DNA of 64,000 nt from Hydrolagus colliei (taxonomy: Eukaryota). Position 1 is the first letter of the stretch, and the number at the start of each line of letters is the position of its first letter. Shown here one piece after another: positions 1 through 64,000 of this stretch. The notes beneath the pieces are model-generated. The model had not been told where the DNA came from, did not search any database, and was given only the letters and a program-made list of their open reading frames with translations. The position numbers were made by a program, and so were the translations under genes. The stretch is taken from positions 186,001 to 250,000 of the forward strand of contig CM068769.1 in assembly GCA_035084275.1 (NCBI GenBank). The letters run 5' to 3'.

Positions 1-2135
1 TACACGTGAAAGTAGCAAATCTTTCACGTTTTGAAATGAACTCTGCTGTGCGTTACCCCAATTCCAAGCTGTCTCTTTCTGTAGCAGCTGGCTTATTGGC
101 TCGTTGATCTGCGCCAACATAGGGACGAACTTCCCAAGTTGGTTGACGATTCCCATGAATCTCTGGAGCTCAGTGATGTTTGTTGGGACTGGATACTCTG
201 CAATGGCTGTCGTCTTGCGTTGAACAGCGTGTAGGCCTGCTGTGTCTATCACATGACCTAAGAACTTGATGGAGCCCTTGGAGAATTCACATTTGTCATT
301 GAGTGTGAGCCCAGCTTCGAGTAGTCACTGCAAGACTGCTCTCACACGTCGGTTGTGTTCAACTTGTGTAGCACCGTGAATGAGAATGTCATCCATATGG
401 CAAATGACACCATCGAGGCCAACAAGGATACCAGACATGGTTCGTTGGAAAATCTCTGGTGCAGAACTAATGCCGAATGGTAGCCGGTTGAAGCAGTAAC
501 GACCTGAATGTGTGATGAATGTAGTCCGAAGTGTTGAACCTTCATCAAGCGGTATCTGCCAAAATCCACTCATTGCTTGGAGAAGATTTTACTTTTCCCA
601 AGCTTAGCCAAGCTCTCGTCGACTGAGGACATAGGGTGAATCTCACGTTGTACACTCTTGTTGAGTTGAGTGAGGTCAACACAGATGCGATAGGAACCGT
701 TTGATTTGGGCACAGTTACCATAGCTGAGCACCATGTTGTTGGCATATTGACTGGCGAAATGACACACTGTCGAAGCATGGACTGAATCTCCTTTTCCAC
801 TTGTGGTAGTAGTGCGTGAGGCACTTTTCTCGGTGTGTACAAGCAAACTGGCTTGGCGTCAGGGCACAGCGTTATGTGGTACGGTGTCTGAAGTTTTCCC
901 AGGCCAGTGAACAATCCAGGATATTCTGCTTTGAAGTTGGGAGTTGGACTCTGCTTCACCTCATTTACTCTTGCGATGAGGCCAGGATCGACGCATGCTC
1001 GTTTACTGAGTAGCGAACATCTCTGGTTTTGAATTACATACAGTCGCTCAGTTACCTCCCTCTGGAGGTACTGCAGTTTAGCAATCAGTATTCCCTTCAC
1101 TGGAGGTGGGATGCCACCTGGACCACGGAGGGACTGATTGGTCTTATTGAGTTGTACATCGGCTAGCCAGGGTTCTGTGTCACTGGTGACGGAAACGGTT
1201 GCCCCGGTGTCTAGCTTGAAGCAGGTGCGGTGTCCATCAACTGAGATGCAAACGCTCCAAAAGTCGTTATTGCTAACGATCTCACCGAGGAACGGAAGGT
1301 CATCCTGTAGGGAGTCTTCAACTTCATGCACTTTTGTGTTTCTGCGTTTGGATGCAGCGCTGCGGCAAATTGCCTTGAAATGACCTTTCGTTTGGTAATT
1401 GTTGCATATGGCATCTTTTGCAGGACATTGTTGACCTGAATGGCGTTGTCTGCCACACCACTGACAATTATTGACCTTCGAATCTCGTGTTTGCTGCATT
1501 TGTTTGCTCGACTTTAAGCTGTTGTCGTTGGATGGAGTTTTGCGTTTAGTGACATCATCAATGCTAGTGGACCTGATGTCACCACGGACAATATCTCGGC
1601 TGTTATATCTTGCCTCTGACTGACGGCATATATGGACCGCTTTGTCAAGCGTGAGGTCCAGTTGGGCCTGCAGAGAGTCTGACAATTTTTCATCAAGCAC
1701 TCCAACAACAATTCTGTCTCTGATTAAGCTGTCCTTGAGTTCGCCGTATTGACAGTTATCCGCTAGTCTAAACAAATCTTGTATGAAAACATGAATGGAT
1801 TCGCCTGGCATTTGTTTTCGTCTGTTAAACCGAACCTTCTCCACGATCACATTTCGTCTGCCTTCATAATGTTCAGTTAGTGCTTCTGTAACTTCATCAT
1901 ATGTTGCAGTTTTCTCATCTATTCTGAGAGTGATTATAATGTTATCAGCGCAATCTCCCATGGAAAATAGGAGTGTGCTCATCTGTTTTATGTCTTCTTT
2001 TTCATTGAGACCGGAGGCAATGCGATAACGTTCAAAATGATTGATCCATTTAAGCCACAATTCACATTGGTCTGGTCCATTTCCACCCTCAAACTTGCTT
2101 GGCAAATTAATCTGGGTCGACAGATGTGTAGCCAT
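1..2135 (-). mobile_element. Ty3/Gypsy LTR retrotransposon gag-pol (5' part; frameshifted, runs off the window start)
   Basis: ORF 570-2135 encodes gag with a CCHC-type knuckle (CQWCGRQRHSGQQC), protease FKLDTGA and the RT start YRICVDLTQLN. ORF 325-573 continues RT (GFWQIPL, RLPFGISSAPEIFQR, CHMDDILI) after a frameshift near 573. Confidence 0.95.
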
Positions 2136-2155
2136 GTTGTGTGTTTAACTTTCCA

Positions 2156-2308
2156 ACCGCTGCCACCATGTTATATTCGAGATATAAAAGAGAGACCATG
2201 GAGAGATCGGCTTTCATGTAAGACAGCTTTATTAAGAAGACCACAAGCATGCAATTCCATGTGCTACCACAGTGGTCACGAGAAGGTGCTATAACCGATA
2301 CATCTACA
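2156..2308 (-). mobile_element. 5' LTR (~2169-2305) and primer-binding site (2156-2168) of the Gypsy element
   Basis: The minus strand reads ...TATAACA|TGGTGGCAGCGGT. The PBS is complementary to the ...ACCGCTGCCA-CCA 3' end of tRNA-Leu(AAG/TAG). An AATAAA lies on the minus strand at 2228-2233. The outer LTR boundary is approximate. Confidence 0.7.
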
Positions 2309-4098
2309 TATAAGGGCATAGTGATCAGCATAATCCTACAGTACGTTGTACAGTTTTGGTCAGCATGTCAGTAAGGAAGTCAGTATCACAGTCAGTGTGC
2401 AGAAACGTCTTGATTGGATATTAGTGGGAATGAATTGTTCGACTACTATCAAGACGTAAAAGATCTGGCATTTATTTTTCCAGTGAAGATTGTTAAGTGA
2501 CATTATTTACATATTGAAGTGTCCTGACTAAAATGTGGATTCAACTGGTCTATTATTCAGTCACATTTAATCCTTGTACATCACAACACAGAATGATGCC
2601 GATTGGCCCAGCGTCACTGAGTGCACTTGAAAGGAGTTCTCCAATAAGTTCCATTCCTCTGTTCCATTTCAGTCGGGTTGTTCAAAGCAGGAACATGGTG
2701 AGAATTCTAGAAGGAACAAGATGAATATCTGAAGAGAATGAACATGCAATGGTACAGTGAAAGGCAGATTATTTAGATTAGGTCGGTTTCATTTTTAAAG
2801 ACACAGTGAAAGGCTTTCTGCAGTGCTGTAAAGTCCTTCGGCTCTGTGATATCTCTTCTGGGAGTAAATAGTTAAATTTGCAACTGACAATTGATACATC
2901 TCCGCTTCCTCCTCGTTCTAGTTTTATACCATGAGTGTATTATACGTTTGTGTGTGTATGAGTGGGAGCTTATGTGTTTGTGTGTGTGTGTGTGTGACAG
3001 AGAGAGTATGTGTGTGTGAGAGAGAGAAAGGTGGATGGGGGGACTGACTGTTAAAGCTAAAGAGACAGATCACAGCAATAGATAACAGCAAAGTAACGGC
3101 TTGTGGATCCTGTGTCATTGAAATAAACACCCGGCTAAATAATTTATAACCTCGAGCATCTCAATCCACTAAAACTACTGTGTGAAGATAATACTACTAA
3201 TAATAAAAATAATAATAATAATACTAAGAAGAAGACGACGAAGAATCATCCATCCTCTTGGTATAGCGCTTCTTCACATCATATCGACGTATCAAAGTGA
3301 TTCACAGAATATACTGTAAAGCCAATTGTCTGCATAATTGTGGGCGAAATGTGGCAGCCAGTTACATTATTTAATGCCGGGATAAAGTGTACAAATTACC
3401 AAAAATTTGCAGATTCATTTTAATTGTACGAGTCATGTGAGAACAATGTTCAAATAAATTTGCGTAAATATTATCAACATTTGAATTGATCGTTTGGTTA
3501 ATTCGCCACTGATCTGGACATTAGGACTTGTCTGTGTGATCAAATAGATTATTGATGGGTTACTGAGCCGCTGGTTTCGTTACAAGGCCTAACTGCTGAC
3601 ATGTTATGCCGTTTTGCTTATTCAGCGGAGATGGTTCAGTTGGGCAGAACTATCAACTGTGACCATGGATCAGATGACATCACAATGGCATCATGTTAAA
3701 TTTTCACAGTATTAATAGCCAATCCAGACACTCGATCTAGAAAATTAATCAGGCTATTATTTGCTTCAAGTTCCACACATGGATTCTTCGACAAAGCACC
3801 AGAAACACTGGCGCAGCCTTTGTCAAATATTACAAGTTTTATCTCTCTTCTTGATCTGTCCCTGTTGGTATTGATGGCCGTCCCGTACAATTTATCACAC
3901 AACCAAACAGACACACAAACTTACAGAGACTTCCTGTCTCTCTGTAACTCTCCCTCTCTCACAGACACACACAAACTCACAGACACTTTCTCTTATCACA
4001 TACACAAACACACATAGACTGTATCTCTCTTTGTCTCTCACCGACACGCATTAATCAACCTACAGATACTGTCTCTCTATCTCTCTCACGCAAAAACT

Positions 4099-4241
4099 NN
4101 NNNNNNNNNNNNNNNNNNNNNNNNNNNNNNNNNNNNNNNNNNNNNNNNNNNNNNNNNNNNNNNNNNNNNNNNNNNNNNNNNNNNNNNNNNNNNNNNNNNN
4201 NNNNNNNNNNNNNNNNNNNNNNNNNNNNNNNNNNNNNNNNN
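4099..4241. other. Assembly gap (143 N)
   Basis: Run of N. Confidence 1.
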
Positions 4242-4299
4242 ACTAAGGTGCTAATGATACGGAAATATGAACTTGGGAAATTGATAGCAATAAAAAGTG

Positions 4300-6005
4300 A
4301 CAACCTCCTGGACATGATGGTTTGCATCCCATGGTATTGAACGAGTTGGCTCGTGAGACAGTGGAGGCTTTGTGTCTGATATTCCAAAATTCTTTGGATT
4401 CTGGAACGGTCCTCATTGATGGGAAGACTGTAAACGTCACAACACTGTTTAAGAAGCGACGGAGAGGAAAGATGGGGAACTATAGACCAGTTAGTCTGAC
4501 ATCTCTGGTAGGGAAAATTCTAGAATCTCTGATGAAGGGTGTCGTAGTGGGGTCCCATAAAAGGGGAGCATCAGAGTGCGGTGTTTAATTGGCCTACCAT
4601 TGGGAAAGGGAACGAGGGCAGATCTGGGATTAACCTGTTTTTAAATGCTACCTATAAATAAAGGAAGCGCTGTGGAGAAGCGAGTTGGCTCTCGTGCTGA
4701 AAATTGCAACGAGAATAGAATTGTGTTTCCAAAAATTTGGTGGAATGTTTTGTTTTGACGGAATTTTTTTTGAGAAAAGATAAAGACAGGGCCTTTGTAT
4801 ATTTGGCACGGTGGGGATTATTTTGTTCTTTGGCTTGTGTAGTCATGGAGATGAAAATATATGTGTTTAAGGCATATGAAGCAGATTAGATAGGGGGGGG
4901 ATCGCAAGTTGCAGTGTATTTAGATTTCCAAGAGTCATTCGATAAGTTGCTTTATGTTCACCTGCCAGACAAGTGCCCATGGAATTAAAAGAAACGCATT
5001 AGCATGTATTGAAGAAAGGCTGACGGGAAGAAAACAGAGAATAGGGATAAATGGATCTTTATTAGATAGGCAGGATGTGAATATTGGAGATCAATAAGGA
5101 ATCGAGCTTGGCCCTCGGAGATTTACAAACTATATCAACGATCTACATGATGATATCGAACTTAAACTATACAAATTCACTAAAGTAGGACGAAGACAAA
5201 AGATAGAGGATGAAATTTACAAAATGCAACGCTGTATAGATGGGCTAGTGAGTGGGCAAGTAGATGACAGATTAAATATAATGCAGGGACGTGTGCACAC
5301 ATCCATCTAGCTGGTAAAATCAGTATAGTAGATTATTTTTTAGAATGGGAGTGACAAGATAGTGTCAGCGTTCAGAGGGACTTGGTTGTCGTTATGCACC
5401 AGTCACAATCTTTTGTTGTTGCATGTACAGCACGAAACTAGGAACGCCAATGTTACATTGGCATTCGTTACAAAAGGTTTAGAAAACAAATGTAGGGATG
5501 TCTTGCTGCAACTTTATAGGGCCCTGGTGAGTCCACAGATTTGGTCTCCTTATTTACGAAAGGATGTACTCACCTTGAATCTACAACGTAGATTCACTAG
5601 ATAGGCACCTGAGATGGAGCGGATGAGCTACCAGGATAGGTTGAGCAATCGGCGATTATTCTCTTGAATACAACAATCGGAGGTGATTTGGTAGGAACCT
5701 ATCAGATTATAAAGGTTCATGAGAAAGTGGAAATTGGAAGACTGTTTCACCTGGTTGGAGAAGCTATAACCAGGCGTGCCGTCTTCAATTTACTGGTCAT
5801 CACTTTCGCATTGAGTTGAGGAAAAACGTTTTCAATCGGAAGATGGTGAATTAACGGAATTATCTGTTCCAATGTACTGTAGATGCTCAGACCGTGAACG
5901 TATTCAAGACTGAGATTAATCGATGGGGATAAGGCGGGTATGATTGAATGGCGGGGCAGGATCGAGGGGCCGAATGGCCTACTCCTGCTCCTAATTCATA
6001 TTTTC
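4300..6005 (+). mobile_element. Degenerate CR1 LINE (ORF2 3' half and 3' UTR), interrupted
   Basis: Remnants include GPDGLHP-like, NVTTLFKK, GNYRPVSLTSLVGKILES, AVYLDFQ, the LYRALV region and the 3' end gggccgaatggcctactcctgctcct. There are many stops, and the boundaries are approximate. Confidence 0.85.
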
Positions 6006-6394
6006 CTATGTTCACACACACAAACCACAAGACTATTTCTCTCTCTCTCGCGCACACACAATCACACAAACAAACTCTAAGAGTCTATCTCTCTATCTCT
6101 GTCACACAGACACAAACTCAAAGGCTCTCTGTCTATCTCTCTCTCACACACACGCAAACTCACAGAGACACATTCTCTCTTCCTCTCTCTCTCTCTCTGT
6201 CTTACACACACAAACACAAACACAGATCCACACATACGGTTTCAGGCAGGAAACTAGCAGCAGCTCAGATGGTATCTGATAGCAGCTGCCAATGTAACCC
6301 TTTATAGCACAGAAGAGAAGTCATTCAAAAATATGTGTGATCACATGACTGTTAGACTGGGATAGGTCAGGGCAGACAATGTGGGGTGTGGAGA

Positions 6395-6720
6395 TTCTGT
6401 AGCGCAGTGATTATAGCACTCACCTTACAAGCGCGTCAGTCCTGTGCTCGAATCCAGCCAGATCAGCGCAAAACCATGTGCATGTTTCCTTACTCCACAG
6501 ACGCCCAATAATAACCCCTTCCAAAAAAAACACAATAAAAATTTGTCATTTTCAATCCACGACTATTTGTGTGGACGCTGCTGTGTGAAACTGACTGCTG
6601 CGTTTCGCCCATAACTATAAAGTCAATTAACTTGACAGTTTCACAAAGCATTTCAGTTGTGAAATGCTTTGAGGTGTCGATAAGATGTGAAAAGGGCTGC
6701 ATAAAATGCAAGCATTATTA
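6395..6720 (+). mobile_element. tRNA-headed SINE with L2-like 3' tail (family with more than 15 copies in the window)
   Basis: The head is gtagcgcagtg(g)ttatagcactcaccttacaagcg...tcgaatcc, the body contains tttccttactccac and atttcaatccacga...gctgtg, and the tail is gaaatgctttgag...aaatgcaag(att)n. Other approximate copies: 11040-11310(-), 20690-21150(+), 22900-23230(-), 23975-24330(+), 25065-25380(+), 25390-25690(-), 28125-28400(+), 33130-33440(-), 38760-39010(+), 58228-58530(+), 62400-62720(+). Confidence 0.8.
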
Positions 6721-7629
6721 TTACATGACACTGTCAATTAATCTACAGTGTTTGAGAGACCTTTGATTATAGCACATAAACACTCAATATTGATCTGATG
6801 GTTCTGATGTATTTTATTGATTGTCGTGAATTGTTCTAGGGTTCTTTTTCACATGTACTTGTGCATTAATAGTGGATCCAGATACTCGTTCTAAAGTAAT
6901 AAATATGCCGGTGTTTTCTTCAAATTCCACATACAGATCCTATAGTAAACCATAACTTCTGTCAACTAACACAAATACTATCACATGTCAATCTATCTTA
7001 ATGATCTGTCTCTGTTCGTTTCGCTGTCAGACCCGCTCCATCACGCAAACATAGAGAGCCCGCCCCCCTCCCCACAGACACACATACACAAGCCAGTAGA
7101 GAGCCACACACTTTGTCCTGAATTTGTTTTCCGCAGAGACACCACCGTGACCGGCCATCCCCCGCCCAATACACAAACAAACTCACACGTACACACAGAC
7201 CAACCCACCCGCACCCACACCACACACATGTACACGTAAACACACGCACAAACACAAATATATCCCCAATTATATGCAGAAACAGGCACGGTGAGACCCC
7301 TCTCACCACTCACCCCCCCACCACTCCACGCTCAGAGATAAGCACATCTATTGTTACATCTATTGTTAATAATCATATTGGATCCAATTACCCGGAGGTA
7401 CTCGATCCAGGTACACAAAGCATTAATTAGGCTGCTATTTATTTTGATTTCGAACCAGATCTCATATCTTACAATAAGCTCATTGGCACAGCATGTGTCA
7501 ACAAGTATAAGTTCTATGTCTCCTAAGTATGTGTTTCTGTAGCTGTCTGGCCCACTCTTTCCACCACAAACACAAACCACCATCCCCGCACACACCTTCC
7601 CCACACCGTCCACATACACATACACATAT

Positions 7630-8210
7630 TAGGGCCCTGGTGAGACCACACCTATAAATTTGGGTGCAGCGTTGGTCTCCCCATTTGAATAAAAGTGTGC
7701 TCGCCTTGCAGGGTGTACAGCATGGATTATTTGGGTTGTTATCTGAGATGAGGGGGATTGAGCTATGAGTATAGGTTGAGTAATCTAGGCCTAATTCTCC
7801 TTATTCTAATATTCGTATATCCTCTAGCCTGGAAACCTGCAAGATTATTAAGGAGCACGACGGAATAGATAGTTGGAGACTGTTTCGCCTGTTTGGAGAA
7901 AATATAACCAGGAGTCACAGTATTAACATGATAATATTAACACTATCAGCCCTTTCACACTGAGGTGAGAAAACAAGTCTTCACTCAGAGGGTAGTAAAC
8001 GTATGGAATTATCTACCACCAAAGGCATGTAGATGCTCAGTCCATGAACATATGCAAGACTGAGATTGATAGATTTCTTGTGGATGAATGGATTAAGGAT
8101 TATGGGGATAAGGCGGTTAATTGGAGTTAGAATAGATCAGCCATGATCTTGCGAAATGGGGGAGGCTCGAGGGTTCATATGGCCTACACTTGCAGGAGGC
8201 TGCTCAGATG
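7630..8210 (+). mobile_element. CR1 LINE 3' fragment
   Basis: agggccctggtgagaccacacc (RALVRPHL), cttcactcagagggtagt and the CR1 3' UTR motifs. Confidence 0.85.
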
Positions 8211-9051
8211 ACATCGGACTTCAACCAAGAATATTCTGTATAAGAGGCGAGAGAAAGATAGCAAGCTACGAAAAGCTCCAGAATGAAAGTATCAAAATAT
8301 AATGACCTTCATTTTGGATCATAAATTGATCTCATTGATATGTGGACAACTGAAGGCAAAATACATCTTTCAATTTCTGCCAAAGCAGTTAAAAATGCCA
8401 CTTTACCATTGAAACTAATGTGGTAATTAGCATGCCTGCTGAATAGTTATTGATTGGTTTATGAAATTTAAGAACATAAGTATTAGGAGCAGGCGTAGGA
8501 CATTCGACCCCTCGAGCCTTACCCTCCATTTCGATAAGATCATTAATTCAACCCAGGATAATAAGTGTAAATGATCAAAAATCAAAGGTGCAGATTAAGT
8601 GGGACAATTACCGAGACTCCTGTTAAAAATAAGCTAAGTGAATATTATAACCATTTGAATTAATAAACTGTTAATGGGCCATTGATCTGTAGAATAGGCC
8701 TAACCTGTGTGAACAAATCGATTGTTACACGTATTTAGATTAAGTATTTCAGGTGGGCAGACACGTCAGGTATGAGCGCGTCTCACATGTCAGGACACTA
8801 AATGAATTTGATCTGCAGTTTTTGAGAGGCCTATTAGTATATCATAGAAACACTTGACAATGAACTGTAGTTAATCATACACAGGTAGACCTCGCTTATC
8901 GTCGCCTTGGCCGATGTTGTTCCGCCATTATGTCGTCAATACTCATTGATGGTCAATGTGTTGGTGTCGTTTCTCACTATTTTTGTCAGTAACAACAATG
9001 GGTCCAGGTAATCAATGGAAAGTACCAATTAGGCCTGTATCACCACCAGCT

Positions 9052-9197
9052 GTGACATCACCGCTGACAGTGACATCACCGCTCTCAGTGACATCACCAA
9101 TCTCAGTGACATCACCGCTCTCAGTGTCACCACCACTCAGTAACATCACCACCACTCAGTGACATCACCACTCTCAGTGACATCAACCGCTCTCAGC
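9052..9197. repeat. 18-bp minisatellite (AGTGACATCACCGCTCTC)n, about 8 copies
   Basis: Tandem units are visible directly. The array is flanked by the degenerate direct repeat caatcaatggaaagta.../caatcaatggagagta.... Confidence 0.9.
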
Positions 9198-12049
9198 GAA
9201 ATTACCAGACAATCAATGGAGAGTATTGATTAGACCTGAATGTACTGCAAGTTCCATATCTGTGGTGCCGCTTGCCTGAACTGACACGTTTTATCATAGA
9301 ATCATAGAATCATAGAATTTTACGGCACAAAAGGAGGCCATTCGGCCCATCTAGTCTGTGCCGGAATCTGTTGATCTGCTCCGTGACGTTTCACTGCCAG
9401 TCCCGCTCAAACCGTCACGCGCACACACACACACACAAACACACAGTTCCTCCTGCCACACACACAGACACCCCTCCCCACACGCAAATACACAGACCAC
9501 CCACACATTCCCTCACGTACATAAACAGAGACTCCCCACCCCCCTAATCCCCAGCACACACAAACAGAGACACACAAACCCACACACAAATAAACAGACC
9601 CCCCCCCCTCACAAACATACACAGAACTCCACCCCCACACTCTCTCACGCACACACAGAACTCCCTCACACCCATTCACATACAGGCGCAGTTTAAAGCA
9701 GGAAGCAAGCAGCAGCTGAGATCTTATCTGACAGGTGGTGGTGAATTTAAATCTTTATTCTCCAATGTGACGCTGCAGAGGCTTAGAAATATGTAGCACA
9801 GAACAATTTAATTGGGGATATGTGGGGTCAATTGATTGTGACCTATCTTCAGATGAGCCAATTTTGGAGGGCAGACCTATGGAGAGTGAGCATTTGGTCT
9901 CATTTGGCCGTTACTTCAGTGATACATTTCGGTTCTGCTGCAAAGCATCAGAATATCTGTAGTGCAGACAATGTCGACTAAAGTAAATTCATCTATTTGT
10001 CTGATCAGACTCTGCGGATTGTGCTGCTAGTTCGCCCCACCCTCCCCCGCCACACATCCACACCAACCTTCCTAACACTCCTCCGTCTTTGCCCGGCGCG
10101 TCAATCCAACCGCACACTATTTATCTCTCTATCTCTATCTCTCACACACAAACATACGATGTAAAGCAGGAATCCAGAATGCTGCTCAGACGTCAATTAA
10201 AATGTAACCTATCACTTCTCAAAGAGGCAACATAGAGCCATGAAAATTTTAGGACATCTAAGAATGCAAACATAATAAAATCATAATGCTGCAGTGTGAA
10301 GCTAAAGTCAATGGCAAGTAAGGAGGATATGGGATGTTCCAGAGGCAAGTGAAAAGTTTTTAAAGATAGGCGGAAGTGTGTCCCATTTATGTCTTTAAAT
10401 TTCCCTAGCTAAAAACAGCAAATCGGTGACATCTCTCATGATTTCGTGGAAAATATGTGTTTTTTTACCAAATGCAACAACAACAACATTACATTCATAT
10501 CGCGTTTTTCGCGTCTGGAGGACGTCCTAAGCCATTGGACAGTTACTGCTTCAGAACCACGCTGAGGACAGGGAGTGCGAAGGGGAGAATAATGAATTGC
10601 TAATGGGTCCATCGAAGAGAAGAGTCTGGAGGCGAGAATAAGGAGGTCAGGGAAGGGCCGAGGAGGAGGGAATTCGGAGCTTCAGAGTTTGGGTGCAGAG
10701 TGGCTGAAGGCTCGTCCGCCGGTTTAAAGACGGGTGGATTGGGGGCATGGACTAGGCCAGACCCTGCTGAACGGAGGTAGTGGGCAGGTTGGTAAGGGGA
10801 CAGGAAGTAACGGATATAGGGTGGGGAGAGGTTGCGGAGGGCTATAAATGGAAGCACTATTATTACTTTTGATATTGCACGCAAAGACAGGTGAAGGAAC
10901 TACTACGGTTTTCAAACAATCTGGAAGAAGATCAGTGTCCAACTACCATCAAGGAAACAAGAGAAATATGGGGACCTTGAACATATTCACAATAATAATA
11001 TTTGCATTTGATGTAGCGCTTTTCACATGTTATCGATGTCCCAAAGCGCCTCACAGGTTATACTGTAAAGTAAGTTAACTGTATATTTGTGAGTGAATCG
11101 CGGCAGCAAACTGCACACAGCAGTGTCCCACAAGCAGTCGTGTAATGAAATGACCAATTTTATTATTGTGATTTTTTGGACGGATTACGATTGGGCGCGT
11201 GGAGAAAGAACACTTGTACAAGATTTCACCCTGACCTGACTGGATACGAACTCAGGTCTCCCCAGCTTGCAAGACAAGTGCTCTAACCACTAAGCCACAG
11301 GAGCCACACAGATTGGCTGCTTATTGATAGCCATTAACCTCTCACGTTTCCCCCAAGACATGAAATTCTGCATCAGACACAAGCAAGGCTCAGCCTCTGT
11401 CTGATTTCATGGGCCACGCTTCCGTCACTGTGTCAGGAAGCACGATGAAAGACAAAACACGAGCAAATATATCCATCTATGGTAACATGGCTGCTGATTG
11501 GTTAATCTTACCATGATACAAAAAATATATTTTCTACATATCCGCAATCTATTAATGATATGGCCGGAGACGTTGGTTTGTCTGGACCTGTTGTGTGGGG
11601 TTGGACGATAAGGAGTTTATTGGCTGATAGCACTGGCTTGATGTCCATCACATCACTCTCGCATTGCCAAGGGGCGATGGTGCGGTCACTAGTGATTTAC
11701 CTAATCCTGAACACTCTCACATGTAAGTTAATGGTTACTGAACTATCTCCATAACTATCTCCATAATGTAATCGCAATCATATTACTTTGCTTTGCACTT
11801 GTTAATATTACTTGTTAATATTAATATCTTGTTAACAGGTGATCAGTGAACATTGTACACACTAATAATATAACAGATGGAATTTCTCTCCACCGAATCA
11901 CTCAGATTTATATCACTTTTCACAGTATTGGCGTTTTGTTTAGTGTCCCAAATAAATATAATTAATTATTCTCAATATTATTTGCGTATCAATAGAGTTT
12001 ATGGCTTTTACAGTTGATGATTTGATGATAAGGAGGAAATATATATTAA

Positions 12050-13190
12050 TCATGCCTTTGAATTGTGAAAACATTGGATACCATTTTCAAAAACATTAGG
12101 CGAGGTGATTATTTTCCCAGCGGATTTGAGAGTTGGAGGAGGGCGGGGCGAGAAGCTATTTAAGGAACGGGAGTGACGAACTGTGTACGTGAGCAGGGGC
12201 CAGAAGCGGATGATTTTGGGTTGACTGTTGAATAAAATGGGCGATTGGCGAGGGCAGTGAGACGAAAGTAAGTGATGAGACTTCCAGAGGGTAAACGGCG
12301 GCGTGATGTTGTGAGTTGGTAAAGACAAATTAACAACGACAGCAACAAAATTATATTGATCGAGCACCTTTCACGTCGAGAGCAAGGCGCTATACAGCGA
12401 GATCGGGACCAGAGAATTAGGGCAAAGTATCGGGGTAGGGGTTAGTGGAAGGAGATTAGTAAAGAGGAGGAGTGAGGAGGGGGAGATGGATATTTGGGAT
12501 TAGAAGTGGGGAGTGTATGGAGGGGGAGGGAGAGATTTGGGAAGGGAGGGAGAGAGTCATGTGGCTTATGAGAAAGTTGCGTGGGGGTGGGGGGGTGGGG
12601 GGGGGGGTGGATGGGAGAGATTTGGGAGGGGAGGGTAAAATTTGGAAGCGGAGGGAGAGAGTTGGGAGGAAGCTAGATTTGGAAATGGAGGTGACATTTG
12701 GGACCAGGATTGAGCTGGAAGGGGAGGGATGAAGTTGAGAGGGGAATGGGAGCGTTGGGAGGGATGTGCGAGAGGTTGGAGGGGAGAGCGAGAGAGTTGG
12801 GAAGGGAGGGAAAGAGTCGGGAGAGGAGAGTGCGAGAGTTGGGAAGGTGAAGTGAGTGAGGTTGGAGTGGGAGGGAAAGAGAGAGTAGGGATGGGAGGGA
12901 ATTAGGCAGGGATGCACAGAATTGGGAGAGCAGGAAGAGAGATGGGCATTGAGGGAGAGAATTGGGTGGGGAGAGGACCACATTTGAGAGGGGGTGTTAC
13001 GAAGGGAGGGGGGAGAGTTGGGAGGGGAGAAGATGGGCGAGGAGTTCAAACTAGAAACTAGGGTAAAGGTATTGTGTGTGGTTACAGTAGATGGAGTCGT
13101 ATGTATTAGAGAGAATAATGGAGGGCTGCAGTGGAGCACAGTGGAAGAAGACTTGGCAGCCAATGGATCAGTTGAACCGTTTGACAACTT
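12050..13190 (-). mobile_element. Degenerate L2 LINE ORF2 fragment (purine-rich on +)
   Basis: The Pro/Ser/Leu-rich minus-strand ORFs and GA-rich + strand match the other L2 relics in this window. Similar relics lie at about 10560-10870, 34590-35460 and 40865-41640. Confidence 0.6.
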
Positions 13191-15675
13191 CTCAGCTGCT
13201 GTACCAAGTCAGAGCGTTTGTAGCATTACTATTTATACTATTCTCGGCCAGTCCATCTCTCTGCCTAAGTGCCAATCTTTGAAATAGAAAGCAGTTGTGG
13301 AGATTTTGTTTTACTGATTTACCTAGCTGTAATTCGGAATCCTCTTATTTGTCGTTTATCCAATGGCTTCGGAGAGTACAAAATGCCTTGAAAATAATAT
13401 TAATAATTGCGTGATGGCTCATTCCACGATTGACGATGGACTTCGCTGTTCGTAATAGTCTGCAAACTTTGTCCACAAAAAACACAACAACAACAAATTG
13501 TGTATATATAGCGCCCTCCACGCCTGACGGCGTCTCAGAGCGCTTCAGATTAAAGGTACAAGCCAAGGACAGCGGGAGAAAGGTGACCAAAAGTAACACA
13601 TTCAATACTCTTGTATACTGTCAAGCGCTTGGAGCCCTCTCGATCAAGTAATCAGCTGGTATATAAAATGTCATCATTAGGACTATCATGTTGTCTATTC
13701 TGACGGACAGTAATCCTGTTTACAAGTGACATTTGTGTTAAGTATGGAGATGGTTGAGGGGATGTGAGGAGGACACAAACCCTAGTGGACATAGAAGTTT
13801 GAGATTATTTTAGATTCCTTGATGGAGAGTGAGGAGATTGCAGTTTGAGGCTTTGTGGGTGAAAGTGGTGATATTATCGATCATTCTCGAGTCAATGTAT
13901 TGCTGATAATCACAATAATCATTGCATTTCATATAGTGCTTGATGACGTACTCGAGACGCCTCCAAGCGCTTCACAGAATGCGCGTTAGAACAGAATGAC
14001 TTTGTGTTTTGGGGGTGAAACATTACGGAATTACGCACTGCAGCATCACACGGTCAGCAGCGTATTTAATTGTTATATAATATATCGTTAATGTATTTTT
14101 TCAGCAAATTATTATTTTATTTAATTTCGTTGAAATATCTATTTATTTTTGTTGACTTCTTACTTAATTATTCAGAATTGTTGTGGTTATTTTGGTTCAC
14201 TTAAACTTAGTATTAATTATTTCATGTATTTTTTCACGTATGTCTTTAAGTATATTTTTTATTTATTAGATAATGACTTTGTTCAAGCGTTTGTTGGCTA
14301 ATTCGTTTGTTCGCTTCTTTACTATTCCAAGGATAATTTCCAGTGGAAGATGACCCGCCAATCGACTAACAACCGATTTCCTTTTTACTGTTTATTTAAA
14401 GAGAGGCATGTGTCCTAAATAAACTTCCCTACGGATTCTTCCAGCCTGGTAATCAAACGCACGTCCTCTTGCGTGTGAGATGGGACCTCTCGCAATAAAA
14501 TTGGAGGATTGCACATTATTTGTTAGATGGCGGCATCTAGTTTTGGATGAGGAGAATGACAGCGTATGGTTTGAGTTGATTTAGGAAACATGCAAGTTGG
14601 TTTTCAGTTAACCATTTAACCATTGAGTGCAGGATAAGTCGTACAACATTAATATTAATATTCCGCTCACACAAACATTCTCCTCCACAACCACACCTTC
14701 TATAATGACTGATTCACCGGAGCAACTCTCCGCCTCCCACACCCTCCCATCCCGTGTCTCTCTCCCACGATCCTCCACGCCTCCCCCACCAGACCCCTAC
14801 GTAGCTCTCGTCTCCCCATAGCTCTCGACTCCCCACTTAGCTACCACACTTCCCACAGCCCACCAACCGCCCCGCCCCCCCACCCTCCACACACACCTCA
14901 ATCTCGCGCAAAGAATTTCAAACAATGACTGTCTTGCACCACTGAAGACTCAAACTTGCTCTCCGGCCTTAAGGGAGGAAAATAAATACAAGTTGTTGTA
15001 TTTGTTCGTGTCGTCAAAGACGCAATATATCGCAACATATTTTGCTGTGAAGTAACTTAAATGTGTATACATTGGGGAGCGTGACAGCCAGATAAAACTG
15101 TTCAAGTGCGGATGGGTTCCAGATGCTCTTGTGAATCGAACCAGCTAACACAACACGGTACACTTCTTGCAGCTTCCTTCACTATGGAAAGTAATCCAGG
15201 GACGCTGGGCCATCAGGGATTTTGGAGTCGAGATACAAGTTGGCAGCTCAGGTGGGGAGGAGGGCTGAGGTGGTGCGGATGGAATGGTGACTAACTCCGC
15301 GGTGAAAGGGGAGAATTACAACAATAAAATTACATTTCTCTGGCGAATTACACACTGGGCAGATGTCCCAGGTTGCTGGACAGTTAGTGTTGCGCACCAG
15401 ACTTTGGGCTCGGAATAGGGAAGGTTGAATGCCAGTGGGAGTTGGAGGTTGATTAGAAGCTCAGTCGATATAGAGTGTCTGGAGATGGGTCTTGAGGGAA
15501 GTAAGAGAGAGGGGGCGAGACAATAGGATAGCAATATGGAGCTACAAGGTTTGTGGGCGGAAAATCAGTCCACCATCAATTATTTATTTAGTTTAATGGA
15601 TCAGTTATTCGAATCTCTGCGAGGCCTCAAGGCCAAGATTCCGCACACTTTCCAACGGATGTATAAAATGAAATC

Positions 15676-15714
15676 AGTTTCTGTTGGAGCCCTGCACTGT
15701 AGTCAACTACTGTG
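15676..15714 (-). other. 23-RSS of V 15715
   Basis: CACAGTA - 23 nt - ACAGAAACT. Confidence 0.9.
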
Positions 15715-16027
15715 GTGAGACTGAATGCACAGTGGATACACTGCGCTATTAGATACCAGCAGCTCAGAGATGGATAAACTGGTGATAGAACTAGATTCCT
15801 GTAGCTGAGCAGCGATTCGATTCCCAAATCCTGTTTGTTTCACCAGATCGCCATCACCAGAATATCTCCGGACTATAAACTCTGGGTGTTTGTCTGGGTA
15901 ATGTACGTCCCAGAAGAGATAGTAATTGCTGGCAGTATTGGTGTAGGTGCATACAAGATTGGCAGCTTCTCCATCTTTCTTAACCATCGTCGGCAGCTTT
16001 CTGACTGACAGAATCGCCATCACAGAG
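15715..16027 (-). pseudogene. TRAV/TRDV: TCR alpha/delta V pseudogene (paralog of the V at 17622-17934)
   Basis: Reads ...NLVCTYTNTASNYYLFWDVHYPDKHPEFIVRRYSGDGDLVKQTGFGNRIAAQLQESSSITSLSISELLVSNSAVY. There is a 1-nt insertion near the 5' end (gcc-g-acg) and another just before the second Cys (tat-c-cac-tgt). No leader was found. Confidence 0.9.
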
Positions 16028-16569
16028 CTGTAGAATAAACCAGGTAAAGCACCGCGAAATATTATTCACCAAATTCACAGTTCATTTGTCAGCAGTAGAA
16101 CAATAGATAGGAATACGTTTTACACAGTGTGTTATAGCATCGTTGAGATGCCTTAATGCGCTGTCCAGTATATGCAATCAAGTGATATATTCTACATTTT
16201 GTCGCCAGAACATGTCAGCTAGTTGTGCACAGCTATGCCTCACAAAGACTTGTGGGATGAGTTACTAAACTATTATTGAAACATACTTAATGCACTATTA
16301 CCATCGGAAAAGATAGATATTTTTTGCCTGTCTGGAAAACAAAGATTCAAATCAAGAATATATTTTATTTGGATTATCAAAGCATGGGTTCAACCCGGTG
16401 ATAAATCCACTGCATTCCTACATACAAGATCCTAATTGTAGGATCTTGAATGGCCCTCACATTTAAAGCCCTCCACAACCTGGCACCAACCCTACATGTG
16501 TTACCTCCTATCTCTTTACTAACCTGACCTCCACCTCACTCCGCTCAGCAGGCTCTGGCCTACTCCAAG

Positions 16570-16900
16570 CAAGGGACTGTTTCCCCTGGTAGGAGAATCT
16601 ATAACCAGGGGTCAGTGTCTTAGAATTAAGGGTCAACCTTTTAGAACAGAGTTGAGGAAACATTTCTTCACTTAGAGGGTAGTGAATTGATGGAAGGCTG
16701 TAGATGCTCAGTCCTTGAACATTTGCAAGGCTGAGACTGATAGATTTTTGAAAAATAGAGGGATTGGGGGATATGGGGATAGGGCAGGTAATCAGAGTTA
16801 GGTGAGCAGATCATCCATGATCCTATTGAATAGTGGAGTAGGCTCGAGGGCTGAATGGCCTACTCCTGCTCCTAATTCTTATGTTCTTATGTTCTAACCT
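16570..16900 (+). mobile_element. CR1 LINE 3' end
   Basis: ctgtttcccctggtaggaga...ggctgaatggcctactcctgctcctaattctt atgttcttatgttc tail. Confidence 0.9.
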
Positions 16901-17582
16901 ATCCGCACTACCGTTGACGAGCGAGTCTTCAGCCACTCTGCCCCCAACATCTGAAACTCCGTCCCGCAGTCCTCCACGTCGCCCACGTCCCGGCCTCCTT
17001 GAAAATCTAGCCTCAAGGCTTTCCTCTTAGACAGCAACTGACAAGTCTCCCCTTCCAGCCCACACACCCAGTCCTCAGCATGGTTTTGAAAATGTAACTG
17101 TCCATCACCTTGCGACGCCCTGCTGACGGGAAAGGAGCTACAAAAATACAATTTTGTTATGGTTGCTGTTGTTTGTTGCACAGTTTCTATACTGAGGGAT
17201 AGATGTCTGCTTCATTTTGGAAGACGGTTGAGCTAGAGGTGAAGCTTTGGAGAGGTCTGCAGCACACTACGGAAAGTCTTGCTTGTTGCACTTTCGACTA
17301 TTGGTATAACGAAATAATAAATGGAAAGAAACACGGTGTTTGCAAGCGGACTTGGTGAATTGCATCTGGACGTGTTGCGCTCAACTCGTTCACTAATTGC
17401 TGTCTGCATTTATTGTAACGTATAATGATGTGAGAGTTTAGCTGACAAGCTGACGGGAGGGGAGCGTGGTTTCCTCTGAGTCTGGCTGCTGAAGTGTCTG
17501 CTCCCCGCAGGGCCTCAAGGCCAGACCAAGATTCTACACAAGTTTCAAACAGAAGGATAATGCCTATGTATAAAACGAAGGC

Positions 17583-17621
17583 AGTTTTTGTACGAGCCTT
17601 GCAGTGTAGCCAACCATAGTG
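17583..17621 (-). other. 23-RSS of V 17622
   Basis: CACTATG - 23 nt - ACAAAAACT. Confidence 0.88.
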
Positions 17622-17934
17622 GAAAGACTAAAGGAACAGTAATACACTGCGCTGTCAGATACCAGCAGCTCAGAGATGGATAATATGGTGGAATAATTAA
17701 ATTTCTGTAGCTGAGCAGAGAAACGGTTTCCAAATCCTGTGCCTTTGACTGGATTGCCACTCCAAGAATAGCTGAGGACTATAAACTCGGGCTGTTTGTC
17801 TGGGTAATATCTGTACCAGTAGACAATGTAACTGTTGGCAGTAGTGGAATATGTGGAAACGAAATCGACAGTATCTCCTTCTTTCTTACCCACCGTGGCA
17901 GCTTTCTGACTGACAAAATCGGCGTCACAGAGTT
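17622..17934 (-). CDS. TRAV/TRDV: TCR alpha/delta V exon, open ORF but 1st-Cys replaced by Ser
   Basis: Acceptor gtacag|AA. Reads ELCDADFVSQKAATVGKKEGDTVDFVSTYSTTANSYIVYWYRYYPDKQPEFIVLSYSWSGNPVKGTGFGNRFSAQLQKFNYSTILSISELLVSDSAVYYCSFSL. Confidence 0.92.
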
Positions 17935-18140
17935 CTGTACTAAACAAGGGAAAGCACAGCTAAACATTCACAGAATCATAGAATCTTATGGCACAAAAGA
18001 AGGCAATTCAGCCCATCGAGTCTGTGTCGGCTCTTTCAACAGAGCAGTTCAATCCCACTCGCCAGCTCTCTCTCCCCATTACTTGTTGAAATGGAGCTGA
18101 CAATCAGCAGCGACACTGAATTAGCTCAACACGACCTCAC

Positions 18141-18183
18141 CTGCCGTAAATGTTCCCAGCACTAGACTGGGAACCAGCCTCAT
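18141..18183 (-). CDS. Leader exon of V 17934
   Basis: ATG...MRLVPSLVLGTFTA G|gtgagg. It is 43 nt and phase 1, compatible with the V acceptor. Confidence 0.88.
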
Positions 18184-19006
18184 TGCTGCTCCTCAGCCGT
18201 CGCAGTTGTGTCCGTGACATCAGTTTGCTGGCAAACAACAGCAATATGCGACGGTGGCAGATCCCACAGTCCCACGTCACCTCATTGACATCTCAATTGC
18301 TTTTACATTGTGCAATATTCCATTACTGTCTGTGTTAGTGTGGCGGGTGTGAGTGGGGTGGTGGGCGTGTGGGAGATGGGGAGCATGGAATCCTCCCAAT
18401 CAGCTCCTGGTAACCTTACAATCAAACTTTACAAATATACAGTTAATTCACTTAACAGTATATATTCCGTGAAGCGCTTTGAGACGTCGATAAACTGTGA
18501 AAAGCGCTATCTTGCCTTTATAATCAAATGCAAGTATTATGCATATTATTCTAATCCAATAAATGATGGTCGTGAATTTCGGAATAGTTTACGTACACAC
18601 AATTGGATAGAACGTTTTTTGTTTCACTTCAAGTAATGTTTTGTATTAATTCAAACACTTCCTCCATCTTATAGGTTAGTGTCGGTTAGCACTTTTATTT
18701 AGACGTCTAAAAGTTGTAAAGGTACATTTTTAATCCACTCGAAGTCCTTCATTTATCCCCAGTGTTGTTTCGCACATTACTGATTTCCAGAAACAGCAGT
18801 GATATATAATATTTTTTTACATTTTTATAGTATGTTTAAATAATTCCCTACATTAAGCCACTTGACTAGCTGTGGCTCTTGTTTTATTGCATGTGGTTGG
18901 GAATTGATCATGTGATTCCTCTGAGAGACACAGCAGCAATGTCAAATAGGTCAACTGACAGGAATGACATCTGTGCTGTGATTAAACCCATTAACTCCTC
19001 TTTCTA

Positions 19007-19045
19007 GGTTTATGTACGGTGGTGTAGCCTGAAGGTGAGACTGTG
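19007..19045 (-). other. 23-RSS of V relic 19046
   Basis: CACAGTC - 23 nt - ACATAAACC. Confidence 0.88.
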
Positions 19046-19273
19046 CGAGTTATCCCACAATAGTATTTGGCTGAATCAGATAGAGCCACAGCCAACACAG
19101 TTACAGGGGATGTTTTGCTGCTCGTGTCCAAACTAGTGGTGAATAGCTCTTTAGATTTGAGCTTGCTTCGGATTCCTTTCCAGTCGGAACCTGTCAGAGT
19201 CAGCAGGGATGGCACAGTTATACTGCAGAAAATCCCCACCTTTCATTGGGACAAGCACATTGGTAATTTAGAG
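19046..19273 (-). pseudogene. Internally deleted V relic directly behind the RSS of V 19320
   Basis: The 3' half reads KELFTTSLDTSSKTSPVTVLAVALSDSAKYYCGIT. The 5' part, in another frame, reads VPMKGGDFLQYNCAI. It is about 70 nt shorter than a V exon and has stops. Confidence 0.75.
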
Positions 19274-19280
19274 CTAAGGA

Positions 19281-19319
19281 CCTTTTTGTACGAGAACGCA
19301 ATTGACTCTTATCACTGTG
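19281..19319 (-). other. 23-RSS of V 19320
   Basis: CACAGTG - 23 nt - ACAAAAAGG. Confidence 0.9.
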
Positions 19320-19638
19320 TAGCGCGCAGAGAGAGCGAAAGCACAGTGGTACACGGCAGCGTCACCCAGCTGAACATCAACGATGGTTAAAAATAACCTT
19401 TTTTCAGGTTTATTCATTTGAGAATAAAAGCGGTTCCCAACGCCCTTCCCTTTGCCATTGCTGTTTGACGTACTCCGCCACAGAACCATTTGGGGTGTTT
19501 GACCCGAGTATTGCCGGTACCAATATAAGTCATAATACCGAGATGTCGTGGAGTAGGTACAGTTAGTTTGAAATATTTGGTCCACTGTCAAGTTGACCGA
19601 GGAATAGGGTTGAGAAACTGAATCTCCACAGCTCAGGC
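19320..19638 (-). CDS. TRAV/TRDV: TCR alpha/delta V exon, apparently functional (delta-like)
   Basis: Acceptor ttccag|GC. Reads GLSCGDSVSQPYSSVNLTVDQIFQTNCTYSTTSRYYDLYWYRQYSGQTPQMVLWRSTSNSNGKGKGVGNRFYSQMNKPEKRLFLTIVDVQLGDAAVYHCAFALSAR. Both Cys and the Trp are present. Confidence 0.93.
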
Positions 19639-20249
19639 CTGGAATAAGAATATAAAACAGTGATGGTCAGTGTCTTTACCTGACATCTCGAAACACTTCA
19701 CACCATTCTTTATATCAAGTAGTTAGACTGTGCGTTGAGCAACAAACACGGCATCCCAATAGCACACACAACTCTGGAAAGATTGGCGTGTGGAGTAAGG
19801 AAAGGTAACTCATATATTGCCTTGCCGGATAGGGACCCTGCCTCTCTCATTTTCCAGGCGACCCTCCAAACACAGAGCTACAAGATAAAACTAATAAAAA
19901 CTACGCAATGAATAACGAACAATGATGATACCTACGTTCCTTTCCAGGCAGATCACAGCGAAACCTCGGGCAAATTTAACTTGCTCCACATGCCTGATAA
20001 TAATCCGTCCAAAAGAATTGCAACACCATAATAAACGTTGGTCCCTTCAATCCATACTTGCTCGTTGGACACTGCTGTGCGCAATTGGCTGCCGCGTTTC
20101 GCCCAAAAAGATACAGACAATTCACTTCAGCATATATCTGTAAAGCGCGTAGAGGCGTCGATAAGACGTGAGAAGGGCTATATCAACTGCAATTCTTATT
20201 ATTATCATAACAATGACTGAAACATCGGATATTTGCCTGAATTGGTTAC

Positions 20250-20295
20250 CTATCAGCGAAACAGCCAGCGACATCCAGATTAAAATTTCCCCCAT
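20250..20295 (-). CDS. Leader exon of V 19638
   Basis: MGEILIWMSLAVSLI G|gtaacc; 46 nt, phase 1. Confidence 0.85.
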
Positions 20296-21989
20296 CGCCT
20301 CAGCTCTATCTGAAGATGCCCAATGATCACTTGGAAGGTATTGATGGAGATTGGCTCCAGCGCTGTCATTCACGGCATCCAATGGGTAAAGTGCGGAACT
20401 TCCACGTGATCACGAAAAGTTTTCAATGTTTATTTTGCAGATGGTTAATAGGCTACAGCCAATTGATTGTAGAATCTTAGCGAATATTAGGAGGCCATAT
20501 AGAGACGGTTCATTCTGAACCGTAACAAGTCCCTGTGTGAATGAATATCTCAATGTCTACTATGTTATTATGTTGTCGATTACATGGAATCTGTGAAATA
20601 AATTAAGATGCTGTTAATGTTTAATATGTGTACGAAGTGTTGGATAGGATTAAGCAGTTTAGCAATTGACTGAAAATCATTATTCTGGAGCTCAGTGCTT
20701 AGTGAACTCGTCTTACAAACGTGAGACCTCTGGTTTCGAATCCGGGCAGCTTAGGGTCAAATTTATGAGACGTTTTCGAGGTCCACACGTCGAAAAATAA
20801 TTCACCGAAATTCTCGAAATTCTGTTTCCAAAACAACAAAGCAATTGAGAAAGATGGACATCTCAATCAGCTACATATGATGTAGTGTCATGTATTTTCA
20901 TTGCATATTTCTGCCAACTAGCAGCCAAACCTCTTTATAGTACAGTATATTATCTGGGAGACACTATAATGCACCCACATCAAAGGTGAAATACTGCAGT
21001 ATTTCCATGCCAAGGTCATCCAATCCACGACTGTTGCTAGGGACACTGATCTGCTTAATTGTCTACCGAGTTTTGCTCACAAATATACTGCAAAGCGCTT
21101 TGAGAGAAAGTCTAGATTACGTGAAAAGCTCTATGCCAAATGCAAGACTTACTATATTATAATTATTATTGGCAATTCCATTCTGGGGCCTTATTGTCAG
21201 GCTTATCAGTGCACGTTGGGGCTACAATCAGTTACATATTCAGTGAGTTCATTGTCACCAAATATACTGTAAATAAAGCTTTACTTACAAATAATCACAA
21301 GTAATGGTATGGTTTCCATCAACATCGTTTAGTCAGCGATTGCAAAGCAAAACTACATGAAACAGCTCCATTCTCGTTGGGAGGATTTCCCGTGTCGCTG
21401 GACTGATTAGGGATTTGCGCTCGAATTGCGGTTTAGGATGAGGGAGGACTTGAATGCTTGGTGGGTGGAGGAGGGATGGTCACTGTAGAGCCGGTTGCAA
21501 ACTAGGGCATAGATTAGGCATTACCGTAGGAAAGGGAATGGAGCCTTCTTGTGCCACGTTATCCATATTTATTTGCCTCCAATGTTTCTGTCAGTCTTCC
21601 TCAGCGCTCTTCACACACATATTGCGAAACCGGACACTCAGTTCCCTCTGGTAGAATGTCGCTGCTCATTTCGTGTCATTACATGTGATCCTTCAAATCC
21701 ACCCAAACAGTCATGGAACGAGTGATCAACCTTTATTTCTGTGCGGGGAATGTTAACATAGAAAACTGATCCATCGATCGATGTAGAACTGGTTTATTAC
21801 TTGCTGCGAGAGAAACAAAGGCCATGTGTGTGTGTGTGTGTTTGTGTGTGTTTGTATGTGTGTGTGTGTGTGTGTGTGTCTTTTTTTTTTTGTGTGTGTG
21901 TGTGTGTGTTGAGTAAAGAGCCTTGATCTAGTTTTCACGTGACTTGATCTGAACCTTGGTCCTCAGGTTTGCCAGGATAGTGCGGCACT

Positions 21990-22560
21990 CACTCTGTGTA
22001 ACTGAATAGCGACAACAATAACAACTTCGATTTATACAGCGCCCTCCAAGCTGGACGGCGTCTTAGAGCGCTTCACTGTAATGGATCCCTGGGGGCAGCC
22101 ATAGACTGTGAGGCAAGGGGGAGCGAAGGCACGGTCGAAAAGCAAGATCGTCAGCTGAGTCCTGAAACTAGGAACAGAGGGGAAGAGGCGAAGTGGGTGA
22201 GGACGGAAATTCCAGAGCCTCGTGTCACAGTGGCACAAGGCACGGCCGCCGGTGGTGGAGTGGAGGATTTGGGGAACAAGGGATTTACAGAACCGGAGGA
22301 GAGAAGGCAACGGGAGCTGGTTTGAGGAGAGAGGAGGACGGGGATGTAGGTGGGTGCAGACGAGTGGAGAGATTTGAAAACAAGATTGAGGATCTTGAAT
22401 TCGATCCTCTTCGTGGCAGGGAGCCAGTGAATTCCGACAAGGACTGTGGGAATGGGGGAGCGCAGTTTGGTGCGGATGAGAATACGGTCGCCAGATTATT
22501 GAATGAGTTGGATAATGTCATCCAATTTACAGCTCAATATGCTTGACAGGAATAGCATTG
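21990..22560 (-). mobile_element. L2 LINE 3' end with tail
   Basis: Minus-strand frames read L2-like ...SNSRSSILFSNL... and LRLFPSVPSFRTQLTILLFDRAF. The tail is gtgaagcgctctaagacg...ggcgctgtataaatcgaag(ttg)n. A similar copy lies at 39840-40075. Confidence 0.8.
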
Positions 22561-23511
22561 TCTCGGAAGCCGGGGTGGCTGAATATAATTTTATTGTGAC
22601 ACCCTCAGTGATTTCAGTGGCGTTGAGGTATCTAGAATTGGAGATATTGGAGAATTGGAGATATTAGGCAAACATTGATGGTGTGTTGTGGAGAGAGAAG
22701 TTTCGGTAGGTAGGGTGTTGCAGAGGCGTGGAGTGAAATAAAACAAAGGAGTATGTGTTTATGCGTGTGTAAGTGTGTGCTGAGTAAGGAGCCTTGCTTA
22801 AGTTTTCGTATGGTCCGGTCCGAACCTGAGTACTCAAGTTTGCGAGGCTATTGCTGTACCCACTGAGTAGTTGAATCTTAATAATAATAATCATCCTAGC
22901 ATTTGATATAGCGCTTTTGACATCTTATCGACAGTGTCTCAAAGCGCTTCACAGAATATACTGTAAGGTAATTGACTGTATGTTTGTGGGAGAAACGCTG
23001 CAGCCAATTGCGCACAGTAGGTTCCCCCACATACAATCGTGGTTTGAAAAGACCAATTTAATTTTGTTTTTTTTTATAGGGTTAATTATCAGGTGTGTGC
23101 GTTTGTGTGTGTGTGTGTGTGGGCGGAGGGAAGGGATACTTGCCGAATATTTTTTCCTGACCTGCCTGAATTCGAACACAGTTCCCACGCTCGTAAGGCG
23201 ATTGCCCTAACCACTGAGCCACAGGACCTCTAAACGCAACACAGGCAGGATTTACTTTTTATCATATTTACAACAGAGGTAGATCTACAGCACCTGGACC
23301 TGTAGCGTGAAACTCGTTCACTAATTGCTGCCTGCATTTACTGTGACCATTTACATTGTTGTGAACGTTTAGCAGACAAGTTGATGCTAGGTAAATGTGG
23401 TTTACACTCAGTCTGGCTACATACATGTTTGCTTCTCCCTGGGCTCCAAGGCCTCACAGAGGAACCGCATACACTTAAACAGATGGACAATGCACATGAA
23501 AGTGTGGAGGC

Positions 23512-23550
23512 AGTTTTTGTACGAGACTCGCAGTGCAGTGTGTCACTGTG
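23512..23550 (-). other. 23-RSS of V 23551
   Basis: CACAGTG - 23 nt - ACAAAAACT. Confidence 0.95.
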
Positions 23551-23873
23551 GTCATAGGCTGCGCTGCCAAAGGCACAGTGATACACGGCGCTGTCAGTCA
23601 CCAGCAGATCAGAGATGGACAAACTGGTGGAAGAATTGGAAACGTGCACATGAGCAGAGAAACGCTCCCCGAATCGTGCTCCTTTCTCTTGATTCTCACT
23701 CCCAGGGTATCTCCAAATGATAAACTGTGGCTGCTGGCCGAGGTGATGTCGGAACCAGTAAAGGTAATAAGAGTTTCTATCGGTGTTGTAAGTGCAGTGT
23801 AAAATCACATTGCCTTCTTGTTTGGCAATCGTTGTGGGAGGTTTTTGATTGACAGAGTCTCCACCACATTGTT
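23551..23873 (-). CDS. TRAV/TRDV: TCR alpha/delta V exon, apparently functional (delta-like)
   Basis: Acceptor attgtag|AA. Reads EQCGGDSVNQKPPTTIAKQEGNVILHCTYNTDRNSYYLYWFRHHLGQQPQFIIWRYPGSENQEKGARFGERFSAHVHVSNSSTSLSISDLLVTDSAVYHCAFGSAAYD. Confidence 0.95.
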
Positions 23874-24893
23874 CTACAATAAACAAAGAAGAACGCGACC
23901 AAAAAATATTCACACTTTGTCTGAAGTATGTTGTGTCTTGAGCAAATACTTACACAAGTCTTATACATGGTTCTCCTGCAGCTCCGTGGTTAGAGCACTC
24001 GCCTTACAAGCGTGAGACCAGCGTTCGAATCAATCGAGATCAGGGCGAAATCTTGGCATGTTTCCTTACTCCACACACAGACACACACACACACGCAAAC
24101 ACACCCACAAACATACCCGCGACTAAAAATCATCTCTCCAAATAAAACTACACAGCACTAAAAATAATTTGTTTCAATCTACGCTGTTTGTCGGGGTCGC
24201 TGCTGTGCGCAATTGGCTGCCGCAGCTCGCCCACAAGTATCCAGCCAATTTAATTAACAGTATACAATGTGAAGCGCTTTGAGACTTCGATAAGTTGCGA
24301 AAAGCGCTATGTGAAAGACAAAGAATATTAGCAGTAATATTATTATTATTAGTGCGGCAATATAATACTCACACTTTGCCTGATGTTGTTTGGGGGTCCC
24401 GTGGACTCCCTGCCGACGGCAAAAGCCTTACAGAACTGTGACTGTTTAATTTTCAATTAAAAGATCTGAATGTAATGACACAGCTGCACAGGGTATATTG
24501 TGATGTGAATTGCCGTGTGTCACTGTGAGCGACACCCAGCGGACAACTGCGTACATCTGCAGGCCTAGAATAAAGTACCAAATTAGTCCTTGAAATTTAT
24601 TTGAGCGGATTAATTACCCCACCCCCACTACCGAAAATAAAGACCCATTAAACTTTATAAGTCGCCAAATTATTATTGATTGGAAGCGATTCAACCGATG
24701 GTTAATGATGCTGAACAGAGGCGGGCGTGTGCTCTAAGGAAAGTCGCCCTGTACGGGAATCGAACCCAGGTCCTAGCGCTTGCAAAGCGAGAACTCCAAC
24801 CACTGAGCTACAGGACTGCCCTTCACCGCTGGTTCTTGATGAAATGGATGTGTTGATCAGGAGCGACACTGAATTAGCCAAACACGACCTCAC

Positions 24894-24939
24894 CTGCCGT
24901 AAAGGTTCCCAACACGAGACACACAGCAAACAGTCTCAT
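24894..24939 (-). CDS. Leader exon of V 23873
   Basis: MRLFAVCLVLGTFTA G|gtgagg; 46 nt. Confidence 0.9.
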
Positions 24940-25015
24940 CGTTAGTCTGTGCGTTTGTCTCTGCGATATCAGTTGGCTGACTACCCGATGTGATTGTCGA
25001 CATTCCCCACTGTGT

Positions 25016-25026
25016 CACGTCACCTC
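25016..25026 (-). promoter_or_regulatory. CRE-like V promoter element (GAGGTGACGTG); paralogs at 18273-18284, 26467-26478 and 58749-58760 (mutated)
   Basis: The motif is conserved about 80-90 nt upstream of four paralogous leader ATGs. TCR V promoters are known to carry CRE-like elements. Confidence 0.65.
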
Positions 25027-25879
25027 CGCTATCAGGGACGAGCTATGAGCGGAGTCCTGTGGATTGCTGTAACGCAGCGGTTAGAGCGCTCGTCTATCAA
25101 TCGTGAGACCTGTGTTAGAATCCAGGCAGGTCAGGGCGACACATTAGGCAAGTTGCCCTACTCCACACACACACACACATTCGAGCATAATAATATTCTG
25201 TTCAATAAATATCACAATAATAAAATTGATCATTTCAATCCACCATGTTTGTGGGGACATTGCTGTATTCAATTGGCTGCCGCGTTTCGCCCATAAATAT
25301 ACGGTTAGTTCACTTTAAAGTATATTCTATGAAGCGTTTTGCGACACAGTCTGGAAAACGTGGAAAGCGATCTGATAATAATATTTCAATTTGGTATACT
25401 GCTTTTCATATCTTACCAATGTCTCAAAGCGTTTCGCAGAACATACTGTAAAGTGATTCGACTGTATAATTGTGGGCGAAACGTGGCAGCAAATTGCGCA
25501 CAGCAGCGTCCGCACAAACATTCGTGGATTGAAATTACGCATTTTATTACTGTGTTTTTTTGGGGACGGATTATTGCTATTCCTGTGTGTAGAATAAGGA
25601 AACGTGTCTAAGGTTTCGCCCTGACCTTCCAGGATTCGAACGAAGGTCGCACGCTTTTAAGGCAAGTGCTCTAACCACTGAGCTATAGTACTCATTATAT
25701 TACCAGCGATGCTTTTTTTTTAAGGGTTTATTGTCGCCCAAAAATATACCTGCCAATCCACTGAAGAGGTTTCAATGTTAAAAAACTTATTATTATTATT
25801 ATTATTAATGATTTGGATTTGGGTTCGGGTAGTACGGATTCCAAATTTGTGGAAATTGTGATTCGCGGTCAAAAAATTA

Positions 25880-26150
25880 AAATAGTTTCAAAACGAAGCA
25901 GAGGGGAGCTGAGGATGAGTTTTTTTCCGCTCAGCGGGGTGTTAGAATTTGGAATGCATTCCCTGAAAATGTGGTGGATGCACATAACAGCTTTTAAAAA
26001 CTAGCTTTTTATTTAGGGAGAACATGTCTGTTTGGGTATGGGGGAGAGCTGGGCAGTGGGATTGAGTTGGTCTGTTCAAAGAGCCGGCACAGACTACATG
26101 GGCCGAATGGCCTCCTTTTGTGCCGTATAATTCAATGATTCTACGATTCT
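25880..26150 (+). mobile_element. CR1 LINE 3' end
   Basis: tttcaaaacgaagcagaggggagctgagg...gggccgaatggcctccttttgtgccgta and an (attctac)n tail; same subfamily as 62815-63700. Confidence 0.9.
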
Positions 26151-26329
26151 ACGATTATTGCCTCCTGGTTTCAGCTCAGAGATCAAGCAACCGCATGCCA
26201 GTTTATTGTTGGTAAACCAACCTAAATTTGCGCCCTGCCCGGGAATCGAACCCACGTTTTATCGCTTGACTCATAGAAATGGAGCTAACAAACAGCAGCA
26301 ACACTGAGATAGCTCAACATCGATCGCAC

Positions 26330-26375
26330 ATGCCGTATAGGTTCCCAGCACAAGACACGCAGCAAAAAGCCCCAT
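26330..26375 (-). pseudogene. Orphan V leader exon with promoter (no cognate V exon before the next leader)
   Basis: MGLFAACLVLGTYTA T|gtgcga. It is paralogous to leaders 24939 and 58660, including the promoter and intron start. Confidence 0.8.
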
Positions 26376-27086
26376 TTGTTGGTCTGCAGCCTGTGTGGTT
26401 GTGTCTCAAACATGAGTTTGCTGATATCCCACAGTGATTGTGCGTCATTGGCGGAGTCCACAGTCTCACGTCACCTGATTGACACCAAAAACGGGTTTCA
26501 AATACAACAACCTATGGCTTTTAAACAGGATCCTATCACCAGTCAGGGGGTGGAGTGAATCCTCTTTCTCGTCTCCTGTTAACGTACCAAGCCAAAGCGT
26601 TAATTGTTCGAAAGATAACACTAATCATGTAATAACACATGTAGCGTTACTGCGTCTCAAAGCGCTTCATATTTTATTATTCGGGCCTGATAATAATCCC
26701 ACAAGTAAAAAACAAGGAAAACATGATAAATTTGTCAATTCAATCCACATTTGTTTATGTGAAACTGCTGTCTGCAATTGGCTATTGCGTTTTGCATTGG
26801 AAAAATACTGGAGTCAGCTCACTGGTCAGTACATTCTGAGAAGCTGTTTGAGTCGCCTTGAAGACGTCTATAACAATTACCATGGTGCTTCCGACTGAAC
26901 GCCGGCTAAACAGAGTTATTTGTGTGTAAAGTAAGGACTAATGCAACTTGAGCGCTACAACCGATCCACAGGACTCCCCAGCTTGTGAACACCACCCGGT
27001 CAGCTTTGCTTGTTGCTTGTCTAACGACATCGGTTTTTTTGAAAGCGCCAAGGAAAGCGAGCGAGAGGAAGTCACGATTGTCTGTT

Positions 27087-27125
27087 GGGTTTTGAACAGT
27101 CTACCAGCTCTCCTGTAACAGTGTG
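27087..27125 (-). other. Degenerate 23-RSS of V 27126
   Basis: CACACTG - 23 nt - TCAAAACCC. Confidence 0.8.
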
Positions 27126-27405
27126 GGCTCCAGGGCACAGTGATACACGGCGCTGTCACCCGCATCAGCCCTGAGCATCTGCAAGTTAATGACTTGATTC
27201 TCCTTGATCATCGCGACAGCTAGACAAGCTCCAGGTATACCAGGAGCTTGGACTGCAGTACTCGAGGTATAGATCTTGAGGAAGTACTGAAGAGCTCCAC
27301 CAGGAAATAGTGTACAATAGTATTCCAGTAGACAGTGTACAATCCCGAAACACTGCAGGTTAATCTCACGTCCTGTCCCTCAAATACAGCCACCTCAGGA
27401 GGCAG
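27126..27405 (-). pseudogene. TRAV/TRDV: TCR alpha-like V pseudogene (frameshift, 5' end missing)
   Basis: LPPEVAVFEGQDVRLTCSVSGLYTVYW, then after a frameshift PGGALQYFLKIYTSSTAVQAPGIPGACLAVAMIKENQVINLQMLRADAGDSAVYHCALEP. Confidence 0.88.
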
Positions 27406-28704
27406 CTTATGAGGGCGAAATAACATAAAATATAAACAAAATGGCATGCAGATTGCTTCTTGATCAATATTAGTCATTGGTGAGACAAACGGTTGTACAT
27501 CTAAGCTGAAGCTGCGAAAGGTTACATGAGGGAATCTATGTCAACTGTTACAGGAAACACCTGTTGCAGTGCAATGTCCATTAGTAGCAGAAGTAGCTTA
27601 ATTTCATGTAAGTTGCAGCTCATGTTATATGTGTCATTAAGGCACCGCCTACTGGTGAGTAGCTGCAACAGCACGTGGACAATTGGAGACATGTGATCGC
27701 AAATTGGTTTTGTGCCTGTCTTAACTTCCCTGGTCCTATCTCCTCCTTTGGAAATTGATACATTAGTCTCATTTCCTGCTCATTCCTCAGGTTGGTGGGA
27801 AATTAGACTCAAATCCAATTCGAAATTTGTGTGCGTTTCGCCCACAAAATATTCAGTCAATTAACTTTATAGTGTATTCTGCGAAGAGCTTTCAGGCGTC
27901 AAGAAGACGTAAAACGCGATATGTCAAATGCAAGGACTAATATTATTACTATTTACATTCCTTGACGTTTATCTGCTTATATATAATCCCGCAATATAAT
28001 TTATTTCTCTACGCTTCCCCATTATTCATTGCTATCAATACAAAGAGGCTCCGAAAATGTATAACTTTCTGGTTCAATCCTTCCACCTTGCCCACATTTA
28101 CACCACACACATCATGTGGTCTACTGTAGTTCAGTGGTTAGAACGCTTGCCTTAAAAGCTTGAGCCCTTTGTTTCGAATCCAGGTAGTACAGGGCGAAAC
28201 CTTGGGCAAGTTTACTTACTCTACATGCCTACTAATAATCCGTCCCCAAATTCCTATTTTAGCAAGACCATTTTAAACTATTTAAGTCAAAATAATATAT
28301 ATTTAACAACACTAATCCTTACATTTGACAGTACGCTATATCACATCTTCGAGATGCATCAAAGCAATTTGCAGAATGTATTTTAAACGATTTAACTGCT
28401 GTTTGCTCGCATCAGTCATCCATTGAAAGAATGTTCAATTTATTATTGGTGGTAGTTGTAGTATTATTTCGAAGGAAGTTATGCCCCTGGAAAAAGGATT
28501 CACCGATCAACAATCGACGGATTCCTAGTTATAGCTCAGAAAACCGATTCCCGTGTGTGGAGTCAGCAATTTTGCTGAACATTTCGCATTGTCGGGAATC
28601 GAACCCATTTGTATCTCATTTGTGAGGCGAGTGTTTCTCTGCCGAGCTACAGGACTCCACATGGTAGTTTTTGTAGGGCGGTAACGTTGGTCTGTGTCTC
28701 TGTA

Positions 28705-29017
28705 GGGCTCGATGCAGAGTAATACACCGCCGTGTCTGTAACGCTCATTTGGGATATATTTAGTGGAACGGTTCGCCCCGCTTTATCCAAATTTGTTAAG
28801 AAACGTTCTTTTGCAAATTCTTCACGAATCTCTTTGTTGGTGCTGATGTGTACCATGAGGATATATTCTGGAGCTGCGTTGGGACAGTGACGGTACCAGA
28901 ATATATATGGAGTGCTGTCGCTTGTAGCTGTATAATTACACAACATATAGGCATATTCCCCCTCATTCACTGTCACAGTAGATTGGAGCTGTGTCATAGA
29001 GTCTCCACCACAAAGCC
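28705..29017 (-). CDS. TRAV/TRDV: TCR alpha-like V exon; ORF open but 2nd-Cys replaced by Ser and RSS heptamer defective (probably non-functional)
   Basis: Acceptor tttccag|GG. Reads GLCGGDSMTQLQSTVTVNEGEYAYMLCNYTATSDSTPYIFWYRHCPNAAPEYILMVHISTNKEIREEFAKERFLTNLDKAGRTVPLNISQMSVTDTAVYYSASSP. The RSS is TACAGAG-23-ACAAAAACT (28666-28704). Confidence 0.9.
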
Positions 29018-29336
29018 CTGGAAACCAGAAATACGTCATCATTCAATACAACAACAACAATTCTAATGATTCTCTTGTGATTAATGTGGCTGAAGTCGTT
29101 GATACGTCTCCAAATTCAAAGCATACAATTTTACAACACAGAAGTTTCATGTAAATGTTGACAAACTGGACAAACTTATCGCCATGTCCTTTCAGGGAAT
29201 TGAACAAAATCCCTATGAACACTGATCTAATGGACACTACAACTCTAAAATCTCTTGTTGGAGTATTAGTTATATTATGCAATGAAATTTAGGCGTTGGA
29301 TAATACATTCGGTAAAAATACTTATAGAATCCTTAC

Positions 29337-29382
29337 CTGACAATGTAACGATGGCTGCTGCCACGTTGATATACATTGCCAT
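29337..29382 (-). CDS. Leader exon of V 29017
   Basis: MAMYINVAAAIVTLS G|gtaagg; 46 nt. Confidence 0.85.
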
Positions 29383-30701
29383 ATGTACAGAACGGCCCTG
29401 CTTCCGCACATCGGCGTCCCTCAAGTGGCTTGGGTTCGAGAGGAACAATTTCTTCAAAGGAATTCTCATCCCCAGGAAAGCGATTCGGTCAATCGGTCAA
29501 AAAACTGGTTCCTCCTTATTTCAATGTAAATAGATGTGTGTGGAGTAAGGCGGTTTGCTGAGTGTTTCACCCTGCGGCGATTCCAACACAGGTTCTCTTG
29601 TTTGCAACGCAGGTTCTCTAACCATTGAGTTGCAGTAACCCCAGCATGTTTTTGTACATGTCCTTCTTAAACACACATCACTCCGCACAGAAGTAAGTGG
29701 CGGAGTCAGACACTCGCAAGCCTCGGATCGATAATGTGCTATTTTTTCCCACAGTCAAAGCATTTATCCTCTCCTTCCGTTTCATCTCTCTTGATCCCAA
29801 CACTAGTGATTGGATGGATCCGTTTCTATACTGTTTGTACCATGGAAAGATTGGGTTTCATACAGTGGTGATGCACTCTATAGATGCATTTCCATTTTCA
29901 GTCTCCGTCATGGAACAGACATGAACATTCTAGCAAAGAAAATAGGAAAAAAATTGCAAGAAAAATGTAGTTAATAGGAAAACAAGAATATGTTTGTCCA
30001 AACTGGGGCTTTACTTACAGAAGCTCAGAATCTTTAAATTAAGAATAATTTGCGTGACGGTGCTACATGGCTTCATTCTTAATCCTCGCTGGGTCTAGTC
30101 AAAATCTGTCAGGTAAATGCAACGGGAAATAATGCAAAGCCTGACAAGCGTTTATGAAAGTTTGTCGAATGCTTTTAGCAGTGCGGGTTATACTGATATT
30201 CTGGGTGACGGCTTTACTGACATCTCACTTCCGGTATGTTGTCTTGTGCTACATTCATTCGCTAATCGACTAACATAAGGGGTCACACTTAGAGCTGTTA
30301 AAACAGAGTCATGTTTGTGGATGACGAAAACACCAAATGGTCCTCCCAGCTCGATAGGTGACACACGATTTCGTAAGAGGGAAGTGTTGCACCCATTAAA
30401 GTGAAGGACATATCGTTGATTGATTCCAAGCAAGCAGGGCAATAGACTCGAGTTCAATACAAGGCTAGACAACTGCAGTGGAGGAATTGTGAGGATTCGA
30501 AGATTTGGGCTGATCTCCTCTGCATAAGTCCTGCCGATGAACCCGGCCGGGCTGTGTTGTAATCAACAGTGAGAACCACTGGGAAGAATTCTGACAATGT
30601 GTTACCAACCTGCAGATCAACTCTGCTAATACATGTTCTTTTCTGCTAAATGAGGACAAGGGATTTTACTCAGAGCATAGTGAGAAGTTACACAGTTCAT
30701 C

Positions 30702-30735
30702 GCCGCCATCTGGCGGTAGTAAGGTGGTACTGCAG
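30702..30735 (-). promoter_or_regulatory. CTCF-binding motif with upstream module, copy 1
   Basis: Minus strand: CTGCAGTACCACCTTACTACCGCCAGATGGCGGC (TGCAGTAC upstream motif plus a CCGCCAGATGGCG core). Confidence 0.7.
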
Positions 30736-31071
30736 ATTACTTTCGTTAATTTGAACACAAAAAGGAGGAAATTCGGTCCATTGAGTAGGTGCCGCCTTTT
30801 GAAAAGAGCAATTCAATCCCGCTCACCAGTTGTCTCCCCATAACCGCGCAATCCCGTATTCCCCAAATAAATGTATACCTGATATGTCTTGATCAGAAAT
30901 CAGACTAAAGACTGTCGCAGGTGGTTTGGGAGTGTGAGTCGGGGGTTGGTTGGAAGCTATGAATGATTCTGACAACGTGTTACCAAGCTGCAGATCAGGT
31001 CTGGTCAAACTTTCTTTTCTCAGCTGAAGGAGAACAAGGGATTTCACTTGGAGGCAGTTACACTGCGCATC

Positions 31072-31105
31072 CCCGCCATCTGGCGGTAGTAACGCAGTAC
31101 TGCAG
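31072..31105 (-). promoter_or_regulatory. CTCF-binding motif with upstream module, copy 2
   Basis: Minus strand: CTGCAGTACTGCGTTACTACCGCCAGATGGCGGG. It lies within a ~170-bp direct duplication of about 30575-30740. Confidence 0.7.
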
Positions 31106-34100
31106 GATTTTGTTTAACGTTAATTGAACAAACAATAACTGCATAATAGTATCAGGGGAGATGTACAAAATGGAAATCGGTTCTCGGCTTTAAGTCTCTG
31201 AAAATTTTTACAGTATTGAACTGACTTGAGGCGCAAAGCAATAATAATTATCGTGGCTATTGATATAAGTTTTTACACATTCTCTGCATATCTTGTGGGA
31301 AGCTCATGGAATTTACCATCAAGTGAATTAACCGTACATTTGTGGTGACATTTGTCAGAGAATTGAGCAAAGCAGATTCCCACAAAGCTTCGTGGATAGA
31401 TGTGACCAATTCATCAATTTTGTTAGAATGACTACAGGTAATGTGCTGGGATTCAATTGGGGCATGATTAATTATATAAACACGTGTTAACTGATGAAAA
31501 TGTATTGGACGTTTACAATAGAACACTGACGAGAAACGCAAAACGTGATCCTACGTAATCGTGATGAAGAAACCCATACTGTTTGCGCTTTGTTTTTGAA
31601 AAATTAATTATATCTGAATTGAATACACTAATACCGCATTCAGCCACTGGGCAGTTATCGTTTTGTGAACACAAGGAGTGAATAGAGTGCAACACCGCCA
31701 ACTTTTGGACATATGGTTGTACTGCAGACTTTCATGTCAATGCCCATCTGCCTGGACTTGGGGAATATTGCATTCTCTCTCCCCAGCCAAACACGCCCAC
31801 CCCCACCCCCACCTCGCCGCACCCATTCAGTGCCATATTGCTTTCAGTTATTGGGTGAGTCAGAAAACTGGTAATAAGGTGCTCTGCGGAATTTTAACTA
31901 ACTATTTTTATCCCTGCTGTCAGCACATATTTGTCAGTCTTATCAACGGGTTCTGTGTTTGAATTGCTTCTGTGTATTTTGAATTACAGCAACAATAGCA
32001 TATACTAAGATAGCACTGCTTAAACAGAGTAGTGCGTCAGAGCTCGACATAGTTGTGGAGCATGATGCTTGGTCAGAATGAATGGGGAGAGGATCGTATG
32101 TACACCCACCCCTACATTTATCCGCTCACCATCCTCACACAACACAACCAGCTTCTCCCCATTCTCGCCTTCTCGCAGGCCATCTCAATATTTTACAGTT
32201 ACAAGAAATGTATGTAAGTATCAACGGTTTTACAATGTGCTCAACTGTGTCTCCTATTGGACCTCAAAATATTTAGAGAATCCAAACAAATCCCTACTAA
32301 TTCTGTGCAATTCACCTAAACATGGGATTTCTCATCTGTTCGAATGCAATGTGCTCTCCCTCTCAATGGAAAAAATGCATTCTCACTAACCAATTGTAGA
32401 GAGTATAAAGCTTTATATCCGCACACCAATGAAAACAATGCCTAAGAAAACCAACATTACATTGGTCATTTTAATACAGGAATGTTTGTGGTACACTGCA
32501 TTGCGAAACTGGCTGCCACAGTTCACATACATTTTACTGTATATGATGTGAGGAACCATGGGACGCCTAGACGACGTGGAAAGCTCTATTTCAAATTGAA
32601 GTTATATTATTCTCATTCTTATGATGATGACTGATAATCTCGTCCCTCCTCTTACTTTGTTTCATGTCCCCGGCCCTTCCCACAGCCTCATTGCCAAATG
32701 GGTTATCAGCTTATTATCTTCCCAATTCAGGAACTCCATCCGAGATTCACTTTGCAGTCCAACGTCACATTCTGACTTTCAAATCTAGCTCAAAACGTTC
32801 CTCTTTGAATCGTCATCACTAGTTCCCCCATCCCCATACACTCATCCCTCCCCTTCGCACCCCAAGCGCAAACACCAGCTCAGATACCAACCCCAATGTG
32901 TGCAGTCACTCGGGACGTTGTATCAAGAGAAAAAATATAGTTTATACATCTGATTTATGGTTGTTATCTCATGCTGACACAGACATTTAGATGGGATACT
33001 GATGACAGACCAGCCCGTCTGGCTGATGGAACGGTCTGCACTGCTGTTGACTGAACATGTGGGAATATGATGTGAACTGTAAATTAAATCACTGCCAATT
33101 AAATAAAAAAAACTATTGTAATAATAGTCGTAATCTTTGCATTGCTATTGCAGCATTTCACACATTAACGACGTCTCAAGGCGCTTCACAGAACAAATTG
33201 TAAAGTGAGTTGACTATGTATTTTGTGGTCAAAATTCGGAAAGCGATTTCCGCACAGCAGTATCCAAAAAAAGTCGTGGATTGAAATGACCAATTCTATT
33301 GCATTATTGTTGTTTTATTTTCGACGGATTATTATGTGGCTTGTGTGTGTGGAGTAAGGAAACGTGTCCATGGTCTGCACGCAGGTCTCATGCATATAAT
33401 GCGAGTGCTCGAACAATTGAGCGACAGGATCTACAAATTTTCAGATTTCGAACACAGATATATTCAAACTCACAGAGACTTTTGGTACTGTATGAATGTA
33501 ACTTCTATATAATCACGAGCATGTAAAGATTAGCGTTGCTAGTTTGTATCTATTGCCTTCTCCTTCTCTCTGAAGAATGTTTATCTTGACGCCAGTGAGT
33601 GAGCAATACGCATTACAGAATTTTCCTGATCTTTTTGCTCAACCCTCTCATCTATACAATCAATTAGGTTACCACAATGCAGTACGCAGACACTCTCATC
33701 ATAATAATCCCTTGCCTACTGGAACAACGTCAGTGAAAACAAGAGCAGTTGGAGACCACAGCTAGTTTTCATATCCCCCCAACTCCAATTCCACATCACA
33801 GGTCATGTCTTATCACCAACCAAAACATTGCTTGTTTTCGTACATTCTTCATCCAAATCATGTCCTATTACATACTTTATCATTCTTTAGCATTACATTC
33901 AGGCATGAAAAAGATGAAAAAGCAAGAGAATATATATATCTACATATGTCTCTCTCTCTAGAAATGTTCCTTTCTAAAAATTGTGTCAAATATATGTTAG
34001 CAACGCTTCCTAAAAGAACACCTATTTTCCCGTCAACATTAATAAAGTGATTTGAGCCATTTTACTGAAGCGAACGCTGCGAAATAAAACGTGACAGTTA

Positions 34101-34347
34101 TTGCTGTACTTGTAATTTTTTGGTGCATGTAGCCGCTCAGCCTTCAAGCGGTCAAATCCACATCATAGCTTACAGGAGACAGACAGAGAATTTGGAAGTG
34201 AGTGAAGTGAGTGAAGTGAGAGAATTTGGAAGTGAGTGAAGCGTGCGAGCAAAGGCGGGAAATTATAGCGAGACTAAGAGAAAGATGCCATGGACTAACT
34301 TAGAGGATAAACTGGAGACGGGCTGGATTCTGAGCTTTGAGAGGAGA

Positions 34348-34508
34348 TCAATGGAGACGTTGGCGCGACTGTTTAATAACCCTTTCTTGTCTCTTGTCTG
34401 GTTTCATTGGTCGGCATTCCACCACCAGCAACACAATACTAACCAGCAACACTACGATGGCCAGGCTGATCCGGACACTGTTGATAATTTCCATCCTATT
34501 CCAGCAAC
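34348..34508 (-). CDS. TM/cytoplasmic exon of an LRC-like (LILRA/NKp46/FCAR/GPVI-type) activating receptor
   Basis: Acceptor ctacctcacag|GT (phase 1). Reads CWNRMEIINSVRISLAIVVLLVSIVLLVVECRPMKPDKRQERVIKQSRQRLH*. Confidence 0.8.
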
Positions 34509-35680
34509 CTGTGAGGTAGACATGATTAGTCAATTAATCATGATTACACTTGCCAGCTGGTTGTCCAACAAAATGGAAAACAACAACTTCGATTTGTACA
34601 GCGCCCTCCTCGCAGGGCGGCGTCTCAACCCATCACCATGGTTAAACATATTCATTCAAGTTTGAAAGCGACACATCTGAATACTCCAATGTACAGTGAA
34701 ATGGATTAGAAGGTATTTAGGATGGTTGGCACGGAAACAACGACATTAGCATTTTATTTGAGTTCGCCTTTGATGTCGGGAATACTTCCCAATGAGAAAA
34801 AGTAGGAGATGGTAGAACATGGGTGAGATACGGCTTGATGAACTGGGGGTAAGTTGGATAGCGTGGTAGAGGTGAGGTGATAGAGGATGCAGCCGGTTAT
34901 TGGGTGGGATTAGGGGAGAGACGTGGAGGCGAGAGGAGATGGGGTGTAGAATGTGCTGTGACGCGCAGAGGGGAGAGTGGGGAGGGACGGTAGGAATATG
35001 TGGACGAAAGCAGGAGAGCAGAGAGTGAATAGGGTTTAGAGAAGTGGGAGAATAGTGAGAGGGAGAAAATCGGGGAGACGGACTGATGAAGAGATAAAGA
35101 TAGGGAGAGAGCAGAGAGAGGGTGGGTTGTTCGAGAGAAGAGTGCGAAAGCGTGTTAGAGGGAGTAGACGGAGAGAGGGAGAGGATAGTGACACGTGGGG
35201 AAAGAATGGCTAGAAGGTGATTGGGGGGGGGGCGTAGTGGAGAGAGGGGTCAGAATGGGGGAAGTAGAGATGTTGAAAGCGGGTATGGTTGGGAGGAAGA
35301 CGGGAGGATGGCAAAGGTAGATGGGGGAGAGCGGTTATAGAAGAGGCGGATTTGACAGTGGAGAGAGTTCGGAGAGGAGGAGAGACTGTGTGGGTCGCAG
35401 GAGTAGGGAGTGTGTGGAATCGAGAGGCAGGGGAAAGAGAGAGGGGAAAGATCACTGCACACGGGACACAATCTCTGCTGTGTAGCTATCACTTGGGAGT
35501 TTGGGTCTGGAAACGTTTTTACCGAGTGGATCAGTTTCCGTCCGTGTCAAACACTCAAAGTGACACAAGGAGACAACAAGGAAATGTGATCCTCTAGTGT
35601 AAAGGATGGTTACATCAGGGGCAGGTGTAAGTGGTCCAAAGGCAAAGATACTATTGTGTGAGATTTTACTCTGCTCTTAA

Positions 35681-35957
35681 TTCGCAGAAAGATTCTCGCT
35701 GGATCACTCTCTGGTGATATAAATTCCCGGCCGCCTATGTGTGTAGTACATTTACACGAGTAATTACCTGCACTGATGTTCGATGAGGTGAATGTAGCCA
35801 TGTTGTTTTTCTTTGTAACTGTTTGAGATATGATAAGCTCTCTGTCTTGGTAGAAAAAGAATTTGCTGCCAGGATGATTCACAGAACACGAGATCTCAGC
35901 GGTATCTCCTATCCCGGAATTCCGTGTTCAGGGAAATATTGGGTTTCTGGAGAGGAT
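35681..35957 (-). pseudogene. Disabled duplicate C2-type Ig exon
   Basis: DPLQKPNISLNTEFR, then a frameshifting deletion, then GDTAEISCSVNHPGSKFFFYQDRELIISQTVTKKNNMATFTSSNISAGNYSCKCTTHIGGREFISPESDPARIFL. The donor position reads ttaaga instead of gtaaga. Confidence 0.82.
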
Positions 35958-37037
35958 CTCGAATCCAAACACAATAAAGGTAATCTCACAGACACTCGTT
36001 TACTGACACGGATCAGTTGAGGTAAAAGTGACAATCGTTTTGTCTGATAGCGTGGAGTACACATCAAGAAATGTTGGTGGGGGAGGAGTGGGAGTGGCAG
36101 GTTTTTCGTTGCACTGTCTGAAGGATAGCAGCCGACGGCAGGAGTCGGCGGGCCATGAAGGACTGTGAGGCTACAGTAACACACAGCTCCAGATATGTGC
36201 AGGCTGACGGCAAAGCAGTCTGAACCTCTCTTGCTTTGTTCAAACATCTCGTTAATCAACACAATACAATAGAATTACATTTTGACGGCCGCGGTGAGGA
36301 ATTCAAACCGACAATTTAGGAGCTACAAGTACAAGTACGAATGTGACGGTGCAACTCACTATACAAAACTCAACTCAGATCCACTGCCATTACAGTTCCA
36401 CATTCCGATCAGCACCAATCTTAGCCCCACCCCCAGCTCAGAACTAATCCCATCTCTGGATGCAACTCCAGCTGAGCCCACAAATCGAGATCATCCCTCA
36501 ACCCCAAATCGGCCCATATCAGCCAAACAATGTCCCCAAAGGCAGCTCAACAACACCCCACCCCCATCTCAGCCGCACCCCAAGCTCAGACCCCACTCAG
36601 AAATCAGCCCCAACACCCAGATCCGCCAGTTCCAGCAACTCAGCTCCTTTCCACAGGTCAGATCAAACTCCAGGTCAGATGCCTTCCCCAACTCGGCCCC
36701 AAACCCATCTTAGCTCCTTAATTATCAACCTGATTAAAGCAGCGATATGTGGGTTAACAATTTCTTGTCTCACGCACTCTGAAATGGTATGGATTGAGTC
36801 GACATCTTTTTTCTCATTCTAGCCGAAACCTCACTTGCCTCATGGGGTCGCTCTCGAGTTTGTTTAGGAAACTGGTTTGTCATGGGGATGGGATTCTGTC
36901 CGGGTCAAACACTCCAGGTAACATCAGGAGACAACATGGAAATATGATCCACCGAAGTAAAGGGTGGACACAGGAGGAGCAGGTGTATGTGGTGCTAATG
37001 GTCTATGTTATTGTGTGATATTTTACTCAGCTCTTAC

Positions 37038-37319
37038 GCTGTACAGAGATTCCCACTCTATCACTCTGTGTTGATGTGAATCCTCTGCCGCCGATGTGTG
37101 TAGTATAGTTACACGAGTAATTCCCTACACTGATGTTGGATGAGGTGAATGTGGCCGTGGTGTTATTCTCTGGAGCTGGTGAAGTGATCAACTCGTTGTC
37201 TCTGTAGAAATGGAAATTGCTGCCAGGATAGTTCCCAGAACACGAAATAACAGCACTTTCCCCCCACACAAACACCCGGGAGACTGGCTTCACGGAAATG
37301 GTTGGTTTCTGGACCGGAT
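37038..37319 (-). CDS. Intact C2-type Ig-domain exon (LRC/LITR-like)
   Basis: ttttgattccag|AT...C|gtaaga; 282 nt, phase 1-1. Reads DPVQKPTISVKPVSRVFVWGESAVISCSGNYPGSNFHFYRDNELITSPAPENNTTATFTSSNISVGNYSCNYTTHIGGRGFTSTQSDRVGISVQ. There is no RSS. Confidence 0.88.
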
Positions 37320-38104
37320 CTGGAATCAAAACACAGTAAAGACCATTTCATAAATTCTCGCAACGCAATAGCGACATGGTTCAGATCAGAGTTAAACTGT
37401 TCATCAACTTGTCTCACCGCGTGGAATACAAAACGGGTGCAGTAGGAGGGATTGAGCGGTCGAAATCAGAAAATTTTCCTTACACAGTTGGAAGGGACGC
37501 ATAGGTTTGGGGACGGGGAGGAATGAAGAGTAGTGAGTCAATGGTAGGCACGGTTGCAGACTTGGCCAGGATGACCCTCTCTACTGATCTACAGATGTCG
37601 CTTCATACGACATGATAACGTTTGCGGCCAGTGAATCAAACCGAGAAGTTAAGAGCCACAGCTTCACAGAAAGTGGATTGAGAGGGTTGGATTCACTGCT
37701 TGAATGACAGTATTATCCCAAACATATCCCAGGGCGCACCACCATCTCAGACCCCAAACCTGAGTACTATTCGATCCGCAGTTCAGACACATACAAACTC
37801 AGCCCTATCACAGCTCAACCTACACACAGATAACCCCCATTCGTAGCACAGCCCAACACTCAGGTCACTCCAACCATGAGCTCAACCACAATCCCACATC
37901 ATCCTCCAAATAGCAGATCAGCCCCATTCGCAGCTGTTGATGTTTGTGTGGGAAGAAACATTTGGCAAATTTTCGTATTTCACCAACCACTGTAACGTCG
38001 AAATTAGCAGGAACCCGGTTGTTAGTCGACTAATGCTTCATCGGTAAATATTGTCCGCTTACTCAACATTATGTTTTGTGTCGCCATTTGAAGCATCTCA
38101 ATAA

Positions 38105-38380
38105 TTTGATATTAAATAAGAACATAAGAATTAGGAGCAGGAGTAGGCCATTCGGCTCTTCGAGCCTGCTCCGCCATTCAATAAGATCATGGCTGACCTT
38201 CTCACCTAACTCTGATTACCTGCCTTATCGCCCATATCCTAATATCTCTATTTTTCAAAAATCTATCTTTCTCAGCCTTGAAAATGTTCAAGGACTGATC
38301 ATCTACAGCCTTTTGTGGTAGGGAAATCCATAAATGCACTGCACTCAGAGTGAAGAAATGTTTCCTCAAGTCTGTCTAAA
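38105..38380 (-). mobile_element. CR1 LINE 3' end
   Basis: aagaacataagaattaggagcaggagtaggccattcgg... (reverse of the CR1 tail). Confidence 0.88.
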
Positions 38381-41300
38381 ATGCTGACGGAGAGGAACAC
38401 TGCCCTTCTATGAGAAATTATACAAAAATTCTCTCCGTTGCCTCTTCGCGTGGATTTTTACGAGATCTTACTTCCATTTGAGAACTGTAGAGTGCATTTC
38501 TGGCTCCCCTGACTAAACATCCTCATATACAGTTGGGAATATGGGGAGTCAGTCTACAGCGGATTCGGATCCAGAATCTTTAATTCCCTCCAATATGTCG
38601 CGAAGCGACCTCTGTGACCGCCTCAAAACCCATAGAACCAGTTACTCTATTCAAATGTGGAGCAAAAGACTGATTCACCTCCCACTCTCACCACCTTTCA
38701 CCAATATCTCTCCCGCCATCACTCACACCATCAGTATAAGGCCTTCAGCCTTCAAATAATCCAGGATCATAGTGGTTATAGCACCCGCCTCTCGCCAGCG
38801 AGAGACCTGGGGTTCATTTCTAGGAGGTCGAAATGTTGTGCAAACTTCCATACACGAAATAGCCTATAATAATCGATCAATTAAAAAAACTAACAAAAAT
38901 CTATGACTGTTTGGGGGACCCTGTAGGGCACAATTGGCTGCAGCATTTCACCCACACATATGCAGTCCATTCACTTTACAGTATACACTGAAGTGTCTAG
39001 AAGGTGGAAAAGGTCCTCTAACAATTTTCCATCCTTCCGCGGTGGAAGTGCACCCCAGAGACTGCCTGATTCGTCCCACCTTCCTCTCGTTCAAGTTCTA
39101 ACTGACGAGCTAGCTGTGTAATTGTGGTATTAGTTGCATCACCCCACACCCACCCTTCTGTCACCCCCATCGCTGCCCCACTGCGTAATTAGCCCAATTG
39201 CAGTTCGATCCCGCATGACTCCCATTACTTCATCAGTGCCCAACACCCAGCGCATTGAGGCGTTATCGGAAGGAGTTGTTTTAGATATTGTTTTTTGTGT
39301 AGCCAAGCCAGGAATTTTACACATCCTGGGGCATACCTGAATTGAAAGTCAGTTTTGTTATAGCAACTCACTTCCCCACTGTGTGTGGGAATTTACTGTG
39401 AGTAAGTCGGATGTTGTGTTTGCCATGAAAAAATAGTCAATGCGGTTTCAATCGAGATTGAGGCGTGGAGTCTTCCGAAAGTAAAAGGGTGTTGCTATTC
39501 TGAAAACAACTATTTCATTCTTCGTTTTAAATAGATCCTCTTTCATGATAGATTAAATCATGACTTTTCGCGCACTAATTATACAATGAGTTTACAGAGG
39601 ATGTGTTCTGTGTAGCCATCTGAGGTGTCTCAAGCACGTGATATCAACTGCATTTGTTAGTACTATTGTCCATTGGTCACAAAACAGTCAGGTTATTGTG
39701 GGAGGCTTTACAGATTGCTGAGAGAGCGCAGGCTCTCTCATCACGCGTACCTACTACATAGATTCTCACTCCGTCGCTCATTGGTGAATCAAACCTGGCA
39801 CGTACATTTGGTTGGCGTACATACAACAACAACAACAACAACAATTTACGTTTATATAGCGCCTTTCACGTCGGGAGGACGTCCCAAGGCGCTAAACAAG
39901 AGGCGTGTGACCCGAGCTGGGAGTGGAGTGTTTGGGAAGGGGTGAAACACGAAGGGGAGGTAAAAGAGTTCGGGGTGGAACAAAAGGCACGATCGAAGAG
40001 GAAATTCTTCAAATCGGCCTTGAAAGAGGAAAGGAAGAGGCGAAACGGAGGGATTGAGGGATGGCATTCCATAAGGTACACCGGTAACTTCCATTCATAA
40101 TCTGTGTTGAGGTAAATGTTGCGGTGTAACCATTCTGTTCAGCTGTTGCTGATGTGATGATGTTGCGATCATTGTATAAATAGAATTAACGGCCAGCATA
40201 GTGCCCAAAACACCTGATCTCAGCTCTTTCCCCACTACCAAACACACCAGCGGCTTGGTTTAGGCATATGGTCGGTTTCATGAGCGGAACCGGAATTAAA
40301 ACACTGAAAATATAGTCTCGCACATGCCTTCTCTATTCTGCACTGTGACAAAGAATATTTATATTGAAAATAACACCTGTCAATGGTAGATATATTATTT
40401 TGAGTTGGAACATAACGCATGCCTGAGCAGGGGACTGCAATTAACACGATATTTCAGCAGCTTTTAATAGTGTTCGCTCTGAGATTGGGAATCATTCTGG
40501 CTCCACGTCTTAGAATCTCGTTTCTGAAGCTGACGGTATTGGGTTGAAACAGACGTTGATGTCACAGTCTAGGCAGACGCTCTAGAGCAGCGATGAATGA
40601 GAGGGTCAATAATGATATACTGTCGTCTCGAAGAGACAGCAATTCCATAAGCACATGAACTTATGTCTCCACAAGAAAACAGAACAGAGTTTTTATTGCT
40701 GTCGTGACAAACCATCCTCCAGTTACAATTGGAATGTAGGGCTGCCAGGCTTCAGTGGATTGTGATCAGGGTCCTGGTTCTTACTTTTAAAATCTCACAA
40801 ACGCAGGTCCTCTAATCTCCATTTATTTGTATCTCAATTCAAAGACCTAGCCTCCACCAAGTCCTCCTACGAACAGGGCGGGCCCGTTGGTAAGAGGACA
40901 GGAAGTCATGGATGAAGGGTGGGACGAAGTTGTGGAGGGCTTCAAATGTGAGGAGCAGTATCTTGAATTGGAGCATTTTGATGGTGGGGAGGCAACAGAG
41001 TCGGGCAAGATGGGGGAGATGGGATCACATAGTTTGGAAAGGTTTAGGACAGGGGACTCAGCGTTCTGGATTATCTGCAGCCTGTGGAGCGGGGCATTGG
41101 AAAGGCCGACCAGCCATGCATTTGGATAAAAGAGTCGGGAATAATAAAGGCATGGGTGAAGGTTTCAGCGGATTTGGGTTTAGGTAATGGAGGAGTCGGA
41201 AAATGCTGCAGAGGTGGGGAGAGGCAGAGCGACTGATTGGGGGATGTGGGGGAGGAAAGGCAATTGATGGTTGTACAATGCACCTTCGTTCCTGCCTGTC

Positions 41301-42115
41301 TTAGAGAGGTTGTGTGTGCAACTATAGAGGTTGATGCAGCCAGATCCTGGTATAAGAAGGCGTTGGCGCGAGCGAATCAGTAGGACCTCGGTCTTGTTGA
41401 CATTCATCTGTAGAAAGTTTGCACTGATCTAGGAATTGATTTCTGACAAACAGTCTGGCAGGACAGAAGAAGTTCTGGAATCGAGGATTGAGGCAGACAG
41501 ATGGAGTTGTGTGTCATATGGATGTTGAAAAGTAGGGGCCAATAACAGAGCCCTTGAGGACGCCACAGGTGCTATTGCGGAAGCAGAGAAAGCTTTGGAC
41601 AAAATTGATGCGATGAGAGAGTAAGAGTCGTGCCAATCAAATAAACAATTGGGGAAAATTTATGTTAACCAGATTCTGTTGAATAGTAGATGGACAAAGA
41701 ACGAAATTTAGATGAACATCAAGGGAGAACAAACAAAGAACAATAGAGGAATGACAGAAAAAACAAAATAAAGCAGGAAAAAGTTCGAGGAGTGTCAGAA
41801 ACTATAAATTGACCAGGTGCAAAGAGTAATAGAAAGACCTCAAAAAATGACAAAAACAAAATACAAAATTAGTTTAACGAGCGCTTTGGTGGGAGTACAG
41901 AACAAGGTTGAACATAAAAACAATATAACTAAAACAAAGAATATGTTGCAGATTGCTTTCAGGGCAAAGCGGCCAATTGAATATGGGTTATATCGATATA
42001 AAATGATTGTGTTAAAGTGATTGTGCGGATTCGAATACAGTTGATTCGTAACGTTCGAATTAAAGGAACGAGCGAATCCACTTTGCGTTTTCGATACAAT
42101 AAAATTACAACTCAC

Positions 42116-42151
42116 CTGCAGATTCCACAGTCTTTCCCTCTAGAAGAATCA
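42116..42151 (-). CDS. 36-nt signal-peptide mini-exon of the LRC-like gene
   Basis: ttgtattttcttctgcag|TG ATT CTT CTA GAG GGA AAG ACT GTG GAA TCT GCA G|gtgagt. It is phase 1-1, and joining to the Ig exon gives ...KTVESA-DPVQKP. Confidence 0.68.
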
Positions 42152-44724
42152 CTGCAGAAGAAAATACAAGATCCGAAGAAGAATTATTAATAGTGTAATT
42201 CACAAAACAGGTGGCTGATCTGAAACAGAATAGCAACGTACTGATATACCCGGTCTCTCATTCAATCAAGGCATTTTTAACAACACGTCAGCAGTTTCAA
42301 GTCGTCACGAAAAAGGAGCCAGTGGTGGAGTAAACCAAAGCACAGACACGATTTGGAGAGAGTGGGGACACGGGTTAGGTCTCCTGAAGGACAGCGAGCA
42401 GTAACGCTGAAACGATGGTGTACGAGCTCTTGCACGGATACGATGAGAACAACAGGGGTAGTAGGACCTCTTGTCTGAACGGCCATTTTCTGTGCCGCGA
42501 TTTCCTGTGGAAGGATTGTTTGTGTTCTTGATTCGTGTCTCTGAGAAGAAGAAGCAGTTCATATACGGCCATAAAGCAGAACCTCCTCTCCCCTTGCTCC
42601 TATTTCCTCTCTCCTCTCATCGACATTTCCTTCTTCTCTCTATCGTCCTGCCAATCCTCCCTCTCCTCTCTTTCTTCATCAACGCTATCTCCTCTCTCCT
42701 CTCTCTCATCTACTTCGTCATCACTCCTCTCGAATTATATCCTCCTTCCTCTGCTGTCTCCTCCCTTCTCTCATTGGATATCCTCTCAACTGTTTTTATC
42801 CTCTCGAATCTCCTCTCCTGTCTTATCTACCATTCCCACTCTGTGCGTTCTGGAAACGTAGGAAGATAGTAACAGGAATGGGCCATTCAGCCCGTCCAGT
42901 CTATCTTGCCATTTCATTAGATTGTGTGATCTCCTTACGGATATTCTTATCTGTATCTCCACTGATGCTTTCCATTGAAATTTCCGGTTTTCTCCCGTAT
43001 TATTTCATACCCCGGTTTACCGATCGAATTATTGAAAGTATGAATGGATCAAGCATTTAACGCACCTACAAAGAGATAAATATAGCTTTCTACAACTCTG
43101 TGATCGAAAAAAATATTTCATTAATTAATTTTTTAATGGCCTGGTTTTACTTTTACGACTATGCACCCATTGTTTTGCACTCACCCACCAGAGGAATTCG
43201 CTTCACCCATCCACTGGCTGCTATGTATGCTTCTCTCTCTCCTACCTCTTGCCCCCTCTCTCCTTCCCTCTCTCCTCTCTCTGTGAGGGAAAACAATAAC
43301 AATAATTACATTTACGCAGCGCATGTAATGGCAGATGGACGAACCAAAGTGAACAATGTCGGATCTGTAAGATCTCACAAGACGGAAGGTATGGGCTAGG
43401 AAACTGATCGACTCCGCCCCCTCCATCAACCATCTCCAATAGTTTTATCGATGAATTACTTTACCCTCCCATCTCACCTCCACCTGTGTTTGAGTGTTTG
43501 TGTGTGTCCATGTGGGTGTGTGTCTCTGTTTGTCGGTGAAGTTCTGTTTGTGTGACATTCCTGCTCCACTCGCCCCTACCCAACCCCTCGGCTTACCATC
43601 TTTTCCCGCCTTTCTCTCCCTAACCCCATTTCCACAGATGTTTGTGGGGGACACCGCTGTGCGCAATTTTGTTGGCACGTTTCGCCCACAAATGCACAGC
43701 CGATTCTCGTACTATCCCTGAACCGACTCGTTCCTCCATTCTCTGGTCTCTACCTGAAGCACAGCACCTCGGGACGTCCTCCCGTCGTGAAAGGCGCTAT
43801 ATAAACGTAAGACTCCCGTCCTGCTTCCTGCCTGCCTGCTTGGTTGGTTGGTTGTTGAATTGCTTGGTTTGTTGGTTGGTTGATTGGTTGGTTGATTGAT
43901 TGATTGATTGATTGAAGAAGGCGAAGTGATTGTGTGATGGAGTTCTATACTTCGGTGCCGATAGGCTAAAGTGGGCGGATAATGCGGTGGTTACGAAAGA
44001 TGCAATAGGTCAAGGAGCAGAATAGGGGGCTAAATAGCAGTTCAGAGTAAAGCGGGATTCCGAGGACAATTTCGGAAATGAGATTAGCAACCACATTCAC
44101 CAAAGAAGAAAAATATCAGTTTCATCTTGACTACTTGGAAGTGCAGATGCAGCCAGTGGTGGACAGTGGATAATGGATAGTGGCTGTATCAGGCCTGCTC
44201 CGCGTCCACCGCCCTAACCGCCCAACCATCGGCGGCTGGGCTTTCAGCCGCTCTACTCCCACATTGCGGAGCTCCATCCCACATCGTCTCTGCCTTACTT
44301 ACTCCCTTTCCTCCTTCAAGGCTTGTCTCAAGTACTTCGTTTTTGACCGCACATTCAGCTGCCCCACTAACTCTTCCTGATCTCCCCTGTCCTTAGCCTT
44401 TCCCCAACCACCGGCTACCCACTACCACCACCCTCCTACCAACGCTCGCGTCCCGACCTGACTGTTCAGCGCTTTGAGACGTCCTCCCGACATGAAAGGC
44501 GCTATATAAGTGCAATTTCGTTGTTGGTGTATAGTGAAATTTACTATGTATTTGTGGGCGAGACATGGCAGCCATTTATAAACTAAATTGAAGCAACAAT
44601 CATGGTTTAAAATGACCAGTGTAGTCTTGTAACAACAATTGTGCAAGCAACAGAATAATAATAAGATCAATAATACAACAGTTGATATCCCCCCACACAG
44701 TGACGTTTCAAAGATTAACATCAC

Positions 44725-44900
44725 AATAACTGTGGGCGTGTCCCACACTCCTGCCAATCACTGGTTACCAGGAAGTCAGTGGGCGGGTCCGTCCCAATGA
44801 GCCGCGCGGGGTACATCGTCATGACGTCACGTGCGTATTGACCGTTGGCGGCGGCGACTCGAAAGACAAAATCAACACAGAGACAGAGACACTTGATCAC
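44725..44900 (+). promoter_or_regulatory. CpG-rich promoter-like module, copy A (inverted relative to B and C)
   Basis: GGGCGTG, CCAAT x2, GTTACCAGG (RFX half-site), GGGCGG, TGACGTCA (44822-44829) overlapping CACGTG. Confidence 0.6.
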
Positions 44901-46724
44901 TGCAGAGCTCCGAGGGGAGCTGTTTGGCGGTGCGTCGTGTATAGGGCGACAGTGTGTGGGTGGGGGCTGTGTGTGCATGTGGTGAGGGCTGTTTGTGTGT
45001 GTTGGGGGGCCGTTATTGTGTGCGTTGGGTATCTGTGTATATGAGGCGGGACGCGTTTGCGTGGGGTGGGGGCTCTGCATGTGTGGGCGGTGGTGGCTGC
45101 ATGACTTGGGCGGATGTGTGCGAATGGCGCGCTGTGTGCGTGTGTGCATGTGTGCGTGGGAGGTGGCTGTGTGTTGGCGGGGGTGGGGGGGGAAAGTTGT
45201 GCGCTGTAATCCGTCCCCCCTCCCTTTGTGTCCCTGATAATAAACTATGAAACAGTGCTTGATCACGTCTTTGAGACGTCTCATAGCGTTTCAGAGGATA
45301 CAAACTTAAAGTGAATTGACGGTGCTTTGTGGACGAAACATTGTAGTGAATTGTGCAGAGCAACATCCCATGAACAGTCGTGGACTGAGTGATAATAATA
45401 TTATGATTATTGAGGGATTATTACACTGGAAGAGCGATCACTAATCAACCAACAAGCATTTTCCGACCTGTTGGAGTCTGGCAGCTCAGGGTGAAACCTT
45501 GTATAAGTTTCCTTACTCCACACAAAGGTCTGATAATAATCCCTTAAACAAAAGTCGGTCACTTCAATCCACGACTGTTCGTGGGACACTCTTGGGCAAT
45601 GCACTGCCGCGATTCACCTACAAACATACATTCACTTCACTTCACTGTATAATCCGTAAAGTTGAGATGCATAGAATACATGATAAGGCACGATATCAAA
45701 CGCAAGGATTATTATTATTATTACTGCTGGTAAACAAAACCGTGTGTGAATTCAGGAAAATTAACCAACATTTCATCCTAACCCTCCTTGGAATGCAACC
45801 CAGGCCAACTCACTCGCTGATTGCAATCTATACATACACACAGCCATACATGCACACGTTCACATACACACACACTGTTATACACACACACATGTACATT
45901 GACTCTCGCACACCACACAGACAGAGACATTGGCTTCCATACTTTGCTCACGAAACATAATCAACTTAATCTATTGATTATGCAGTAACGCGATTTGTGA
46001 TGTCACGAAGACGGGATGAGGTGCTATACCAAATGCAAAGTTTATTATTGTGATTAGACACAGAGAAACATAAAGAGTGGCGTACAGTGTTTCACTGTAT
46101 GTGTGTGTGAGAGAATGAGTATTTGCACAATGTTATCTGTGATTTCTGATTTCCAGAGACAGAGGCCTGAATGCGAGAGAGACAAACATAAAGGTCTGTG
46201 TGAGTGTCTCTAAGTGGGTGTAGCTCAGTCTATCGAGAGCATGGTAGTGTTTCTCTGTATGTGTATATGTATTGGTGTATCATTAATAGAGACACTTTGA
46301 GGCAGACAGAGGGGATTCCAATGTTTATCTGTGTATGTATATGTCTCTCATTGTGTGTGTCTCTCTCTGTGCAACTCAGTGTGTATGTAAGTCTCAGACA
46401 CATAGAGGGCAGTGTATATGATTGAGTGTCAATTGTATGATTGCATCTATGTCTGCATTTCTGTGTCACTTTGGATGACAGGAGCCACAGAGGTGTGTGA
46501 TCAGAGAGAGAGGTTGGGTATGTGGTTCAGTATCTCTATATGTCTTTTTCGCACTGTGTCTCAGCGTGTATGTGTTTGTCCTTCTCTGCCTCTCTTTCTC
46601 TCAGTGAGTGTGTGAGAGAGACAGGCAGACAAAGTGTGTGTGAGTGATGCACAGAGAGATGGGGAAAATGTGTGTGGGTAGGGGAGCATATGTGCATGTG
46701 ATGGGGTGAAGGTGTATGAACGTG

Positions 46725-47580
46725 AACAATAGGAGCAGGAATAGGACATTCAGCCTCTCGAGCCCGCATCAACATTCAATATGATCATTGCTGAACTATT
46801 CTAGCTCCACTTACCCGCCTTATCACCATGTCGTTTAATCCCTTGATGCATAATAAATCTATCAATCACAATTTGGAATATGTTCAAGAAATGAGCATCC
46901 GCAGCACTTCGGCGAAGAGAGTTCCGTAAAGTTACTACAACCTGAGTGAAGAAATGTTTTCTCCACTCAGTGCGAAAGGGTTGACACCTATTCTTCTGAC
47001 TGTGACCGTGACTGTGACTGTTACAGCTTCTCCAACCAGGCTACACAGTCTTCCTCTGTCAACTCTGTTTTACCCCTTGATAATCTGATAGTTTTCTGTA
47101 AGAGCACCCCTAATTCTTCTACATTCTAGCGAATGTAGGCCTAGATTGCTCAACCTATCCAAGTAACTCATTCCCCTCATCCCAGGTACCAAAATAGTGA
47201 ATCTACGTTATATTCACTCCAAGGCGAGTACATCTTTTCTTAAATAAGGAGACCAAACCTGGACACAGTATTCCAGAGGTGGCCTCATCAGGGCCCTATA
47301 CAGCTGCAGCAAACTTCGCAACCATTATATACTACCGCTTTTAACATGAACGCCAACATACCATTAATCTTCCTACCTGCATGCTGTACTTGCAAGTTAT
47401 TTTTTCATTCCTGGTGTACAAGGACAACTAAGTCCCTCGGAAAGATAACACTATCAGTCTCTCCCCTTTCAAAGAATAATCTGCCGACTATTTTTACCAC
47501 GAAGATGGATAAATTCACACTTCCCTACATTTTACTTCATCTGCCACCTACTTGCCCATTCACCTAGCCTATATATATCA
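46725..47580 (-). mobile_element. CR1 LINE 3' fragment
   Basis: Reverse-strand CR1 3' UTR plus ORF2 remnants (tactgtgtccaggtttggtctccttatt; aagtaggtggcagatgaag). Confidence 0.85.
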
Positions 47581-48386
47581 CGCTGCATCCATCTCGCTGG
47601 ATCACTAAAACGTTATCCCTCCTGTTGACTCTCCCTCCTAATTTAGTGTAATCCTTGTATTTGGATATTTTATGAATGGTTGCAGGGTGTTTCGTTGAGG
47701 TGTGTGGGTGGTTGTGTTGGGGGTGGTCCTGGGGTTTGTGGGTGAGAGGTTGTATGTGTGAGGGATGGTTGTGTTTTTGAGGGGCGTTAAATGTGTGAGG
47801 TGGAGTGTGTGTAAGGGGGTGTTGTCTGTCACGGAGAATTTGAGTGTGACGGGAATTTTACGTGTGAGGATGGTTGTGTGCAAGGGCTTGCGTGTCCGGG
47901 GGGATTGTGTGCATGAGGGTGTTTTGAGTGTGTGAGGTAGGGATGTTTGTGTGAAGTGGGGGGTTGTGCATGAGATGGTGCTGTTTATGTGAGGTGTGGT
48001 TGCATATGTTAGGGGAGTGTTGTGTGTTTAAGGGGGAGTGTGATGGGGATGCATGAGGGGGATGTGTATGAGAGGGTTGTGTGTTTGGCTTGGGTGTGTA
48101 ATTGGTGTTGTGTATTGTCCCGGATATGTGGGGGCATATGCGTGTAGTGGGGAGTGGTAAGTGGGGAGTGTTTGCGTGTTGCATGGGTGTTGTAGGAGTG
48201 TGTGAGGGGGCGTTGTATGGGAATAATATGCATGGATTTGTGTGTATGGGTTCTGTGAGGAGTGGGTATGGTTACGTGACGTAGTGGTGTGGGGGTAAGT
48301 TTATGTGGGAGGACTGCCGAGAACCAGCATATGTGTATTTGTGCGTGAGCGAGAATGTGTAGGGGGTGGAGGGAGATGTGTGTGAG

Positions 48387-50633
48387 CAGGGCCGAACGCA
48401 GGATTTTTTTTGCTGGGGTGCGAATTGCTAGTGATGGGACCAACAATGGCCGTGGGCTTGCGGGCTGCCCCCGAAGCACCCTCGAGGCTGCGACGTTTTA
48501 CACAGTTTGAGGTGTTATTTAATCGATTCAGAAGATCTAATATGAACGGTAAATGTTTCATGTCCTTGGTGTTTGAGAGCATCATTATTTATTCCGTGTT
48601 TTTATTTTCCTCGGTAGTCCGTGTCTAATTGGGAAGGTCGAATGTGTTCGCCGTTAAAAGCCAACACGATTGTTGACTCGATGATGTAAGGAATGCGAAC
48701 GATAAAGTAAATTACAATCCAATTAACACAGTACAATGACGAATGCTTGATAAATGTATGCGTATAGTGAAAATGATCATAAACTACAGATTGACGGTAA
48801 TTAATAAGTTGTTCTGCATTGTTATCCTAAGACTAAATTTCTTTCGGACTGTAATGAACAATAATGTAAGAGTAAAGTATGAATTATGTGCTCAGATATT
48901 CCAGCAAAGCAAATTTTATAAAAGACAAGAAAATATACAGAAACTGAAAATCAGTGTAAAACAGTTAATTCACACGTGTTACAAGCCTGTTATCAGCATT
49001 ATCCTGAAAATATCGTTGAACTGTGAGCAATAGTGTAGTAAGTTTTTATTTATTTATTTAGAATCAAAATGAAAGGCAGTGACCCATCAAGCAATACTGA
49101 CCTGACGACAATATACTTGAAAAAATAAGGGAGGGGAAATTAATTATTTAATAGCGTTCCGTATTCGAGACGCCTTGGTCGCACTGAAGCCAATACGTCA
49201 ACCGCTCTACCAATATCGATTTCCATATTATAATGAATGTGCATTAACGCGAGGGCTGAAAGTCGCTCCTATACGGAGCAGAATGCTGGACATTTAGGCA
49301 AACCTCGACCAGGAAATTAGGTGACTCGTGAGGTATATACCAGGCTTCTAAGAGACGCCCTGAACGTTTACTGGCGACCGCATCTGACAAATAGTGAGCT
49401 ATATGGTACACTACCACACTGGTATCACAGACATTACCGCAGAGGCGTCTTAGGTTTTGCGGACATAGCTGGAGAAGCCGGGAGGAAACTGTCCATAGTC
49501 CTACTATCCTATGGGAACCATTGCACGGTCACACAACACGAGGTAGACCGGCCCTAACCTACATCGTTACTCTGGAGCGCGATTCGGGTATTGGCAGGCG
49601 GGAGTTGTCAGGCTGCATGGAGAGAAGGGATCAGTGGAGAAGTGTGGTTGTCAATGCCCGAGTTCGCTCGATCAGATGATGGTGAAACTATTTTTATGCC
49701 AAATTCGTGAGACATTGATGTTTTTTCACTCTGGGTACAAAACTGAACGTGAAATAAAGTCGCACTGTTTATCTTTGCGGTCATATGTTTTTTGCATGCC
49801 AGTGGACGTCTCTAAAAGCAATTTTTAATTACCGAATACATCTTTAATAATATAAATCAAATGTGATAATCAAGAAAAAACAAGAAACATGATATTTCAG
49901 AAACACGCCTATCAAAACTTAAGTCATTTTTACTTACATTTATCAGATTAAAATACGATTTCAGCTTCCACAAAGTGGTGCTACCTTTTTATGTAGTGAC
50001 TGTATACGGGATGATTTCCGATTGACACACCGCGTGGAATAGGCGCTAAAGCATAGGCCTATGTCCATGTGTATTTCTTTTAAAGATAGGCATTTCCGTG
50101 CAGACACATACAACTTTTTTGTTGGGTTCTCAAAAGGTTTAATTTCTCAGAAGCTTGTAAATATGTTGTCATTGTTTGCTAGCGTTACAGTCACACCTCT
50201 CAAAACTTGAGTAATTTTTACTTACGGTGATCAGATGAAAAGATGATTTTAGCTTCCAGAAGTGGTGCTACCTTTGTGGCTGTTTACGGGATGATTTCCA
50301 AACGAGGATTTGAGTCTTGGCGCCTATGTTTATCCAATCACGAGTCACAGACTCGCCGCGTCATGGACTGGTCTATCGACGTAGTATGTTTTGGGTAGAC
50401 GCCGATTCTGGTGCGCGACTCGATAATTTTATATTAATACTAAATCATTCAAAGATGTGTGTTTATAATTTATACAGAGTTTTGAAGAACTGATTGTTAC
50501 TCAAATGTTCAATAAATTTACTTGGTATTTAAATTTGATAAAAAATACAATTCTCTACCCCGGAAAATGTGGACCTTTTATAATTTGGGGGGGTGCGTAC
50601 GCACCCGTCGCACCCCCCCTGCGTACGGGCTTG
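48387..50633. mobile_element. Non-autonomous hAT-like DNA transposon, about 2.25 kb
   Basis: Imperfect TIRs CAGGGCCGAACGCAGG and CAAGCCCGTACGCAGG (rc). It is flanked on both sides by GTGAG, and duplicated internal blocks lie at about 49930 and 50220. Confidence 0.7.
49270..49640 (+). mobile_element. RTE-clade LINE ORF C-terminal fragment nested in the DNA transposon
   Basis: YTRLLRDALNVYWRPHLTNSELYGTLP; frameshifted continuation ...RRRLRFCGHSWRS...LLSLWEPLHGHTTRGRPALTYI..LERDSG. Confidence 0.75.
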
Positions 50634-51506
50634 GTGAGCATGTCCTATTGAGTGTCTGTGTCTATGATTTGGGATGCCCACAGACAGGGCCTGAATGCGA
50701 AAGACAAAGAGAAACAGACATATAGGCCTGTGAGTGTGTATCTCCCTCTCTCTCTGTACGTGTGTTTCTCCCTCTCTCTCTCCCTCTCGCTCAGCATGTG
50801 AGGCCTGTGTGTCTGTGCCTCTATCACCATCGCTTTGTGAGTCGACTGAGACTGTGTGTTTTGGTATGAGTCTCTGCGTGGGGCGTGTGTGTCCCTCTGT
50901 TTGTGCTTCTGTGTATGTGTCTCACCTCTCTCTCTGTACGTGTGTGCCACTCCCCACTCTACCTGCACGTGTGTGTCTGTCCCCCACCCTTTCTCTATGT
51001 GTCTGTGTGTGCCTCGCCCTCCCCCCACTCTCTCTCTGCATGTGTGTTTCACCCCTCTCGCGACAAATGTGTGTGTCTCCACTGCCACGCCGCCGCCCCC
51101 CACCCCCCCCCCCCCCGCGCCCCTCTCTCATTATGTGTCTGCATCCCTCTCCCAGTGTGTTTAAGGCCTATGAATGTGTCTCTCTCTGTATATGAGGCTG
51201 CGAGTGTATTTGCGTGTGTGTCTCCCTCTCTCGGGTATGTTTGCGTGTCCCAGAGACACAGAGTTGGACACAGACTCTGGGTGTCTCTCCCCCTCTGCAC
51301 GTATCTCCCTCTGTGTGTGTCTGTGTGTGTATATCTCAGGCTGCTGTGTGATCTCTGTCTCTCTCTCTTCCTGTCTATGTCAGGATATATAAATATTTCT
51401 TTCTTTCACACACCTATGTAGATATATATATATCTCCCTCTCTGCCACATTAACTCCCTCTCCCTCCCTGCCTGCTTCAGACTGCAGAGAATTCTCTGTG
51501 TCTCAC

Positions 51507-51700
51507 CTTCTCTCCATTGTCTCTGTCGCTGCCATTTCGGACCTCAATCACGTGACAGGGTTGAAGCAGGTTGATGGCGCGGCCTGTCTCACGCCCACCC
51601 GTGACGTCAACACGTTTCCTCCATCCCCTGCTGAGAGGGACAATCGCGTTTCCCAGGTAACCGGCGATTGACGGTAGTGGCAGGGAGACACGCCCACGTA
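51507..51700 (-). promoter_or_regulatory. Promoter-like module, copy B, with candidate first exon MAATETMERR (51507-51535)
   Basis: TGACGTCA at 51602-51609, GTTTCCCAGGTAAC at 51648-51661, ACGCCC boxes and CACGTG. The minus strand reads ccgaaATGGCAGCG...AGAAG|gtgaga. Confidence 0.55.
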
Positions 51701-52429
51701 TAGTTACTGATATGTATAACTGGTTGTTTTAGTATTGTTATTATTTATGATTGATTACTTTCATAGTTAAGTTATTATGTTACGATTAAATTATTATACA
51801 ATGTTATTATATTATCATTATATTAGTGTATTAAAATATATAATTAGATTGCATATTATCACATTATACACTATTACATTATATAGAATTATATTTGAAT
51901 AAGTTATCGTTATATTATTGCATTGAACTGCTGGAACGGGTGTCGCTACAGTTGTTCTGTTTTGCAGATAGTGAAGGGCCAGTTGCAAAGGCTGGCGGCT
52001 GTACTTGCGTTCAGTTAATTGGCTACGCAGAGAATGAGAGTCCAGGGTCTAATAGAATGAAGTGCTTGCGTTTGTTAAGGTTGCATGTATATGTATGATA
52101 ATATACACTGCTCAGGGCAGTGGTAGATGTGGGAGGAGTTCGATTTTCTCCGGAGGAGAGAAGTGTCCGGCCCGCGTAATGCATTGCTATATCGATTATT
52201 TATCAGATATTTTGTGAATCAAAGTGATACTTAATTTTAATTTGTCAAGTGTCACGCTATAAGTTGTATTTGCTAGTCATTTATATCATTCTATTAATCT
52301 ATATGATTATTAATAATAATCTATTAAGTTTTACGCTGTATTGCTATTCATTTATATCATTTGATTAAAGAAAGATTTGGCACGCCATAGTTGGTTTCCG
52401 TTGGTCTGAACTTTATAAAAGTTTATATT

Positions 52430-53460
52430 CCATCACTGACACCGTCACCTGTGGCATTCACCAAGGCGTTTTCCCTCGGCCTCTTGCTTTTCAAACTTTA
52501 CATGCTCCTACTTGTTGAAACCATCTGCAGACATTGACTTCCACATGTATGAGGATGACCACCCACCTCTCTCGTTGCCTCTACCCTCGACTCCAGGACT
52601 ACCAGTGACTTGACAGATTATCTTTCAGACATGAAGTAATGGATGATAGCCAACTCTATACAGTTGAATGTCCATAAGATAGAATCCCTGCTGATTGGCT
52701 CAAGCCAGCACCTTCATGCATCAGGCGCTGGCAGCACGAACCACCATGGTTTCACACTCAACTTCAGCAAGCTAATAAGGAGCCATGGTGTCTTGGTCGA
52801 CACTCAACTTTCTTTCCTTCACCACATCGAAGCAATGACTCCATCTTGCCTTTCCTGATCTCTACAACATTGCCCGAATGCGCCACAACCACATGCGGAA
52901 AGCGGCTGATACTATCATCCACGCCTTATAATACAGTAATAACAAACCTTGCATTTGATATAGCGCTTTTCACATCTCATCAATGTCCCCGAACACTTCG
53001 CAGAATACAATGTAAAGTGAACTTACTGTATGTTTGTGGCCTTAGCTACATCCCGGCTTCATTTTGCAAACCCCCTACTGCTCGGCCTTCCCAACTCCTC
53101 ACTTCACAGGCTGGAGATAATCCAGAAGTTTGCCGCCCGTGTCCACTACCGTTCCACACTCCCCGTCAACATATTTTCCATTCTCGCCCGACTTCATTGG
53201 CTCCCCATCATCCAGAGGATCCAATTCAAGATCCTGGACCTCACAGTTAAAGCCCACCTCAAACACACCCCACCCTACATCTGTGACATCCTATCACCTT
53301 ACCAACCTGCCCTTCGCCTACCTTCCTCGTCAATGCATCTACCGGTCATTCCTTATCTCCACCTTCACTCCCACTCGTGTACTCTGCTTGTGTCTGAAGC
53401 AGTGGCTGTCTAGCGCCGTTTGACGTCCTGCTGACGTGAAATGCGCTATGCAAGTATAAT
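52430..53460 (+). mobile_element. Degenerate L2 LINE RT and C-terminal fragment
   Basis: GIPQG..LGPLLF-like and FHMYEDDTHL (YADD motif) remnants; LARLHWLPIIQRIQFKILDLTVKA. Confidence 0.88.
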
Positions 53461-54757
53461 GCTGTGGTTGCTGTTGTTATTGTTAAAGTCGGTGAAGTTT
53501 AGAGCTCTCCGGAATCTCTACCAGGCGGGTCGTTCTCCAACAAACAGCTCTCCGTAAATTCTGCCAGGGCAAGAAATAATTCAAAAGGAATTGTCGTCTG
53601 GTCGTGTTGTTCTGTTTATGTTTGGGATGTTTTACAATGTGTTGTGTTTATGGTTGTTAATGTTTTATAATGAGTTTGATGGCATAAGTAAGAATACAAG
53701 CAAACATCAACCAAAATGGTATCATCAGTTATTTTGGAACCTGAAGGATTAAAATCAGTGCACTGGTTATTAACAGTGGAGGTGTGTGTGTGGCATGTGG
53801 GTCTGTGTGTGAGGTATGTGTGTGATGTGTGGTGTGTGCATGCGTGCGTGCGGGAGCATATTTATGTGGGATGTGGGTATTTGTGCGGTAGGGTTGTGTT
53901 CGTGGCCGGGGGTGAGGTGCGGAATTAAAGAATTTCTGTCTGTGTGTAGTTGTGTGTGACGGAGAGTGTGTGTACGAGAGGAAGTGTCTGTGTCAGAGGC
54001 CTGTGTACTTTACAGACAAAGGGATACTGAGACAAATATGAGTGTATATGTGTGTCTCTCTATATCTTTTTGTGTGTTTGTGTGTGTCCCTTTCCCCGTG
54101 TGTTTGTGCATCTCAGAGTTACATCGTCAGACACAGAGGCCTGAGTGTGTTTCTCTCTCACTGTCACTTGGACACACAGAATCAGATACAGATGCCTGTA
54201 TTTGAGAGTCTCTGTGCGAATATATCTCAGTCTATATTGGGGATGTTGCTGTTTCTTTCTCTCTCTCTCTCTCTCTCTCACTCTCTCTCTCTGTATTTGT
54301 GCCTCAGTTACACCTGGACACATTGAAGCGGAGAGAGGGGATTACAACGTGTGTTGTAATATGTAAGTATGTCTGTGTCTCTCTCTGTATGTCACTCTCT
54401 GTGCGACTCACTCTCCCTCAGTGTGTATCAATACACCAGAGACACGTAGAGGCCAGTGTGTATGTTTGATAGTCAATGATGTGTGATACTCCTCTCTGTT
54501 TGTTTCTCTCTTGCTTTCACTCCCTTTCTCCGTCAGCTTCTCTCTCTCCCACCCTCTCCCTCTCACATTCTCTCTCACTCTGCGTCACCTTGTCCCTCTC
54601 ACTCAGCTTCTCTCTCTCTCTCGCTATTCCCTCACGTTGTCTCTCTGTGTCTCTCTTTCACCTGCTATCTCGTACCTCCTCTCTATCTTTCGCATCTTCT
54701 CTCTATCTCTCACATTCGCTCGTTCTCCATCTCACATTCTCATCTTCTCTCTCTGTC

Positions 54758-54794
<37 letters not shown>

Positions 54795-54883
54795 TCTATT
54801 CTTTAGTCGTCGTTTGATGACGCATTTTGTTTGCGCGAGTTTTGTGATTCACATGAATTAAGTCACCACTCCCCCGCCGGGAA

Positions 54884-55135
54884 CCGCCATGTTGTACGGC
54901 ATCACAAATCTCCCTGGCTGAAAGCCGTCATGTTGTACGGCATCACAACTCCCACACCGCTGGTGGGGTCGGCATGTTGTACTATAGCACCCCCCCCCAC
55001 ATCCACCGAAAACCGCGCTTTGAGCCGTCATGATCTTCGTCACCTCTCCACCCTCACACTCCAAGCACAGCTGGTATCCGCCATGTTGTACGGCACTACT
55101 TCCACAGCTGGGAGCCACTATTTTGTACGGCATAA
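54884..55135 (+). repeat. Array of ~16-20-bp repeats GCC(A/GTCA)TGTTGTACGGCA separated by unrelated spacers
   Basis: About six copies, at roughly 54886, 54926, 54971, 55024 (degenerate), 55080 and 55120. Confidence 0.75.
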
Positions 55136-55560
55136 CTTCGTCTCTCTGTAGCTGTGGCTCTTGTTGCTCGCTCGCTCACCTGGTATCCTCAGTATTTCCG
55201 TGCTCACTTTGTGTGCTGAATGTTTATTGATGAATTGATCAAAAACATCAAATGATTTCTGCTGGATTTAATGACGATTATTTTACCATCAGATTCCACA
55301 TCAAATATTCACATTATATACGTCCAGGAGCTGTGATAAAGCGCTGTGTCAAATGCAAGGATTATTATTATTATCTCTGTCTCCCAAAGGTCCCCTTGTC
55401 CCTCAATCTCACTGTAGGTCAACGCGTCGATTGTCTCTCTCTCGCTTGAGCCACCTCAGGTGAAGTCAACACTTCTCACATGCCTTCCCCACTCACGTGA
55501 CCTCTGCTGCTTTCTCCCACTATCTCATGATACGTGACCGCATCAATCCTCTCCCGCCCT

Positions 55561-55870
55561 CCTATGACGTCAGATCAGTAGTCCAGCCGCGAATCGCTGG
55601 TATCCAGTGATTGACATGAGAGAGACCCGCCGACTGCCCTCCTAGATATAGATGGATAGGAGAGAGGGAGACACGCCCACGGTCTCCAGTGGTTGCCAGG
55701 AGAGGGAGAACCGTCCACTGTGTCCCTGTTAAACAGTCAATAGGTGGACAGAGACAGACCCGCCCACTGTCTCCCAGGTAATCAGTGATTGACAGATTAA
55801 AGACCCGCGCACTTTCTCCCTGGCAACCGGCGATTGACAGGAGAGAGAGAGACTCGCCCACTGTCCTATG
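55561..55870. promoter_or_regulatory. Promoter-like module, copy C: about 7 degenerate ~45-bp units (GC box + CC(T/A)GGYAAC + GATTGAC)
   Basis: TGACGTCA at 55565-55572; repeated gagacccgcccactgtctcccaggtaatcagtgattgacag. Confidence 0.6.
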
Positions 55871-57295
55871 CATGTATTGTGGAGTTTATTATTGTGTGTG
55901 TGAGCTCTTTCTCACACACATTCTCTATCACTCAGTAAAGTGGAGTGACTGTGTGTTTGGGGGGAGGGTGAAGTGCAGTGGCTGTCTGTTTGGTGTCTCT
56001 CTCAAGCACACACACAGTGGGGCAGACTGATGTGAGACGGATCAAGAATGACATGTTTAATAACCAGTCACTACAATGTACAGAATATATTACACTAACA
56101 ACAACAACAATGCATATTATACACTGCGTGCAAAGTCGCTGCTTCTGTCGCCGTCCCACTAACACACAGAGCTCAGCTCTGAATTCCTGCTGTATTTGTC
56201 CTTCTGAACTTAACTGATTCCTCCCAGCCTGAACACATTAAACAACAAATAAATATCTGATCAGAATATAAATGGGAAAGTCTTCACTTTGCAGCTTAAT
56301 CATTCAGTAAATCCCCTCAAACAGTTTCCATACAGATACCCGAACTCGTTCTCTCTGAGTTTATCACATTCAACACTGACACAAACACTCACCAGATCCT
56401 CTCCATGCAGGTCAGCATGAGGCGGTGGAGAGCGTTGTCAGAGCCGCATGTGAACTAGTTAAACGCAGATGTGAGCGGATTGTACAGCGAGCGGAGAGCA
56501 GATCATTAGTGCAGCCATCGGCCAGTCTGTTACTGTACAGTCTGGAGATCAGAGACACAGAGACAAAGCAGGGATCAATTCGAAGCACAGGAACCCAGAG
56601 AGCAGCCAGGGGGAGGAGACGGTCAGTAACTGATGGGCAACTTATACTAATAACAATCTAATCATAACACATGATAATATTATCCTTGCATTTGACGTAG
56701 CGCTCTTCACATCTTACGGTTGTCACAATGTGCTTCACAGAATACACATAAAGTGAATAGACTGTAAAATTTTGGACGAAAGGCGACAGCAAATTGTGCA
56801 TAACGTTGTCCCAACTTAAACTCACAGACTCGAATTCTGAGTGATACACTTGATTTTTTCATAGGACGATTATACCACAAAAGTGATCGAACGATTGATT
56901 GGTAACTGTGTGTGTGTGCATGTCTGTGTTTGGTGCAAGCATACCTGTGATATTTTTAACGACATGTGGTCCGAAACCATTTCCTTTCGTTAGATAGGAG
57001 AGTTCTAGTCCCACTCTCACTCAAGGCTCCTTATCAGTTCTTGATACAAAACAAGCTAGTATACTTGTTTGTATTTACACTCGAATTAAACCAATAGAAC
57101 TTGTTCACTGATTGCTGTTTGTGTTTAATGTGACTTAAAATGTAGCGCACGTTTAGCTGATAAGTTGATGGGAGGTGGATGTGGTTATCTCTCAGTCTGG
57201 CTACAGGCATTTCAGCTCCTCCCTGAGCTCCAAGGCCTCACAAAGGAACCGCATACACTTACACAGACAGATAGTCGGCATGTAACAGTGAAGGC

Positions 57296-57334
57296 GGTTT
57301 TTGTACGAGACTTGCAGTGCAGTCTATCACTGTG
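57296..57334 (-). other. Consensus 23-RSS of V 57335
   Basis: CACAGTG - 23 nt - ACAAAAACC. Confidence 0.97.
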
Positions 57335-57649
57335 ATGAGAGTCGAAAGGCACAGAGATACAATGCGCTGTCAGACACCAGCAGGTCAGAGATGGACAAAC
57401 TGGTAGAAGAATTGGATTTCCACAGCTGAGCATCGAAACGGTCTCCAATCCCTGTTCCTTTGCGTTGACTGTCACTCCAAGAATATTTCAGAAATATAAA
57501 CTCTAGCGGCTTCCCTGGGGTAAGTCGGTACCAGGAAAGGGCGTAGTCGCTTTCAGTCGTGGTACAGGTACATTGCAAAGTCACATTTCCTCCTTCTTTC
57601 GTAACCATCGTGGCATCCGTCTGACTGACAGAGTCCCCACTACACAGAT
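57335..57649 (-). CDS. TRAV/TRDV: TCR alpha/delta V exon, apparently functional (delta-like)
   Basis: Acceptor tgttgcag|AT. Reads DLCSGDSVSQTDATMVTKEGGNVTLQCTCTTTESDYALSWYRLTPGKPLEFIFLKYSWSDSQRKGTGIGDRFDAQLWKSNSSTSLSISDLLVSDSALYLCAFRLS. Confidence 0.95.
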
Positions 57650-58614
57650 CTGCAACAGACAAACGATAAAAAGATTATTCAAACTTTGGCTGAATTAATG
57701 TTTCAGCGCCTTAGGCCGTCCCTCCGAAGGGAAAGGCCCTATACCCCTGTAGTGTGATGTAAATGGAATCATAATAATCACCTATTATCATATAATGCAT
57801 TATCAGGTCATTGATATACTTGAATAGGCTATACAGTGATTTACTCTATATCTTGTGGGCGAAAGAGTGCAGGCAATTGGACACAGCAGTGTCTCACATA
57901 CAGTTGTGGAATCATTTATCAAAGTTTCATTGAAAATCATTAAAGCAATATTATCTTCGTAACAATCCACCCTCCTATAAACTAAAATGAGTGAGGGGAG
58001 AAATTATTATTAGTTGTATTTTTATTCGCTCAGTTCAATTGAGTGGTAAAGCATACTGATTCGAACTTGCTGATAGTAAACAAAGGCTTGTGAGTCGAGT
58101 AAGCATAGAAAATGCTTGATAAGGCGCAGTAAGGAAAGTTGCCTAAGCTTTCACCCTCCCGGTAAGTGAACCCAGACCCTCTCGTATGTGAATCGAGTGA
58201 TGTAAATACTGAGCTACAGGTCTACCCACTGCAGCTCAGTGGTTACAGCACTTGTCTTACAAGCGTGAGACTTATGTTCGAATCTAGGCAGGTCGGGGCG
58301 ATACCTTGGGCAAGTTTCCTTACTCCACACACTTAATAATAATCCGTCCCAAAACATACAGTAATAAAAACTGGTCATTTCAATCCACAACTATTTGCGC
58401 AGGATGCTTTTGTACGCAACTGGCTGCCGCGTGTCGCTCTCTCACAAATATACAGTCAATTCACTATACAGTATATTCCGTCAAGCGCTATTCAACGACT
58501 ATAAAATGTGGAAAGCGCTATATCAAATGCATGGATTACGTCTGGTTATTAAAATTGTCGTTGAAATGCTCTGACCTTCAGCAGCAACACCGAATTAGCT
58601 CAAATCAACCTCAC

Positions 58615-58660
58615 CTGACATAAAGCTTCCCAGCAAAAAACACACAGCAAACAGCCCCAT
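58615..58660 (-). CDS. Leader exon of V 57649
   Basis: MGLFAVCFLLGSFMS G|gtgagg; 46 nt. Confidence 0.9.
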
Positions 58661-61600
58661 TGATGCTCTGTGTCTGTGCCGTTGTGTCTCTGATATCAGA
58701 TTGTTGATCGCCCACAGTGATTGTCGCCATTGGCGGAGCCCACATTCTCACTTCACCTCATTGACATCTCAGCTGTGTTCCTAACATAGCAACCAATTGC
58801 TTTAACACTGCGTCAGTCATCAGCTGATTGGGATAGGACCTACCCTGACTCATCTCTTGTTAACTTTGCGAAACAAAGCCCTAATGTGAACGACCTATCA
58901 TAATAATAGATCAAAAACACTTCCATCAATTACAGCGCATTATCACATCATCCAGACAAATGTGAAAGCACTATATATTATACTGTCAAGCTATTTCAGA
59001 ATATGATTTTGTAAAAGCGTGGTACTCAGCAGTGTCACCCTAATATATACGGTTTAAGTGAGTGTTATCTCAGGAGGGTTTTGGGGTTATGACATCATTC
59101 CCATTGGCCACTGCAACACCAATACATTTCAAATAAAAAATATTAGTCAACTCACTTCACAATGTATTTTATGAAGAACGTTTACACGACTACAATGTCA
59201 ATCTATAATGCAGGAGTTTCTATTATTACTGTTACTTTGCCGGGGAATGCTAAACGATCAATTGAGTTCAGGTGCTCATAGCATCTCCATCTCTCTATAT
59301 AAACGTTAGAACTGCTTATATTTGCTAAGTTGTTCCATTCAATTTTTACCCTTGATTTTCTGTAGCTAGTGAAGAAATTCATTACAAGCTGGTTCCAAAC
59401 TAAAAATACACATCTCTTACGTTTGTGTTTTTGCATTATCCCGTATAGTTGCCGTCCCCAATTGCTTCGATTATTGAAGTGAATTTAAAGTGTGGTCTGT
59501 TGGGGGGAATCTTGGTATTCAGTTGTGTATAGCCGTGTCCCACAATCAGTCGTGGACTGATAGATCAAATTAATATTATTTACAAATTATTTTTAGAAAG
59601 CGATTAGTTAATTAAATAACAACAACAACAAAATTACACTCCTTTCACGTAGGAGGATGTCCCAAGACAATAGAATAAGAAGTGGTTCGCTGCATATTGT
59701 TTGGAAACAGCGACGTAAGATGCAGGAAAGCATGATCTATGTTCCACCCCCAGCTCCCGGGAATTGAACCCTGGCTCTCCAGCTTGAGAGGCGATCATTC
59801 TAAACTCTATGCTTCTGATTGCATGTAATGTGCGCATCATGCATTGGTCGTGTCCAAACAAACTTACTGGCTATAGTGAGAAATACTACCAGAAACTTAC
59901 AGTGGGCTGCCATGCAGGCTGCTGAGTTGCGGACAGTTAATAGAGTTGCTTCTGTTGCTTCAATTGGCTGCTTTGTTGCTTCAATTGAATGTTGTAGCGG
60001 ATCTGACGTGTGCAGTGGGTGTAGGCGTCGCCCACTAACCAGTGGATTTTGAACTTGATCCACCGCAAACTGGGAGGTCGACCCAACTTGATGAGCGCTC
60101 TCCATATGTAATGTTGTTGTTGTTATACCGCAATTTGGCAGCTAGTTGATGTGGGAAAGCAATGGAGCATAGACTTGCAATTTGCCCGAACTCAAACTGA
60201 TGTATACTTTGGGCAAATGTTCTTAATCAGCAAACACAACTACGTGTCGCTAATAATGAGTCAGACACTGTAACTTAGTCCATTGGTGGATCACGTTGCT
60301 GGCATTATCAACCCATCAAATCAAAATAATAATAATAATACGCGTTTGCTTCCTTCCCCGACTATTTTGGGGGAAAATGTTGTGTGTAGTTGGCTACAGC
60401 ATTTCAAAAACAAAATATACAGTCAATACTTTACCCAGTAGATCGCGTGTAGTTATATAAGTTTTCTTGTAGATCCGATAAGAAATTTCATGGAAATGAT
60501 GAGTTCTAATTTTTATAACTCACCTGCTAATATATTCCTAGAAGTGCTTTTAGACGTCTAAAAGATTTGAAAATGCACTACATCAACTACATGGATTATT
60601 ATTGTTGTTGTGAATGCATTCATTTGTGTGGTGAATGTTTGAACTGTGCAGCCCAACCTAGTGCAGTAAACATTCACTTTGCACCTTCAAGGTTTTACTA
60701 TATTTTTCAAAATGAAAGTTGCTACAGCAAAGGCAGTTATTGTTACTAGTATTAGTAGCAATGTCGTCCGTTGTTTTGTTGGCAATGTACCCAAGGAAAG
60801 AAGCTGTTAACTATGTTTGCTAAAATGAGATAACGTAGGCCAGTGTTAAAAGTTTTCCCGAATTAAACCAATATAAAAAACAGATTGTTGTTATCGAAAT
60901 CCAACACCTTGATCAAACCAATAAAATCTTGTTTGTGAGAAGTACAACAATATCGAAACAATGATAGAAAAATTGTTCATTAATCATCCGAAGCCTTGCG
61001 TTAATCAGACTTTAAACAAACCTTTGTAAATTACCCCTGAGCCAGCGATAGTGTATAGCAGGGAAACAGTATCAACTGTAACAGGGAGCACCTGCTGTGG
61101 CTGCCAAGTCAGTTGTTACAGAAAACAACGTGGTAAGTTATGTCAGTGGCTGCTGATATTATAGGTGTGTGTAGAGCGACATCTGTTGGTTGATTGCCGC
61201 TATACCAAGTGTACTGCAGAGACAAATGATTGCAAATTGATTTCGACCCACCATAGCGTTCCTGTTCGTATCCTATCCGTTGAATATATGCACCTTATTC
61301 TCAATTCGCTGCTCGTTTCTCATGTTGCTATGGCTTCACTGGGACATTCGACTCCAATCTGTTTCAAACTCTGGTATTGAGGCTTGTCTAGTTTATACTT
61401 GTTACCCCCTCTTTAATATGATTCCTCATATGTATCTGACACTTGTTAAAGTTACATTTCGTAATGTTGACATTCAGAATTTATATGACAGCAACATAAG
61501 ATTTGAGTTGATATACTTTTGAATAATGACACTCAAATTGATGTCTGAAGTTGCTGTATTCCGTAGAGTAAATTGATAAATAATCTGATTAAATTTTAAG

Positions 61601-61974
61601 TATAGTTCTCTCTTCTCACTGTCCCATGGACCAAACTATACGGTGTCTGAAAGTGTGGTTTGCTTCGAAGCGTTGATTTAGTTTGTTATAACCTAGACTT
61701 TCGGTCGGGTAAGTCGAGTGTTCTAACTAATGAGCTACAGGATCTTATCATAATCGCATAAGGAACGGGTTCACACTTACACCAAGATATGTGGAGTAAG
61801 GAAATGTGCCTAACTACAAACACTTGTAATTACACAGCGCCTTCTATGCCTCTTAGAGAGTTTCTGCCACAATAGGAATCGACACCAGGTCGACCCCAGG
61901 TCGACCCCAGGTCCTGTCGCTTTAGGGTTCAATGCCCTAACCAATATGGCACATATGGCACATAACGCCACAAG

Positions 61975-62012
61975 GGTTTTTGTACAGGTGTCTCGGGGAT
62001 GCCTTCACTGTG
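61975..62012 (-). other. RSS of V 62013 (22-nt spacer)
   Basis: CACAGTG - 22 nt - ACAAAAACC. Confidence 0.93.
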
Positions 62013-62307
62013 GGCCTCAGTGCACAAACATAGGCAGCGGTGTCGCTGAGCTGGAGGTTGTCGATCTTGAACTGGAAATGTTTCTTGGAGGAATCCATCA
62101 GGGCAGAGAAGCGTTCCTGACTGATATCCTTCCCGTAAGAATGCCTTTGGATGTGGAAAGCGGGCCCTTCACTGCGGCGCTGGCGGTACAGCAGCACTGA
62201 GATGCTGTCAATAGTCGTGGAGACATTACAGCTGATAGTCAGTGAGGCGCCTTCCAAACGCCAGGCTGCTTTCGGGCTCTGTCTCACCGAATCTCCATCA
62301 CTGATTC
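62013..62307 (-). CDS. TRAV/TRDV: TCR alpha-like V exon; open, conserved Trp replaced by Leu; leader not found in window
   Basis: Acceptor ttcctgtag|GA. Reads GISDGDSVRQSPKAAWRLEGASLTISCNVSTTIDSISVLLYRQRRSEGPAFHIQRHSYGKDISQERFSALMDSSKKHFQFKIDNLQLSDTAAYVCALR. Confidence 0.92.
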
Positions 62308-62814
62308 CTACAGGAAACAATTGTATTATTCAGCGTTGAAACGATTAATAGTAAGTTAGAAAACAAACGCTATTGTGTGCCACATTTCATACAGTATACG
62401 TAGCTCCTGTGTATCATTGGGCATAGCACGCGCCTTACAAACGTGAGACATTTGTTCAAATCCAGGCAGTTCAGGGCGAAATTTTGGACAAGTATCCTAC
62501 GTCCACTTACGCGATTAATAATAATCCCTCCGAAAAAAATACAATGTTATGATGAAAACTGGTAATTTGCAATCCACAAATGTTTGTGGGAACGCTGCTG
62601 TGTGCAATTGGCTGCCGCGTTTCGCCAAAAAATATACATTCAATTCACTTTAAAGTATATTATGTGAAGCGCATCGAGACGTCCATAAGTTGTGAAAAGC
62701 GCTATATCAAATCAACGATTATAATTACTATATACTATGATACACTTTGAGACGCTTTGGGAATTTCGTCACCCAGGGATATATTTTGTTTTACAAGATG
62801 AAGGTCTGTAAGAA

Positions 62815-63700
62815 TTGCAAGCCATCTGCAAGAGGATATAGACAAATTGGTAAAGTGGGCAGACACATGGCAGATGAAGTTTAATGCAGAGAAGTGTGAG
62901 GTGATGCATTTTGGCAGAAGAAATGAAGGGAGGCAATATAGGCTAGATAGTACAATTTTAAATGGTGTGAAGGAACAGAGAGACCTGGGGATTTGTGTTA
63001 GTGACTCGTTGAAGGTGGCAGGACAGGTAGACAAGGCTGTTAAGAAGGCATATGGGATACTAGGCTTTATAAATAGGGGTATAGAGTACAAAAGTCAGGA
63101 AGTGCTGACTAATCTCTATAGGACTTTGGTGAGGCCTCAGCTGGAATACTGTGTTCAATTCTGGTCACCACACTACAGAAAGGATGTGAAGGCATTGGAA
63201 AGGGTACAACGAAGATTTACTAGGATGGTGCCAGGATTGAGGGACTTCAGCTATGAGGAGAGGCTAGATAGGCTAGGGTTATTCTCTCTGGAGCAGAGAA
63301 GATTGAGGGGAGACCTAATAGAGGTTTATAAGATCATGAGGGGTTTCGACAGGGCAAATAGAGAAAAACTATTTCCACTCGTGGGTGAATCTGTGACTCG
63401 TGGTCACAGATTTAAAATAGTTTCAAGGCGCAGTAGAGGGGAGCTGAGGAGAAATTTTTTCACTCAGCGAGTTGTTCGAATCTGGAATGCATTGCCTGAA
63501 AAGGTGGTGGAGGCTGATTCGATAACAACTTTTAAAAGGGAATTAGATCTTTATTTAGGGAGAACGGGTCTATTAGGCTATGGGGAGCGGGCAGGGCAAT
63601 GGGATTGAATCGCTCTTTTCAAAGAGCCGGCACAGACTAGATGGGCCGAATGGCCTCCTTTTGTGCCGTAAAATTCTATGATTCTATGATTCTATGATTC
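62815..63700 (+). mobile_element. Young 5'-truncated CR1 LINE
   Basis: Uninterrupted ORF 62847-63608 (WQMKFNAEKCEVMHFG...RPQLEYCVQFWSP...RRLRGDLIEVYK) and an (ATTCTATG)n tail. Confidence 0.96.
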
Positions 63701-64000
63701 TATGAATTTGTCAGTCGTTTGAAAATGAAATTCCATCGATCTGCAAATGAAAAACAGTAATAATAATCCATGAATCTTATATAGCGCTTTGCACGTTTTC
63801 TACACGTCATAAAACGCTTCACAGAATATACTTTAATGTGAACTAACTGCGGATTTGTGGGTGAAACTCGACAGTCAATTGTGCACAGCAATCTTACAGT
63901 ATACATGGTTAAAGGAGACTCTGTTTTGAGATTACCCGTGGTACCAGCATTGACTGGATGGGCTGTCGGTAATGATATCTAGATGAACTAACCATATAGT

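What the first reader, a model, noticed from the sequence alone, without database searches (positions are those of the whole stretch)
34348..42151. Non-rearranging LRC/LILR-like activating receptor gene nested inside the TCR alpha/delta V array
Seen: three minus-strand, phase-compatible exons with good splice sites. They are a 36-nt exon (42116-42151), a 282-nt Ig exon (37038-37319) and a TM/tail exon (34348-34508). Together they give xILLEGKTVESA-DPVQKPTISVKP...ISC...F.FYRD...GNYSC...SDRVGISVQ-R-CWNRMEIINSVRISLAIVVLLVSIVLLVVEC + short tail. The Ig domain has a 42-residue inter-cysteine spacing, Phe instead of the C-strand Trp, five N-glycosylation sequons and no RSS. Established: KP.I/L starts, F.(L/F)Y(K/R) C strands, GxYxC.Y and S..SD.V.I.V ends, a split signal peptide and an Arg-bearing TM characterise leukocyte receptor complex-type receptors (LILR, KIR, FCAR, NKp46, GPVI, OSCAR) and the related CHIR and LITR. 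Inference: this is an innate-type activating receptor gene embedded among TCR V segments in a cartilaginous fish. I am not aware of that linkage being described, and it bears on the origin of the LRC and of antigen-receptor loci. The first coding exon was not confidently located.
Basis: partly seen in the sequence, partly recalled or inferred. Interest (0 to 1): 0.92.

Follow-up and report, generated by a model that had tools for sequence, protein, structure and literature searches.

The report
LILR-like receptor gene among TCR V segments
A small, apparently intact gene for an innate "activating-type" immune receptor of the LILR/NKp46 kind sits between T-cell-receptor V segments in a chimaera-lineage genome. 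It belongs to a large cartilaginous-fish receptor family that some papers say does not exist, but its odd address looks like a stray, half-decayed copy, not an ancient linkage.

Summary
The three exons are real and splice in frame. I also found the missing first exon (44101-44125), which gives a complete 167-aa type I membrane protein. It has a split signal peptide (25 + 36 nt), one Ig domain, a transmembrane helix with an Arg at its outer edge, and a 21-residue tail without tyrosine.

One (35682-35958) has a frameshift and a lost donor. The other (40078-40290) has a lost acceptor and a stop, and is truncated.

Sequence, profile and predicted-fold searches all place the Ig domain with LRC receptors (PIR-B, LILR, NKp46, OSCAR, LAIR1, CHIR), ahead of Fc receptors.

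The gene belongs to a large Callorhinchus-type family with Arg-TM and ITIM-tailed forms, some fused to SRCR domains. More distant multi-Ig relatives occur in sharks and rays.

About ten V segments or V fragments lie on both sides on the same strand. Six have RSS-23-type signals and the V exons are closest to TCR V alpha/delta.

Five other family loci have no V segment within 10 kb. I therefore read the nesting as secondary, not primordial. Expression, adaptor pairing and synteny remain untested.

The parts
44101..44125 (-). Coding exon 1 (first half of the signal peptide): ATG AAA CTG ATA TTT TTC TTC TTT G, donor GT at 44100-44099. It encodes MKLIFFFF plus the first base of a Val codon.
   Evidence: Pattern scan and sequence. 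The C. milii paralog L002 has the same 25-nt length and CTTTG|GTGA donor. Exon 1 to exon 2 distance is 1.95 kb here and 1.83 kb in L002.
42116..42151 (-). Coding exon 2 (second half of the signal peptide), 36 nt. It encodes (V)ILLEGKTVESA plus the first base of Asp.
   Evidence: AG/GT sites. Homologous to the 36-nt exon of L002 (VIFLERKTVETA; 72% nt over 114 bp including flanks) and to the leader of P0067 (IFLEGKTGECAG).
40078..40290 (-). Ig pseudo-exon C. The acceptor AG is changed to GG, there is an in-frame TAA, and homology ends just after the F-strand Cys.
   Evidence: tblastn 47% identity, E = 1e-15. Sequence and alignment.
37038..37319 (-). Intact Ig-domain exon (282 nt, phase 1-1): LRC-type C2 Ig domain with Cys-Cys, F.FYRD, GNYSCNY and SDRVGISV.
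   Evidence: PDB phmmer top hits are LILRB2, LILRB1, PIR-B, LILRB3 and KIR3DL1. AF2 pLDDT 89. The Foldseek top 19 are all LRC receptors. dN/dS against paralog exons is 0.47-0.64.
35682..35958 (-). Ig pseudo-exon B. It has an 8-bp deletion (frameshift, then TGA) and the donor GT is changed to TT. It sits 1.36 kb downstream of the intact Ig exon, the same spacing as Ig1-Ig2 in paralog L001.
   Evidence: tblastn 59% identity, E = 2e-23. Sequence and alignment.
34348..34508 (-). Stalk, transmembrane and cytoplasmic exon, ending in TGA at 34348-34350. The stalk RCWNRMEIINS has an unpaired Cys. The TM is VRISLAIVVLLVSIVLLVV with Arg at position 2. The tail RPMKPDKRQERVIKQSRQRLH has no Tyr.
   Evidence: 82% nt identity to the TM exon of L001, with identical acceptor, no indels and the same stop position. 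Arg (His in P0001) is conserved at this position in P0003 and P0067.
33314..33319 (-). First AATAAA downstream of the stop (about 1.0 kb): candidate poly(A) signal.
   Evidence: This is a motif match only.
57333..57695 (-). Flanking V segment on the 5' side of the gene, with canonical RSS-23 (CACAGTG-23-ACAAAAACC at 57334-57296).
61961..62329 (-). Flanking V segment (5' side) with an RSS, CACAGTG-22-ACAAAAACC.
28596..29042 (-). Flanking V segment on the 3' side of the gene. It reads YYS instead of YYC, so it is probably a pseudogene. A V pseudogene with a stop at 29684-29929 lies 4.4 kb from the gene's last exon.
15628..23922 (-). Further V segments of the array, at 23491-23922 (leader at 24895-24939), 19235-19663, 17537-17968 and 15628-16081. 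Each has a heptamer-23-nonamer signal.

Best explanation
**What it is.** This is a structurally intact, non-rearranging gene on the minus strand. Its four coding exons are 44125-44101, 42151-42116, 37319-37038 and 34508-34348. It encodes a 167-aa type I membrane receptor with a single leukocyte-receptor-complex-type Ig domain.

**Family.** It belongs to a chimaera-lineage expansion of a family found across cartilaginous fishes. That family has paired forms. Some have a charged transmembrane residue and a short tail. Others have an uncharged transmembrane segment and a long tail carrying ITIM-like motifs.

**Likely mechanism (inferred, not shown).** The Arg at the outer edge of the transmembrane helix would pair with an acidic residue of an ITAM-bearing adaptor of the FcR-gamma/CD3-zeta or DAP12 kind. 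Ligand binding by the heavily glycosylated Ig domain would then deliver an activating signal in leukocytes.

**History (inferred).** The ancestral gene had two or three Ig exons. Two have decayed and would have to be skipped, as pseudoexon 3 is in some KIR genes.

**Position.** The location inside the TCR V alpha/delta array is most likely a secondary, lineage-specific landing of a family copy. One side-effect follows from the standard V(D)J mechanism: deletional rearrangement of the V segments 5' of the gene would excise it from that chromosome in those T cells.
For: **Gene model**
- Canonical splice sites and one open frame across four exons.
- Exon sizes, phases, acceptor and stop are conserved with C. 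milii paralog loci.

**Family membership**
- E = 2e-67 and 60% identity to a C. milii protein with the same TM and tail.
- 567 hits in 1.8 billion representative proteins, with identities of 50-65% (the Callorhinchus sequences) or 20-35% (elasmobranch sequences).
- The holocephalan clade has 99/95 support. The window domain's terminal branch is 0.22, equal to the family median, against 0.37 for the dead exon B.

**LRC type**
- Family profile against PDB: PIR-B 1e-13, LILRB2 9e-10, LILRB1 2.5e-8, NKp46 5e-8 and OSCAR 1e-6, ahead of FcRL5 5e-6 and FcεRIα 3e-5.
- AF2 model pLDDT 89.
- The Foldseek top 19 are all LRC receptors (NKp46, LILRB4, LAIR1, LILRA5, PirB, CHIR-AB1, LILRA2, OSCAR) at TM 0.70-0.82. 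Fc receptors score 0.59-0.71.
- The second leader exon is 36 nt, not the 21 nt typical of FcR/FcRL genes (PMC2413239).

**Activating architecture**
- Arg at TM position 2 and no Tyr in the tail.
- ITIM-like VTYATV and IIYANL motifs in paralogs P0011, P0061 and P0202.

**Some constraint**
- dN/dS is 0.47-0.64 against paralog exons.

**Secondary position**
- L001, L002, L005, L003 and L004 lack V segments within 10 kb.

**Skipped Ig exons have a precedent**
- In KIR genes an Ig exon present in the DNA is left out of the transcripts (PMC6288254).
Against: - There is no transcript evidence of any kind. The exact 167-aa product is not among 15 billion catalogued proteins.
- Two of three Ig exons are dead. 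Exon B keeps an AG acceptor, so it might be included and cause a premature stop.
- The intact domain departs from family near-invariant residues at three positions (L3V, L38F, E85Q) and has W for the usual R in FVRGES.
- The stalk has an unpaired Cys that is absent from paralogs.
- The coding sequence is only 504 nt, so an open frame is weak proof of function.
- A published screen reported no FcR-gamma chain in sharks (PMC4016189), so the adaptor is unidentified.
- The Arg lies at the very edge of the predicted helix and could be juxtamembrane, not buried.
- The flanks examined at other family loci are only 10 kb, and three of those loci are on unplaced scaffolds.
Confidence: 0.6

Rival explanations
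1. It is a dying gene relic: an unexpressed or non-functional remnant of a multi-Ig family member that landed in the V array and is decaying. The remaining open frame survives only because it is short.
For: - Two of three Ig exons carry disabling lesions.
- It has unusual substitutions at conserved family positions and an odd stalk Cys.
- The product is not in the protein collection.
- The neighbourhood is rich in V pseudogenes and repeats.
Against: - All four retained exons keep canonical splice sites, the start codon with A at -3, the frame and the stop position.
- The terminal branch equals the family median, while the dead exon B is longer.
- dN/dS is below 1.
- Single-Ig LRC receptors exist (LAIR1, CHIR-AB1).
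Confidence: 0.3
2. The linkage is ancient. LRC-type receptor genes and TCR alpha/delta V segments were neighbours in the jawed-vertebrate ancestor, and this gene is a surviving trace.
For: - The gene is flanked on both sides by same-strand V segments, with no assembly gap between 4242 and 64000.
Against: - Five other family loci in three species show family clusters without V segments.
- Family domains form an unresolved, recently expanding polytomy, with no sign that this copy is basal.
- Unrelated genes are known to sit inside TCR loci (from my own knowledge: olfactory receptor genes in TRA, trypsinogen genes in TRB), so nesting alone says little.
Confidence: 0.08
3. The juxtaposition is an assembly artefact that joins a receptor-family contig to a TCR V contig.
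For: Multigene immune families and repeat-rich regions are prone to mis-joins. Several C. milii family members sit on unplaced scaffolds.
Against: - The only N run is at 4099-4241, far from the gene.
- V segments lie on both sides, 4.4 kb and 13 kb away, so two mis-joins would be needed.
Confidence: 0.05
4. The family is better filed with Fc-receptor-like (FcRL/LITR) genes than with LRC genes, as NCBI's automatic names for elasmobranch relatives suggest.
For: - Relatives are named 'Fc receptor-like protein 5' in Scyliorhinus, Mobula and Cetorhinus.
- FcRL5 and FcεRIα are significant profile hits.
- LRC and FcR families are known to be related.
Against: - LRC proteins outrank Fc receptors in sequence and fold searches.
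- The second leader exon is 36 nt, not 21 nt (PMC2413239).
- Other C. milii members are automatically named OSCAR and alpha-1B-glycoprotein-like.
Confidence: 0.1

Closest known systems
Activating LRC receptors of mammals and birds (LILRA, PIR-A, NKp46, OSCAR, FcαRI, GPVI, CHIR-A)
   Same: - C2-type Ig domain with KP.IS start, F/Y.LYR C strand and G.Y.C.Y F strand.
- Best sequence and fold matches.
- Two-exon leader with a 36-nt second exon.
- One phase-1 exon per Ig domain.
- Arg near the outer end of the TM helix.
- Short tail without tyrosine.
   Different: - Only one Ig domain is left.
- It sits in a TCR V array, not in an LRC-like gene cluster.
- It comes from a cartilaginous fish.
- Adaptor and ligand are unknown.
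- Identity to any solved LRC domain is only 20-26%.
Callorhinchus milii family members (XP_ entries automatically named IGSF1-like, alpha-1B-glycoprotein-like, OSCAR, DMBT1-like)
   Same: - 55-68% identical Ig domains.
- Same leader, TM and tail exons.
- The stop codon is at the same position.
   Different: - Those have two to six Ig domains, and some have N-terminal SRCR domains.
- The loci seen have no V segments nearby.
- None is identical to the window gene.
KIR genes with pseudoexon 3
   Same: An Ig-domain exon remains in the gene but is left out of the mature transcript (PMC6288254).
   Different: - In KIR the skipped exon has intact splice sites.
- Here both extra exons carry disabling lesions, and skipping has not been shown.
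Single-Ig LRC receptors LAIR1 and CHIR-AB1
   Same: One LRC-type Ig domain on a TM stalk. Both are among the top structural matches.
   Different: - LAIR1 is inhibitory, with ITIMs.
- CHIR-AB1 carries both a TM charge and a tail motif.
- The window protein has only the TM charge.
Non-TCR genes embedded in TCR loci (olfactory receptor genes in TRA/TRD, trypsinogen genes in TRB; from my own knowledge)
   Same: A non-rearranging gene lies between V segments of a TCR locus.
   Different: Here the guest is itself an Ig-superfamily immune receptor.

Membership tests
LRC-type Ig receptors (LILR/PIR, KIR, NKp46, OSCAR, LAIR, CHIR) | Ig domain of the LRC C2 type by sequence | tested here: met
   The single sequence finds LILRB2 at 2.7e-5, then LILRB1, PIR-B, LILRB3 and KIR3DL1. 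The family profile finds PIR-B at 1e-13, LILRB2 9e-10, NKp46 5e-8 and OSCAR 1e-6, ahead of FcRL5 at 5e-6.
LRC-type Ig receptors (LILR/PIR, KIR, NKp46, OSCAR, LAIR, CHIR) | Ig domain of the LRC type by three-dimensional fold | tested here: met
   AF2 model pLDDT 89. Foldseek ranks 1-19 are all LRC receptors at TM 0.70-0.82. Fc receptors score 0.59-0.71.
LRC-type Ig receptors (LILR/PIR, KIR, NKp46, OSCAR, LAIR, CHIR) | Signal peptide split over two exons, the second of 36 nt | tested here: met
   The leader exons are 25 + 36 nt in the window and in paralog L002. That 36 nt marks LRC genes is from my own knowledge. The 21-nt rule for FcR genes is in PMC2413239.
LRC-type Ig receptors (LILR/PIR, KIR, NKp46, OSCAR, LAIR, CHIR) | Paired forms: charged TM with short tail versus ITIM tail | tested here: met
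   The window protein has Arg at TM position 2 and no Tyr. Paralogs P0011, P0061 and P0202 have VTYATV and IIYANL.
LRC-type Ig receptors (LILR/PIR, KIR, NKp46, OSCAR, LAIR, CHIR) | Location in a cluster syntenic with the LRC | tested here: not met
   This copy is flanked by TCR-type V segments. Synteny of the rest of the family could not be examined, because the C. milii loci seen are on unplaced scaffolds.
LRC-type Ig receptors (LILR/PIR, KIR, NKp46, OSCAR, LAIR, CHIR) | Phylogenetic grouping with tetrapod LRC domains to the exclusion of FcRL/LITR | not tested
   No reference set of LILR, KIR, CHIR, LITR and FcRL domains could be fetched. Only score rankings are available.
Activating immunoreceptors | Association with an ITAM adaptor through the TM charge | not testable with these tools
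   This is inferred from the Arg position only. PMC4016189 reports no FcR-gamma chain found in sharks.
Fc receptor / FcRL family | 21-nt second leader exon and FcR-type Ig domains | tested here: not met
   The second leader exon is 36 nt. FcR and FcRL hits are weaker than LRC hits. The 21-nt rule is from PMC2413239.
Rearranging antigen-receptor gene segment | Recombination signal sequence next to the Ig exon | tested here: not met
   No heptamer-spacer-nonamer lies next to 37038-37319 in the scan, which does find the RSS of six V segments.
TCR alpha/delta V array | V-set exons followed by RSS-23, all in one orientation | tested here: met
   Pfam V-set matches at 4e-8 to 3e-18. RSS sites at 62012, 57334, 23550, 19319, 17621 and 15714. 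About ten V segments or V fragments, all on the minus strand.
TCR alpha/delta V array | V sequences closest to V alpha/delta rather than to beta, gamma or Ig | tested here: met
   In the V profile search of PDB, every top hit that carries a single V domain is a TCR alpha chain or V delta 1. The only named hit outside cartilaginous fishes is a TCR alpha V region.
TCR alpha/delta V array | J alpha, C alpha, D/J/C delta downstream | not testable with these tools
   These lie outside the 64-kb window.

The most novel reading that the evidence does not exclude
LRC-type innate receptor genes and TCR alpha/delta V segments were already neighbours in the common ancestor of jawed vertebrates. This chimaera gene would be a surviving piece of that primordial immune gene complex, and orthologs would sit in the TCR alpha/delta locus of other cartilaginous fishes.
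Probability: 0.08. Interest if true: 0.85.

Novelty: new member of a known kind. Interest (0 to 1): 0.5.

Why it matters
**Origin of the LRC.** Two papers in the searchable library state that cartilaginous fishes lack LRC-type receptors with only C2 domains, Fc-receptor-like molecules or both (PMC4016189, PMC13337447). The window gene and its relatives contradict this:
- There are hundreds of hits, from chimaera to rays and sharks.
- The family has forms with a charged transmembrane residue and forms with ITIM-bearing tails.
- It has the 36-nt leader exon and an LRC-type predicted fold.

This would move the origin of this receptor kind back to the jawed-vertebrate ancestor. It also raises the question of which adaptor these receptors use.

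**The address inside the V array.** This is a smaller point.
- It gives a natural case of an immune receptor gene that V-J joining would delete from some T cells.
- It gives one data point, so far unsupported by other loci, for old linkage between innate and rearranging receptor genes.

Tried and rejected
- **Single V segment search.** It found nothing in the word-indexed protein search. A profile of seven V segments worked.
- **SRCR exons.** C. milii paralogs have them. tblastn found none in the window, so the gene is not an SRCR fusion.
- **ITIM-tail or uncharged-TM exons.** The same search, which included ITIM-tailed and uncharged-TM paralogs as queries, matched only the three Ig exon copies and the Arg-TM exon in the window.
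- **Literature on LRC-like genes in sharks or linkage to TCR loci.** Searches gave no description, only statements of absence. Two searches for a citable source of the 36-nt LRC leader rule failed, so that rule is marked as my own knowledge.
- **Context look-ups.**
  - The catshark relative failed because its gene range is too long.
  - P0067 and P0018 were not on record.
  - The skate and basking-shark gene models lack leader and TM exons, so the 36-nt test could not be extended to elasmobranchs.
- **Species.** This is not settled. The V segments are at most 68% identical to C. milii V proteins and the Ig domain at most 68% identical to C. milii Ig domains. Shared repeats are at most about 80% identical over 100 bp or more. 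This suggests a chimaera other than C. milii, or unannotated paralogs.
- **Domain tree.** It is a polytomy within the chimaera clade, so it cannot date the copy.

Full report
**Observation.** Joined, they give one open frame ending in TGA at 34348-34350. The Ig exon has 42 residues between its cysteines. It has Phe in the C strand and five N-x-S/T sequons, two of them overlapping. No recombination signal lies next to it, in a scan that does recover the signals of six V segments.

**The missing first exon.** Family members from Callorhinchus milii have leaders such as MESLFIIFVIFLERKTVETAEG (P0009) and MKTFVVLLLVIFLEGKTGECAG (P0067).
- In the P0009 locus (L002), exon 1 is 25 nt (ATGGAATCATTGTTTATTATCTTTG|GTGAGT). 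It lies 1.83 kb upstream of a 36-nt second exon.
- A scan upstream of 42151 found ATGAAACTGATATTTTTCTTCTTTG|GTGAAT at 44125-44101, which is 1.95 kb upstream. It has the same length and donor context, and an A at -3.
- The full model is 25 + 36 + 282 + 161 = 504 nt, or 167 aa. It starts MKLIFFFFVILLEGKTVESA, then the Ig domain, stalk, TM helix and tail.
- This exact protein is not in the 15-billion-sequence collection.

A tblastn search with the Ig domain finds two more copies on the same strand. Alignment with the paralog's exons shows the lesions.
- Copy B (35682-35958) has an 8-bp deletion that leads to TGA, and its donor GT has become TT.
- Copy C (40078-40290) has its acceptor AG changed to GG, an in-frame TAA, and no homology after the F-strand Cys.
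- The intact exon and copy B are 1.36 kb apart, like Ig1 and Ig2 of paralog L001.
- The ancestor therefore had at least two Ig domains, possibly three, and the gene now encodes one.
- KIR genes offer a precedent for an Ig exon that stays in the gene but is left out of transcripts (PMC6288254).

**What kind of Ig domain.**
- The single sequence finds only LRC proteins at the top of a PDB search: LILRB2, LILRB1, PIR-B, LILRB3, LILRA2 and KIR3DL1.
- A profile of 30 chimaera-lineage domains gives PIR-B 1e-13, LILRB2 9e-10, LILRB1 2.5e-8, NKp46 5e-8 and OSCAR 1e-6. FcRL5 (5e-6), FcεRIα (3e-5) and KIR3DL1 (1.5e-3) follow.
- An AlphaFold2 model built on that alignment has mean pLDDT 89.
- The first 19 Foldseek matches in the PDB are all LRC receptors: NKp46, LILRB4, LAIR1, LILRA5, PirB, CHIR-AB1, LILRA2 and OSCAR, at TM 0.70-0.82. 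Fc receptors follow at 0.59-0.71.
- The second leader exon is 36 nt. FcR-family genes use 21 nt (PMC2413239). That 36 nt is the LRC pattern is my own knowledge, and I could not find a citable source in the library.
- Pfam sees only generic Ig models, at or just below threshold (Ig_3 31.1 bits against a 30-bit cutoff for the isolated domain; 29.6 bits for the spliced protein).

**Transmembrane region and tail.**
- The best 19-residue hydrophobic window is VRISLAIVVLLVSIVLLVV, with Arg at position 2. The tail has no tyrosine.
- The exon is 82% identical in DNA to the TM exon of paralog L001, with the same acceptor, no indels and the same stop position.
- Arg is conserved at that position in P0003 and P0067, and is His in P0001.
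- Other family members have an uncharged TM segment and long tails with VTYATV and IIYANL motifs.
- By architecture this is a paired activating/inhibitory family. Pairing with an ITAM adaptor is inference. A published screen found no FcR-gamma chain in sharks (PMC4016189).

**The family.**
- The spliced protein matches nine C. milii proteins at E = 2e-67 to 8e-26.
- An exhaustive search of 1.8 billion representatives gave 567 hits.
- Domain identities fall into two groups. One is 50-65% (the Callorhinchus sequences). The other is 20-35% and comes from multi-Ig proteins of rays and sharks, with up to 23 domains.
- Automatic names include IGSF1-like, alpha-1B-glycoprotein-like, OSCAR and FcRL5. 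For members with N-terminal SRCR domains the names are DMBT1-like or SSC5D-like.
- In a maximum-likelihood tree the chimaera-lineage domains form one clade (99/95) that is unresolved inside. The window's intact domain has a terminal branch of 0.22, the family median. The dead copy B has 0.37.
- dN/dS of the intact exon against three paralog exons is 0.47-0.64.

**Surroundings.**
- About ten V segments or V fragments lie on the same strand, at about 15.6, 17.5, 19.0, 19.2, 23.5, 27.1, 28.6, 29.7, 57.3 and 62.0 kb.
- Seven match Pfam V-set. Six have heptamer-22/23-nonamer signals.
- In PDB searches, every top hit that carries a single V domain is a TCR alpha chain or V delta 1.
- A profile search finds C. 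milii V domains at up to 68% identity. The only named hit outside cartilaginous fishes is a TCR alpha V region.
- A long run of V segments without D, J or C fits a TCR locus, not the Ig mini-clusters of cartilaginous fishes (PMC13337447 for the cluster organisation).
- The gene occupies 34.3-44.1 kb of a 27-kb gap free of V segments. It is 4.4 kb from the nearest V on one side and 13 kb on the other.
- The only N run is at 4099-4241.

**Is the position meaningful?** I looked at five other family loci:
- three on unplaced C. milii scaffolds (L001, L002, L005);
- one near the end of a little-skate chromosome (L003);
- one in the basking shark (L004).

All carry family Ig exons, several in tandem. 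None has a V segment within 10 kb. Together with the two decayed exons, this favours a stray copy that landed in the V array. It does not favour a relic of ancient linkage. The flanks are short, so the test is weak.

One consequence follows from the standard V(D)J mechanism. If the J and C segments lie downstream of these V segments, joining of the V segments at 57 and 62 kb, or of any further upstream, would delete the gene from that chromosome.

**Species.** The best matches are all from Callorhinchus milii, but none exceeds 68% protein identity. Shared repeats reach only about 80% identity over 100 bp or more. The source is a chimaera-lineage genome. I could not tell whether it is C. milii itself.

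**Verdict.**
- The assignment to LRC/LILR-like receptors is well supported.
- 'Activating' is an inference from architecture.
- 'Nested in a TCR V alpha/delta array' is supported within the limits of the window.
- The wider point is that cartilaginous fishes have a large LRC-type paired-receptor family, contrary to statements in PMC4016189 and PMC13337447. I consider this more interesting than the address of this one copy.

Noticed in passing
C. milii proteins P0009, P0011, P0021, P0056, P0064, P0066, P0067, P0196; locus L002 13142-15312 and 24117-29455: Many Callorhinchus family members join one to three SRCR domains to the LRC-like Ig domains. Both ITIM-tailed and Arg-TM forms do this. I know of no LRC receptor with this domain combination.
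   Followed up: partly
P0012 (Narcine, 2368 aa), P0014 (Pristis, 3218 aa), P0015, P0019 and others: Elasmobranch relatives are very long chains of up to 23 of these Ig domains. They are automatically named FcRL5-like or uncharacterized.
   Followed up: no
Literature: PMC4016189 and PMC13337447: PMC4016189 states that sharks, including the elephant shark, lack LRC-type C2-only receptors, FcRL molecules and the FcR-gamma chain. PMC13337447 repeats this for classical Fc receptors and FcRL molecules. The protein and fold searches here contradict the first two points.
   Followed up: partly
window 17537-17968, 28596-29042, 29684-29929, 15628-16081 (all minus strand): Several V segments look non-functional. 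One lacks the first Cys, one has YYS instead of YYC, one has an in-frame stop, and one ends VYPLC.
   Followed up: no
window 570-2135 (-) and 62847-63608 (+): There is a 521-aa gag-like ORF with a weak PNMA match. There is also a 253-aa ORF that is 72.5% identical in DNA to a repeat in C. milii locus L001 (5041-5712). Both are presumably retroelement remnants.
   Followed up: partly
window 44195-44530 and 39821-39930: Short interspersed repeats lie just upstream of exon 1 and inside intron 2. They are shared with several places in the C. milii loci L001 and L005, at 67-93% identity.
   Followed up: no
window 6000-7600, 9350-9700, 12450-13200, 44700-45400, 47850-48600, 50650-51400, 54000-54900: Long low-complexity stretches, C/A- or T/G-rich, give spurious long ORFs on both strands and strong local GC skew.
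   Followed up: no
window 34473-34508 (-), stalk residues RCWNRM: The stalk differs completely from paralogs (GSFSAQ, GYLTTQ) without any indel. It introduces an unpaired extracellular Cys, which could allow disulfide-linked dimers.
   Followed up: no

Follow-up and report, generated by a model that had tools for sequence, protein, structure and literature searches.

A predicted NxxR-type transmembrane exon in an LRC-type receptor gene of the chimaera Hydrolagus colliei

The NxxR subtype of transmembrane (TM) segment is the most conserved element of the activating receptors of leukocytes. The 'TM1' regions of the Xenopus FcR-like proteins show high homology to the TMs of the FcRgamma-associating receptors LILRA2, PIR-A, NKp46, GPVI, OSCAR and FcalphaR, and the surface expression of XFL2 and XFL1.7 co-transfected with FcRgamma was either dependent on FcRgamma or enhanced by it, from which the authors concluded that the two receptors associate with this chain (PMC2413239). 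The Arg of the motif is essential for the association with FcRgamma; other conserved features are the residue at Arg-3, a preceding DYT and a TM whose C-terminal end is negatively charged (PMC6557307, PMC4536121), the DYT being a conserved feature that does not define the subtype (PMC6557307). The reasons for the conservation of NxxR are unclear, such receptors often reach the surface without FcRgamma, and the subtype has been traced back to amphibians and birds (PMC6557307). In shark genomes, Akula et al. found neither FcRgamma nor FcRL nor C2-only LRC homologues (PMC4016189), and CD247/CD3zeta has been described as expressed in T cells of the bamboo shark (PMC11372145).

Here we examine an NxxR segment found in a window of 64 kb of Hydrolagus colliei DNA, a term by which we mean the whole stretch that was analyzed. 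Activating anchors of the NxxR type are already known from LRC-type receptors; the interest of the present one, predicted from the DNA of a cartilaginous fish, is evolutionary. The exon that encodes it is well supported as the predicted TM/cytoplasmic exon of an activating-type member of a holocephalan family of Ig-like receptors, and it stands in a gene copy whose neighbouring exons are in part dead.

The transmembrane/cytoplasmic exon

The sequence-only reading of this DNA had placed an N-x-x-R transmembrane segment here with no strand given. The segment is indeed present, on the minus strand, and the upper coordinate of that reading, 34508, turned out to be the exact first base of the exon, which runs over 34508..34348. 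Its acceptor is a consensus site (...cctcacag/GTTGCTGG, phase 1; slashes mark exon boundaries throughout), and around it the minus strand of the 64-kb window reads ...cctcacag/GTTGCTGGAAT... The initial two bases of the exon finish a codon, which places the intron in phase 1, the usual phase of introns in Ig-superfamily genes.

The reverse complement of 34330-34518 translates to YLTGCWNRMEIINSVRISLAIVVLLVSIVLLVVECRPMKPDKRQERVIKQSRQRLH followed by a stop, and the exon itself reads (R)CWNRMEIINSVRISLAIVVLLVSIVLLVVEC, then a basic Tyr-free tail and the stop codon TGA (34350-34348). Its product would consist of a stalk, (R)CWNRME, a TM segment carrying the NxxR motif, IINSVRISLAIVVLLVSIVLLVVE, and, after ...VVEC, a cytoplasmic tail of sequence RPMKPDKRQERVIKQSRQRLH (listed for the exon as CRPMKPDKRQERVIKQSRQRLH, then TGA). 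In the series IINSVRISL... the N stands at -3 to the R, and this Arg, the sole basic residue of the TM helix, is residue 6 of a hydrophobic stretch of 23 and lies in its outer third; after it come 17 apolar residues and then an E at R+18, so that the acidic end expected of the TM is found in this exon. One Cys is located in the stalk and a second one at the inner end of the helix. The tail holds 9 basic residues (8 Arg/Lys and 1 His), 2 acidic ones and no Tyr, and because it has no Tyr it has no ITIM or ITAM, as the sequence-only reading had stated; only the length given there, 20 residues, has to be corrected to 21. In the opposite direction, the three frames of the plus strand at the coordinates of the sequence-only reading give nothing comparable, and an overlapping plus-strand ORF (34243-34665, 140 aa) was rejected, as it has no Pfam match.

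We then evaluated how readily such a segment arises by chance. The pattern consisted of N-x-x-R followed by 17 uninterrupted apolar residues with a mean Kyte-Doolittle value of at least 2.0, and the null model of 200 second-order Markov simulations of the 64-kb window. In the six-frame translation of the 64 kb the pattern occurs once, at the TM-exon site, and it was seen in only 1/200 simulated windows; a stricter pattern, with an acidic helix end and a stop within 35 codons in addition, was seen in 0/200. An NxxR pattern at this site is not expected by chance.

The surrounding gene and the state of its exons

Further exons of the same gene, and a possible end of its transcript, were located around the TM exon, all of them on the minus strand:

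44101..44125, minus strand: predicted first leader exon (L1), with ATG and 25 nt coding, MKLIFFFF plus 1 base, donor G/gtgaat
42116..42151, minus strand: second leader exon (L2) of 36 nt, (V)ILLEGKTVESA, acceptor ctgcag/, donor GCAG/gtgagt, phase 1 end
40078..40289, minus strand: dead Ig exon (Ig_C), identified as a tblastn match with an internal stop and by its sequence and frames
37038..37319, minus strand: intact Ig-like exon (Ig_A) of 282 nt, phase 1-1, acceptor ttccag/AT, donor CAGC/gtaaga
35681..35957, minus strand: dead Ig exon (Ig_B), identified by DNA alignment with Ig_A and three-frame translation
34348..34508, minus strand: TM/cytoplasmic exon, identified by its splice site, its homology to Callorhinchus milii TM exons and the chance test
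33314..33319, minus strand: AATAAA, the first after the stop and 1031 nt downstream, found by pattern search; tentatively, a possible polyadenylation signal

L2 was located by tblastn with the leaders of relatives, and at the DNA level it aligns with the 36-nt L2 of a C. milii gene, the two splice sites being conserved as well. L1 was the best candidate in a scan upstream of L2 for an ATG followed by (3n+1) nt and GT and encoding a hydrophobic peptide. Its distance to L2 is ~1.95 kb, as compared with 2.1 kb in the C. milii gene, and its peptide resembles the leaders MKTFVVLLL and MESLFIIF of relatives; the assignment is a prediction from this pattern and this resemblance. A scan for a single-exon signal peptide upstream of Ig_A had given no convincing candidate, and regarding the match at 42.1 kb as a leader devoid of ATG was wrong, since it is the second leader exon, with the candidate ATG exon upstream of it. 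Spliced in phase 1 through consensus sites, L1, L2, Ig_A and the TM exon give an uninterrupted ORF of 167 aa, the product of which reads MKLIFFFFVILLEGKTVESA, DPVQ...GISVQ and RCWNRMEIINSVR...RLH for its successive parts. Ig_A keeps both cysteines.

The two remaining Ig exons are dead, so that, with two of three Ig exons lost, the gene copy is half decayed. In Ig_C the acceptor AG has become GG, a TAA stands in frame, and the 3' part after ...YRC has been replaced by an interspersed repeat present in many copies in the window and in the locus of C. milii XP_007909116. In Ig_B a deletion of 8 bp relative to Ig_A shifts the frame, so that reading from the exon's own acceptor runs into a premature TGA, and the donor GT has become TT. 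The skipping of both exons at splicing is favoured because each of them has lost a splice site. The acceptor of Ig_B is intact and, if used, would bring in a premature stop.

The distribution of the lesions was compared with that expected under equal decay of all the exons. Five disabling lesions fall within the ~564 nt of Ig_B plus Ig_C, and none within the ~504 nt and 6 splice sites elsewhere, for which simple arithmetic gives a Poisson P of ~0.01. This suggests that the remaining L1-L2-Ig_A-TM reading frame is being maintained. Functional genes with a skipped pseudoexon are known in this superfamily, an example being the KIR2D genes with their pseudoexon 3. As for the dN/dS ratios, that of the TM exon versus C. 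milii is ~0.94, that of Ig_A ~0.56, and that of Ig_A versus the dead Ig_B 0.50; dN/dS is therefore no discriminator of function here, because a dead exon yields a ratio like that of an intact one. A protein search with Ig_A plus TM retrieved no annotated protein containing these exons, only matches with 55-61% identity.

Two queries for SRCR domains revealed no SRCR exon in the 64-kb window, nor does the window contain exons for inhibitory-type TMs or ITIMs. The gene sits among V gene segments with recombination signals, in which a canonical heptamer, a 23-bp spacer and a nonamer were recognized by direct inspection; a search of PDB sequences with one of these V segments did not separate TCR from Ig V domains.

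Receptor class and relatives in Callorhinchus milii

In Pfam, Ig_A matches Ig_3/Ig_2 at or slightly below threshold. A family profile built from twelve Ig domains was searched against PDB sequences and gave its best matches with PIR-B (8e-15), FCRL5 (3e-13) and LILRB2 (5e-11), further matches being LILRB1, FcepsilonRIalpha, KIR3DL1, LILRA6, NKp46, LILRA5, LILRA2, OSCAR and FCRL4. The AlphaFold model of Ig_A (pLDDT 86.8) matches the folds of LILRB4 (TM-score 0.83), LILRA5, LAIR1, NKp46, PirB, CHIR-AB1, OSCAR, KIR2DL3 and LILRA2; its first 23 fold matches are all LRC-encoded receptors, and Fc receptors rank lower. Profile and predicted fold together assign the exon to an Ig-superfamily receptor gene with an ectodomain of the LILR/PIR/NKp46/OSCAR type. 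Gene structure points the same way. A second leader exon of 36 bp is the rule in KIR and LILR genes, and L2 measures 36 nt in the window as well as in the gene of C. milii. The rule for FcR and FCRL genes is a second leader exon of 21 bp (PMC2413239), a length found in neither of the two. LRC marker genes were absent from the window, where the neighbours are V segments, 64 kb being too short a stretch to judge synteny. By its predicted domain and gene structure, the gene is filed as that of an LRC-type Ig-like receptor.

An exhaustive HMMER search with Ig_A plus TM returned 554 proteins at E values up to 0.001. Among those whose source names were looked up, all the proteins at 49-65% identity come from C. 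milii, where they are named 'IGSF1-like', 'alpha-1B-glycoprotein-like' (A1BG-like) or 'DMBT1-like', or are uncharacterised. Ig_A is 55-65% identical to the domains of this family, many members of which have N-terminal SRCR domains followed by one to six such Ig domains. Most of the C. milii members have an uncharged TM (...GLAAGIVTAIVITVFILGF...) and tails with the ITIM-like tyrosine motifs VTYATV, IIYANL or PVYATVRV; examples of this inhibitory type are XP_042201735, XP_007910466 and V9KHJ3, the last of which we take, from its UniProt accession series, to belong to the elephant-shark transcript set. Two members end differently, XP_007909116 ('DMBT1-like', P0025/P0151) in ...GTFTTQGIVNVARLIVVITLPLVIIFLLVIQYRPIKKDNSEERVIEDTT, with an NVAR-type anchor, and XP_007882735 (LOC103171757, P0152) in ...GYLTTQGIANVGRLILVISLCPLIIVLLVVHHRRIKTYNSQERVSEDTT, with an NVGR-type anchor. 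A search with the C. milii TM plus tail in a restricted region gave only two isoforms of the same gene. With members of both types, the C. milii family looks like one of paired, inhibitory and activating, receptors, as far as its predicted proteins tell.

The alignment of the TM exon of the window with that of XP_007909116 (scaffold MU249866.1) extends from the acceptor through the coding part into the 3' flank, and L2 likewise aligns between the two loci, flanks included. Because exon and flanks align, the TM exon is homologous to predicted activating-receptor TM exons and is no look-alike. Conserved in both C. milii NxxR paralogues are I-x-N-x-x-R, the length of the hydrophobic stretch, the polar character of R+18, and the elements R-P/R-x-K and ERV. 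We are highly confident that 34508..34348 is a genuine, homologous TM exon of the NxxR type. The window and the MU249866.1 locus share many interspersed repeats at 70-78% identity, as would be expected of DNA from C. milii or from a holocephalan close to it; the XP_007909116 gene is located on a different scaffold, where no V segment lies within 47 kb of it.

Outside the cartilaginous fish, distant sequence matches that bear NxxR are the 'IGSF1-like' proteins of reptiles and turtles and primate IGSF1, a gene that Guselnikov and colleagues placed among the LRC-related ones (PMC6557307). When the TM was aligned with tetrapod NxxR sequences, with the Arg as anchor, the acidic residue of IGSF1 and IGSF1-like proteins came to lie at R+17 or R+18 (E/D overall; E at R+18 in primate IGSF1 and at R+17 in the turtle and lizard sequences). 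The DYT position reads RCWNRMEII in the window and TTQGI in the C. milii paralogues, the reptile/turtle IGSF1-like proteins having DYT or DF.

Adaptor partner and comparison with known receptors

Coupling of the putative receptor to an adaptor of the zeta/gamma family is a reasonable inference, drawn from the motif by analogy. Because the one survey of shark genomes detected no FcRgamma and CD247 is expressed in bamboo shark T cells, the partner is named here as a zeta/gamma-family chain and not as FcRgamma, a description that we regard as the more defensible one. With human FcRgamma as the query, a word-based search, in which matches need shared 5-residue words, yielded tetrapod sequences only and is uninformative on chondrichthyans. 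Beyond PMC4016189, we found no literature on NxxR or FcRgamma (FCER1G) in sharks or other cartilaginous fish, and the main text of the elephant shark genome paper does not mention these genes.

The reading that we favour, if only slightly, comprises the whole chain, that is, that the receptor is expressed and couples to an adaptor of zeta/gamma type. The product of L1, L2, Ig_A and the TM exon would be a receptor of 167 aa with a single Ig domain, the dead exons Ig_B and Ig_C being skipped at splicing. Its Arg would lie six residues into a helix of 23, with the Asn one turn above, and the face formed by both would pair in the membrane with the conserved Asp of a disulphide-linked, ITAM-bearing zeta/gamma dimer, which might be CD3zeta or, if the species has one, an FcRgamma-like chain. 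Ligand binding would then be signalled through the ITAMs of the partner.

Other readings have to be weighed against this one. The hydrophobic stretch might be a chance ORF resembling a transmembrane segment, since AT-rich DNA of vertebrates contains many short hydrophobic ORFs; yet the pattern is as rare in the simulations as reported above, exon and flanks show homology to the TM exon of a C. milii gene, the acceptor of which is conserved, and the exon fits the related Ig and leader exons in strand, order and phase. The flanking homology and the simulation results effectively refute this origin, to which we attach a practically negligible probability. A more serious alternative is that the exon is a fossil, still open within a decaying, dispersed partial duplicate in the V-gene cluster, and that no receptor is expressed from it, in which case NxxR would inform on the activating members of the family, such as XP_007909116, and not on function at the window locus. 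The state of Ig_C (no acceptor, a stop, truncation by a repeat) and of Ig_B (the frameshift of 8 bp, the lost donor) fits with this, as do the missing SRCR exon, the setting of the XP_007909116 gene on a scaffold devoid of nearby V segments, the dN/dS of the TM exon close to one and the failure to retrieve an annotated protein with these exons. On the other hand, a minimal receptor needs four exons, and all four are open, their splice sites being of the consensus type and their phases matching; splice-site loss in both dead exons favours their skipping, for which the KIR2D genes offer a functional precedent; the contrast of five lesions with none over similar lengths is improbable under equal decay; and the window retains the acidic residue at the helix end, where the C. 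milii paralogues have Q and H. We consider the fossil interpretation possible, though somewhat unlikely.

A functional receptor could also make another use of its charge. In that event, Arg and Asn would recruit an adaptor of the DAP12/DAP10 type or a lineage-specific one, or would serve as an ER-retention or assembly signal, or in a homodimerisation possibly aided by the stalk Cys, with no coupling to FcRgamma or CD3zeta. An Arg in the outer third (6/23) is the geometry common to the NxxR receptors associated with FcRgamma or zeta, whereas in the partners of DAP12 the basic residue, most often a Lys, typically sits about midway along the TM helix, where the window helix has none. A chain of the zeta family, CD247, does exist in sharks. 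What speaks for such another partner is that FcRgamma is reported absent from shark genomes (PMC4016189), that the DYT is missing and the stalk is unlike that of tetrapod NxxR receptors, and that NxxR conservation is unexplained while FcRgamma is often dispensable for surface expression (PMC6557307). Altogether we regard a functional receptor with another partner or another use of its charge as quite improbable, and we return to the zeta/gamma-coupled receptor as the preferred reading.

The window locus and its Callorhinchus relatives present a homologous NxxR exon on Ig domains of the LILR/NKp46 type, with a leader exon of 36 bp, and, if taken as such, they would date the emergence of this design of receptor and anchor back to the base of the jawed vertebrates. 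Judged by their predicted proteins, the Callorhinchus family, with its SRCR-Ig members, and the window copy contradict the absence of LRC-like receptors in cartilaginous fish. The question arises of which ITAM chain such anchors relied on prior to the first documented FcRgamma, whether this was CD3zeta or a homologue of FcRgamma that has escaped detection. The furthest-reaching interpretation would be that the NxxR module and LRC-type paired receptors predate the radiation of jawed vertebrates, that chimaeras possess a chimeric SRCR-Ig family, and that its functional single-Ig member in the V cluster, possibly co-regulated with the TCR, acts as a lymphocyte co-receptor signalling through CD3zeta. 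Taken as a whole, this is doubtful, and it would go against the literature, in which LRC-like receptors, FcRL and FcRgamma emerge with the bony fish. The practical value of the finding is limited, as the relatives are already public as unstudied predicted proteins and the window copy is partly decayed.

The closest described systems differ in how far they resemble the window gene. XP_007909116 and XP_007882735 have a homologous TM/tail exon (IVNVAR..., IANVGR..., RPIKK..EERVIEDTT), an Ig domain 61-65% identical to that of the window, a homologous L2 of 36 nt and alignable introns. They have Q or H at R+18, where the window exon has E, and they stop four codons earlier; XP_007909116 has one SRCR before its single Ig domain, and two in a longer isoform, whereas the window gene has none, and two dead Ig exons are a feature of the window gene when set against these paralogues. 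The inhibitory C. milii members resemble the window gene in the type of Ig domain, the leader and the exon phases, and differ from the window exon in their uncharged TM and long tails with tyrosine motifs. The SRCR-type co-receptors of gamma-delta T cells, WC1/SCART, provide a loose comparison for the proposed co-receptor role. Classical Fc receptors (FcgammaRI, FcgammaRIII, FcepsilonRIalpha) and FCRL have a related Ig fold, but the TM signature of the classical activating FcRs, (M/L)Fxx(D/N)TxL (PMC2413239), is absent from the window TM, and L2 has 21 nt in FcR/FCRL genes versus 36 nt here.

The systems best suited for comparison are the NxxR receptors themselves: LILRA2, PIR-A, NCR1/NKp46, GPVI, OSCAR, FcalphaRI, TARM1 and IGSF1, as well as chicken ggFcR and the Xenopus ILR, XFL and SLAM-like receptors. 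The window gene differs from them in that it lacks the DYT (its stalk being CWNRMEII), in its stalk Cys and inner-end Cys, and in its host, a cartilaginous fish. What it has in common with them is an N-x-x-R towards the N-terminus of the helix, in which the Asn precedes by three positions an Arg of the outer third, then some 17 apolar residues with an acidic one closing the TM, a short tail free of ITIM, ITAM or other tyrosine motifs, and, as predicted, the arrangement of TM and tail on one phase-1 exon after Ig exons that encode domains of the LRC type.

V segments flanking the receptor gene

Germline V-set gene segments surround the Ig-like receptor gene in the window, lie on the same strand as it and follow the pattern GDSV.Q...WYRQ...YxCA.

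17567-17959, minus, V-set gene segment
19277-19666, minus, V-set gene segment
23341-23949, minus, V-set gene segment
28647-29042, minus, V-set gene segment
57330-57674, minus, V-set gene segment
61940-62329, minus, V-set gene segment
18994-19242, V-set fragment
27104-27379, V-set fragment
29681-29857, V-set fragment

Several segments have a recombination signal behind them, made up of a canonical heptamer, a roughly 23-bp spacer and a nonamer; the segment at 57.3 kb, for example, carries CACAGTG, 23 nt, ACAAAAACC. At least four segments look intact. Those at 17.5 kb and 28.6 kb miss a canonical Cys and are probably pseudogenes. In appearance the cluster resembles a TCR alpha/delta locus.

Repeats and spurious reading frames

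The following low-complexity, repeated and overlapping features were recorded in the window.

44838-45370 and 45800-45990, GT/CA-rich low-complexity DNA
34195-34241, short tandem repeat (GAAGTGAGT), about five copies
34243-34665, plus, 140-aa ORF overlapping the transmembrane (TM) exon on the opposite strand
39822-40071, SINE-like interspersed repeat
about 44189-44530, 43763-43810, 10475-10531 and others, further copies of the SINE-like repeat

The GT/CA-rich DNA separates the receptor gene from the next V segments, and the long Cys/Val-rich and His/Thr-rich ORFs on both of its strands were dismissed as spurious products of this low complexity. The 140-aa ORF, without any Pfam match, is most likely spurious as well. 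The tandem repeat is located about 110-155 nt 3' of the receptor stop codon, within the presumed 3' untranslated region. Copies of the SINE-like repeat are numerous in both the window and the C. milii locus, and one of them has taken the place of the 3' end of Ig_C, a dead Ig exon of the receptor gene. A run of N at 4099-4241 represents an assembly gap or masked sequence.

Callorhinchus relatives and the membrane anchor

The C. milii relatives (P0002, P0007, P0151, P0274-P0276 and L001, the genomic locus of XP_007909116, MU249866.1:512271-559370) constitute a family in which one to three SRCR domains are fused to LRC-type Ig domains, with anchors of either ITIM or NxxR type. No description of this SRCR-Ig paired-receptor architecture was found in the literature searched, and V segments are absent from the 47-kb L001 locus.

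In the TM exon, the very short stalk (RCWNRME) holds an unpaired Cys and a second one stands immediately past the helix (VVEC).

34505-34503, stalk Cys
34413-34411, Cys directly after the helix

These residues could link chains through a disulphide and offer a site for palmitoylation; both C. milii NxxR paralogues, XP_007909116 and XP_007882735, differ from the window exon in lacking the stalk Cys as well as the post-helix Cys.
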